This document shows positions 1-46,040 of a stretch of 46,040 bases of DNA, one piece after another. The position numbers were made by a program, and so were the translations under genes. Positions within the stretch are counted from its first letter, which is position 1. The number at the start of each line of letters is the position of its first letter. Origin of the DNA: Pseudomonadota bacterium (lineage in GTDB: Bacteria; Bdellovibrionota_F; JAHFAK01; JBDREC01); contig JBDREC010000015.1 in assembly GCA_043820105.1 (NCBI GenBank), positions 1 to 46,040 on the forward strand, read 5' to 3'. The notes beneath the pieces are model-generated. The model saw only the letters and a list, made by a program, of their open reading frames with translations, made no database searches and was not told where the DNA came from.

Positions 1-190
1 GGATATTAGTTAAGCAAACAGGCTAATTACTTAGATTACATATAACACTCTAGATAACCAGATAAGCTCAAAAGAGGATCTAGGATAGAAGGCATATCCA
101 AAAGGTATGCTGGCGGATTTTAGATAGATAAGATTTGGAAAGGATCTAGGAAGAAGAGAGACTACAAAAGTTATTTCAACCTGTCTTTAT

Positions 191-231
191 AAAAAAAGGC
201 CGTCAGGTGTAAACCTGGTGGCCTTTTTTTT
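191..231. terminator. Bidirectional intrinsic terminator
   Basis: A7-GGCCGTCAGG-tgtaaa-CCTGGTGGCC-T8 hairpin with A and T tracts on both sides, downstream of the minus-strand ORF ending at 280. Confidence 0.85.
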
Positions 232-279
232 CTTAAACATAGAACCCGAACTCAGATGATTTGAAGATTAAGATTAAGG

Positions 280-1332
280 CTAGAACCGTGGGTGTGTCGG
301 AAGATCATGGATATTTACTAATACATTTTCCATGGTATTTGAAGTGAAAACATATGTAATATCAGCAATACCTTCACCAAGAGAATCAACAAAAGAATAG
401 AAATTAGCTAAAGGATCATGTGTGAAATCCCAGCTTGTAACAAGATCATTTTCAGGATTTAAGAATATATCTTCTCGCCAACCCTGAATTTCGATTCTTG
501 TTAGCATCCAATCAAGGTTCTTTATTTTATCAAGTTCAGAATCTCTAAAACCAAATTGTGATCTTATTTCATCGAAAATATCATATTCAACTATTTTCTT
601 TTCTTCATCGGTTTGTGCTGCAAAATATCTTGATTTTTGGGCATCAGCTTGTGCGTAAGCATCTTTGGCTTCACTTATTTCATTTAGTCTATTTGATTTA
701 TAATTATCAAGGTCATAAAGCATTCTAGTGAGTTGTTGCACTTTGAACATGTTTGTATGCTCTTTGTTGAGTAAAGCTAAAATTTCCGGAAAGAGAAATA
801 ACTTGTCCTTTAAAAAGAAATCCTCAAAACGTACATTAAATTGATCCGTATTAATAAGTTCATCTATTCTTTCTGCAGATGCTCGCAAGTTTTCTGCTGC
901 CCATTCTTTATCATGTGCCCACTCTTTAAAGGCATTTAAATCAGCTGGCATTCTTATCATACCTTCTCTTATTCTTTTATCAAGCAGTCTTACACATTGG
1001 TTTGAAAAAGCTTGCTCAAAGTCTGGATATTCAGGAATACTGGTGTAGTCTATTCTAAAATCAATAATGTGATCAATTTTATCAATTGCCTTATCACAAG
1101 CCTTGGCTTGAGATTCATAGTTATCAGCAACATGATTTAATAAGGTCTTTGTAAAATTAGGGTCAATTGAATAATTGTGTGTAGCAAGATCTGCATCAAA
1201 GTCGATTGTTAGGTCATCAAAGGATCCATCTATAGACATTAAGTATTCTGATACATAGTTATCTTCTGTCTTATCTGGAATATCTTTTAGAAAATACTTT
1301 TCTATTTCAAAAATATCATCTTGCTTACCCAT
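280..1332 (-). CDS. Hypothetical helical protein; probably the C-terminal part of the 1360..3120 gene
   Basis: 350-aa ORF in the same frame as 1360..3120, separated by one TAA and 9 sense codons; no SD-like motif before its ATG. Confidence 0.55.
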   Translation of the reverse strand: MGKQDDIFEIEKYFLKDIPDKTEDNYVSEYLMSIDGSFDDLTIDFDADLATHNYSIDPNFTKTLLNHVADNYESQAKACDKAIDKIDHIIDFRIDYTSIPEYPDFEQAFSNQCVRLLDKRIREGMIRMPADLNAFKEWAHDKEWAAENLRASAERIDELINTDQFNVRFEDFFLKDKLFLFPEILALLNKEHTNMFKVQQLTRMLYDLDNYKSNRLNEISEAKDAYAQADAQKSRYFAAQTDEEKKIVEYDIFDEIRSQFGFRDSELDKIKNLDWMLTRIEIQGWREDIFLNPENDLVTSWDFTHDPLANFYSFVDSLGEGIADITYVFTSNTMENVLVNIHDLPTHPRF

Positions 1333-1359
1333 GAGCTTTGCAAAATATTTTTTTTCTTT

Positions 1360-3120
1360 TTAATAGTAATTTCTTATTCCTTGTTCAACATAGTCTTTAA
1401 TTTGGGAAGTAAAAATCAGGGCCCTTTGATATTCGCCGGTTTCTTTTAGGATATCTTTAATGTTTTCGTATTTTTTGCCAAATATATAATAGAATATATT
1501 TGATTTGTTTGATATACCAGCAAAACCTGGAGCTAACCATTTTAAAATAGCAGGAGGTTCCATAAATGTGGCTAATTCGCTTTTTATTAACTCAGCAGTT
1601 CCATAATTATCAACATATTCTTGCAAAGTTTTTCGTAGTTTTACATCCTCTTTAAGGGATTCAACTTCAGCTGTTAATAGTTGATGGAATTCATAAAGTG
1701 GCGTTAAGGCAAGTTCTCTATATTTTTTTCGCTCTTCTAAGACTTCTTTTAATTTATCACGGGTTTCTCGAACATTTGAATTATCAAGATTATCCAGAAG
1801 ATTTGATATTTTTATATTGTTATATCCCAAGTGCTTTCCTTCATTATAAAGATGCCTGAAGTACTTGATTGTTAGATCAATGGAATAAGGGACATACCTC
1901 GGGACCTCCTGAGATATTAAAACTCCACAAAGCCCAATTAGTCCACCTTTCACAATAGATGAAACACCAGGAATTCTTTTGGCAATCCTTAGTCCTAACT
2001 GGCTTCTTAAAGCCCATTTTCCAAATCTTGATGTGAAAAGTTTTTGCATTAAAAGGCTTTCAGCTTTTGTAAAAGGTAAGTTTAAAGCAAAGCCTGCAAA
2101 AGCCATACTTCCAACAAAAGTAAGAAAATGTCCTGTTAACATGTGTTTTCTAAAAGTATTATAAATAAGCAGTCTTCTATATGTATCTTGGCTTATAACC
2201 TTTACCAGGTTTTTTAATAAAAGATAGGTCATGATTCTGTTGTTATCTTTTAAGAAAAATTCTTCTCCCAAATTTGTCATATTTATTCTTTCAATTTTTT
2301 CACTCATTCCCTTTATATCTGTTAAGTGATGGGCAATATTGCTTATATTTACGCCAGTTGCTTCTTCTGTAATGTTAAGCATAGTTAACACATCTCTTTT
2401 ATAATCTTCAGAGTATACAGCGTTTTTAGGGTCAAATTTTCCTGGATCCAGATTGTGTAGTTCTTTTAAGGTAAAATACTTAGCAAGTTCTAACCATTCA
2501 CCGATAATTTCCCAAAAGGAAAAAATATAGATTGTATGTAGATATTGAAGCATAAATGCTCCAAAAATATTAGTTCCAGCAGCAGTTGAAAGTGCTGCTT
2601 GCATATTTTTTGCGGCATTTTTTACCAGGCTTGAATGATTTGCTCCAAATGAAGCCGTGCTATTGATCGCGCCTTCTGCTACCATTGCACCATTAAACAT
2701 TGCCCAGAATTGAGCATCATTTAAATGCTCAGCTGTATACTCACCAATCATTTGCCATTTTTCAAGAAATGACACTGGTTCTTTATCATATGAATACAAT
2801 AATCTAAGGTCATTATAGTCGCGATAAGTAGAAGAAATTATCGAGCCTGTTACCATTACAAAGATTGTGGAAAAATGTTGAGCATAGTTAGATGCACCTG
2901 CCATAACTCTTTTGTTTAATTTATCATTACCAGCTTGTCTTTCATAAAGACCTTCTACCATTGCACCTAGTTCTCCATTGGGATGGCCTCTCATGCCTGG
3001 GTCTGATTCAGCAAGGCGCATGAGTTCTCGAAATGGATCAAAATATTCAGGAGTTGAGGCTGTTAATGATGAGATTAAAAAGGAGCTTAAAATTAAGATT
3101 ATAAAGATTGTTTTATTCAT
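1360..3120 (-). CDS. Secreted hypothetical protein with internal hydrophobic helices
   Basis: 586 aa; signal peptide MNKTIFIILILSSFLISSLTA; hydrophobic segments FLTFVGSMAFAGFAL and GGLIGLCGVLIS; no family recognised. Confidence 0.7.
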   Translation of the reverse strand: MNKTIFIILILSSFLISSLTASTPEYFDPFRELMRLAESDPGMRGHPNGELGAMVEGLYERQAGNDKLNKRVMAGASNYAQHFSTIFVMVTGSIISSTYRDYNDLRLLYSYDKEPVSFLEKWQMIGEYTAEHLNDAQFWAMFNGAMVAEGAINSTASFGANHSSLVKNAAKNMQAALSTAAGTNIFGAFMLQYLHTIYIFSFWEIIGEWLELAKYFTLKELHNLDPGKFDPKNAVYSEDYKRDVLTMLNITEEATGVNISNIAHHLTDIKGMSEKIERINMTNLGEEFFLKDNNRIMTYLLLKNLVKVISQDTYRRLLIYNTFRKHMLTGHFLTFVGSMAFAGFALNLPFTKAESLLMQKLFTSRFGKWALRSQLGLRIAKRIPGVSSIVKGGLIGLCGVLISQEVPRYVPYSIDLTIKYFRHLYNEGKHLGYNNIKISNLLDNLDNSNVRETRDKLKEVLEERKKYRELALTPLYEFHQLLTAEVESLKEDVKLRKTLQEYVDNYGTAELIKSELATFMEPPAILKWLAPGFAGISNKSNIFYYIFGKKYENIKDILKETGEYQRALIFTSQIKDYVEQGIRNYY

Positions 3121-3222
3121 TAAGTTCTACCCTGCGTATTGCATTAATCATTATGTTTCCAATGAAACATTCCTTGTTCACTATCTTTTCAAGGATTAAA
3201 GCTTTTAATTACTAGTACTAAC

Positions 3223-3237
3223 GCAAACTAAGTGCCA
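3223..3237 (-). promoter_or_regulatory. Sigma-54 (-24/-12) promoter
   Basis: Minus strand reads TGGCAC-TTAGT-TTGC, about 100 bp upstream of the ATG at 3120. Confidence 0.75.
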
Positions 3238-3397
3238 TGCCTTGAAAATGAAAAAAACAAGTAATATCAACGACATATCTTGCTGAAAAAGAATTTTTTA
3301 TGTTTAAGTGGATTAATTAACACTTAAAATTTCCAGAATTGGGGTCTTTGGGTCCTCAAATTAAACTTTTGCAGGAGTGCACGAAACATAAAATAAC

Positions 3398-3429
3398 AAG
3401 TGGTAAGTGGTAAGTGGTAAGTGGTAAGT
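3398..3429. repeat. Heptamer tandem array (AAGTGGT) x4.5
   Basis: Read directly. Confidence 0.95.
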
Positions 3430-3443
3430 ATATGCATTAAAAT

Positions 3444-3485
3444 TAATTATTAATTATTAATTATTAATTATTGATTATTGATTAT
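3444..3485. repeat. Heptamer tandem array (TAATTAT)x4 then (TGATTAT)x2
   Basis: Read directly. Confidence 0.9.
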
Positions 3486-3504
3486 TTTCCCATCTCTCAC
3501 CATT

Positions 3505-4920
3505 CTACCTAGGCTTAACCCTCTTAATATCCTTCCCAGCCCTCTCACCAGCCCTATCTTTCGCAGTATCCACTCCACTAGTCCTAGAATCAATATCTCC
3601 AGGTCTTATATCTTCTCCATCAAGCCTTTGTGCATTTCTAGTTCTATCATCCAGGTCTTCATCACCCAAAGATAATGCTTTATCCAATAAGAAATCATCA
3701 ATTTCTTCAAAGCCTTCAAACTCATCAAAGTCAAAATCTGCATCATGACGTTTCGGGAGGTCAGCATCAACGTATCTTGTCTCAGCACGAGCTGCTGCTC
3801 TTTCAAGGCCTTCCCAAATTGCAGTTTCAGCAGCATCAATTTTATCATAGACTCTTTTCGCTTGTTGTTCAAGCAAGGGGTCTTTCATTAGGTTTCCAAT
3901 AACATTTACAATTCTCATAATATCTGTTCTTTGAATATTTTTTGAAGCAATTTCACCTAAAGCATCAATTGCATATTTTTGGTCCCACATTTCATTTTTA
4001 TTTCTTGGATTTGTGGCTCTTTCAATAAGCCATAAAAGGGTTTGTTCTTGGGCACTTTCTGAAAGTAGGGGGAATATGAAACTCATTCTATCATAAATTC
4101 TGTGCCTAGTTGTTAATTTAGCACTGCTTGTTTCAAGTAAAGAAGCAAGCCTTTCTGTTTCTACTAAATCATGAATTATAGCAGTTTCAGCCTCTAATGC
4201 CATGGTTCTTTTCTGCTCTGAATAAGATTGGTTTTGTGTAATTCTATTTAGAAAATCTATGATACTAATACATAAAGAAGCGTCTTGAGTTTTAGTAGCT
4301 GCATCTTTTAAGGCTGCCATAAAGTGAACAATTTTTGATTTTCTGTTGTTATCTTTTAAATCTGGGAAAAGTCTTCCAAGCTGCCTGTCAAATATGGCTT
4401 GATTTTCCAGGTAAAGCTTTCCCATCATTGCTTTTATTTCTACAGCTTCAGGACTTCCATATGACCAGACTAAAATTTGAATTAAATCTTCCAATGCAAG
4501 GCTTGTAAGATAAGGGCTGTTACTGCGACTTAAAATAATTATATTTACTTCAGCTGCCCTTTTGAGAGCTGGGCCTGAACTAAGGCCTGATCTTAAGAGT
4601 TGAATTCCTTTAAAAGTTTCTCTTGGTCGTTTATTACATAGATTAGCTAAGACTTCAGCTGCTTGTGTATAAACACTTTCAAAGGTGCTTTTTTGAGCAA
4701 GTTCTGATAAATGATATACTCCAATAGAAATTTCTAGAACATTTGGTTTAGCATTTGGTCCAGTTAGTGAAATTACTATATCATGAACCTGCTTTAGCTG
4801 GCTTGCCTCAAGATCATGCTTTGTCTTTCCATCATTACCTGCACCATAAGTAATATTGATTATGGAAATAATGAAAATTATTATAAGTCTTAATTTGTGT
4901 ATTGAATAATTATTTATCAT
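3505..4920 (-). CDS. Secreted alpha-helical (HEAT/ARM-like) hypothetical protein, paralog of 4929..6263
   Basis: 471 aa; N-terminal signal peptide; shares blocks with neighbour (KLTTRxRI, WxIERAxNPRN, WDQxxAIxxL). Confidence 0.8.
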   Translation of the reverse strand: MINNYSIHKLRLIIIFIISIINITYGAGNDGKTKHDLEASQLKQVHDIVISLTGPNAKPNVLEISIGVYHLSELAQKSTFESVYTQAAEVLANLCNKRPRETFKGIQLLRSGLSSGPALKRAAEVNIIILSRSNSPYLTSLALEDLIQILVWSYGSPEAVEIKAMMGKLYLENQAIFDRQLGRLFPDLKDNNRKSKIVHFMAALKDAATKTQDASLCISIIDFLNRITQNQSYSEQKRTMALEAETAIIHDLVETERLASLLETSSAKLTTRHRIYDRMSFIFPLLSESAQEQTLLWLIERATNPRNKNEMWDQKYAIDALGEIASKNIQRTDIMRIVNVIGNLMKDPLLEQQAKRVYDKIDAAETAIWEGLERAAARAETRYVDADLPKRHDADFDFDEFEGFEEIDDFLLDKALSLGDEDLDDRTRNAQRLDGEDIRPGDIDSRTSGVDTAKDRAGERAGKDIKRVKPR

Positions 4921-4928
4921 ATTACTTC

Positions 4929-6263
4929 TTACTTCCTTTTTATAATATTTACTTTTTTTCCAGTTCTTTCTTTGGCTTTATCAGTTTTTTCTCTGGGGAT
5001 TAAAACTGTGGCTTCTGGATTTGCGCCATCTGACCTTATGTTTGCACGTGTTTCAGGCTTTAAATCAATTGCAGCGGGAGAGGTGAAAAAAAGTGGAATG
5101 TCTTCTAAACTAAAATTAGGATCTGCGGGTGGTCTGCTTCTTTCAAATCTTTCCCGAACAATTGCATCCATCCTTTTTTCAGCCATAGCCACTTCATTCT
5201 CAATTAATGGATCTTGCTTTAAGTGATAAAAAGCCCAGTTAATATCACTGTTTTCACTGCCTTCTAGGTGCTGGCTTCCAAGTATGGAAAGAGTGTTTAT
5301 AGCGCACCTTTGATCCCATTTTTCAGTTTGATTTCTAGGATTTTTAGCTCTTTCAATGACCCAGGCCAAGGTTTGTGTTCTTCCTTCACCGTCAGCACTT
5401 GCAAAAACTAAGGCTATTAATTGAAAGATTCTTTGTCTTGTTGTTAATTTAATATAAGTATTTTCAAACAAATGCTCGATATTGCCTTCATTAATTAAAG
5501 ATCTGATAATATCTGCTTCAGCTTCTAGGGCATGTTTTTTCTTTAAAAGCGAATAGTCAGGGTGTCTTGATATACTATGAAAAAATTCCATTGTTTTTAA
5601 TTTAAATTCAAGATTTTCGCTTTCTATTGCTGCTTCTTTTAGGCGATTAATTAATTTAACTATATTTGCATCAGTATCTAGTTGATCTGCTTCTTCTTCT
5701 CTTAATTCTGGAAATATCTGTTCTAACCATACTCTAAAATAAATTGGTTTCACTTGAAAAAGTTTGGCAATTAATTCCCTAATTTGTGCATATTCTGCGC
5801 TTTCAAAGGCTGCTTCAGCAAGACTTATAAGGTCATAAATGGCATCCATTGCTAAGTAAATTTGATGAGCATTTTTAATTAAAACAAAATCAATTTCTGC
5901 AAGCCTTAAAAGTGAAAAATCTTCAGGGCCTGAATATCTGTCAAGTCTGTATTCATTAATTATTCCAAAAGTATTAGAATATACATTGCTAACCTCAGCT
6001 AAAACTTGAGTCGCAGATTTATAAACACTTTCAATACTACTTTCATGAGCTAGTTCACAAAGCCTTGTTATACCTCTGTGAAAATCAACAGCACTTGCAT
6101 TGTGAAAGTTGAGTGAAAGATCACTTCTTATCACTTCAATTTCAAATAATAGTAATTCTTCTTCAGTTAAAGGGCCATCGCTTGCTATACACAGATTAGA
6201 AAATGCAAGAAGTCCTAAGAAAACAAATATCATTATTGGCTTGCAAAAGTTCAGTTTCAACAT
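4929..6263 (-). CDS. Secreted alpha-helical hypothetical protein, paralog of 3505..4920
   Basis: ATG at 6263 after AAAGGA (TTG at 6266 is an alternative); signal peptide; shared motifs with neighbour; 8-bp gap suggests an operon. Confidence 0.8.
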   Translation of the reverse strand: MLKLNFCKPIMIFVFLGLLAFSNLCIASDGPLTEEELLLFEIEVIRSDLSLNFHNASAVDFHRGITRLCELAHESSIESVYKSATQVLAEVSNVYSNTFGIINEYRLDRYSGPEDFSLLRLAEIDFVLIKNAHQIYLAMDAIYDLISLAEAAFESAEYAQIRELIAKLFQVKPIYFRVWLEQIFPELREEEADQLDTDANIVKLINRLKEAAIESENLEFKLKTMEFFHSISRHPDYSLLKKKHALEAEADIIRSLINEGNIEHLFENTYIKLTTRQRIFQLIALVFASADGEGRTQTLAWVIERAKNPRNQTEKWDQRCAINTLSILGSQHLEGSENSDINWAFYHLKQDPLIENEVAMAEKRMDAIVRERFERSRPPADPNFSLEDIPLFFTSPAAIDLKPETRANIRSDGANPEATVLIPREKTDKAKERTGKKVNIIKRK

Positions 6264-6312
6264 CAATATTCCTTTATTATTTCTTTAGTATAATTTTAGC
6301 AATCTAATTTAT

Positions 6313-6329
6313 TACAAGAAAAGTGCCAA
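6313..6329 (-). promoter_or_regulatory. Sigma-54 promoter (variant -12 element)
   Basis: Minus strand TTGGCAC-TTTTC-TTGTA, about 50 bp upstream of the paralog operon. Confidence 0.65.
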
Positions 6330-6501
6330 ATGTCCAAGTAAAATAAGTCTAAATAAAACGTAATGTTATAGAGATAGGGGGTTTTATTTTATGTTAAAAA
6401 CATAAAATAAATACAATAAAAAGACTTATTAAGAGTAAAAAATGTCGCAATTTTTTTATTTTATTATGCATGGTAATTTTTTATAGGTGATTTTTGTCAA
6501 A

Positions 6502-9180
6502 TTATTGTTTTTTATCAATATTTGCTAAAAGAGTTCCCAATTTTTCAATGAGTAGTTTTGATTCTTCAATTGCTGAAAACATAATTTCAGGTTTAACATT
6601 TTCTGGTTCTTTTTTTAGATATTCAGAAAATTCTTCAATATTTTCTTTTAATTCTTTTATTTGATCTCTATAGAATCTAAAAATTATAGTATCTCTATTT
6701 GCAGGAGGTTGATAAAGTTCTTTTCGTTGGTCATATTTTTCCTGAAAGGTATCAGATTTAATAACCTTTATAGCAGCTTCAATCATATTTATAGGAAACT
6801 CTTTATTTTCCCTCATTTTACATAGTATTTTTTCAATTTTTGAATATGAATATCTTGATCTATATGCTCTGTGGGTTGCTAAAGCATCAATAACATCAGC
6901 AAGGCTGATTAATTTTGATTCAAATGGAATTTGTGCTTCATCAAGGGCTTGTGGATAGCCTGAACCATCAATTCTTTCATGGTGATGACCACTTATAATT
7001 GCGATCCTTTCAAATCCAGGAATTTCTGATAAAACTTCACTTGACCACTGAGAATGTTTTTTTATTATTTCAATTTCTTTTTCATTTAAAGCAAGAGGCT
7101 TGTTCAAAATGCGTCTGGGAACGAATATTTTTCCAATATCATGTAAAAGGGCTGAAATTTTCATTTCACTTGGACAATCAATCTGCATTTCTGCAGCTAG
7201 CAAGGAAAGTGTAAACATAACACCATCAGAATGAAAAATTGTATAAGGGTCTTTTCTTCCAATCATTCTGGATAAAGATAAAATAACACCATCAAGTTGC
7301 TGGTTTAGTTTATCTTGTAATGAAGCTGAGTTAATCATAAAGGCAAAATCACGAGCAGCTTCTAAGACTATTAAAAAATCTTTTTTATCAAAAGGACCTT
7401 GATTGGCCTTATCTGAAATTGTTAAGACTCCAATTGTTTTATCAAGTACCACCAAAGGAAAAATCATACATGAACGTGTTGAATAGTTTTTATATTTTTT
7501 TTCATTAAATAAAGAGAAATGTTTTTTATCTTTATCAATGTCTGTTATCAAAAGAGGCTTTTGGCTTTTAAAAACTTTTCCAATTATTCCCTCATTAATT
7601 TCAATTTTCTTTTTAACTAGAGTGATTTTGTCTTCACTACCGTAAATGTATTCTGCTTCTAAAAATTCATGTTCTTCAATGTTCTTACAAATATATATTG
7701 TTGAACGAGTAGAGTTTATAAAGTCACAAATTTGCCTTTGAATAATTGAAGTGCATGATTTTAGGTCTTTTGAGGTCGACATTAAGCTTATTATTTTTAA
7801 TATGAGCTTATTTTTTTCCTGACTATATTTTATTAGGTGGCCTTGGGTAATATGTTGATAAATGATGACTATGATCATTATAAAGGAAAAAATAAAAGGA
7901 AAAGCAGCTCCTAATTGATCAAATCTTAATAAAACTGTTGGATCTAAATTAAAAGGATCATATTTTCCCTGTACAGATTCATAATTTGCCAGGATATTGC
8001 AAATTGAAGCCAGAAGAATGACTCCCAGGTATCTGTGGGAAGAGAGTTTGGAAATCTCATCAGTTTCTAAGAAGTTTTTTAAATAGGCTTCTGGTTCAAG
8101 ACTTTTTAATCTTTTATTAAACTTTTGGTATGTTGCATAAGTAAAGTAAATTGTAAGCACGAAAAAAGCTATATTGTGTAGTAATACTATTAAAAACGCA
8201 ATATTGTAGCGGAAAAAATATGTTTTAGAAGTCAGTGGTTCAAATAGTAAGGATACAATTAAAATACAAATTAAGGTTAAAATAAGAGTATTGTTGAAAA
8301 GCTCTAACTTTTTTTTGTTTGCCAGGCTTAAAGCAGCTGAAAAAATAATCATACTGGAAACAGTTAAGGAAAATACTTTTAAAAATCTAAAAAGTTGAAA
8401 CTCAATACTTTGGCTTATAAAAAAATTATGATATATCAGGTAAAGAGTACCAAGCAAGAGGTATATTGTGAAATAAAAGAACTCTTTTTGTCTTGGGTTG
8501 GAAAGATAATAAAAAAAGCAAATTCCAAAGAGAATAAGTGCAATTATAGCATATAAGAATTTTAGAAAATGGTGGCTTAATAAGTCATTTAAAGAATCAC
8601 TTGACGTTTGGCTAAACTCCCCAACATAGGCTCCCATTTTATTCAAGAAAGTGAAATTAAGCTTGTTTGATTGATAAGCATGTATATCTATTAGCAAAGT
8701 GTTTGTCTTATCTTTGCTGAGTAGTTTTTTATCAAAAGGGTAAGTTGAAATGGTAGAAAAATAGTCAGAGCCTCCAATAAAGTATCCGTTTAAATATACT
8801 CTATGCTTATCTCCAAGGAGTCCTAAAATTATTGAAGGGTATTCAAATTCCTTATCTACTGAAAAGTTCTTTTTCAGAAGATATCGGCCTTTTGTTTTTT
8901 CTTTGTAGTTGTTGTTTTTTGAAATATTTATGTGCTTCCATATTTTCAAGGAAGCTATGTCTATTTTATCAAGATTTGTATTTCTATTAATCTTTAATAT
9001 AGAAAAATCACCTTCAAGACTGATTTTATTATAGCTAGAGTGATTTGATGATGCGCTTGTGTCTTTATATGCTTTGAAAAAGACAAGGGTTAAAATGGAT
9101 AATATGGAAAATACTATAAAGTATTTAATAAATAAATTGAATCTTCTTTCCGTAATAAACATCAAGCCTCTATGTCCCAT
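6502..9180 (-). CDS. Membrane-bound HD-GYP cyclic-di-GMP phosphodiesterase (periplasmic sugar-binding-like domain, multi-TM region, GAF, HD-GYP)
   Basis: LLHDIGK and HHERIDGSGYP motifs; GAF-like GIIGKVF...SCMIFPL...IGVL; about 7 TM helices; VYLNGYFIG resembles a GH2-type sugar-binding domain. Confidence 0.9.
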   Translation of the reverse strand: MGHRGLMFITERRFNLFIKYFIVFSILSILTLVFFKAYKDTSASSNHSSYNKISLEGDFSILKINRNTNLDKIDIASLKIWKHINISKNNNYKEKTKGRYLLKKNFSVDKEFEYPSIILGLLGDKHRVYLNGYFIGGSDYFSTISTYPFDKKLLSKDKTNTLLIDIHAYQSNKLNFTFLNKMGAYVGEFSQTSSDSLNDLLSHHFLKFLYAIIALILFGICFFYYLSNPRQKEFFYFTIYLLLGTLYLIYHNFFISQSIEFQLFRFLKVFSLTVSSMIIFSAALSLANKKKLELFNNTLILTLICILIVSLLFEPLTSKTYFFRYNIAFLIVLLHNIAFFVLTIYFTYATYQKFNKRLKSLEPEAYLKNFLETDEISKLSSHRYLGVILLASICNILANYESVQGKYDPFNLDPTVLLRFDQLGAAFPFIFSFIMIIVIIYQHITQGHLIKYSQEKNKLILKIISLMSTSKDLKSCTSIIQRQICDFINSTRSTIYICKNIEEHEFLEAEYIYGSEDKITLVKKKIEINEGIIGKVFKSQKPLLITDIDKDKKHFSLFNEKKYKNYSTRSCMIFPLVVLDKTIGVLTISDKANQGPFDKKDFLIVLEAARDFAFMINSASLQDKLNQQLDGVILSLSRMIGRKDPYTIFHSDGVMFTLSLLAAEMQIDCPSEMKISALLHDIGKIFVPRRILNKPLALNEKEIEIIKKHSQWSSEVLSEIPGFERIAIISGHHHERIDGSGYPQALDEAQIPFESKLISLADVIDALATHRAYRSRYSYSKIEKILCKMRENKEFPINMIEAAIKVIKSDTFQEKYDQRKELYQPPANRDTIIFRFYRDQIKELKENIEEFSEYLKKEPENVKPEIMFSAIEESKLLIEKLGTLLANIDKKQ

Positions 9181-9250
9181 AGCATTTTAATAGTCTATAA
9201 GTAATAGGTGAATTAAGAAAAATCAATTAAGAAGTAGTTTTTTGGTAAGC

Positions 9251-11155
9251 TTAGAAGTAAATAGAAGCACCTATGCTTGCAGAAAAACTTTCATATGCAT
9301 CTAAAAAATGATATGATGCTTCTAAGTTTAATCTTAGATTTCTTGTTAAATAAAAATATTGTTTTAATTCAACTTCCATATAGTCAGCAAAGCTTCCGGA
9401 ATAGCCGACACCGTAAATATAAGAGGTTATTGTTTTTGCAAAAGAAGCTTCACTTAATTTCAAAAAGGATTTAAGGTGTGAACCTAGATAATAGTTATTG
9501 GTAAATTCACTTGAGGCATCCGCTTCAAGCATAATTAAATTTGTAAAGCTAAGTATTTCCCAAAAGTTAAAAGTAAGCCCTGGTCCACCATTTAAATAGA
9601 ATCCATAAAAATGTTTGTTGAGTCTAGGGCTAAAATCATAAGCTAGTTTTGAATCAAGCTCAAAAGACATTTTTTTGATATCAGAATTTATAGGTGAATA
9701 GGCTCCTATTTTGAAGATACTAGAGTTGAAACCAAATTTATTTTTGTTTTCATAATAATTTATATTAGTTGATAAAAATCTTAGGCTGCTTTCTTTTGTG
9801 TAACCTGCATCCTTATCTGAAATGTCATGATAAAGAGGGTTTATTTGAAGAGCGGAGTAAAAAGTGTTATGGTAGTATCCTCCAAAAATATCAAGTCTGC
9901 TTACATCATGACCCTTTAAAGGGTTTGCTTTAATTTGCATTGTAAGTTTTGGTGAGTTTAGTCTTTCACTTTTTTCAAAATCCTTATGCGAGAATAATGA
10001 TAAATATTGATTTTTGGATATTCTGCCATTTAAAAAGTTCATGTTATTTTTAATTTTTATAGCTTCAATTATAAGAGCTTTTCTATTTTCTTCTACTTCA
10101 TTTAATTCAAAAAATGATGATACCTTCAATTTTCCATGCATAATATCATTCATTATTTCAATTTCATCATCATTTAAGGCATTTTTTATTTCCTTAAGTT
10201 TTTTAGCATCAGAAGGATACAAATGAAAGGCCTCAATAAGACCTTGCTTAAATAATAAATCAATTATCTCAAGAGGAGTGGTAAATGCGATTTTTGTAAG
10301 CTTAATATTTGGCTTAGCACTTTTCAAAATGAGCTCTAATGCTGTTGCACAGTTCATAGAAAAAAAGAAGTAATCAGTATTAATGTTTTTCAGTTCCCAG
10401 GCATGTTTAATAAAATTATCTAATTCATCTTCTGATAAGACTAATTTGAACTCCCAGATATCACGATTTTGGAAGCCATTATAAAACTGTTTGAGCTTGT
10501 CAAAGCTTGAGAGCGTAAAATAGCCATCATAGGCGCCACTTATACCTTTATATATTAAACTAGTTGTTGTCTCGCCTTTTGGAAGATTAGCTGCAAAAGA
10601 TAATGCGTGGCCATTTGATATAAAATCATCATTGTTTCTTCTAGCTATTCTAAGAGCAATATGACCAAACATGGATTGAGGGGATGTGAAGGATTCGCTT
10701 ATAAATAGTAGAGAAATAAATTTTGCATTTATAATTTGATTATATTCTTTAAACTCTGGACATTCTATTTTTGGTAGATCGCTTTTTATTATATTTAAAT
10801 TTTTTTTAAGCCATTTTATTCTTGCTGGGAAGCGGCAGATTGCACTGTTTTCATTATTCTCATTTTGGAATAAGCTATTTAAAGTGGCTATTAGTTCTAG
10901 TTTTGGGTTTGTTTTTCCTTTTTTAGATAAAAAAAAGCTTTTGTTGTTAATAACACTTTTTCCATTTTTGTAATGGAGTAGGATGAGCCAATAAGGGTTT
11001 TTGGCAAGTTCCAGGTTTATTGCATTTTCAATGTAGTTGTTTTTGGTTGAGAGGGCGTAGATATTGGGATTAGGATTAAGATTAAGATTAAGATTTAAGA
11101 AAAGGAGAAATAGAAATAAGAGCTTAAGAGATTTTGGAAAAGGCGATGTTTTCAA
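9251..11155 (-). CDS. DUF4105 (Lnb N-terminal-like) domain protein with C-terminal beta-barrel-like region
   Basis: WLILLHY, CRFPAR, SMFGH, RDIWEF, YFFFSMNC motifs typical of DUF4105; terminal aromatic residues (SIYF). Confidence 0.8.
   Translation of the reverse strand: MKTSPFPKSLKLLFLFLLFLNLNLNLNPNPNIYALSTKNNYIENAINLELAKNPYWLILLHYKNGKSVINNKSFFLSKKGKTNPKLELIATLNSLFQNENNENSAICRFPARIKWLKKNLNIIKSDLPKIECPEFKEYNQIINAKFISLLFISESFTSPQSMFGHIALRIARRNNDDFISNGHALSFAANLPKGETTTSLIYKGISGAYDGYFTLSSFDKLKQFYNGFQNRDIWEFKLVLSEDELDNFIKHAWELKNINTDYFFFSMNCATALELILKSAKPNIKLTKIAFTTPLEIIDLLFKQGLIEAFHLYPSDAKKLKEIKNALNDDEIEIMNDIMHGKLKVSSFFELNEVEENRKALIIEAIKIKNNMNFLNGRISKNQYLSLFSHKDFEKSERLNSPKLTMQIKANPLKGHDVSRLDIFGGYYHNTFYSALQINPLYHDISDKDAGYTKESSLRFLSTNINYYENKNKFGFNSSIFKIGAYSPINSDIKKMSFELDSKLAYDFSPRLNKHFYGFYLNGGPGLTFNFWEILSFTNLIMLEADASSEFTNNYYLGSHLKSFLKLSEASFAKTITSYIYGVGYSGSFADYMEVELKQYFYLTRNLRLNLEASYHFLDAYESFSASIGASIYF
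11065..11100. repeat. Hexamer (TTAAGA-type) array inside signal-peptide coding region
   Basis: Encodes LNLNLNLNPNPN near the N-terminus of the DUF4105 protein. Confidence 0.8.
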
Positions 11156-11166
11156 TGCTTTGAAAT

Positions 11167-11571
11167 TTATTTAGCTGGGTTACATTCTGGTTTTTTATAG
11201 GTTTGCACAAAGACATTTTTATCATAGTCCCACATTGCATCTGTGCCATAATCAGTTGAAAAACCAAAAGTTCCACCTGTAATAAGGTTGCCTAGAGTTA
11301 TAAAATTAAATTTTGAGGCAATGATTAATTGGGTTTGTTGATAGCATTTATCTTCAACAGTAACAATAATATCTTGGCCTGTAGCTGGAGTAACCATTAC
11401 AGCTGGAGCGCTAAAGTGTACAGGACCTGCTTGAGTTGAAGCAACAACATCAACTCTTTCACCAGTACTAGTCATTACATTTACATTTCTGTTTGAACCA
11501 GAAATGATTGTAGCGCAGCTTGAGAAAGCAAATGCAATTAATATTAAAATAATAAATAATCTTAATTTCAT
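11167..11571 (-). CDS. Small lipoprotein (CATIISG type)
   Basis: Lipobox FSSC followed by ATIISG; C-terminal GNLITGG...DYGTDAMWDY; GAGG RBS. Confidence 0.8.
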   Translation of the reverse strand: MKLRLFIILILIAFAFSSCATIISGSNRNVNVMTSTGERVDVVASTQAGPVHFSAPAVMVTPATGQDIIVTVEDKCYQQTQLIIASKFNFITLGNLITGGTFGFSTDYGTDAMWDYDKNVFVQTYKKPECNPAK

Positions 11572-11710
11572 CTTTTACCTCGCAAAATTAAATTATGACG
11601 CCATAAATCATAATTTTATAGAAAATTAATATTTAAATGTAAACAAAAAAGATAATAAAAAAAATAGTAAAAAGTATGAGAGGGTAACAGATTATTTAAG
11701 AGTATTTGAT

Positions 11711-13828
11711 TTAGGCTGGTTCAACTGTTACATAAAAATCTATTGCACCTAGATCTAGTTCAAATTCATCTGTACACCTATTGTCAATAAGTTCAAGCTC
11801 TATAAATTCAGCTAATCCGCTATAAGTATCTTCGTATGATGTTCCTGTTAACCAGTCAGTTGAGAGTTCTGTTACAAGATCTTGTGATGCAGTTCCATAT
11901 ACAAATTCAAATGTCATGCCTAGCTCAATGTAGAGTTTTAACCAATAAGCGTTGATTCTCCATTCACCATATCCAGAGGCATTCGTAGTTATACTTGTAG
12001 AAAAATCAACAGCGGTTGTTCCATTAATATCACCGATTACAGAGATATCAGTATCAGCGAGAGGGGAAGTTCCATTAAACATGGCTGTAAAAGAAAAAAT
12101 TACTTCTGTATTAATAATAAGATCGGAAAGAGTAGCAGTTAAATTTTCGATAGTTATATTCATGTTATTATCTAAATATCCGGTAATAGCGTTTTTAATT
12201 TGAACAGCATTATCTTCTTCTGTTGCTGGTGAAATACTTTCATTTGCAAGTAAGAAATCATATAAGTCTAAAGAATGATCATTTGAATTGAATTCATGAT
12301 GAAATTCCACAAAGCATGTTCTTGCATGAGAGGAATCCTCCATTTCTAAACATTCTGTAATACTGTCATATGAAACAGTCATAAAACACAGTCCAGCTGA
12401 GGATACATTGCAGGATCCTAAGTCAGAAATCTTGCTTCCAGATGAATCATATGTTGCCAATGTTACTTCAGGGCTATAATTGTCACTGCTTGCCCATGCC
12501 CCACTTAAAAATGCAATGGCAGGGTCATACAATGAATCACCCTGGCTATCAACAAAAGGAATATTAAAAGATATTGTATCGATCATCTCCAAAGCCTGTG
12601 AATAATGGCAATCAGCTGTTGCTACTGAATCTGCATCTTGACCTGTTGGAGATGCCTGAGCAAAAACAATAAGAGCAATTGAAGTGATATCATCAGTAAA
12701 ATCAAATGAAATAGTGAATTCATTTGCATTTGTTGTATCTTGTGTTATTGCAAAGTTAGTAATGAATGAGGCAATTTCAGCTGTTGTAATGGAAATTGTG
12801 CTTGAGGATGAAGTTACTACTCTTGATCTTGCCTTAATCGCTGATTCAAGAAGGGAGTACGTTAGTAAATCAGAAATATCAGTTGTGCTTGATTCATTTG
12901 TGCTTGTTAATTCGACATTAAAGCTGACATTTGTTGTTTCATCTGTATTTGCTTCAAAGGAAGAAGAGGTAACTTCTGCTGCAATTGAAAAAATAACAAC
13001 TTCACCGTCTATTGTAACACTTGCGTCTTTTGCAAAATCAGAACTTATTTCTGGAAGTACGATTTTAGAACATGAATCTTCCAGTGAAAATTCATGAGAA
13101 TATCCAGAGCTTTCATCAGTTACAATTGAAAAAGTATGTTCAATTGCATTACTTGAAGTAGTGATTGATATATCTTCACTTAAGGTTCCGTTTCCATCTG
13201 TATAATCCAGGCTTATAGTGTATTGACTTGGGTCAATGTATTCCCCTGTTGTTATATCCTTGATATAAACTGTAAGTTTTCTTTCGTTTGCATTCTCTGT
13301 ATAACTGTAGGTTGAAAGAACTTCAGCTACTACTATATCTCCACAGGTACTGCCTTCTTTGCCAATAATCAATTCAAAAGAGATATTATCATCTGCATCA
13401 ATAACTTTTTGCTCACTTGTGGAATACGTAATCTCATTATATGTTACAGAAATTGTAACCAGGATTTCTTTTCCCTTTTCAATAGCTACTTCAGCAATTG
13501 AAAAATCGCCATCACCATTATTGGTCATTGTATATGAATCAGCTATTCCTCTTAGTTCAGCTCCAGTTATATCTTCAATTGTTATTACAGGAGCAAGATC
13601 ATCAATACTAACATCAGCTGCCAAAGAAAATTTGGCACTAATATTAAGGTTAGCATAGTTTTCTTGCGAAGCATCTAAAACACCATCAATGCTATCAAGG
13701 TAATTAGCTGATGTTTGAACGCCAGAGTTAGAATTTGTTGCTGTACAGCCCAATAAAAATGAAAATAAAATGATTGAAATTGAAATGAAATTAAAAAAAT
13801 AAACTTTGCTAATGATACACTTTCCCAT
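11711..13828 (-). CDS. Large acidic Ser/Thr-rich surface lipoprotein (~705 aa)
   Basis: Start moved from 13945 to ATG 13828 (AGGAGG RBS; a sigma-54 promoter lies in the extra 5' part); lipobox LLGC; beta-rich composition. Confidence 0.8.
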   Translation of the reverse strand: MGKCIISKVYFFNFISISIILFSFLLGCTATNSNSGVQTSANYLDSIDGVLDASQENYANLNISAKFSLAADVSIDDLAPVITIEDITGAELRGIADSYTMTNNGDGDFSIAEVAIEKGKEILVTISVTYNEITYSTSEQKVIDADDNISFELIIGKEGSTCGDIVVAEVLSTYSYTENANERKLTVYIKDITTGEYIDPSQYTISLDYTDGNGTLSEDISITTSSNAIEHTFSIVTDESSGYSHEFSLEDSCSKIVLPEISSDFAKDASVTIDGEVVIFSIAAEVTSSSFEANTDETTNVSFNVELTSTNESSTTDISDLLTYSLLESAIKARSRVVTSSSSTISITTAEIASFITNFAITQDTTNANEFTISFDFTDDITSIALIVFAQASPTGQDADSVATADCHYSQALEMIDTISFNIPFVDSQGDSLYDPAIAFLSGAWASSDNYSPEVTLATYDSSGSKISDLGSCNVSSAGLCFMTVSYDSITECLEMEDSSHARTCFVEFHHEFNSNDHSLDLYDFLLANESISPATEEDNAVQIKNAITGYLDNNMNITIENLTATLSDLIINTEVIFSFTAMFNGTSPLADTDISVIGDINGTTAVDFSTSITTNASGYGEWRINAYWLKLYIELGMTFEFVYGTASQDLVTELSTDWLTGTSYEDTYSGLAEFIELELIDNRCTDEFELDLGAIDFYVTVEPA

Positions 13829-13913
13829 TTTTCCTCCTGATAATAAATTTTTTCCAGACAACAGGTTTTTGTAAAACTCTATTGTGCATGTAAATTGTCT
13901 AGAAGTAGGCATT

Positions 13914-13930
13914 TGCAAGCCAAGTGCCAA
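13914..13930 (-). promoter_or_regulatory. Sigma-54 promoter (consensus)
   Basis: Minus strand TTGGCAC-TTGGC-TTGCA. Confidence 0.85.
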
Positions 13931-14075
13931 AACATAAAACTGCATATATGGTAATCAAAACTAATACTTAAGCGTTTTAAGGAAAACTTTTTATGTTAAA
14001 CTGCTCATAAAAAATACAATTGTTTTACACTTTTTTAACTTGCACTTTTCTTCAGTTGAATTATTTTCCTTAATT

Positions 14076-15176
14076 ATGATTAAAAAATTAAATATTTATA
14101 AAGCAAAGGTGCTTGAAAGTAAGTATAAAAAATATTTGCCTTTAACAGCCTTTTTTGCGGGTTTCATGTGGGATTCTTTAACTTTAAAGAGAATAGATAA
14201 CTGGCTTGATAATCTGATTTTATTTGTCTATTTGCTTCTTTTGGCGCTTTTCATTGTTCTTACAAATTTTGTAAATAAAGGTGTAATAAAGAAAAAGCTA
14301 TTTACAAAATATGCTGATTTTTACCCTATGATAATGCAGTTTTTTCAGGGAGGTTTGTTCAGTGCTTATGTGGTTTTTTATTTTCAATCCACTTCCTTAT
14401 CAAAGGCTCCAATTTTTCTTGCTCTATTAATTTTCTTTTTAGTAGTGAATGAATTTATTGAAGATAGGCTTAATAATTTTTACCTGCAAATGCCTTTATT
14501 ATTTTTTGTTAGTTTTTCCTTTCTAAACTTCTTTATGCCGATTATTCTAGGAGCAATGAATGTTTGGGTGTTTATTTTAAGTGGCATTTTAAGTCTTTTG
14601 TTTTTAGCTTTTATTCTTTTTATTCATTTAAAGAAAAAGCTTATTGAATCGAAAAGACAGTTATATAGTATTTCATCCCTCGTACTTGTTTTATATCTAT
14701 TCTTTAATTTGCTTTATTTTTTAAACTGGATTCCTCCAATTCCATTGTCTTTAAAGCATGGAGGGATTTATCATAATATTGAAAAAGAAAATAATGTATA
14801 TATTCTATATCATGAAAAGCCAAAGTGGTATCAATTCTTCAAAGACTCAGACAAGGAATATCATTTATTGAAAAAAGAAAGGATCTATTGTTTTGCTTCA
14901 ATTTTTGCACCAACAAAACTTAACAAAAAGATCTATCACCATTGGCAACAGTATAATGAAAAAAATGGAAAGTGGATAACAACTGATAAAATTACTTATA
15001 AAATTGTTGGTGGAAGAGACGCCGGTTATAGAGGATATACTTATAAGAGCTATGCAAAAGAAGGCAAATGGAGAGTTGAAGTGAAAACAGAAAATGACTT
15101 ACTGCTTGGAAGGATAAGTTTCGAGATAATCAGCTCAAAAGAAAAAAAGCTTGAACTTGAGAAATATGCTTATTAA
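14076..15176 (+). CDS. DUF2914 domain membrane protein
   Basis: Multiple TM helices, then IPPIPLSL, GGRDAGYRGYTYK, GKWRVEV; ATG at 14076 preferred over TTG at 14040. Confidence 0.8.
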   Translation: MIKKLNIYKAKVLESKYKKYLPLTAFFAGFMWDSLTLKRIDNWLDNLILFVYLLLLALFIVLTNFVNKGVIKKKLFTKYADFYPMIMQFFQGGLFSAYVVFYFQSTSLSKAPIFLALLIFFLVVNEFIEDRLNNFYLQMPLLFFVSFSFLNFFMPIILGAMNVWVFILSGILSLLFLAFILFIHLKKKLIESKRQLYSISSLVLVLYLFFNLLYFLNWIPPIPLSLKHGGIYHNIEKENNVYILYHEKPKWYQFFKDSDKEYHLLKKERIYCFASIFAPTKLNKKIYHHWQQYNEKNGKWITTDKITYKIVGGRDAGYRGYTYKSYAKEGKWRVEVKTENDLLLGRISFEIISSKEKKLELEKYAY

Positions 15177-15424
15177 TCAATATGATATATCAAATCACTC
15201 TGTTCTTAAGCAATCCAATGTTAAATTTTAAATCTAATTTGCTTGACTTGCTAGTTTGGAACTTATAATTTTCAATCCTATTTCGATTACTCATACCAAG
15301 GGTAATAGAAGATTCCTAAAAAGTCCGGTCAATAAACAGGGGATTTAAATTTGTAAAGATAAGGTGTTTTTACAAAAGTTTAAATTTAATATTTTTTTAA
15401 TTTAATTTTTAGGAGGGCTTTGTT

Positions 15425-15703
15425 ATGACAAAGGCTGAACTAATTAACAAGATCTATGAAGAAAATTATGACAGAGGCGTTACAAAAGTTATCGTTGAAG
15501 AAATCGTTGACTCTTGTTTCACAACACTTGCAAAGTCTATTAAAAAAGACAAAAGATTTACTTATCCAGGTTTTGGTACATGGACTCTAAAAAATAGAAA
15601 AGCAAGAATGGGCAGAAACCCACAAACAGGCGAAGAAATCAAAATTAAAGCTTCAAAGACTGTTACATTTAAACCTTCCAGTCGTTACAAAGATACTTTA
15701 TAG
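15425..15703 (+). CDS. hup: HU-family DNA-binding protein
   Basis: MTKAELI, GFGTW, RKARMGRNPQTGEEIKIKA, FKPS; AGGAGG RBS. Confidence 0.95.
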   Translation: MTKAELINKIYEENYDRGVTKVIVEEIVDSCFTTLAKSIKKDKRFTYPGFGTWTLKNRKARMGRNPQTGEEIKIKASKTVTFKPSSRYKDTL

Positions 15704-15733
15704 TATTTTTACTAAAAAATATTGCAAAAAAAT

Positions 15734-15767
15734 ATAGCCTGTTGTAAAAGCAACGGGCTATTTTTTT
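15734..15767 (+). terminator. Intrinsic terminator after HU
   Basis: ATAGCCTGTTGT-aaaa-GCAACGGGCTAT hairpin followed by a T-tract. Confidence 0.85.
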
Positions 15768-15788
15768 AACTTTTTTATGGAGTAGTTT

Positions 15789-16670
15789 GTGCATAGATTC
15801 AAAGAATTAAATAAGAAAAATGTACTAGAATTAATTAGAAAAGCTAGTTGCGAGCTTCCTTTAGATATTGAGAAAATGTTAATTTCAATGCGCGCAAAAG
15901 AAGATAAGAAAAGTGCTGCGTATATGATACTTGGCTCTATTTTAGATAATGTTGCTTTAGCAAGAAATATCTCAAGTCCGATTTGTCAGGATACTGGAAC
16001 TTTACTGTTTTATGTCACTAAGCCTTTTGACCTTGATTCACGAAAGCTTATAGGTGTTATTAAGAAGGCAGTTTTAGAAGCAACTAACAAAAGTTATTTG
16101 AGACCTAATACAGTTGATCCTATTACTGGTACTAATTCAGGTGATAATCTTGGTAATGGACATCCTTATATTCATTTTACTGATTGGAGTAAAAAAGAAA
16201 TTGAAATTAAATTATTGTTAAAAGGTGGAGGCTCTGAAAATGCTTCTATTCAATATAAGCTTCCAGATGCATCTTTAAAAGCAGGTCGAGATCTTGCTGG
16301 TGTTGAAAAAGTCATATTAGATTCCGTTTTTAAAGCCCAGGGAAAGGGTTGTGCTCCTGGTATTTTAGGTGTTGGTATAGGTGGTGATAGGCAGACTTCA
16401 TATCAGGTTGCCAAAAAACAACTGTTTAGATCGCTCGCTGATAAAAATGAAAACCCAAAACTTGCAAAACTCGAATCTAATATATTTAAAAAAGCTAACT
16501 TGCTTAATATTGGGCCAATGGGTTTGATGGGTAAAACAACGTTATTGGGAGTTAAAATAGGTTGCATTCACAGACTTCCTGCATGTTATTTTGTATCAGT
16601 TGCATATTTGTGTTGGGCAGCAAGAAAAGCCTCACTAAATATTACTACAAAGGGGGTGAAATATGCTTAA
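15789..16670 (+). CDS. Fe-S hydro-lyase (fumarate/tartrate) alpha subunit
   Basis: PICQDTG, KGGGSEN, GCAP, GVGIGG, GPMG, HRLPAC, CWAAR motifs. Confidence 0.92.
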   Translation: MHRFKELNKKNVLELIRKASCELPLDIEKMLISMRAKEDKKSAAYMILGSILDNVALARNISSPICQDTGTLLFYVTKPFDLDSRKLIGVIKKAVLEATNKSYLRPNTVDPITGTNSGDNLGNGHPYIHFTDWSKKEIEIKLLLKGGGSENASIQYKLPDASLKAGRDLAGVEKVILDSVFKAQGKGCAPGILGVGIGGDRQTSYQVAKKQLFRSLADKNENPKLAKLESNIFKKANLLNIGPMGLMGKTTLLGVKIGCIHRLPACYFVSVAYLCWAARKASLNITTKGVKYA

Positions 16671-17247
16671 ATTAGAACTTCCAATTGATGAAAAATTAAT
16701 TAGGTCTTTAAATATTGGTGATCAGGTTTTAATTACTGGAACTATAGTTACAGCAAGAGATGCAGCTCATAAGCTCATGATAGAAGAAAAACCTGATTTT
16801 GTAAGAAATGATCTTAAAAATAATATGATTTATCATTGTGGTCCAATTGTTCGAAAAGTTAAGGATGGATATGAAATGGTTGCCTGTGGACCAACAACAA
16901 GTATTAGAGAAGAACCTTATGAAGCAGATGTTATAGATAATTATAAGGTGAGAGGTGTTATTGGTAAAGGTGGAATGGGTCCAAAAACTTTGGCTGGATT
17001 AAAAAAAACTGGCGCTGTTTATATCCACGCTGTAGGAGGAGCCGCTGTTTCACTTTCAAAATGTGTAGAAAAAATTGAAAAAGTATACTTACTTGAAAAA
17101 CTAGGAGTTCCAGAGGCTTTTTGGGTTTGTAAGGTTAAAGATTTTCCAGGAATAGTTACAATGGATTCAAAGGGAAGGTCTTTGCATGATAAGGTTGAGA
17201 AGGAATCTGGCGAGAAATTGAGGGAACTTCTAGATGCTGGATGCTAG
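16663..17247 (+). CDS. Fe-S hydro-lyase (fumarate/tartrate) beta subunit
   Basis: TARDAAH, YHCGP, GPTTSIR, IGKGG, GVPEA motifs; overlaps the alpha-subunit stop. Confidence 0.92.
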   Translation: MLKLELPIDEKLIRSLNIGDQVLITGTIVTARDAAHKLMIEEKPDFVRNDLKNNMIYHCGPIVRKVKDGYEMVACGPTTSIREEPYEADVIDNYKVRGVIGKGGMGPKTLAGLKKTGAVYIHAVGGAAVSLSKCVEKIEKVYLLEKLGVPEAFWVCKVKDFPGIVTMDSKGRSLHDKVEKESGEKLRELLDAGC

Positions 17248-17261
17248 ATGCTAGATGCTGG
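17230..17261. repeat. Heptamer array (CTAGATG/CTGGATG) x4.5 overlapping the stop codon of the beta subunit
   Basis: Read directly; encodes LDAGC*. Confidence 0.85.
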
Positions 17262-17288
17262 CAGTAAAATTTAGATATTGGGGAAAGA

Positions 17289-17325
17289 CGTGCTCGTGCT
17301 CGTGAACGTAAACGTAAACGTACAC
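17289..17325. repeat. Hexamer array drifting CGTGCT > CGTGAA > CGTAAA > CGTACA
   Basis: Read directly, 6 units. Confidence 0.85.
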
Positions 17326-17387
17326 AACACCAATTAACCCAGCTTTTTATTGCTAAAACATATTAAAAAATTATAGGACATTAATAA

Positions 17388-17999
17388 ATGAAAAACATAA
17401 AATTATTAGCTCTTTTATTCTCATTCGCCCTTTCGTTTTCTTTGTTTGCAGAAAATAAAAATGTGAATACAAATTCTCCTATGTCTGTAATTAAAAATAC
17501 AATTGCTAAAGTTGAAAAACTTGTTGATAAAGGTCTGGATAGTGATGATGTTCAGGATAAAATTAAAAAAGAAATTAGGCAAATGTTTGACTATGATTAT
17601 CTGGCGAAAGAGGCTATTAGCGCTCATTGGTCAAAACTAACAAGTGCAAAACAAGAACGATATAAAACACTATTTAGGGAGCTGATTGAAAGAGCTTATA
17701 TTACAAAGGCAAAAAGTTATGTTGGTGATCAGCATAATGTAAAATTTACTAAAGAAAATATTAAGGGTAAAAAGGCAGATGTTTTTTGTAATGTTGCTCA
17801 AAAAGAAGTTGATGCTGAAATAATTTATAAAATGCATATTGTAGGTAAAACCTGGAAAGTTACTGATATCCTGCTTGATGAATCATCATTGTTAGCTAGT
17901 TATCAATCACAGTTTAATGGCTTTATTAATAAGAATGGATCTGTTGATAAGTTAATCGATAGAATCGCTGAAAAACTTAAAGAAAATAACAAATCATAA
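17388..17999 (+). CDS. mlaC: MlaC/Ttg2D-family phospholipid-binding periplasmic protein
   Basis: Signal peptide; FDYDYLAK, HWSKLT, WKVTDI, SLLASYQSQF. Confidence 0.85.
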   Translation: MKNIKLLALLFSFALSFSLFAENKNVNTNSPMSVIKNTIAKVEKLVDKGLDSDDVQDKIKKEIRQMFDYDYLAKEAISAHWSKLTSAKQERYKTLFRELIERAYITKAKSYVGDQHNVKFTKENIKGKKADVFCNVAQKEVDAEIIYKMHIVGKTWKVTDILLDESSLLASYQSQFNGFINKNGSVDKLIDRIAEKLKENNKS

Positions 18000-18013
18000 A
18001 GAACCCATCAATT

Positions 18014-18991
18014 ATGCCAATAAATTTAAATGAATTTTTCAAAGAAACAAAATTAGTGCTTGCACCTTTGGCTGGATATACAGATTCGCCATTTAGGCAA
18101 ATAGCTAAGCTTTGTGGTGCAGATTTGCTTGTGTCTGAAATGATATCATGTAATGGTTTAATTTATAATGAAAAGAAAACAATGAAGCTTTTAAAGTTTC
18201 ATGAAAGTGAAAGACCATTTGCAATACAATTATTTGGCAATGATCCTGAACTCATGGCCAAAGCTGCAATCATTGTAGAAGAATCAGGGGCTGACATTGT
18301 AGATATTAACATGGGTTGCCCTGTTAAAAAAGTAATTAAGAATGGATATGGTTCTGCTTTAATGGAAAATCCAAAATTATGTGGCCAGATAGTAAATAAA
18401 ATTACTAGGGCTGTTAAAATTCCTGTTACAGTTAAAATTAGAGCTGGTTTTTTAGATTCTAATTTAACTTATCTTCAGGTGGCTAAAGAAGTAGTAGATA
18501 ATGGAGTTTCAGCCATTACCTTTCATCCAAGGACAAGAAATGAAATGTTTTCAGGCGAAATTAGAATGGATGCTTTAAAAGAACTAGCTTCAAATTATGC
18601 AATTTCAGTTCCAATTATTGGAAATGGCAATATCGATTCTTTAAAAACTGCACAAAAAATGATCAGTGAAACAGGTGTGAAAGGTCTTATGGTGGGAAGG
18701 GCTGCTATTGGAAATCCCCTAATATTTAGGGATCTTAGGCAAGGACTTGGCCCGGAGTTATCTAAAGAAATGCAAGAAAAAGAAATATTTCATATGATTT
18801 GTGAACATTTTTCTTTACATAGAAGTTATTATAGTATTAAATCTGGCATTTTTAAATTCAGAAAACATTTGCATAAGTATATTAAGGGAATTGAAGGCGC
18901 AGCAAAACTTCGTAACCAGTTAATGTATATAGAGGATCCAAAAGACTTAGAAGAATTTATAAAAACTAATTTTGATAAGATTGGAAATTGA
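18014..18991 (+). CDS. dusB: tRNA-dihydrouridine synthase B
   Basis: LAPLAG, SEMIS, QLFG, DINMGCP, PVTVKIR, HPRT, IGNGNI, GRAAIGNP. Confidence 0.93.
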   Translation: MPINLNEFFKETKLVLAPLAGYTDSPFRQIAKLCGADLLVSEMISCNGLIYNEKKTMKLLKFHESERPFAIQLFGNDPELMAKAAIIVEESGADIVDINMGCPVKKVIKNGYGSALMENPKLCGQIVNKITRAVKIPVTVKIRAGFLDSNLTYLQVAKEVVDNGVSAITFHPRTRNEMFSGEIRMDALKELASNYAISVPIIGNGNIDSLKTAQKMISETGVKGLMVGRAAIGNPLIFRDLRQGLGPELSKEMQEKEIFHMICEHFSLHRSYYSIKSGIFKFRKHLHKYIKGIEGAAKLRNQLMYIEDPKDLEEFIKTNFDKIGN

Positions 18992-18994
18992 TAT

Positions 18995-19399
18995 ATGAAA
19001 AATAGGAAAAACAATTCAAGTAAAATAAAGAAGAATTCAAAATCAAAATTAAAAAACAAAGGGCAAGTTAAGAAAACCATTAAATCTGGAGTTCCAAAGA
19101 ATAATAATCAAACCAATGATCAAATAAAAAAAGCAAAAGAATTATCTCCATTTGAACTTTGTATCAAAAAACATTCTTTGAGAACATTAATTAAAGCTAA
19201 ACTTAATTTGTCTTATGAAAAACTAAATTGCGATCAAATGAATGAACTATATGAAATTGTTCTTTCACAAATGGAACCACCACTTCTTGAAATGGTCCTT
19301 GAAAAATCTAATAAAAATCAAGTTAAAGCTGCTGAGGTTTTGGGGATTAACAGGAATACACTGCGCAAGAAAATTTTAAAATATAAAATTAAAATCTGA
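18995..19399 (+). CDS. fis: Fis-like HTH DNA-binding protein with basic N-terminal extension
   Basis: ELYEIVLSQMEPPLL...NQVKAAEVLGINRNTLRKK closely matches the Fis C-terminus; lies directly after dusB. Confidence 0.8.
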   Translation: MKNRKNNSSKIKKNSKSKLKNKGQVKKTIKSGVPKNNNQTNDQIKKAKELSPFELCIKKHSLRTLIKAKLNLSYEKLNCDQMNELYEIVLSQMEPPLLEMVLEKSNKNQVKAAEVLGINRNTLRKKILKYKIKI

Positions 19400-19420
19400 T
19401 GCTTTTTGGGTAAAATCTAA

Positions 19421-19458
19421 AATAATTAATAATCAATAATTAATAACTAATAATTAAT
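19421..19458. repeat. Heptamer array (AATAATT/AATAATC/AATAACT) x5
   Basis: Read directly; between convergent fis and skp. Confidence 0.8.
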
Positions 19459-19475
19459 TGGGAAAGAGAAAAAGA

Positions 19476-20009
19476 TTATTTATTTTTGTTTTTCTTGGCT
19501 TTCATTCTTTTGTTGAATTCGTCAATTACTGTTTGGGTTAAATCCATTGATGGAAGAGCAAATAAAATAGACTGGCTTTTTTCTAGAATGATTGTGTATT
19601 GTTCTTTTTTTGCAATTTCAGCAACAATTTGTGTTAACTCACTAATAATAGTGTTAATATACTGCATTTGAGAAGAATCAAGTTCCTTATTTGCTTCTTG
19701 GATTAGTTTTTGGAATTCTAATACTTTCAATTTATAATCTTCTTCTTTTGCTTTTCTTGCGTCCTCACTAAGAATTAAACTTTGAGTTTGTAATTCATCA
19801 TGTAATTTTTTTAAATCATCTTGTTTCTGTTTAATTAATTTTTCTTTATTTTTTTTGCTGCTTTCCAGATTTTGTTGAGCTTTTTTGCCTTCTTCAACAC
19901 TTGTAAGTGCTAACTGAAGATCAACATATCCAATCTTAAGATTTTCCGTTGCCATTAAAGAATAAGATAAAAATAAAAGACTTGTAACAATTAATGCATA
20001 TTTCTTCAC
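19476..20009 (-). CDS. skp: OmpH/Skp periplasmic chaperone
   Basis: Signal peptide, KIGYVDLQ, coiled-coil body, DLTQTVI; GTG start with AGGAG RBS. Confidence 0.92.
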   Translation of the reverse strand: MKKYALIVTSLLFLSYSLMATENLKIGYVDLQLALTSVEEGKKAQQNLESSKKNKEKLIKQKQDDLKKLHDELQTQSLILSEDARKAKEEDYKLKVLEFQKLIQEANKELDSSQMQYINTIISELTQIVAEIAKKEQYTIILEKSQSILFALPSMDLTQTVIDEFNKRMKAKKNKNK

Positions 20010-20145
20010 GAGAAATTCTCCTAAGTATATTCTTAATAATAAAGGAAGGTTTATTAACTAACTAATAAGTAGACGTCAACAATAGAATTTTAGAATTGAG
20101 AAGATCTAATCGAAAAAAGGTGAATGGAATATTTAATAGTTAGGA

Positions 20146-20230
20146 TTTAAGATTAAGAGTTAAGAGTTAAGATTAAGATTTAAGATTAAGAGTTAAGATT
20201 AAGATTTAAGACTTAAGATTTAAGAGTTAA
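20146..20230. repeat. Mixed 6/7-bp TTAAGA(N) array, about 13 units
   Basis: Read directly. Confidence 0.9.
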
Positions 20231-20292
20231 TATAAAGATAAAGATTATTTAAGTTTGAAGATCATGGAATAAAATTTATACTAAATGATTCT

Positions 20293-21135
20293 CTAATATG
20301 TTAAGCTAGATGAACCACCACCACGAATTTCTAGATATCTTGGTTTTTCGACTGGGAATAGGGGTTCTTGAGAACCAGTAACTGAGTGGATTGTGTCTTG
20401 TGGTATATCTATAACATCATTTTCTGTAGCACTATGTCTTCTTAGGGTCAGGCTCAATGTAGATATTCTCTGTGCAAGTGTAACTTGTTGAGCTTGTCTT
20501 GGTGTAAGAGCTAGAGTAATACTATTAGCACTTGAATTTTTGCTGTCTCCAGTTTGGCTTAAGGGATTTCCAACAAATTTAAAATCTCTGCCAACAGCTA
20601 ATACAAGAATATTTTGAAAGACTGTCCTTGCTCTAATATCCATTATTTTCATTGTTGATCTATCATTTTTATCTTCTGTTAGCTTTGTTGTTGTGTAATC
20701 ATAAATTGCGATTATATCAACTCTATTACCAGGTCTTGGAAGTCCTCCAACACCTGTGATATTGTTAACTGCAATAGTTACAGCTCTTTGACCAGGTGGA
20801 ATTCGAAGAGCAATAAACTTATCCTCAAGTTCTGATAATTTATTTTCAAGAATTTGTTCCCCTTGGGTAATATTAACATTGGCTAAATAGTTAATAGCTT
20901 GTTTAGGATCGCTAATTGATCCAGGTTGAACGAATTTCTTTGGAACATTTTCTATTGCTAACATTGATGAATCAATTCTTTCATTCATATTAATGTCTTT
21001 TGTTGCTACAACAACCTGCAATTTTTCATATGGTCCAATTACTTCACTTATTCTTTTATTAATGTATTTATGGCCAATAAACACCGCAAAACCAGCCATT
21101 AAGACTGCAATAATTAAAGCCCTTTTATTTTTCAA
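20293..21135 (-). CDS. cpaB: Flp/Tad pilus assembly protein CpaB
   Basis: N-terminal TM; SAF-like VVVATKDI; IPPGQRAVTI, GVGGLPRPGNRVDI, QNILVLAVG, LSLTLR. Confidence 0.9.
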   Translation of the reverse strand: MKNKRALIIAVLMAGFAVFIGHKYINKRISEVIGPYEKLQVVVATKDINMNERIDSSMLAIENVPKKFVQPGSISDPKQAINYLANVNITQGEQILENKLSELEDKFIALRIPPGQRAVTIAVNNITGVGGLPRPGNRVDIIAIYDYTTTKLTEDKNDRSTMKIMDIRARTVFQNILVLAVGRDFKFVGNPLSQTGDSKNSSANSITLALTPRQAQQVTLAQRISTLSLTLRRHSATENDVIDIPQDTIHSVTGSQEPLFPVEKPRYLEIRGGGSSSLTY

Positions 21136-21341
21136 AATAATAACCTTTTTATTTATTTTTATTAAGATTATTCTAATGTTAACTGAGCAAAAGTCAAATT
21201 AAAGTAGATAGAGATAGTGAATTTGTAAAGTTTTACGAAAAATGTAAAAATGGTGCAAAAAGCAAAGATTTGGAATTATAAAAATTAAGGAAAATACCAT
21301 AACATTTTAAAATAATAGTACAAATAAGGATTGCTAAATAA

Positions 21342-21357
21342 TGGCATAAAACTTGAA
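21342..21357 (+). promoter_or_regulatory. Sigma-54 promoter (variant -12 element)
   Basis: TGGCAT-AAAAC-TTGAA about 40 bp upstream of the lipoprotein ATG. Confidence 0.6.
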
Positions 21358-21398
21358 ATATTTAAAAGCAGATTTAAAAAATTTTCAAGGAGAAGAAA

Positions 21399-22367
21399 AT
21401 GAAGAAAAATCTATTATGTATCATTCTAATAATAATTCTTTCAGGATTTATAATGACCCTTCTAGTTTCATGTAAAGGTGAAAGTGAAGTGTTATATAAC
21501 CTTGAAGATCCGACTATTGATGTTCCAGGTGATGGAGATGGCGACGGTGACGGAGACGGCGATGGTGATGGAAACGGCGATGGCGATGGAGATGGCGATG
21601 GCGATGGCGATGGAGACGGTGATGGTGATGGGGACGGCGATGGAGACGGTGACGGTGACGGTGACGGTGACGGTGTTGGTGGTGTTTTCGATCCAAGTTT
21701 AAGATTTCCTACTGTACCTTCGTCAGGTGATGGAGGTGCTGCCGGTGACGGTGATGGCGATGGAGACGGTGATACAGCATTTGTTCCTGGTGATTTAGCA
21801 CCAAGAAATCCAGATGATTACAGTTATGATGGGGAATTATATTCTTCTCCAAATCATGTCTCTGCTTGTAAGTCTAACTCAGATTCATTTATTGATTTTT
21901 TTTCTACATATGGCGCAGGTTCTTCTAATCCTGGTTATAGTAAGGGCTATTTGGCAACAAAAATTAGTTTTACACAATCAGCAGAAATTTCAACAGTAGC
22001 ATATCTTATAAGTGTTGAGAGAGTTAATGCTTTATCTGCAAGTAAGTTTAAATACTATTTAATTAATGCATATACAGCTGATGAGTGGATTAATGTTTAT
22101 TCTACAGCTTCAGACAATGAAGATGCTAGTGACTTTTTGATAAATGATTTTAGTTATGGTGATGGTCTATATTATTGTGATTACTCCACAAGTAGAATTG
22201 ATTGCTATTTTGATGATCAACAGTTTGATTCTGAAAATGATTCTACTTTAAATGATGATTTAGCAATAGTAAAGATTGCTGCTTTTGACTTATCTTACTA
22301 TAGCATTGTTAGTGAATATTCATCCGAAACTAGTGAATTCACTCCTTATTCTCTGGATCCTTGTTAA
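21399..22367 (+). CDS. Acidic lipoprotein with long Gly-Asp repeat
   Basis: AAGGAG RBS; lipobox LVSC; about 24 GD dipeptides plus a second short GD run. Confidence 0.85.
   Translation: MKKNLLCIILIIILSGFIMTLLVSCKGESEVLYNLEDPTIDVPGDGDGDGDGDGDGDGNGDGDGDGDGDGDGDGDGDGDGDGDGDGDGDGDGVGGVFDPSLRFPTVPSSGDGGAAGDGDGDGDGDTAFVPGDLAPRNPDDYSYDGELYSSPNHVSACKSNSDSFIDFFSTYGAGSSNPGYSKGYLATKISFTQSAEISTVAYLISVERVNALSASKFKYYLINAYTADEWINVYSTASDNEDASDFLINDFSYGDGLYYCDYSTSRIDCYFDDQQFDSENDSTLNDDLAIVKIAAFDLSYYSIVSEYSSETSEFTPYSLDPC
21528..21671 (+). repeat. Coding (GGN GAY)n Gly-Asp repeat
   Basis: Synonymously diverged hexamer codon repeat. Confidence 0.9.
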
Positions 22368-22695
22368 CATTTACAAATTATCAGTTCATTTTCGAGATGA
22401 TGAAGTTGTTTTGGATTCAGAAGTATCTGTTGTGACTAAAGAAGCAATGGAAGAATTTCTTGAAACCCTGCAACCATATGTTGATGCAGGTGAAGTTATT
22501 TATGTCAATTTTCAACAAGCAGCAACTATTTGGAAAGAAGAATATAATGAAGTTAAAAATCAACTGTCTCTTGAAAGTTTCTCAATGTATGAAGATGTAT
22601 TAGGGCAAGCTCGGAAGTATTGTAATACAAAAAAGAGTGATTTTCCTTTTGACCTTGCTGATGTTTTTAATCCGGGGATTATGATTAAGGATTAA
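22368..22695 (+). pseudogene. Headless coding fragment (C-terminal remnant of an unknown protein)
   Basis: Protein-like sequence (IYKLSVHFRDDE...YVNFQQAATIWKEEY) starts right after the upstream stop; the TTG at 22276 lies inside the upstream gene and has no RBS. Confidence 0.45.
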
Positions 22696-22698
22696 TAA

Positions 22699-23172
22699 TT
22701 ATTTGCAGCCAATATTAATGATAAAAGCGCTAATTTCTTTTAATATATTATCTTTATTTCCTTCCCATTTTAAAGCCATATCTCTAACCCGCGATTTATC
22801 AAGGTTAAATACATAAGAACTTTTAAATACATGCCTGAAAGCCCTGAATTCATTAACTATCGAAAAAATATCGATGCTTAATACTGAGGGTCTAATTTTA
22901 GGAACTTCAATTCTCATTCTTTCAAGGAGTTCTTTATGCCATGAAGCAGGATTTTCAATTCTGTTTTCAAATACCTTTGCTATTTTTGAGAAGATGTCTT
23001 CAAGGCAAGAATATATACTACTTAAATGATAGGCTGCTGTAACTAAATGCTCATGTTTATCAATCTGTTTTACATTTACTCCCAATTTCTTATCAAGTTC
23101 ATTTAACTGTTTCATTAAAAAGTCGATTTCCCCTTTCAGGGTTTGAAGGACTGTTTCTTCAACTTTTTTCAT
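22699..23172 (-). CDS. HEPN (HepT-like) toxin-family protein
   Basis: YSCLEDIF, WHKELL..M, RPSVLS, FRAFRH; overlaps the MNT gene. Confidence 0.85.
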   Translation of the reverse strand: MKKVEETVLQTLKGEIDFLMKQLNELDKKLGVNVKQIDKHEHLVTAAYHLSSIYSCLEDIFSKIAKVFENRIENPASWHKELLERMRIEVPKIRPSVLSIDIFSIVNEFRAFRHVFKSSYVFNLDKSRVRDMALKWEGNKDNILKEISAFIINIGCK

Positions 23173-23533
23173 ATATGATTATCCTATTTTTAATTAATTT
23201 ATTCAGGTTATCCTTTTTTACTTCTTCTAATCTAATGAAGTCAACTTTCATATTCAGCTTGTCTTCCCAGAATAGCAAAGCTTTAAAATAATCATTTTTA
23301 TCTAGTCCTCTTGTTGCTATGTCTACATCAGAGTCTAAGGAAAAAAATTCTTTTTGAGCAATAGAACCAACTAAATAAAGAGATTTGATAGATTTAAAAT
23401 TATTTTTAAACTCATTTAAATGGTCTTTTACAAGGGTAATAATGTTATCTCTTTTATTCCATTTTTCCTTTTCCTTGGATTCTACAAACTTCTTTAATGA
23501 AAGCTTGGCATTGTTTTTCATTATTTCTTTCAA
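23159..23533 (-). CDS. Minimal nucleotidyltransferase (MNT/MntA-like antitoxin)
   Basis: LYLVGSIA...DSDVDIA and KVDFI motifs. Confidence 0.88.
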   Translation of the reverse strand: MKEIMKNNAKLSLKKFVESKEKEKWNKRDNIITLVKDHLNEFKNNFKSIKSLYLVGSIAQKEFFSLDSDVDIATRGLDKNDYFKALLFWEDKLNMKVDFIRLEEVKKDNLNKLIKNRIIIYEKS

Positions 23534-24110
23534 TTAATATATAATTATTCTTTTTTCATTATTTATATTAGTTCTAAGTTGTCATTCATGTCAAGTGTGA
23601 GTTTTTTTAAGTCAGAACTCAGAATCTGGCATAAAATCTTATTGAATTCAAGCCATCTTAATAAAATATATTTCATTAAATGAGACATTTATATCCAAGC
23701 AAATCTTTATAAACTTCAATTAAAATTAAAATTCTATGATTAACTTTGTGATAAGTCCCCTTAAGCCTAGACAAATTAGGAATTCGCTAAAAATGGTATA
23801 GAAATTGCTGTACTTGGAATCGAGGCTGTTGAGGAAATCATAAGCCATTGATCTTTGATAAGAAAAAAGAATTTGTTATGAAAGGAATCGTTATGTTGGA
23901 AGTATCCTTAAGTTTGGGTGAAGGATTGAGATTAAGATTAGGATTAGTGCCTAAATCATCATCTGCTTCACCACCTGATGATCCATAAGAAGTTAAACAA
24001 GAAATAAAATATAGCCAAAGCTCAAAGCTTCTTTCCTTGACAATCATTGATATTTTTTAAAATATCTTGCCCATATAATTGAAATGTGAGAATTTAAAGG
24101 AGAATTGAAC

Positions 24111-24332
24111 GTGGAAGGCAAATGTAAAATAAAAAAATGTAAAAGAGAGCTTAAGGCAAAAGGGTATTGTGCGGTTCACTATACAAAATGGAGACAGGGT
24201 GAATATGGTAAAACAAGATATAAACCTTGCTCTGAAGAAGGATGTACCAAAAGAAGAGCTATGGGTAACAAATGTGAAGCCCATTTAAAGAAAAATGGAG
24301 ATGCTTCAGAAGAAACAAAAACTGAAGGGTGA
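24111..24332 (+). CDS. Small protein with two CCCH zinc-finger-like repeats (resembles myxobacterial 'vegetative protein' family)
   Basis: GTG at 24111 after AAAGGAG; two Cx4C...CxxH units (CKIKKC..KGYCAVH; CSEEGC..NKCEAH). Confidence 0.75.
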   Translation: MEGKCKIKKCKRELKAKGYCAVHYTKWRQGEYGKTRYKPCSEEGCTKRRAMGNKCEAHLKKNGDASEETKTEG

Positions 24333-24342
24333 TTAAAATTTT

Positions 24343-24903
24343 ATGATTAATTATAGCAAAGATAAATTAGACGATAATATTATCATAATATGTAGATATT
24401 GTGATATGCAAAACCCTGTTTATAGACATAAATGCACTTTATGCGGTAGAAATTTATCAGGAAAGATCGACATTATTGATAGAAGATCATTAATTATTGA
24501 TAATAAAGAAGTTGAGCTGCAAATGCATGGGAAAGAAGCTCTTAAAAGAGCAAAGCAACCCAGAAGAAAATCACCGAGGTTATCACTTACAATTTTTCCA
24601 GGAGAACTTGAGGTCACAGCAGGTACAAATAAAGGTTTAAAGGACAAAAATATTACTGTGCTTGATTTAAGTAGAGAAGGAATGTTGTTTAAATCTAAGC
24701 TAAATTTATCAAAAAACACTAAGGTTAAAATCAGATTCAAGCTACCATCTCAAGATGAACAGGTTGAAGTTGTAAGCAAGGTATTTAGATCCATGAAAAT
24801 TCCTGGCTTAATTGGAAAAAATGGACTTGTCGTTTTATTTAGTGATGTTGATACGGAAATTAAAAATAAAATTTTTGCATATATTGAAGAACATATCAGC
24901 TAA
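24343..24903 (+). CDS. Zinc-ribbon plus PilZ domain protein
   Basis: CRYC..N...CTLCG ribbon; PilZ motifs RRKSPR and DLSREG. Confidence 0.85.
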   Translation: MINYSKDKLDDNIIIICRYCDMQNPVYRHKCTLCGRNLSGKIDIIDRRSLIIDNKEVELQMHGKEALKRAKQPRRKSPRLSLTIFPGELEVTAGTNKGLKDKNITVLDLSREGMLFKSKLNLSKNTKVKIRFKLPSQDEQVEVVSKVFRSMKIPGLIGKNGLVVLFSDVDTEIKNKIFAYIEEHIS

Positions 24904-24923
24904 ATTCAATAAAGATAATTAAT

Positions 24924-25826
24924 ATGAAGTCAGATATTTTTGATCACCTGGATAGTTTCTTGCTTTGGCTTCAAGTTGAAAAATCAATTTCATCAAATAG
25001 TATTCAATCATACTCAAGTGATCTGGTTTTATTTTTATCTTTTTTAAATGAAACCTTTAAAATAAAAAATCCTGCAAAAGTTGAAAAAATGCATTTTGTA
25101 AAATATTTAAAACACCTGTTTGATAACTCTTATAAAACCTCATCAGTCACAAGGAAGTTTTCAGCTATAAGAAGTTTTTTTAAGTTTTTGCTTATGGAAA
25201 AAATAATCAAAGTAAATCCAATTTCAGAACTTCCTTTTCCCAAAAGACACCATAAGATTCCCTATACTTTATCAATTGATAGTGTAAATCAATTATTGAA
25301 CTTCGAAGGTTTGACTGAGCCCTATGATATTAGAAATGAAACAATGATCTTACTTTTATATTCAACAGGCTTACGAGTATCAGAACTAGTGTCATTAAAA
25401 TTAACCAATATTGATTTTAATGCTTCTATATTAAGAATAATTGGTAAAGGGGATAAGGAAAGAATTGTTCCTATTGGGAGTCAAGCTTTTAATAAATTAG
25501 AATATTATATAAAATATACTAGAGATAGTTTTATAAAGGAAAGAAAAACAAATTTTGTCTTCCTCACAAAAAGGGGAAGAAGCATGACCAGGCAAAGCTT
25601 TTGGAATATTATTAAAAAGCGTTTGCTGGCATGTAATCTTTCAAATAAGGTTTCACCACATACTCTAAGGCATTCTTTTGCCACTCACATGCTGCAAAAT
25701 GGAGCTGATCTTAGAATTATTCAAGAACTTTTAGGGCATAGCGACATATCAACAACACAAATATATACTCATGTTGATAAAGAAAAATTAAAAAGTATAT
25801 ATGGAAATGCTCATCCAAGAGCTTAG
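24924..25826 (+). CDS. xerD: Site-specific tyrosine recombinase XerD
   Basis: LLYSTGLRVSEL, GKGDKERIVP, MTRQSFW, SPHTLRHSFATH, LLGHSDISTTQIYTHV. Confidence 0.92.
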   Translation: MKSDIFDHLDSFLLWLQVEKSISSNSIQSYSSDLVLFLSFLNETFKIKNPAKVEKMHFVKYLKHLFDNSYKTSSVTRKFSAIRSFFKFLLMEKIIKVNPISELPFPKRHHKIPYTLSIDSVNQLLNFEGLTEPYDIRNETMILLLYSTGLRVSELVSLKLTNIDFNASILRIIGKGDKERIVPIGSQAFNKLEYYIKYTRDSFIKERKTNFVFLTKRGRSMTRQSFWNIIKKRLLACNLSNKVSPHTLRHSFATHMLQNGADLRIIQELLGHSDISTTQIYTHVDKEKLKSIYGNAHPRA

Positions 25827-25832
25827 CAGGAT

Positions 25833-26807
25833 TTATCTGGTTTTGCGTTTTTTGGCAACATATCCATTGGCTTTTTTTGCTACTGGTTTCTTTTTTGTCA
25901 CTTTTTTAGTTGCAGCTTTTTTAGTAGGTTTTTTGGCTTCATATGTTTTTGCTTTATTCGTTAGTTTTTCTGTTTTTGAAGCACTTGTCTTTTTCGTAGT
26001 TTTAAGTTTTGGTTCATCTGTCTTATCAGTTTCTGTTTTCTTTGCTTTTTTGCTTTGGTTAATAAGTTTATCTTTAGATGAAGCTCTGACTTTTGGTTCT
26101 TTTGCTCCTAGCTCAAGTAATTTTAGATACATTGGAGCTCTTTTATTTTCGGGATCTTTTGATAAAACTTCTTCCCATTCTGTTCTGGCTTTATCGTATT
26201 TCCCTTGTGAGTAATATGCTATTCCAAGGTTGATATTTAAAGATGGATAAAATTTCCCGATTTTTTTAGCATCAATATATTCTTTGATAGCTTTTTCAAG
26301 GTTTCCCTGTTCTTTAAAAGTATCAGCTAGCTTTGTTTTAATATCAACAAAAGTAGGTCTAATAATTAGAGCCTTCTTAAATTCATTAATCGCCTCATCA
26401 TGCAGGGAAATACTTTTATAAACTTCACCTAATTCATAATGAAGATTAGCCAGTTTTCCTTTTACAAAGGGATCAATTTCGCCAGGATCAATATCAGAAG
26501 CTTTTTTAGCTTTGGCATAAACTTCTTTTGCTTCTTTATATTTTCCCAGATCATTATAAACAACAGATAGGTTCAATGAAGCTTCAGTATAATTTGGATT
26601 AAGTTCCAAGGCTTTTTCAAAGGCTTTATGGGCCATTCCATATTTACCTTTTTCGTGATATATAAGACCTAATAAATTAAAGATATCAGGAAATTTGGCT
26701 TTTTTCTTGATAACTTGTTTAAAGTATTTTTCTGCTTTTTCATAATGTCGATTATCAAATGCCTCTTTACCAATTTTAATTAATTTTTTAATTTCTAAAT
26801 TCATCAA
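25833..26807 (-). CDS. TPR-repeat protein with Lys/Ala/Thr-rich C-terminal tail
   Basis: Several TPR motifs (NLLGLIY, ALELNPNY, LGIAYY); ~85-aa basic low-complexity tail. Confidence 0.88.
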   Translation of the reverse strand: MMNLEIKKLIKIGKEAFDNRHYEKAEKYFKQVIKKKAKFPDIFNLLGLIYHEKGKYGMAHKAFEKALELNPNYTEASLNLSVVYNDLGKYKEAKEVYAKAKKASDIDPGEIDPFVKGKLANLHYELGEVYKSISLHDEAINEFKKALIIRPTFVDIKTKLADTFKEQGNLEKAIKEYIDAKKIGKFYPSLNINLGIAYYSQGKYDKARTEWEEVLSKDPENKRAPMYLKLLELGAKEPKVRASSKDKLINQSKKAKKTETDKTDEPKLKTTKKTSASKTEKLTNKAKTYEAKKPTKKAATKKVTKKKPVAKKANGYVAKKRKTR

Positions 26808-26824
26808 TTGCCCTCTTTAATTAT

Positions 26825-26852
26825 GTTGCTGGTTGCTGGTTGCTGGTTGCTG
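26825..26852. repeat. Heptamer array (GTTGCTG) x4
   Basis: Read directly; immediately 5' of the TPR gene RBS. Confidence 0.95.
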
Positions 26853-26878
26853 TTGGGAGATTGTGGTAAATTAAAACC

Positions 26879-26909
26879 CTACAAGCTACAAGCTACAAGC
26901 TACAAGCTA
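26879..26909. repeat. Heptamer array (CTACAAG) x4
   Basis: Read directly; downstream of bamD. Confidence 0.95.
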
Positions 26910-26949
26910 ATTATTTTAATAAATGTTGTACTATAAATAACTATTATTC

Positions 26950-27717
26950 TTAAAGTTTCAAGATATTTTTTATTTTTTTATAATATTTTCCATCTGGGTA
27001 TTTATTTAAATATAGCTTTAGAACTTGCTCTGATGCATCAGTTTCCCCTAATTTCTTATAACAAATACCAATTTTATAATAAAGCTCTTCTTGAAAGCTA
27101 AGGTCTTCGTAATTTGAGATGGCTTCTTTATAGCGATTTAAGGCTGCCTGCCAATTATCTCTTTTAAAATAAAAATTTCCAATATATATAATTCTATCAC
27201 CCAGTCTTTTGTGGATTTCTGCTATGACTTCTTTGGTATTATCCATATATTCAAAAGAGGGATACCTTTCTTTTAGCCTTTTCAGTTGCTCAAGTGCTTT
27301 TTTTAGGCTCGTTTGATCTCTGTCTATGGCCTTAGGAGAGTCATTATAATAAGAAAGTCCAGTTTTATAGATAGCTAAGGCTACATGCTCATTTGTTGGA
27401 TGCAGTTTCTCGAAATTCTGAAAAGCAGCTATGGCTTCAATCCATTCTGATTTTTCATAATAACAAATAGCTATTTTTAGCTCAGTTTCAGTCAAATACT
27501 TGCTTGCTGGATATTTTGTTTTTAATATTTTAAACTTCATCAAAGCATCATCAAAATCCTTCTTTTCAAACAAGATAGTTGCCTCTGAAAATAATTCTGC
27601 ATCTGTCTTAGATTCATCAGGAACTTTTTTCACACAGCTTGTATTGGAAAGTATTATAATTAATAGAATAATTATTGCTGATAGCTGATAGCTGATAGCT
27701 GATAGCTTAATCTTCAT
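26950..27717 (-). CDS. bamD: Outer membrane protein assembly factor BamD
   Basis: Lipoprotein signal (NTSC); YPAS, FEKLHP, YKTGLSYY, DRDQT, IGNFY, AALNRY. Confidence 0.9.
   Translation of the reverse strand: MKIKLSAISYQLSAIIILLIIILSNTSCVKKVPDESKTDAELFSEATILFEKKDFDDALMKFKILKTKYPASKYLTETELKIAICYYEKSEWIEAIAAFQNFEKLHPTNEHVALAIYKTGLSYYNDSPKAIDRDQTSLKKALEQLKRLKERYPSFEYMDNTKEVIAEIHKRLGDRIIYIGNFYFKRDNWQAALNRYKEAISNYEDLSFQEELYYKIGICYKKLGETDASEQVLKLYLNKYPDGKYYKKIKNILKL
27677..27707. repeat. Heptamer array (GCTGATA) x4.4 inside the bamD signal-peptide coding region
   Basis: Read directly; encodes LSAISYQLSA. Confidence 0.95.
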
Positions 27718-28060
27718 TTTTCTTCCTTTTAATTTTAATATTAGCTTTTATATCAAGTTCTAAGTTTGCAAAAGCTTTAGTAAGCTCTTTTGATAAGCTA
27801 ATTTTACCAAAGTTTTTAGTAATTTCACCTATTAATCTGATGAAAATTTCTTCTTTCTTTCCCTTTGCTTCAGATATTATATTTGAAGCAGTTTCCTTGG
27901 GCAGCTTTAATTCAGAAATTATATTTTTAATATTGTCTTCTGTAAAAAATGCAAGCTCAAAACCGGTTTGTACTGCCTTTCTTAAAAAATCTGGAAGAAT
28001 AGGTTCTGGCTTTGATTTGTTAGTTTTAGTAATAGTTTTTTTGGTGGTTTTTTTTCTCAT
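27707..28060 (-). CDS. Hypothetical protein (phasin-like N-terminal helix)
   Basis: 117 aa, ILPDFLRKAVQTG..FFTE..ELKLPKE; closely packed with neighbours. Confidence 0.7.
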   Translation of the reverse strand: MRKKTTKKTITKTNKSKPEPILPDFLRKAVQTGFELAFFTEDNIKNIISELKLPKETASNIISEAKGKKEEIFIRLIGEITKNFGKISLSKELTKAFANLELDIKANIKIKRKKNED

Positions 28061-28062
28061 TT

Positions 28063-28488
28063 TTATATTCCTTCAGCTCTGTTCTTAAATGCTTCTAAGG
28101 TTTCTGGAAGGTTTTTGCTTGCTAGCATTTCAGATATTTTTTTAGGAACTAATAACCCAAAATTCAATTCAATGGAATATGTAGCCTCACATTTATCTTT
28201 GCTGATTTCTTTTAGATCCCACCCACCATTATTAAGCTTCATTAAGTCGCCTTTTACTAAGGTCCAGCTAACTTTATAGTTAGGCTTTTCTGTTAGTTCA
28301 AGTGTATAGTTAATTTTCTTTATTAAGTTTAAGGAAAAGGTAACTACTTTTTTGTTTTTCTGACTCTTTTCAATGACAACCTTATCAACAAAAGGTACAA
28401 ATTCAGAATATTTTTCATAATCAATAATAATATTAAAAAGTTTTTCCATTGAAACATTTATCGTTTCTTTTTTCTTGGCTTTGCCCAT
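28063..28488 (-). CDS. SRPBCC/START-domain (RatA/Coq10/cyclase-like) protein
   Basis: IIDYEKYSEFVP, VSWTLVKG, NNGGW, FKNRAE. Confidence 0.85.
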   Translation of the reverse strand: MGKAKKKETINVSMEKLFNIIIDYEKYSEFVPFVDKVVIEKSQKNKKVVTFSLNLIKKINYTLELTEKPNYKVSWTLVKGDLMKLNNGGWDLKEISKDKCEATYSIELNFGLLVPKKISEMLASKNLPETLEAFKNRAEGI

Positions 28489-28631
28489 ATACTTTCCTAG
28501 ATACTATTTAAATTTACATGTTTTTTTATTCTATTGAAACTTAATTGTCAAATTGACTTAATTTGTATTTGGAAATAGGGTTTTATAAAGAGTGAAGATT
28601 GGACAGAAATTTAATGTATGGAGGTTTTTTA

Positions 28632-29099
28632 TTGAAAGTTTTAGTGTTAACGGTTTCTGATAGGGCATTTATTGGAGAATATGAAGATAAATCAGGGCCT
28701 GTTATAAAGGATATAATACTTGAGAAATATAAAGAGGCTTCTGTTACAAACATAGTTATTCCAGATGAAGAGGAAGCCATATTGAAATTGCTGGAAAATC
28801 CTAAGGATTTTGATTTTATAATTACAACTGGTGGAACAGGATTAGGTCCACGAGATCTCACTCCTGAGCTAACTGAAAAAGTTTGCGATAAAGCTTTACC
28901 TGGAATAGCTGAAGCATTAAGATATGAATCCTACAAGGAAACACCAAATGCAATGTTATCAAGATCTTTTGCTGGCTTGAAAAATAAAACAATAATTGTA
29001 AATTTCCCTGGTTCAGTAAAAGCAGCTATATGTTGCACAAAAACACTTTTGCCTATTTTGGAACATGGACCTAGGATGATTAGAGGGGACGGGCATTGA
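28632..29099 (+). CDS. mogA: Molybdopterin adenylyltransferase MogA/MoaB family
   Basis: TTG at 28632 after GGAGG; TVSDR, EDKSG, IPDE, TTGGTG, RDLTPE, SR, NFPGS. Confidence 0.9.
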   Translation: MKVLVLTVSDRAFIGEYEDKSGPVIKDIILEKYKEASVTNIVIPDEEEAILKLLENPKDFDFIITTGGTGLGPRDLTPELTEKVCDKALPGIAEALRYESYKETPNAMLSRSFAGLKNKTIIVNFPGSVKAAICCTKTLLPILEHGPRMIRGDGH

Positions 29100-29938
29100 A
29101 GATAAGTGGTAAGTGGTATGTGGTAAGTGGTAAGTTTGTTTTATGGGGGCTTTTGGGTATTTTGTTGTTTTTTAGTAATGTCGTTTTTTCAACTGAGCGT
29201 CTCAAAATTGCTACAACTACCTCGCTTGATAACTCTGGGCTTTTGGAAAAGCTTATTAAACCTTTTGAAAAGGAAAATAATATAAAGATTTATGTTATTG
29301 CTGTAGGCACTGGAAAAGCCATAAAACTTGCTGAAAATGGGGATGTGGATCTTATAATGACTCATGCAAAGGAGGCTGAACTTAAGTTTATTAAAGAAGG
29401 TTATGGTGTGGAAAGAAAGGAATTTGCATATAATGACTTTGTAATCCTTGGACCCCCAAATGATCCTTCAATAATAAAAGGTTTAAATTCTGTTGATGCT
29501 TTTAGAAAAATATCAAGAGGGGGCAATATTTTCATTTCCAGAGGAGATGACTCAGGGACTCATAAAAAAGAACTAAAAATATGGGAAAATATAAAAATTA
29601 AACCAAAAGGAAAATGGTATCTTGAAGTGGGGCAGGGAATGGGAGCGTCCTTGCAAATTGCTGATCAGAAAGAAGCCTACATTTTATGTGATCGTGGAAC
29701 ATTTCTAGCTTATAAAGGAAAAATAAAGCTTGAAATTTTAGTTGAAGATTTTGTTAATTTGAAAAATCAATATTCAATTACAGCAGTAAATCCTAAGAAG
29801 CATAAACATGTAAATGCAAACCTGGTAAAAAAATTTATCGAATTTGTTACTGGAAATATTGGACAAAAAATTATTCAAGAATTTAAAATTAATAATCAAA
29901 ATTTATTTGTGCCTAATGCAATTGCTATTAGTGAATAA
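29096..29938 (+). CDS. tupA: Tungstate ABC transporter substrate-binding protein
   Basis: ATTTS motif, SGLL, VGTGKA, GDVD..MTHA, SRGDDSGTH, GQGMG, DRGT. Confidence 0.93.
   Translation: MKISGKWYVVSGKFVLWGLLGILLFFSNVVFSTERLKIATTTSLDNSGLLEKLIKPFEKENNIKIYVIAVGTGKAIKLAENGDVDLIMTHAKEAELKFIKEGYGVERKEFAYNDFVILGPPNDPSIIKGLNSVDAFRKISRGGNIFISRGDDSGTHKKELKIWENIKIKPKGKWYLEVGQGMGASLQIADQKEAYILCDRGTFLAYKGKIKLEILVEDFVNLKNQYSITAVNPKKHKHVNANLVKKFIEFVTGNIGQKIIQEFKINNQNLFVPNAIAISE
29103..29135. repeat. Heptamer array (TAAGTGG) x4.7 inside the tupA signal-peptide coding region
   Basis: Read directly; encodes SGKWYVVSGK. Confidence 0.9.
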
Positions 29939-29954
29939 TTAAACTAATTTTTGT

Positions 29955-31283
29955 TTAATAGATATTTCCAAACCTTGGATTAACAACATTATTATGAGGT
30001 GATCCAAAACTAAATGTGATATTTAAATATGCAGCTGCTTCCCATGTTGTTGCAGCTTCTCTTTCATCTAAAAGCATTTCAGTTGATGTAATATCACCCA
30101 TTGGTAAATTAAGTTGATCATGGACTGCTGATACTGATCCAGATAAACCAAAAGTTAAACCTTTTGCAACATTTATATCCAAGGAAGGATAGGCAGAAAG
30201 TCTATATTTAGAAAAATCATGAAAGTAATTAGATCCAACTAAGGATAAGCTTATGGTTCCCCATTTTTCAATAATTGATAAGCTAATTGTTAAGCTTTCT
30301 TTTAATAAAAATTCTTCTTTTTTATAATATAAGGTTTCTTCTATATAATTATTGTAAGTAGCCATTATAGAATATAAAAATGTAAACTGTCTTCTATTTG
30401 CTTCTGAATATGGGAAAACATTAAATTCTACTGCTGGTCCAACATTGGCAGTGACATTGTAATTTGAATAAGTTGAGGATTGGACATAATTCATTTGTCC
30501 AACGGCCCATCTTTTTCCAACACTCCATACCATTAGGTTGAAGTAAGAGGCAGCTAGATATTCACTTTCTACTTGTTCATCATTCTCTCCAGTTATACTT
30601 TTTGAAACATTTCCAGAGACAATAAAGTTAGTCTTGAGTTTTTCTGTAATTCTTTGAGCTTGGGCACTTCCCTTGAAATAAAATGATTTTCTTATTTGTT
30701 CAGCTGAAAAATTACCACTTAAGCCGATGCTAAAAACCCAAGAATCCCATTTGTCATCAAGTTCATTACTTAATTCTGGAAGATTGTAAGATCCAGTTAT
30801 GTATTCGCTTAATGAAGTTCTCATGGCGTATGGGATTAAACCTAATTTTAATTTTTCTACTAATCCGGATCTAATTTTTTCATCACTAGCATCTGATGGT
30901 ATGAAATAATTTATTGGAAAGTTATCACCATTGAAATTATCTTGTCCTATGAATTCTATGCTCATTTGAGTTCCCGAACCGCATTCTTGTGATGTTACAA
31001 GAATATAGATATTTGCATCTTGTCTATTTCTTACATAACTAACAAAATCAATTTGTTCTCTTATATAATCAAAGTCACAAGTTGAGCAATCAAGAAATAC
31101 AGACAACTCATCTAGGCTGAATTTGATTTCTTCTAAAGGTGATTTGTCTACTAAATCATCAACTGTTAATGCTTCTGTATCTTCACCTATTGGCAGATCT
31201 TCAGAAGATTCTATTTGATCTTGTGCGCATAATTGAATTGAAAAAATAATGATAAAAAGAATTAAAAGTTTTGAAATATTCAT
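29955..31283 (-). CDS. Putative outer-membrane beta-barrel protein with N-terminal CxxC domain
   Basis: Signal peptide; FLDCSTCDFDYIR; alternating beta-strand pattern; C-terminal FSFGS..NNVVNPRF; GGGAGG RBS. Confidence 0.75.
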   Translation of the reverse strand: MNISKLLILFIIIFSIQLCAQDQIESSEDLPIGEDTEALTVDDLVDKSPLEEIKFSLDELSVFLDCSTCDFDYIREQIDFVSYVRNRQDANIYILVTSQECGSGTQMSIEFIGQDNFNGDNFPINYFIPSDASDEKIRSGLVEKLKLGLIPYAMRTSLSEYITGSYNLPELSNELDDKWDSWVFSIGLSGNFSAEQIRKSFYFKGSAQAQRITEKLKTNFIVSGNVSKSITGENDEQVESEYLAASYFNLMVWSVGKRWAVGQMNYVQSSTYSNYNVTANVGPAVEFNVFPYSEANRRQFTFLYSIMATYNNYIEETLYYKKEEFLLKESLTISLSIIEKWGTISLSLVGSNYFHDFSKYRLSAYPSLDINVAKGLTFGLSGSVSAVHDQLNLPMGDITSTEMLLDEREAATTWEAAAYLNITFSFGSPHNNVVNPRFGNIY

Positions 31284-31334
31284 TCTGGCATCCTCCCATG
31301 CTATTCCTGCTCTCCCAAATAATATTTATCTTAT

Positions 31335-31351
31335 TGCAATAAGTATGCCAA
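31335..31351 (-). promoter_or_regulatory. Sigma-54 promoter (consensus)
   Basis: Minus strand TTGGCAT-ACTTA-TTGCA, about 50 bp upstream of ATG 31283. Confidence 0.8.
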
Positions 31352-31462
31352 TGGTCTACAATAAAATATTCAAACAATATAGGTGGTTATGATTGTTGAG
31401 GTTTTGTTTTAGGGCATAAATTATTTTTTTATTTGATAAAAAGAGATATGAATGTCACATAG

Positions 31463-32953
31463 TTAGGTTTTTGACTTAATTAAATTGGGAAGTTTATATT
31501 GGATAAAATAATCAAGATACATGTCTAATAATTTTATTTTTAGTTTTTTATCACAAGACGGATTAAAAATATCTTGATCTCTCCAAATTATTTCTGTTGG
31601 ACAACCACCACCACATAAAGGGCCAAGATTACAATCTAGGCATTCTTTTATATTGGTAATTGTCCTCTTGGACCATTTTTCAATTTCATCTTCAAATAGA
31701 GTAAAAGAATTATTAGAATATTTTCCAATTGCATATTTTTTGTTTCCAATTAAATTTTCACAATTATATAAATATCCATCAGGGTGATAAACTATTTTTG
31801 TTGAATCCATTGCAGAGTGGCAATAGATAACCATTGGTCCATGAAGGTCCTTTCTAGTTATAATACCGGGCATATCGAAGTTGAACAAAGTGGAAAGATA
31901 TGAGGCTTCTGATGAAACTATATTTGTATAAAACTTTTTATTGTTTAATTCAGGATCAGGAACTATTTTTGAATTGTATAACTTAATAATTTCAAAGATA
32001 TCCGGGATGTTTGTAATTTTTAAATTTTTGTCAAAACTTTCAAGTAATGCTGATAGTTGAAAGGTTATTTTTTTATTTTTATGCCATTTCTTTTCTTTAA
32101 TAAAACTTATAACCTCATCATATATATTAATAATATCTTTATCTATATTGTGTCTTATAGTGAGGTTTGATTGAGGTAGTTTTACAAATTCATCTATCCC
32201 ACTTACTATTTTATCAAATGAAGGTTTTCCACCGGTGTAGATTCTTTTAACATTATGTGTCGAGGCTATGCCATCAAGAGAAACTTGTAAATAGAGATTA
32301 ATATCAGGATATTCTTTGAAAAGTGGAATATAATCTATTAGATCATATCCATTTGAGTTGAATGCAAAAGTAAGCTTTTCCTCCCTGGCAAATTTGAAAT
32401 ACTTTTCAATTATTCGAATATTTTTTAATTGTAAAGGCTCTCCACCAAAAAATCTTATAAGTCTGTTATTACTTTCTTGAAATCTTTTTTTCATTATTTG
32501 AATAGAAGTTTCTACTTGGTCATCGGATAATTTTTGATGGTTCTTTCTATAAGATAACATTTCAAAACAATATGTACATCTAAAATTACATCCCCCAGTC
32601 GGAATAATAAAATTTAACAATTCAACGGGTCTTTTACGATAAAAATCCATTAGTTCAATGAATGAAGATTTTTCATCAGACTGGCTATAGAATAAATAGC
32701 CTCTTTTCACAAGACTTTTATATAGATTTCTAGGAAGTGCTTTAATGTTTCTGTTTTTAGTGGCTGTTTCGATTTGTTTCCATTCTTTTTTAGTAAAAAG
32801 GTCGATGGCACCACTAAATGTGTTTATTATTAACAAGTTAATAGGATCTGCTTTTTTTTTAATTAACCTTTTGGTTAGAAAATATCTGTTTTCATCATTC
32901 TTAGTAAATCCAACCCCAGTCCATAACTTATTATTATTTATAATTGGAATCAT
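31463..32953 (-). CDS. Radical SAM/SPASM-domain protein, putative peptide maturase
   Basis: CNFRCTYC (CxxxCxxC), FFGGEP, QVSLDG; SPASM Cx14Gx4C ... Cx2Cx5Cx3Cx15C; ~110-aa N-terminal extension. Confidence 0.93.
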   Translation of the reverse strand: MIPIINNNKLWTGVGFTKNDENRYFLTKRLIKKKADPINLLIINTFSGAIDLFTKKEWKQIETATKNRNIKALPRNLYKSLVKRGYLFYSQSDEKSSFIELMDFYRKRPVELLNFIIPTGGCNFRCTYCFEMLSYRKNHQKLSDDQVETSIQIMKKRFQESNNRLIRFFGGEPLQLKNIRIIEKYFKFAREEKLTFAFNSNGYDLIDYIPLFKEYPDINLYLQVSLDGIASTHNVKRIYTGGKPSFDKIVSGIDEFVKLPQSNLTIRHNIDKDIINIYDEVISFIKEKKWHKNKKITFQLSALLESFDKNLKITNIPDIFEIIKLYNSKIVPDPELNNKKFYTNIVSSEASYLSTLFNFDMPGIITRKDLHGPMVIYCHSAMDSTKIVYHPDGYLYNCENLIGNKKYAIGKYSNNSFTLFEDEIEKWSKRTITNIKECLDCNLGPLCGGGCPTEIIWRDQDIFNPSCDKKLKIKLLDMYLDYFIQYKLPNLIKSKT

Positions 32954-33033
32954 ATTAAATGTTACACTTTCCTTTATTAAAGTAAATTTTAGATTTTGAA
33001 CTTATCTCCAGGAGGCAAGGTTTTTTTGCTGTG

Positions 33034-33162
33034 TTAACAACAAGAGTGTCCAGCAGGGCATTCCGTTTTATCTTGTTTAGCAGATGCGGAACCCACTTTT
33101 GCTTTGGCTCTAGTTCTTTGATTAGGTTTTAGCTCTGTTTTGCTTGTTTTTCTTTTTGCCAT
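33034..33162 (-). CDS. Unannotated 42-aa putative RiPP precursor peptide
   Basis: Manual translation: MAKRKTSKTELKPNQRTRAKAKVGSASAKQDKTECPAGHSCC*; GGAGA RBS; ends 80 bp upstream of the rSAM gene on the same strand. Confidence 0.75.
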   Translation of the reverse strand: MAKRKTSKTELKPNQRTRAKAKVGSASAKQDKTECPAGHSCC

Positions 33163-33345
33163 GTTATTTCTCCATTTTAAAAAATAAATAAAATTAATAT
33201 ATTGCATCATTATAGCATAATTAGGAAGTATATGTAAAGAAAATTTGTTTGTTTTTTAATATATTAAATTTTGCATTATTTGTTGCAATTGCTAAACATT
33301 AGTGATTTAAGGATGTTTTTAATTTAATTTACATATATTCTACTT

Positions 33346-34041
33346 ATGAATTTTATCTTAGATGGACTTTTATCTGCAATAAAATTGCTAATTAGTTTTG
33401 ACAAAGAAGTATATTCTATTGCCTTTGTTTCTGTGAAAATAACCATAATTTCTACATTTATAGCTACAATCATTGGTCTTATTGTTGGATTTTTACTGGG
33501 CTTAAATAAATTCAAATACAAGAGCCTTATTGTTATTTTTCTCAATACTCTATTGGCTATTCCAACTGTCTTAATTGGTTTATTGGTATATGCCTTCATT
33601 TCCAGACAAGGTATTTTGGGACGATTTGATCTTCTTTATTCTCAATGGGCCATCATCATTGGTCAATCAATTTTGGCTTTTCCAATAATTGCATCTTTAT
33701 CTTTGGCAGCCCTTGAAAGCTTGGATAAAAGAGTTAAAAACACGCTTCTTACTTTGGGTGCAAGTAGAGTGAAGATGATATATTTTATTTTTATCGAGGG
33801 TAGATATGCATTATTAGCAAGCATCATTGCTGGATTTGGAAGGGTTTTTGCAGAAGTAGGCATTTCAATGATGCTAGGAGGGAATATAAATGGAGTAACA
33901 AGAACTATTACAACGGCAATAGCTTTTGAAACCGGTAAAGGAGAATTTGCCCTGGGTGTTGCACTTGGTTTGATTTTACTATTTATTTCCTTAATAATAA
34001 ATATGGGATTTCATTTTATTCAAAGAAGGAAGTTTGCATAA
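33346..34041 (+). CDS. tupB: Tungstate ABC transporter permease
   Basis: NTLLAIPTVLIGL, IIGQSILAFPII, AGFGRVFAEVG, GGNI, TRTITTAIAFET.KG. Confidence 0.92.
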   Translation: MNFILDGLLSAIKLLISFDKEVYSIAFVSVKITIISTFIATIIGLIVGFLLGLNKFKYKSLIVIFLNTLLAIPTVLIGLLVYAFISRQGILGRFDLLYSQWAIIIGQSILAFPIIASLSLAALESLDKRVKNTLLTLGASRVKMIYFIFIEGRYALLASIIAGFGRVFAEVGISMMLGGNINGVTRTITTAIAFETGKGEFALGVALGLILLFISLIINMGFHFIQRRKFA

Positions 34042-34044
34042 AAA

Positions 34045-35043
34045 ATGATTAAACTTATAGATTTAAAAAAAACATACTCAGACTTTGTGCTTGATATCCC
34101 TTTGTTAAAACTTGAAAAGGCAAAAGTTTATGCTTTGCTTGGTCATAATGGATCTGGTAAATCAACCTTACTTAAGTTAATTGCTTTACTTGAAAATAAA
34201 GATCAGGGGGATATTTATTATCAGGAAAATAAGCTTAATAAAGAATCATATTTTGAGACTAGGAAAAAAATTCATATTGTAGCTGAAGATCCTTTCTTAT
34301 TTTCTACTTCTGTATATAAGAATTTATCAGCAGGTCTTTGGTGTCATCGAATTGAAAAGAAAATATGGAAAAATGAAATCAACAAGGTTCTAAAGATTGT
34401 TAAACTTGAGGACTTTGAAAAAAGAAATGCTAATACTTTATCCCGTGGAGAAAGACAGAGAATTGCTATTGCCAGAGCTTTGCTTCTAGAACCAGAGGTT
34501 TTGCTCCTTGATGAACCATTTGCGAATATTGATAAAAACAGTATGCATTCTCTTGGTGTTTTAATTGAGGATTTAAAAAACACTTATAATATGTGCATTG
34601 TCTTTTCAACTCATGATTTTATTCAAGCTCACTGTCTGGCTGATAATATATTTACCATGGTTAATGGCAAAATATTTGATTCAGATCCTGAAAACATTTT
34701 TCATGGACTTAGTATGCAAGAAAATGGAAAAAAGATTTTTAGGATAGGGGAATTGTCTTATATAGATTTAGGAAATAAGAATGTAAACTCATCCTTAGTT
34801 TCCCTATATCCTGAAAAAATATATATAAATAATAAGGATGAAAATAGAATTTTCGATAACCAATTTGTAGGTATAATTGAAAAAATACAGCTTGAACATG
34901 AAAAAGCCAGATTAACGCTTAATATTAACCAGGATTTCAGACTAATTTCAATCATGAAAATCTCTGAATATGAGAAACTATCCCTAAAACCAAATCTAAC
35001 AGTAGACATTTCCTTTTCATCAAAAGATGTAAAAATATTATAA
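34045..35043 (+). CDS. tupC: Tungstate ABC transporter ATPase with TOBE-like C-terminus
   Basis: Walker A GHNGSGKST, LSRGERQR, LLLDEP, STH; follows tupB. Confidence 0.85.
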   Translation: MIKLIDLKKTYSDFVLDIPLLKLEKAKVYALLGHNGSGKSTLLKLIALLENKDQGDIYYQENKLNKESYFETRKKIHIVAEDPFLFSTSVYKNLSAGLWCHRIEKKIWKNEINKVLKIVKLEDFEKRNANTLSRGERQRIAIARALLLEPEVLLLDEPFANIDKNSMHSLGVLIEDLKNTYNMCIVFSTHDFIQAHCLADNIFTMVNGKIFDSDPENIFHGLSMQENGKKIFRIGELSYIDLGNKNVNSSLVSLYPEKIYINNKDENRIFDNQFVGIIEKIQLEHEKARLTLNINQDFRLISIMKISEYEKLSLKPNLTVDISFSSKDVKIL

Positions 35044-35082
35044 AAATAGTACTTGCACTTTGCTACCAGTGACTCTTGAAAG

Positions 35083-35115
35083 ACTTACCACTTACGACTT
35101 ATAACTTACCACTTA
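35083..35115. repeat. Heptamer array (ACTTACC and variants) x4.7, reverse complement of the TAAGTGG arrays
   Basis: Read directly. Confidence 0.85.
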
Positions 35116-35120
35116 TTCCC

Positions 35121-35149
35121 TTGCATCACAATTTTTTCTAAATTATAAT
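35121..35149 (+). promoter_or_regulatory. Sigma-70-type promoter for glgP
   Basis: TTGCAT-17 bp-TATAAT. Confidence 0.6.
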
Positions 35150-35188
35150 CTCGCACTAATTTTTAATAAATTAAAAGGGTGACTAAAA

Positions 35189-37744
35189 ATGAAGAAAATG
35201 CATGTTTTTGAAGTTGTTCCATCTATTCCAGAAGAACTGAATTCTTTACAAGAGATAGCCTATAATATTTGGTGGGCCTGGAATCCAGAAGCTGGAGCAT
35301 TATTTAGAAGAATTGATCCTGAATTGTGGGAAAAAGTTACTCATAATCCAGCAAGTTTTTTATCTTCTTTGCCATCAGAGAGATATCAGGAAATTTTAAA
35401 AGATGATGCTATAATGGCTAGCCTAAATAAAATTTATACTGAAATGAAGGACTATTTAAATAAAAAATCCTGGTTTGATGAAAAGAACCTGAAAAATGAA
35501 TCATTAATTGCATATTTTTCAATGGAATTTGGCTTAACAGAATGTCTTACAATATATTCAGGTGGTTTGGGTGTTTTAGCAGGTGACCATTTGAAATCAT
35601 CAAGTGACCTGGGTTTACCCCTTGTTGGTGTTGGAATATTTTATCAACAGGGCTATTTTAGGCAATATCTTAATTCAGAAGGTTGGCAGCAGGAAAGATA
35701 TCCGATTCATGATTTTTCAAAAATGCCTGCTTCTTTAGTTGTTGACGAAAATGGTAAAGCGAAATCTTTCAAAATAAAAATTCTTGATAAAGATCTGCAT
35801 TATCAGGTTTGGAAGGTTAAAGTCGGAAGAGTTTCCTTGTTTTTAATGGATGCAAACATCGAACCAAATGACCCTGAAGACAGAATGATCACTTATCAGC
35901 TTTATGGTGGTGATAAACATATGAGAATTAAGCAAGAGCTTTTATTAGGTATTGGTGGAATGAGGCTCTTACATGGTTTTGGCTTAAACCCATCTGTTGT
36001 GCATATAAATGAAGGACACGCTGCCTTTTTAATTTTTGAAAGAATTCATCATTTAATGAAAATAAAAGATTTATCTTTTAAAGCAGCTCGTGAGCTTGTT
36101 TTTGCCTCTTCTGTTTTTACCACTCATACTCCAGTTCCAGCAGGAAATGATCGTTTCTTGGTTTCCATGTTAGAACCTTATCTAAAACCATATGCAATGG
36201 ATTTGGGTGTTAAAATCAATGACCTGTTAGGAATGGGGGCAGAAGGTGCCCTTGATGATGATGAAACAAATTTTTGCATGACAGTACTCGCTCTAAGAAA
36301 TTCAATTTATTGTAATGGTGTGAGCAAGCTTCATGGTGAAGTAGCTAGAAAAATGTGGGATGATGTATGGCCTGGAATATATGAAAATGATATTCCAATT
36401 GAACACGTTACTAATGGTGTTCATGGTACAAGCTGGATAGCTCCGGATTTTGCAACTTTATTTGACAGATATCTGGGACCAAAATGGAAAAATGAGCCAT
36501 CAAATAATGCAATTTGGAAGAGGGTGGAAGAAATTCCCAATTCAGAACTATGGAAGACCCATGAAAGAAGACGCGAAAGATTAGTAGCTAATGCCAGAAA
36601 TAAGCTTAAAAAAGCCCTAATGAGCAGACAGGCTTTGAGTAGTGAAATAAAAATGGCTGATGAAGTGCTAGATCCAGAAACCCTTACCATAGGTTTTGCA
36701 AGACGCTTTGCAACTTATAAAAGAGGAACCTTGATTTTTAGTGATATTGAAAGAATTAAAAAAATTCTCACAAACAAAGATAGACCAGTTCAAATCCTTA
36801 TAGCCGGAAAAGCTCATCCTCATGATGATGAGGGTAAAAAGATAATTAAGCAGATAGCAAAGCTTGCCAAAAATGAAGAGTTAAGAAGGCATATTGTTTT
36901 TATTGAAGATTATGATATTGATATTGCCAGATACCTGGTTCAAGGTGTTGATGTTTGGCTTAACACTCCAAGGCGACCTTTAGAAGCTTCAGGAACAAGT
37001 GGAATGAAAGTTTGCTTTAATGGAGGTTTAAACCTAAGTATTCTTGATGGCTGGTGGGATGAAGCTTATGATGGTCATAATGGATGGGCTATTGGTAATA
37101 GAGAAATCTACAATGAAAAAGAATATCAGGATGAATTTGAGGCAAATGCTTTGTATAGAGTTTTAGAAGAATTAGTTGTTCCTTTATTTTATGATAGAAG
37201 CGCTGATAATATGCCAAGGAAATGGGTTGAAAAGATGAAGCATTCTATGCTTACTAATTGTTCACAGTTTGGTACTAATAGAATGGTTATGGAGTATTTT
37301 AATAAATATTACAAAAATGCGCATGGCTATTTTTATGAATTGGCTGAAAATAAAGGAGAAAACGTTAAAGAATTAGTTGCATGGAAAGACAATATGGAAA
37401 AGCATTGGTCTGAAATTTTTGTTAAGGATTTTTCAATTGATACAAAAGTTGTTTCTATAGTTGGTGATGAAATGCTTTTTAATGCAGAGATCTCAATAAA
37501 CGGATTAAAACCAGAAGATCTTGCTGTAGAGTTATATTATGGCCATTTAGATTCAAAAGGCATGCTTGAAAAGGCAGAGGCACTTCCAATGGAACTAATA
37601 GATGATTCAAATACAGAAGAATATAAATTCAAAGCACAACTAACAACAAAATCATCTGGCAAATTCGGAGCTATGGTTCGTATTCTGCCAAATCATAAAT
37701 TCCTAAAAACAAAGATTATTCCTAATATGGTTGTTTGGGGTTAA
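35189..37744 (+). CDS. glgP: Alpha-glucan (glycogen/starch) phosphorylase
   Basis: AYFSMEFG, YSGGLGVLAGD, HINEGH, GFARRFATYKR, EASGTSGMK (PLP lysine). Confidence 0.97.
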   Translation: MKKMHVFEVVPSIPEELNSLQEIAYNIWWAWNPEAGALFRRIDPELWEKVTHNPASFLSSLPSERYQEILKDDAIMASLNKIYTEMKDYLNKKSWFDEKNLKNESLIAYFSMEFGLTECLTIYSGGLGVLAGDHLKSSSDLGLPLVGVGIFYQQGYFRQYLNSEGWQQERYPIHDFSKMPASLVVDENGKAKSFKIKILDKDLHYQVWKVKVGRVSLFLMDANIEPNDPEDRMITYQLYGGDKHMRIKQELLLGIGGMRLLHGFGLNPSVVHINEGHAAFLIFERIHHLMKIKDLSFKAARELVFASSVFTTHTPVPAGNDRFLVSMLEPYLKPYAMDLGVKINDLLGMGAEGALDDDETNFCMTVLALRNSIYCNGVSKLHGEVARKMWDDVWPGIYENDIPIEHVTNGVHGTSWIAPDFATLFDRYLGPKWKNEPSNNAIWKRVEEIPNSELWKTHERRRERLVANARNKLKKALMSRQALSSEIKMADEVLDPETLTIGFARRFATYKRGTLIFSDIERIKKILTNKDRPVQILIAGKAHPHDDEGKKIIKQIAKLAKNEELRRHIVFIEDYDIDIARYLVQGVDVWLNTPRRPLEASGTSGMKVCFNGGLNLSILDGWWDEAYDGHNGWAIGNREIYNEKEYQDEFEANALYRVLEELVVPLFYDRSADNMPRKWVEKMKHSMLTNCSQFGTNRMVMEYFNKYYKNAHGYFYELAENKGENVKELVAWKDNMEKHWSEIFVKDFSIDTKVVSIVGDEMLFNAEISINGLKPEDLAVELYYGHLDSKGMLEKAEALPMELIDDSNTEEYKFKAQLTTKSSGKFGAMVRILPNHKFLKTKIIPNMVVWG

Positions 37745-37747
37745 AGT

Positions 37748-37874
37748 TAATTATTAATTATTAATTGTTAATTATTAATTATTCTCCTTCTCTTTCTCTT
37801 CCTAAAACTCTCAATCTACATCTAACCGCCTAATTTAATAACCAATAATTAATAATCAATAATTAATAATTAAT
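37748..37874. repeat. Two inverted heptamer arrays: (TAATTAT)x5 at 37748-37782 and (AATAATT)x4 at 37844-37874
   Basis: Read directly; the two arrays are mutually complementary. Confidence 0.8.
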
Positions 37875-37974
37875 GAAAAAAAATTAGCATATATTTAGAT
37901 TCTATGCTATAATCATACTATAGAGTTTAAGGGGGGCGAAAAAGGGAGGTATCGCTTTTAATTGGGAGTGCTCA

Positions 37975-38331
37975 ATGTTTAAATTCAAAAAAGAAAAACC
38001 TATCAAAAACAACAAGTTAAAAGACAAGTTGCCCTATCTTTACCTTGGTGTCATTTTAATGATTCTACTTGGATCTTTTGGAGCTGTTGGACCTCAAGGC
38101 TGTGGTGGAACAGAAGATGATGAACAGTTTATGCAGCAAAGTGAAGTTGAAGACATGGAAATAGAAATGCAAAATGATTGGGTCTTAAGAGAGGTTCCAG
38201 ATGAAGAAGATGAAGAATACCAGAAAGAAGAGAATCAGAAGCAGGACATTCAGGAACAATACGTAGAACCTGATCCATTTCAGCAATATGAACAATTCTA
38301 TCAGGAAAATGAGGAACTATTGGAAGTCTAA
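37975..38331 (+). CDS. Small membrane-anchored acidic Glu/Gln-rich protein (possible lipoprotein)
   Basis: GGGAG RBS; basic N-terminus, hydrophobic helix, PQGC, acidic tail. Confidence 0.7.
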   Translation: MFKFKKEKPIKNNKLKDKLPYLYLGVILMILLGSFGAVGPQGCGGTEDDEQFMQQSEVEDMEIEMQNDWVLREVPDEEDEEYQKEENQKQDIQEQYVEPDPFQQYEQFYQENEELLEV

Positions 38332-38345
38332 TTATAGTCATCCGT

Positions 38346-38462
38346 CACCAGTGCACCAGGGCACCAGTCTAATAATACCGAATAACGAATACCAAATTCT
38401 GAATACTGAATACTGAATACTAAATACTGAATACTGAATACTAAATACTGAATACTAAATAC
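38346..38462. repeat. Octamer (CACCAGNG) x~3 followed by heptamer array (CTGAATA/CTAAATA) x9 with a degenerate lead-in
   Basis: Read directly; clean units at 38399-38461. Confidence 0.9.
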
Positions 38463-38537
38463 CCCTCCATTCCTTTCTTGATTTTTGATTTTTCAAATAA
38501 CATAATCCCTTCTTTATCATTCAAAGGGAAGGGTAAT

Positions 38538-40439
38538 ATGAAAAAGTATGGTCAAAAAAGATTGAGTTTATCAATTATTCTAGCCTTTTTTACTTTCACA
38601 TTAACAGCCTATGGAGATAAGTTTATGCCTGATGCAAATTTATCAAGAGATCAAATTCCAGATCAGTATAAGTGGGATAAAGCACATGTTTTTAAAAATG
38701 TTAAAGAATGGGAAAATGAACTTGAAGATATTAAAGATGATCTTAAAAAAATTGATAAATGCAAAGGAAAACTAGAAGAAGACCTCTATGATTGTTTTGC
38801 TTTAATATGGGATTTGAAAAGAAGGGTTGAAAAAGTTAGCCAGTATGCAATGTTTACCTTTGATGAAGATCAATCAATATCAAAGTCAAAAGAGATGTAT
38901 GATAAAGCGAATTCCCTGGAAAATGATTATCATCAAGCTGCAAGCTTTGTAGATCCTGAAATACTTGCCATTAATGAAGATAAGCTTAGAAAAGCTATTA
39001 AAGAAGAAAAAATGAAGCCTTATAGATTTGGAATTGAATCAATCCTCAGGCAAAAAAATCATGTTAGATCAAAGGAAGTTGAAGAAGTAAGAGCCCTGTA
39101 TGGGAAATTATCAAAAAACAGAAGAGATATTTTTGATGCAATTTTCAGTGAAGTAAAGTTTCCAAAAATAAAAGATGAAGATGGCAAAGAAGTTGAACTT
39201 ACTCTTTCTAATTATTCAAAATACAGAGGCTCCAAGAAAAGAGAAGTAAGAGCAGAGACATCTGAAAAGTTTTTTGAAACCCTTGCAAAGCACAAAAGAA
39301 TGCTCGCTCAAGCTTATAATGACAGGGTTGTAGCTCATGTTGTTGAAGCTAAATCATCAAACTATGATACTTCACTTGGAATGTGTCTTGACAGAAATGA
39401 CATTACTCCTGATTTTTATAAAGCCTTTATTCAAAAGGTCAAAAAGAACCTAAAAAGAACAATTCATAAGTACGTTAAGATGAGAGCTGAATATATGGGC
39501 CTTAAAAAGCTTAGGTTCTATGATCTTTATAATCCTTTGTTTCCATCAGCTGAAATTGAAATGACTTATGAAGAAGCAAGAAAAGAAATCCTTGCTTCCT
39601 TAAAGCCAATGGGAGCTGAATACTTGAAAGATGTTGATATTGGAATGAATCCCGCTAATGGCTGGGTTGATATATATCCTTCAAAAAATAAAGATTCTGG
39701 AGCCTATCACGATGGTGTTTATGATGTGCATTCATTTGTTAAGCTAAATTACATGGATACCTTAGATGATGCTTTTACCATGGCTCATGAGTTTGGACAC
39801 GCGATGCATTCAGTATATGCAAACCGGGCTCAGCCATATTCTACTTCAAATTATACCACCTTCTTAGCTGAAATCGCCTCTATTTTTCAGGAAATGATGC
39901 TTCAAAAATATTTAATGGATAAGGCGATCGCTGAAAAAGATGAGCAGAAAAAGATTTATCTGCTTACAAATTTTATTGATAATATGAGAACAACAGTTTT
40001 CAGACAGACCTTGTTTGCTGAATTTGAAATGTTGGCTCATGAAGAATATGAAAAAGGAAATCCATTAACAGCAGATAGACTTGAAAAGATTTATGGTGAT
40101 TTAGTTGCTGAATATTATGGCCCTTATTTTGAAAGAATGCCAAATGATGGGCTTGAATGGAGCTATGTGCCTCATTTTTATTATAACTTCTATGTTTTTC
40201 AATATGCAACCTCTATGATTCTAGCTGCTAGCTTTTCTGAATCTGTTTTAAATGGAAACGATAAAGAGCTTCAAAATTATCTTTCTGTTTTAAAAGCAGG
40301 AGGCTCAGATTATCCAATGGATATTTTGAAAACAGCTGGCTTTGATGTTAAAGATTGTTCCTTTGTTGATCCTGCTATGGATTTGCTTGAAAAGAATTTA
40401 GAGGAACTTGAAGGATATCTGAATAAAACTAAGAAATAA
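38538..40439 (+). CDS. pepF: Oligoendopeptidase F (M3B) with signal peptide
   Basis: ATG 38538 after GGAAGGG; YKWD, GWVD, SGAY, AHEFGH, AEIAS, RQTLFAEFE, PHFYYNFYVFQYA. Confidence 0.93.
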   Translation: MKKYGQKRLSLSIILAFFTFTLTAYGDKFMPDANLSRDQIPDQYKWDKAHVFKNVKEWENELEDIKDDLKKIDKCKGKLEEDLYDCFALIWDLKRRVEKVSQYAMFTFDEDQSISKSKEMYDKANSLENDYHQAASFVDPEILAINEDKLRKAIKEEKMKPYRFGIESILRQKNHVRSKEVEEVRALYGKLSKNRRDIFDAIFSEVKFPKIKDEDGKEVELTLSNYSKYRGSKKREVRAETSEKFFETLAKHKRMLAQAYNDRVVAHVVEAKSSNYDTSLGMCLDRNDITPDFYKAFIQKVKKNLKRTIHKYVKMRAEYMGLKKLRFYDLYNPLFPSAEIEMTYEEARKEILASLKPMGAEYLKDVDIGMNPANGWVDIYPSKNKDSGAYHDGVYDVHSFVKLNYMDTLDDAFTMAHEFGHAMHSVYANRAQPYSTSNYTTFLAEIASIFQEMMLQKYLMDKAIAEKDEQKKIYLLTNFIDNMRTTVFRQTLFAEFEMLAHEEYEKGNPLTADRLEKIYGDLVAEYYGPYFERMPNDGLEWSYVPHFYYNFYVFQYATSMILAASFSESVLNGNDKELQNYLSVLKAGGSDYPMDILKTAGFDVKDCSFVDPAMDLLEKNLEELEGYLNKTKK

Positions 40440-40449
40440 AATATTAAAA

Positions 40450-41958
40450 TTAATATAAGCTGTTATGTAGATCTAAAATCTCTGTCGAATTTAGAGCTTC
40501 ATTATAAATTCTAAACTCGAATATTATCCCTTTGAAATAGCTAAATGACTCTGCTGGAGCAACATAATCTTTTCTTCCTATATAGGCATCTCTTTCGTTA
40601 TTTTCTGGTGCTGAGGTTCTAATATTTCCTGTGTATGTTGAGTTACAACCTCCAATTAATTCCTGACTATCAGAATAAACCTGACATTCTCCGTTTTCGT
40701 CCGGTTGACCATTTATTATAGTATTTATAACACCACTTTGGAGTGTAAATGCTAGACTTATATTGCTTTCTAGGCTTTCAATGACTGCCGGATTCCAATA
40801 ATCGTTAGCCTTAATTGTATAACCTATATTTGTAGTGTCTTGTTGAATCTCAATTTGGGCCCATATTTGTATTGATCCACTTTCGGTGATTTGAAAATAA
40901 AAATCTATATACCCTGAACTGAAAATGTAGTAACTAGTACTATCTTTAGCACTAATGATTGATTCATCAATATTTAACAAAGCAAATATTGTTAACTCAT
41001 TTCCTGAAGTAAAGTCACTTATTCCATTTTCATCCTTATCTTCAATTATTAAGTAATCATCAAATCCATCTAAAGAAATAGCCCTTCCAGCACTGTCGTC
41101 TTCTGGATCCTCATTGATATATGAAAATCCGGTATCTCCATTTGGACCAGTTGCATTATTTTCGTAACCTGAAGAGTCAGAAAGGTTATTGTCAAATTTA
41201 TAGTAAACTCCTAAAGTATCTTCATTTGATACACTGGAGGATGAAGATGATGAAATTGAATCATCAGCATCAAGGTCTGTAGCCGCAGTAGCACTTGATC
41301 CACTTATTGTAACTGTTCCAATGTCAATAGATGATGTTGAAGAATCACTTGAAATTGTATAATTGCTATTTCCATCACTTGTTTCTAAGATAAATAAAAA
41401 GTCATCATCAAAGCAAAGAACTGGCGCGCTTAAGCTTGCTTTATAAGATGAATCTTCAGCACTTGAGAATATACAGCTTGAACTAGATGAAACAGCTGAT
41501 AAAACAACATAAAAGTCTTCATTTGCATTTTCATAAACAGGTAAAGAAAAACTTCCATCAGTATTTGCCACAGCCAGAGAATCAATATCAAGACTAGCAA
41601 GAGAATCAAGCTCATTGGGATCTTCTCTTGTGGTAAAAACAATCAATCCAGGATCAGTACTGTCTGAATTTTTTAATACAGTTTCCGTTTTAAAATAAAA
41701 ATCAGGAATAGGAGACCCAACTGGTTGAGTAATGTCATTTCTGGTTATTATTTCATCTCTTGTTAATAAGTCAGTTCTTGTAATAATGTTTTCATGATTT
41801 AAAAAGCTATTTGTGTCTACTGTACCACTAATTGTTAACACTATTGTGGCGTCATTACTATTGCTTGTTTCATCAGAATTGGATGATGAGCAAGCTAATA
41901 CTAAAAAAGTATTGATTACTATGCAAACAATCAAAATAAGTTTAATAATAATTTTCAT
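40450..41958 (-). CDS. Acidic lipoprotein with C-terminal LamG/ConA-like domain
   Basis: Lipobox VLAC; YYKFDNNLSDSSG, AISLDGFDDY, FKGIIFEFRIYNEAL. Confidence 0.85.
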   Translation of the reverse strand: MKIIIKLILIVCIVINTFLVLACSSSNSDETSNSNDATIVLTISGTVDTNSFLNHENIITRTDLLTRDEIITRNDITQPVGSPIPDFYFKTETVLKNSDSTDPGLIVFTTREDPNELDSLASLDIDSLAVANTDGSFSLPVYENANEDFYVVLSAVSSSSSCIFSSAEDSSYKASLSAPVLCFDDDFLFILETSDGNSNYTISSDSSTSSIDIGTVTISGSSATAATDLDADDSISSSSSSSVSNEDTLGVYYKFDNNLSDSSGYENNATGPNGDTGFSYINEDPEDDSAGRAISLDGFDDYLIIEDKDENGISDFTSGNELTIFALLNIDESIISAKDSTSYYIFSSGYIDFYFQITESGSIQIWAQIEIQQDTTNIGYTIKANDYWNPAVIESLESNISLAFTLQSGVINTIINGQPDENGECQVYSDSQELIGGCNSTYTGNIRTSAPENNERDAYIGRKDYVAPAESFSYFKGIIFEFRIYNEALNSTEILDLHNSLY

Positions 41959-42166
41959 AAAGCAAACCCCTCATAAATATAAATACTTACAGAATAGTTT
42001 CAAGTTCAAGTTGAATATCTAGAATGCATAGTTAATACTATTATATCATATTATTGAACTAATTCAAATATTTAAATTAAACATTGAGATATATTTTCCA
42101 GGTCAAAAAATGTCCTTTGTTTCCTTTATTATCACTTTATTAATTAGTAATAATTTGGAGAATAAA

Positions 42167-42283
42167 ATGTTGTTAAACCTATTTTTTACTTTTGCCCTTA
42201 GTGCCATAATCACATATTTGCTTTCATCTATGCTTTGTTTTGCATTTTATTCTTTGAAAGCTATAATAAAAGCTCTTATTTGA
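42167..42283 (+). CDS. Unannotated 38-aa hydrophobic peptide
   Basis: Manual translation MLLNLFFTFALSAIITYLLSSMLCFAFYSLKAIIKALI*; GGAG at 42157-42160, 6 nt before the ATG. Confidence 0.5.
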   Translation: MLLNLFFTFALSAIITYLLSSMLCFAFYSLKAIIKALI

Positions 42284-42339
42284 ATTTTTGAGTTGTTTTT
42301 GACATAAAAAATGAGTATATTATCTTTGATTTTAATCTT

Positions 42340-42981
42340 ATGGGGTTTTTTATGTCAATTTTATCGCAATTGTCATCTGTTACCAAAGATAAGAACTCAA
42401 ACAAGGAAATTGTTGAAAAGTGTCTTGAAATACGTGGGCTTTTGCATACTTTAGCTGAAGGATTTAGAACTGGATCAAAAGAAGAGCAAATAGACTGCAT
42501 GCAAATTCTAACTGAAGTTGCAAAGAAAAAGCCAGGTTATCTTATTGACTTAACTACAGATTTAATAAAAGCATCCAAAATTAAAAATAAAAAAATAAAT
42601 AAGCTTGCTTTTCAAAGTCTTGTTTATTTGGTTCCCCATAATCCAGCAGACATTTATGCCCAGCGTGAATATTTTCTTGAAATAGCCAGGAAGCAAGATT
42701 CAAATTCCTTAACAGCTTTTTCACTTCTTGCATCTTTATGTGCTAATAACACTTATTATAGAGGGCAGCTGGCTGGCACGTTAATTTTTATGCTAAAAAA
42801 AACAGCAATTGTAGATATGATAAAGTGGGTAAAAGCATTAAAACCTGCTGTAGAAGGCTCTCAAGATGGAATTAAGAAATTAAAAGATGAATTAAGTTTA
42901 ATTTTACCCCAGCTTCCAGAAGAAATTTCTGTGAAAATTGAAAAGGTTTTCGTAAAGTATATGAAAACATTAAAAAGATAA
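42340..42981 (+). CDS. Hypothetical HEAT/ARM-like helical protein
   Basis: 213-aa helical ORF (alternative start ATG 42352); TTGACA at 42299 upstream. Confidence 0.7.
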   Translation: MGFFMSILSQLSSVTKDKNSNKEIVEKCLEIRGLLHTLAEGFRTGSKEEQIDCMQILTEVAKKKPGYLIDLTTDLIKASKIKNKKINKLAFQSLVYLVPHNPADIYAQREYFLEIARKQDSNSLTAFSLLASLCANNTYYRGQLAGTLIFMLKKTAIVDMIKWVKALKPAVEGSQDGIKKLKDELSLILPQLPEEISVKIEKVFVKYMKTLKR

Positions 42982-42988
42982 AGCTTTA

Positions 42989-45448
42989 TTATTGTCCTGC
43001 CAGATAGCTTATTGTACCTGCTGTGTAATTAGCTGTAACAATATCGTCAAACGTATCATTATTGATATCACCTATATATAGCTTTATAGGTCCTTCTCCT
43101 ACATCAAAATTATATAATTCTCCAAAAGTGCCATCTCCAACACCAAACCTGACACTTACATTGTGGGAGCCAAAATTTGCAGTAGCCACATCCAGGTAAT
43201 CATCATCATTAATGTAGGATAAAAAGATGTCTATCGGGTTGCTTCCCATGCTATATCGTGTCTCAGCCTCAACAAAGGTTCCCTCACATGAATTGATAAA
43301 TATACTTATATTGTCCGTTTCGTAGTTTGCAGTTACTAAATCAATACAATTACCTTCATCATTATCTACATTGCCTTTTGCGATGGCCTTCGGTGTCGGG
43401 TAATCTTGTGTATAATTTCTAAGAGATATTATTGTCGGGGTACTAAAATTACCTTGAAGACGAATTTCTATTGCATCTGGATTAGATGTTGATGTTGCAA
43501 TATCGTGCTTACCATCATTATTAAAATCTGCAATAGCTATGTCCGTGATTAAGCTTGCAGTTGATTCAAAAATCTGTTGAGTAACTGGAGCTTCAAAATG
43601 CCCATCTGATTCTTCATAGAGAGCATATATTATTTTAGATTCATTAGTAACAGCTACATCAATAAAACCATCTGGAACGTTTAGGTAACCAAGAGCTAAA
43701 TTTGAAACTTCCCAATGCTCTTGAGTTTCAAAATTATCAATTAATGATGTTTTTTTCTTATAATTATTTTCAAAATTCGAACTGTTTTGGTCATCATCAC
43801 GATAGTAACCTTCAATAATAACTACAGAGCCTTCATCATAATTTGAAAAAACGATATCAAGTTTGTTATCTTGATGAGAATTCATTTGTGCTATTGAAAT
43901 ATCACTTGGTTCAGATCCATCATTTTGTGAATACCATGAAAATCCAGGGCTAGAATCGCCGGGGCTAAAGCCCTGAGCGTTGCCTAATCGAACAGTTATT
44001 TCATTTGTACCACTATTTGCAACTAAACAATCTAAAAAATTATCAGAATTAATATCAGCCAAAGTTAATGATCTGGGTTGAGGATTATCATCCAGATTTC
44101 CTGCTGCCGTATATTCAACATGTCTTGCGAAATATCCTGTTTCTTCTGCCCTTATTGTGAAACCTGTTGTTGACGTATGCTCTGCTTCTAATGTATTGCC
44201 ATTAATATCTTTTATTGTAGTTCTTACTTTTATTTTATAAGTAGTATCAAATTCAAGCTCTGAATTTGGATAAATCGTTAAGCTATTACCACTTATAACA
44301 AACTGGCTTTGAAATGGTACACATGTTTCTGCTGCAAAATCATTATATGACATTTGTATTGTTCCTGTACAGTTGCTATTTTCAACATTTAAATCTAAGG
44401 AGCTTGAATCTATTTGTTCTGAAAAATTGATGGTAATTACAGATGAGATCACTACATCAGTTTCTCCGTCATATGGTGAAAATCCCATGACTGTTAGATG
44501 AACAGCTTGAGATTTATCTGTATCCTCATCTTCTGCTTCAGCATCAGTTTCACTTTCCGTGTCATTATCATTATGGGTTTTATTTGTGCTTGTTTCAGTA
44601 TCATTAGAGGAATTAGTATTATTGCTGCTTCCCACTATGCGAATAGTTGGTATTTCAGTGATATCTGTTGAGCTTAGCACTCCATTTTCATCTTCAATAG
44701 TTACTATAATATCTTCATCTGCTGGCACTGCCCACAAGGCAATTTGAAAACCAAGTACTTTTTCAGTGAAAATATCACTTGGAATAATGTAAACAATATT
44801 TTCGCCATTATCTGAAAGATAAATTGAGATATTATAGGCAACATTATTAATTATGCAGATTGCCTTCATTTCAAAGCTTGCTGCAATTTCTGAAGCCTTA
44901 AAATATGAAGGAATAGCTCCTGGAATAGCGCCTGGAATAGCTGCTGGAATTGCTAAAGCATAGCTTTCGCTAATTGATCCAGGAATAGCACCTGGTATTG
45001 CATTAGATATTTCAGCAGTTGTATAGCCATCAACTGTAATTGATTCAATAGATTCAGATACAAATAAATAATCATTGATTTCAACACCTGCTTCAGATTG
45101 AGTAGCAAATGAAATCGACAAACCAGATGCAAATGCCGAGGCTCCTATGTCAAAAGAAATACCAGCAGTTTCCAATAATTCATAAAATTCTGCTTCAGTA
45201 TATAAGCTTAAAGCCACTAATGCGTCTTCAGAAAGAGCATTTGCGGGAATTCCAAGATTAACTCCATTTGTTGCAATATTATTTAGCTCTCCTGCTGATA
45301 TTTGTTCGGAAATAGAAATTAGTTCATCAATAAGATCATCAACCCCATTGCCTTCATCAGACTCTTTAGAATCAAATATTGAACATGAAAGAAATAGTGA
45401 AAATATTGATAAAACTAGAAATAATTTAAAATAATTATGTGAAAACAT
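42989..45448 (-). CDS. Surface lipoprotein with Ig-like (Big_5-type) domain and FG-GAP/VCBS repeats
   Basis: Start moved to ATG 45448 (AGGGG RBS); lipobox FLSC; SP.DG...ITINFSE Ig motif; repeated ADFNNDG..D, GDIN.D..DDIVTAN. Confidence 0.88.
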   Translation of the reverse strand: MFSHNYFKLFLVLSIFSLFLSCSIFDSKESDEGNGVDDLIDELISISEQISAGELNNIATNGVNLGIPANALSEDALVALSLYTEAEFYELLETAGISFDIGASAFASGLSISFATQSEAGVEINDYLFVSESIESITVDGYTTAEISNAIPGAIPGSISESYALAIPAAIPGAIPGAIPSYFKASEIAASFEMKAICIINNVAYNISIYLSDNGENIVYIIPSDIFTEKVLGFQIALWAVPADEDIIVTIEDENGVLSSTDITEIPTIRIVGSSNNTNSSNDTETSTNKTHNDNDTESETDAEAEDEDTDKSQAVHLTVMGFSPYDGETDVVISSVITINFSEQIDSSSLDLNVENSNCTGTIQMSYNDFAAETCVPFQSQFVISGNSLTIYPNSELEFDTTYKIKVRTTIKDINGNTLEAEHTSTTGFTIRAEETGYFARHVEYTAAGNLDDNPQPRSLTLADINSDNFLDCLVANSGTNEITVRLGNAQGFSPGDSSPGFSWYSQNDGSEPSDISIAQMNSHQDNKLDIVFSNYDEGSVVIIEGYYRDDDQNSSNFENNYKKKTSLIDNFETQEHWEVSNLALGYLNVPDGFIDVAVTNESKIIYALYEESDGHFEAPVTQQIFESTASLITDIAIADFNNDGKHDIATSTSNPDAIEIRLQGNFSTPTIISLRNYTQDYPTPKAIAKGNVDNDEGNCIDLVTANYETDNISIFINSCEGTFVEAETRYSMGSNPIDIFLSYINDDDYLDVATANFGSHNVSVRFGVGDGTFGELYNFDVGEGPIKLYIGDINNDTFDDIVTANYTAGTISYLAGQ

Positions 45449-45574
45449 AGACTTAACCCCTGCATACATAAGAAAATTTGACTTATTCCTTATCTTATTA
45501 TTCAATTATATCATACCATTAATATAATTACAGTAATAAAAATCACAAAAATTAGAAAAAATTTTGGTTGCTTA

Positions 45575-45602
45575 TTGACATATGGAAATATATGGATATA
45601 TT
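45575..45602 (+). promoter_or_regulatory. Sigma-70-type promoter for trxA
   Basis: TTGACA-16 bp-TATATT. Confidence 0.55.
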
Positions 45603-45681
45603 AATTTTGAATTTTGAATTTTGAATTTTGAATTTTGAATTTTGAATTTTGAATTATGAATTATGAATTATGAATTATGAA
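45603..45681. repeat. Heptamer array (AATTTTG)x7 then (AATTATG)x4
   Basis: Read directly; ends at the AGGAG RBS of trxA. Confidence 0.95.
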
Positions 45682-45693
45682 TAGGAGTTTAAG

Positions 45694-46023
45694 ATGAGTG
45701 AAATTAAAAAAACATTTACTGTTACTGATGAAAATTTTGAGACATTTATAAATTCAGATCAGCCAGTGTTAGTTGATTTTTGGGCACCTTGGTGTGGGCC
45801 TTGTCAGATGCTAGCTCCAATAATGGAAGAATTATCAAATGACTTTGCTGGAAAAGCAAAAATTGGAAAGCTAAATGTAGATGAAAATATGCAAATTGCT
45901 TCAAAATTTGGAATTCACGGAATTCCAACAGTAAAAATCTTTAAAAATGGCAAAGAAGTTTTTTCAGAATCAGGTGCTTATCCAAAGGAGTTCTGGGCTT
46001 CTGCTTTGACAAGTTTATCCTAA
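45694..46023 (+). CDS. trxA: Thioredoxin
   Basis: VLVDFWAPWCGPC, LNVDEN, GIPT. Confidence 0.97.
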   Translation: MSEIKKTFTVTDENFETFINSDQPVLVDFWAPWCGPCQMLAPIMEELSNDFAGKAKIGKLNVDENMQIASKFGIHGIPTVKIFKNGKEVFSESGAYPKEFWASALTSLS

Positions 46024-46040
46024 TACGTTCAACCCTCAAA

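Follow-up and report, generated by a model that had tools for sequence, protein, structure and literature searches.

Short peptides ending in GHxCC and their adjacent radical SAM/SPASM enzymes: a candidate two-gene RiPP family

Radical SAM/SPASM peptide maturases have been a repeated source of new bond types. The closest described systems are the SCIFF-type ranthipeptide maturases, such as CteB (5WGG, 5WHY; TIGR03974) and PapB (NF047865), which have an N-terminal RRE, a radical SAM core and a SPASM domain with seven Cys. The SCIFF precursor is of the six-Cys-in-forty-five type. In SCIFF-type peptides and in sactipeptides the donor Cys is found N-terminal of the acceptor; sactipeptides form a hairpin of S-to-Cα bridges. 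NxxcB joins the Cβ of an Asn to a Cys. The intracellular products mycofactocin (MftA/MftC) and PQQ (PqqA/PqqE) arise when an RRE-dependent radical SAM/SPASM enzyme acts on the C-terminus of a short peptide or on residues near it. MftC carries out the oxidative decarboxylation of a C-terminal Tyr, while anSME oxidises Cys to formylglycine. According to a passage of PMC6231123, the Aux I cluster of CteB has an open site, to which a Cys of the substrate binds, while the ligand sets of anSME, SuiB and PqqE are complete; the Aux I of PqqE carries an Asp, which is a non-Cys ligand. NxxcB is named among the known families in passages of PMC11851443 and PMC10288494.

The window (the whole stretch of 46,040 nucleotides which was analysed) has on its minus strand a pair of genes comparable to the CteB-type systems: a Cys-containing peptide is also encoded next to an enzyme with the same three parts. 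The enzyme has 496 amino acids (31463..32953, minus strand, co-oriented with the peptide); its RRE, radical SAM and SPASM parts were recognized by HMM, in an AF2 model and with Foldseek. The radical SAM cluster motif C122-x3-C126-x2-C129, followed by F130 (32567..32590, minus strand), shows no variation in alignments of 11 and of 62 sequences. The GGEP motif for SAM binding, G170-G-E-P173, is also invariant across 62 aligned sequences. In the SPASM domain (31553..31822, minus strand) seven Cys are invariant in the alignments. They are arranged as C378-x14-G393-x4-C398, then C438-x2-C441-x5-C447-x3-C451, then C467, and the whole pattern is invariant. The enzyme scores 50.6 bits with TIGR04085 (SPASM, cut-off 27) and 59.6 bits with PF04055 (cut-off 29.5). 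About 112 residues stand N-terminal of the radical SAM core.

The AF2 model of the enzyme has a pLDDT of 92.5. Its best match in Foldseek is CteB (5WHY/5WGG, E 4e-15, 488 columns), and the second-best structural match is anSME. A PDB profile search also finds CteB, at E 9e-21: it is the nearest solved structure by sequence and by fold, with an identity of only 17–18% in the structural alignment. Both enzymes have seven conserved Cys for the auxiliary clusters instead of eight. Only these seven serve the two clusters in the family of the window enzyme, and by analogy with the open site of CteB its Aux I may also have an open site. Six positions of catalytic site proximity are defined on CteB in a passage of PMC10288494; we have mapped them by hand from the PDB profile alignment. 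Positions 1, 2 and 4 match in the window family (F130, F169, S/T225). Position 3 is T in the relatives and N in the window enzyme, and positions 5–6 differ: H-Q in CteB, E/L-N in the window family.

The curated models give a more distant picture. With the SCIFF model the window enzyme scores 72.6 bits (cut-off 425), and with the PapB model 99.3 bits (cut-off 340). The SCIFF precursor has a six-Cys pattern, while the window peptide has 3 Cys, with those of its core at the extreme C-terminus. An invariant His is not a known feature of SCIFF. The best NCBIfam matches of the enzyme are maturases of Cys-rich peptides: TIGR04463 ('rSAM_vs_C_rich', 121.3 bits, cut-off 525), CefB (NF038107, 113.6 bits, cut-off 600), geopeptide (106 bits) and then PapB. 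The first two outscore every other curated model, both with the window enzyme and with its relatives (107–129 bits). They reach about a quarter of their cut-offs, four relatives being similar, and their alignments to the window enzyme begin within the N-terminal domain. Their substrates are short Cys-rich peptides by model name only, and the window peptide matches no model. Neither the peptide nor the enzyme is covered by a curated family of NCBIfam or Pfam.

The N-terminal domain of the enzyme has an RRE fold in the AF2 model. It comprises approximately residues 24–107 (32633..32884, minus strand), with three strands (30–34, 39–44, 49–54) followed by three helices (55–66, 75–83, 91–106). In VIA-align the top match is the N-terminus of TigE (Z 7.0, rmsd 2.8, 93 aligned). 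Further matches are TbiB1 (4.9), lasso B1 (4.9), the PbtF RRE (4.2), PqqD (4.0) and residues 1–87 of CteB (3.0); NisB is also found. By their titles, RiPP biosynthetic proteins make up eleven of the top 15 rows, and the Z values are middling. Foldseek with this domain alone gives nothing at E <= 0.001, and Pfam PqqD has no match in the enzyme. An earlier note on this DNA had described CxxxCxxC, GGEP and a full seven-Cys SPASM motif in the co-oriented enzyme, with an N-terminal extension which might be an RRE. The alignments bear out the motifs, and the modelled topology together with the VIA-align matches indicates that the region 1–110 is RRE-like.

The peptide gene (33034..33162, minus strand, 42 amino acids plus stop) was defined from its ORF and from alignments, which place it as a divergent member of a GHxCC peptide family. 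Its product is MAKRKTSKTELKPNQRTRAKAKVGSASAKQDKTECPAGHSCC. The DNA letters confirm the ORF 33162..33034, which had been proposed before, together with its GGAGA ribosome-binding site (33173..33169, minus strand, 6 nt 5' of the ATG). The proposed spacing to the maturase is also correct: the stop codon ends at 33034 and the enzyme gene begins at 32953, which leaves a gap of 80 bp. An alternative upstream ATG at 33210 would give a form of 58 amino acids. It is overlapped by a promoter-like site, TTTACA-18-TGcTATAAT with its TG extension (33238..33209, minus strand, 47 bp 5' of the peptide ATG), and for this reason we favour the 42-aa form. The site has 11 of 12 consensus matches and is the top-scoring one in 29800..33500, as a consensus match only, in a scan which shows no enrichment over shuffles (25 sites, mean 23.3). 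The minus strand of the scanned region showed no terminator-like site. The 121-nt stretch from peptide to enzyme folds no better than shuffles (z 0.29), and nothing in the whole window reached the gathering score of Rfam.

The leader of the peptide is unusually basic. It carries the motif E10-L-K-P-N14 (33121..33135, minus strand), which is defined by the family alignments and is a predicted RRE contact in the co-fold discussed below. At the other end we find the C-terminal core G38-H39-S40-C41-C42 (33037..33051, minus strand), the presumed modification site, in which G, H, C and C are invariant. No NCBIfam or Pfam model matches the window peptide at E up to 0.01. Three peptides of the family also have no meaningful NCBIfam match, the one at E 0.062 being a lipoprotein model. 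The pattern GH.CC-stop occurs once in the 3.81-Mb genome in a six-frame scan, precisely in the window ORF 33162..33034; its uniqueness argues that this ORF is more than chance. Among 180 fetched loci the pattern is found in the window copy, in L021 (beside a 49%-identical homologue) and in a 13-residue fragment in L149.

Peptides of this type are found together with related enzymes. After the window's own enzyme there are nine relatives with 47–53% identity, and the next match drops to 33%. In a quick tree the window enzyme and these nine form one clade (10 rows, SH-aLRT 100, stem 0.81). All seven short peptides obtained from an index-free profile search (1.84 billion representatives) end in GH(D/S)CC, as do all eight proteins from a word-index search. 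The pairing of peptide and enzyme is seen in DNA at three loci; GH(D/S)CC peptides adjoin the enzyme gene in L021 and in L182/L190. Five adjacent pairs of NCBI accessions join peptide to enzyme in Chlorobium/Prosthecochloris, and 16 longest-contig sizes are identical between members of the peptide cluster and of the enzyme cluster. The gene order varies: the peptide is downstream of the enzyme in the Chlorobia loci and upstream in the window. The earlier note had looked to short ORFs of a similar kind upstream of the homologues. Short GHxCC ORFs are indeed present, but those of Chlorobia lie on the other side of the enzyme.

The window peptide is 32–39% identical to the other members, and the peptides of the family contain 2–3 Cys. 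In 10 aligned peptides P13, K29, G38, H39, C41 and C42 are invariant, and N14 is conserved at 90% or more. Position 40 is S in the window and D in the nine other peptides. The C-terminal motif is invariant whereas the leader diverges; KPN is common to the leaders, with the general form (E/S)-x-(K/I)-P-N. The ending had been described previously as Cx5CC. Its terminal CC is conserved, but just 3 of the 10 aligned peptides have the first Cys (residue 35), so that the conserved motif is GHxCC. The residues D31, T33 and E34, once suggested as acceptors, are not conserved. We consider it highly probable that the two genes belong together as precursor and cognate maturase. They very likely make up a genuine, so far uncharacterised system for a peptide natural product or a cofactor, and we read the GHxCC peptides with their enzymes as a new RiPP-type precursor/maturase family. 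It is a small, clean and testable one: two genes, a substrate of 40–60 amino acids and a five-residue core.

A co-fold of the window peptide and enzyme has an ipSAE of 0.78, while the best of three controls has 0.05; this may partly reflect a likeness to solved maturase-leader complexes. The mark applied to ipSAE is reached by 58 of 80 solved complexes and by 2 of 110 mismatched pairs. At least 54% of the contacts agree between runs, with a partner pLDDT of 54 or more. The lowest-error contacts are those of peptide residues 9–14 with enzyme residues 10–14, 88–89, 93, 97, 100–101 and 104–105. The conserved leader motif is placed on helix 88–107 and segment 8–15 of the enzyme, and it is in this way predicted to bind the RRE domain. 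Peptide residue 35 is found near enzyme residues 369–372 and 400. The last seven peptide residues, including H39, C41 and C42, are absent among the confidently placed contacts. The idea that the peptide is the substrate of the adjacent enzyme, already put forward in the earlier note, is supported by the conserved short ORF, by the RRE-like N-terminus and by this co-fold, which passed its controls.

We propose that the 42-aa product is a precursor peptide with a basic leader carrying (E/S)-x-(K/I)-P-N. The N-terminal RRE of the adjacent enzyme would bind this motif and feed Gly-His-(Ser/Asp)-Cys-Cys into the active site, where 5'-deoxyadenosyl radical chemistry would install an intramolecular crosslink. 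One terminal Cys thiolate, held at the free coordination site of Aux I, would bond to a carbon atom of a closely preceding residue. A thioether to a C-terminal Cys appears the most likely product, and GHxCC would be the place of modification. The statement as a whole (an uncurated two-gene RiPP cassette, an RRE-bound leader and a thioether at a terminal Cys) is tentative: we hold it with slightly less than even confidence.

The acceptor must be N-terminal of the donor Cys, because the invariant Cys are the last two residues and no acceptor can follow them as it does in sactipeptides. Given this position of the acceptor, the invariant His and the vicinal Cys, a simple copy of sactipeptide or ranthipeptide rings is unlikely. 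The proposed topology, with the acceptor N-terminal of the donor Cys at a short spacing, is that of the NxxcB-type β-thioether maturases. The likeness proposed is one of topology, and the motif is here GHxCC at the C-terminus. Several observations weigh against a thioether. All curated thioether-maturase models are far below their cut-offs (SCIFF, PapB, TIGR04463), and the donor Cys cannot precede the acceptor, whereas it does so in sacti- and SCIFF-type peptides. A plain thioether model also leaves the invariant His without a function. A non-Cys ligand could also occupy Aux I, as the Asp does in PqqE according to a passage of PMC6231123.

The main rival to the thioether keeps the same pair but has the enzyme crosslink the invariant His, which we consider unlikely. 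The product could be a cyclophane-type C–C bond from the imidazole to the β-carbon of Cys41, or a His–Cys link through C–S or C–N. H39-S40-C41 would be an aromatic-X-X motif, with the two Cys as partner or anchor. The H-S-C triplet is present in the window peptide, and in the 10 aligned peptides its H (His39) and C positions are invariant. Distant homologues of the enzyme, with 25–29% identity, also adjoin peptides whose vicinal Cys pair is close to the C-terminus and is preceded, where the window has its His, by an aromatic residue. Among them are ...AGWSCC..., ...DWSCC... and ...GDWSCC... in L023, L022 and L024, and ...QWCCAC, ...HYCCAC and ...MWCCEW in five Clostridia loci. The aromatic residue stands just before the pair in the WSCC and [W/Y]CCAC groups, and in the related Bacillus peptides with CC repeats a Phe is found beside some Cys pairs. 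The enzymes of these three groups have the same architecture as the window enzyme and, like it, are below every NCBIfam cut-off; no characterisation of them was found in the searched literature. However, they belong to separate clades of the tree and their peptides have other leaders; the WSCC loci carry extra B12-radical SAM genes. A single 'aromatic-CC' superclade was considered and is unsupported by the quick tree. Since these groups are not one clade with the GHxCC family, the common motif may reflect convergence or coincidence. There is also a difference in spacing: the aromatic residue of the Clostridia peptides is directly before CC, while the His of the window is one residue away.

SPASM enzymes which form cyclophanes on aromatic residues are known, and some of their models are partial matches of the window enzyme, with 61–66 bits or less: YhhB (NF041707, 61.2 bits, cut-off 445), HxsB (TIGR03978, 65.5 bits, cut-off 370), FxsB (TIGR04269) and GrrM (TIGR04261). 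But these scores are below those of the models for Cys-rich-peptide maturases. Cyclophane formers and the His–Tyr link of dynobactin are discussed in a passage of PMC10288494. A bolder form of the His crosslink, to which we give little credence, would make the GHxCC family a new RiPP class. The enzyme would fuse the invariant His with the vicinal terminal Cys into a compact imidazole/thiol(ate) ring. In anaerobes from sulfidic habitats the product would bind metals or serve as a redox cofactor-like peptide, and would not be an antibiotic; as the pair is accompanied by neither exporter nor protease, the peptide would remain in the cell. The uncurated Trp/Tyr-(x)-Cys-Cys families would then show variants of one undescribed aromatic-to-Cys-Cys chemistry.

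It is improbable, in our opinion, that the same pair carries out a non-crosslink chemistry on the terminal Cys, such as oxidative decarboxylation, conversion of Cys to formylglycine or epimerisation. The product would then be a small thiol/imidazole peptide, used as an intracellular metal ligand or redox cofactor; if so, it would be an addition to a very short list of peptide-derived cofactors. Every member has the motif at its very C-terminus, which is also where the modified residue of mycofactocin is found. The second place of anSME among the structural matches, with 77 bits for TIGR03942, points in the same direction, but the anSME and MoaA-type scores are below those of the peptide crosslinkers. 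Neither MftC nor PqqE, the mycofactocin and PQQ enzymes, has a model among the best 25 of the 63 NCBIfam families matched at E <= 0.01. The window pair resembles mycofactocin and PQQ in having no exporter beside it; it differs from them in having no separate MftB/PqqD-type RRE, a different core motif and no accessory gene of a cofactor pathway.

The genomic surroundings bear on the same chemistry. The window cassette sits within a tungstate-uptake/molybdopterin gene cluster, with tupA and tupB/C, which form a split tup operon, and an outer-membrane-like paralogue as neighbours; this would suit a cofactor. However, this context is absent from L021 and L190, and TupB was not found in the 6 nearest genomes (E <= 1e-20). 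No neighbouring gene family is common to the window, L021 and L190. A further point in favour of an intracellular product is the lack of a conserved exporter or protease next to the pair. Neither is found there in L190, and the NCBIfam and Pfam matches of the neighbours show that the same is true of the window, as had been noticed before. In L021 a PrsW-family intramembrane protease is encoded on the other strand, some 0.9 kb past the peptide.

It is very improbable that the small ORF is spurious or encodes a basic protein of independent function, and that the enzyme modifies a product of some other locus: the unusually basic leader might suggest it, but the peptide is kept beside enzymes which are only 47–53% identical despite the changed gene order, its C-terminal motif stays invariant beside a divergent leader, the two genes are joined by neighbouring accessions and by contigs of matching length, the co-fold passes its controls and the GHxCC motif is unique in the genome.

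A 442-aa ORF downstream was considered as a third component and rejected: it has no homologue in L021, L101, L181, L182, L183 or L187, and the genome has four more paralogous matches to it, on two other contigs. An orthologue search in 40 relatives gave a best match outside the own genome at E 1.1e-12, with 27% identity. The base composition shows no island, the GC content being 0.27–0.34 within and outside the cassette. In the searched literature the peptide motif strings gave unrelated matches only (primers, acronyms), and topic searches gave nothing on the GHxCC family; the supplementary datasets of large radical SAM RiPP surveys (e.g. PMC10288494) may list it. Of 138 Chlorobia genomes searched, 2 contain the family, which also occurs in a deep delta-proteobacteria-like lineage and in lineages from metagenomes. 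The genes around it are different each time, pointing to a function that is mobile and self-contained.

The peptide gene of the window and the radical SAM/SPASM maturase next to it are a real finding: they form a small and new family, of a type of system already well known, and we name the family by its conserved peptide end, GHxCC. The earlier note had interpreted them as a RiPP precursor and its maturase. This reading is supported, while the core motif, the gene order and the acceptors proposed with it have been corrected. The precursor ORF (33162..33034, minus strand) encodes MAKRKTSKTELKPNQRTRAKAKVGSASAKQDKTECPAGHSCC, of 42 aa, and has a ribosome-binding site GGAGA (33173..33169, minus strand) 6 nt ahead of its ATG. 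Its stop ends at 33034 and the enzyme gene starts at 32953 on the same strand, after a gap of 80 bp. The enzyme has the radical SAM motif C122-x3-C126-x2-C129, the SAM-binding motif G170-G-E-P173 and a full SPASM pattern, C378-x14-G-x4-C398 / C438-x2-C441-x5-C447-x3-C451 / C467. On re-reading, the peptide ORF, GGAGA, gap and enzyme motifs had all been described correctly.

A promoter-like TTTACA-18-TGcTATAAT (33238..33209, minus strand, 11/12 matches) is the top site in 29800..33500. It is a consensus match, short of proof, and such sites are not enriched in this interval (25 vs a shuffle mean of 23.3). Since the alternative ATG further upstream, at 33210, shares bases with this site, the right start is likely that of the 42-aa form, rather than that of the 58-aa ORF in the mechanical ORF list.

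A six-frame scan for G-H-x-C-C-stop gave a single match in the genome of 3,809,486 bases, the window's peptide ORF. In 180 fetched loci there are three matches: the window copy, a 13-residue fragment in L149, and an ORF in L021 which ends ...DAKGLVQASAGHDCC and lies 112–142 bp downstream of a 49%-identical enzyme. With a profile built from the window and L021 peptides, the word-indexed collection gave 20 candidates and from them 8 proteins, each ending GH(D/S)CC. At E <= 0.001 an index-free profile search of 1.84 billion representatives gave 9 proteins. Short peptides with the same end make up seven of them, and four of these seven are new and more divergent (...GPGIGHDCC, ...QCSAGHDCC, ...APAGHDCC and ...ECPEIGHDCC). 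The two remaining matches (1434 and 403 aa) were left out of the family: they match the Lys-rich leader part only, in many stretches.

When ten peptides are aligned, P13, K29, G38, H39, C41 and C42 are invariant, and S9, N14, D27, A28, G31, V33 and D40 are at least 90% conserved; DAKG(L/I)V(Q/E) precedes the core in most family peptides. Of the ten, the window peptide diverges most (32–39% identity), and it alone has Ser at position 40, where the others have Asp. The core had been taken as Cx5CC, but its first cysteine, C35, is found in just 3 of the 10 peptides, so that the conserved core is GHxCC, at the extreme C-terminus. The acceptors suggested in the earlier note, D31, T33 and E34, are not conserved in the family. 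Neither NCBIfam nor Pfam has a model that the window peptide matches at E up to 0.01, and three family peptides compared with NCBIfam at E up to 10 gave one weak match only, to a lipoprotein model (E 0.062). Searches of the main text of papers, by motif string and by topic, returned nothing relevant.

Among 5.8 billion clustered proteins the enzyme finds 119 at E <= 0.001 (7550 candidates). Nine close relatives (P0002–P0010) have 47–53% identity; the next match has 33% and the remainder 31% or less. In a quick maximum-likelihood tree the close relatives are one clade (SH-aLRT 100, stem of 0.81 substitutions per site). Its 42 rows comprise 10 close relatives, 10 distant homologues taken from loci and 22 more distant hits hand-picked from the 119. 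Locus L109 was left out, as the ORF filter gave no full gene. Forty relatives of the genome gave no orthologue; their best match has E 1.1e-12 and 27% identity. Against curated models the enzyme scores 121 bits for TIGR04463 (cut-off 525), 114 for CefB (600), 99 for PapB (340), 77 for anSME (349), 73 for the SCIFF maturase (425) and 61 for YhhB (445); four of its relatives score alike. By these scores it is no member of any curated equivalog.

The AlphaFold2 model of the enzyme (62 sequences) has pLDDT 92.5 and pTM 0.90. Three strands (30–34, 39–44, 49–54) and three helices (55–66, 75–83, 91–106) precede the radical SAM barrel. CteB, the SCIFF-type maturase, comes first in Foldseek (5WHY, E 4.1e-15 over 488 columns; 5WGG, TM 0.58/0.64), followed by anSME, SuiB, TigE and ChlB; it is also first in a profile search of PDB sequences (E 9.3e-21). 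Modelled without the rest of the enzyme, the N-terminal 112 residues reach pLDDT 81, but residues 1–19 stay below 50. Foldseek with this domain gave no match at E <= 0.001, and TigE, TbiB1 and LynD head its list. In VIA-align it pairs with TigE residues 3–110 (Z 7.0, rmsd 2.8, 93 aligned), then with TbiB1 and lasso-peptide B1 (both 4.9), ThcOx and TbtB (both 4.8), MibB (4.6), PbtF RRE (4.2), PqqD (4.0), MccB (3.9), MadB and NisB (both 3.8), McbBCD (3.5), CteB residues 1–87 (3.0) and SuiB (2.7). The Z values are middling, but by title RiPP biosynthetic proteins account for 11 of the 15 best rows, and for this reason the modelled domain is taken to be an RRE.

Co-folding of enzyme and peptide, each given as a separate alignment, scored 0.78 (0.77–0.79 in three runs) vs 0.05, 0.00 and 0.00 for controls; 58 of 80 solved complexes come up to the mark applied, as do 2 of 110 mismatched pairs. 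Contact agreement between runs is at least 54%, and partner pLDDT at least 54. The contacts of lowest error join peptide residues 9–14, including the conserved ELKPN, to enzyme residues 10–14 and helix residues 88–105. Other confident contacts reach peptide residue 35 and involve enzyme residues 165, 221, 369–372 and 400, of which N400 comes after the SPASM Cys398. For the final seven residues of the peptide, placement is not confident. The predicted complex supports binding of the peptide by the enzyme, although part of the score may reflect likeness to maturase-leader complexes already solved (CteB, SuiB, ChlB). Every architectural feature that can be tested was found; the system works in the manner of an RRE-dependent radical SAM/SPASM RiPP pair.

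The two genes are found together elsewhere. The peptide, which the earlier note expected upstream of the enzyme, is so placed in the window (by 80 bp), but it is downstream in L021 and in L182/L190, from the Chlorobia genome G152. In another Chlorobia genome, G041, a peptide of L021 type (99% identity) shares a contig with the enzyme gene's 3' part. Cluster look-ups gave five adjacent NCBI accession pairs in Chlorobium/Prosthecochloris (MBL6957208/9, MCW8797100/1, MCW8820082/3, MBC8523813/4, NEX14917/8). They also gave 16 pairs of peptide-cluster and enzyme-cluster members with longest contigs of identical size (22814, 83251, 2714, 90648, 93373, 122152, 534240, 95108, 29770, 352907, 3479, 12211, 5133, 7042, 3246 and 3575), an indirect sign of co-location. 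Through sizes 3246 and 3575 two divergent peptides, P0190 and P0193, are linked to enzyme clusters, those of P0183/P0009 and of P0008. No such match was found for enzymes P0006, P0007, P0010 and P0009 itself, for peptides P0121, P0122, P0125, P0126, P0127, P0191 and P0192, mostly on short contigs, or for five proteins listed in the P0121 cluster (P0133, P0137, P0138, P0141, P0144).

Only 2 of 138 Chlorobia genomes, G041 and G152, have a close enzyme homologue and three more have distant ones only (E about 1e-52 to 1e-54), so that the distribution is sparse and patchy. In G041, a MAG labelled Chlorobium phaeobacteroides, there is an interruption of the maturase gene after codon ~316. Two contig ends (L101 6946–7082, L187 2042–2179) lose their homology to the intact L021 gene at an identical point and continue into unrelated DNA, in which they have a TTGATCGATT string in common. 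NCBI records of this group list the enzyme as separate proteins of 316/342 and 180 aa. The system may have been inactivated by an insertion in this lineage.

As to the chemistry, a Cys thioether is the single most likely outcome, because of the seven invariant cysteines, the agreement with CteB positions and the best HMM matches (TIGR04463, CefB, geopeptide, PapB). Only seven Cys are invariant for the two auxiliary clusters, in 11- and 62-sequence alignments alike; passages of PMC6231123 give CteB an Aux I cluster with an open site, at which a Cys of the substrate is the ligand, and describe anSME, SuiB and PqqE as fully ligated, where a linker Cys serves in SuiB and an Asp in PqqE. Six active-site-facing positions of CteB are named in a passage of PMC10288494. 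F112 and F152 correspond here to F130 and F169, T186 to N199 (T in relatives), S210 to S225 (T in relatives), H363 to E399 (L in relatives) and Q364 to N400. Three to four of these six agree, in a hand mapping through the PDB profile-search alignment which was scored for CteB only. A crosslink centred on an aromatic residue is the rival: GHxCC peptides have an invariant His, distant homologues adjoin peptides with ...AGWSCC... (L023), ...DWSCC... (L022) and ...GDWSCC... (L024), peptides of Clostridia loci end ...QWCCAC (three), ...HYCCAC (one) and ...MWCCEW (one), and Bacillus peptides beside distant homologues have CC repeats. However, the aromatic-CC groups form no single clade with the GHxCC enzymes in the tree, so that this argument is suggestive only. 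New chemistry is plausible from the topology of the peptides, as the acceptor would lie N-terminal to a vicinal C-terminal Cys pair with an invariant His. The family is of note to the RiPP and radical SAM field, and with two genes direct testing is possible.

No gene travels with the pair when the window, L021 and L190 are compared, and GC content indicates no island at the cassette. In the window a tungstate-uptake/molybdopterin cluster (28599–35043) is split by a 3.4-kb opposite-strand block of a 442-aa ORF, maturase and peptide. This block lies between tupA (29096–29938) and tupB (33346–34041)/tupC (34045–35043), downstream of a MogA/MoaB-like gene (28599–29099); peptide and tupB are divergent across 183 bp. 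The 442-aa secreted protein (29955–31283, minus strand) has a signal-peptide-like start and a C-terminal ...GNIY, with no Pfam or NCBIfam match and no homologue in related loci. Four further paralogous matches (33–38% identity) are on contigs C111 and C96 of the same genome; the protein may belong to an outer-membrane family that is uncharacterised and has expanded in the host's lineage. L021 has as neighbours a DUF3375 protein, an unassigned ORF of 244 aa whose start resembles a signal peptide, a methyltransferase and a PrsW protease. Those of L190 are glycerol kinase, an OmpA protein and, just downstream of the peptide (8542–13598), a SpvB-domain ORF and a 984-aa DUF6603 protein, the last two absent from the other loci compared.

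RpoB of the window's genome (contig C86, L189) has no match above 68% identity among the 5.8 billion proteins of the collection, and its named near matches are Myxococcota, Bdellovibrionota and Desulfuromonadales-type MAGs. Only three genomes share the host's class, and its GC is about 29%. The host belongs to a deep lineage that has been sampled sparsely.

Other uncurated systems are found near this family; scanned members of the aromatic-CC and CC-repeat groups are also below every curated cut-off. Peptides with (G/D)WSCC lie upstream of 25–28%-identical maturase homologues in L022 (5710–5919), L023 (14–241) and L024 (1603–1908), adjoining one or two B12-binding radical SAM genes in L022 and L023; these loci are an uncurated system in their own right. 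In Alkaliphilus, Fusibacter, Brassicibacter, Tissierella and Defluviitaleaceae (L106, L108, L111, L122 and L138, at about 5400–5870, plus strand) peptides of ~38 aa precede a 28–29%-identical maturase. They start MKMKPII... (MKLTPII... in L138) and end (Q/H/M)(W/Y)CC(A/E)(C/W); the one pair scanned, peptide and enzyme of L111, is below every NCBIfam cut-off. In Bacillus (L102 4459–4623, with L144 and L109) a CC-repeat peptide ending CFNCSICCDNCCFNCCFQI lies, in L102, upstream of two tandem SPASM maturases of 460 and 484 aa.
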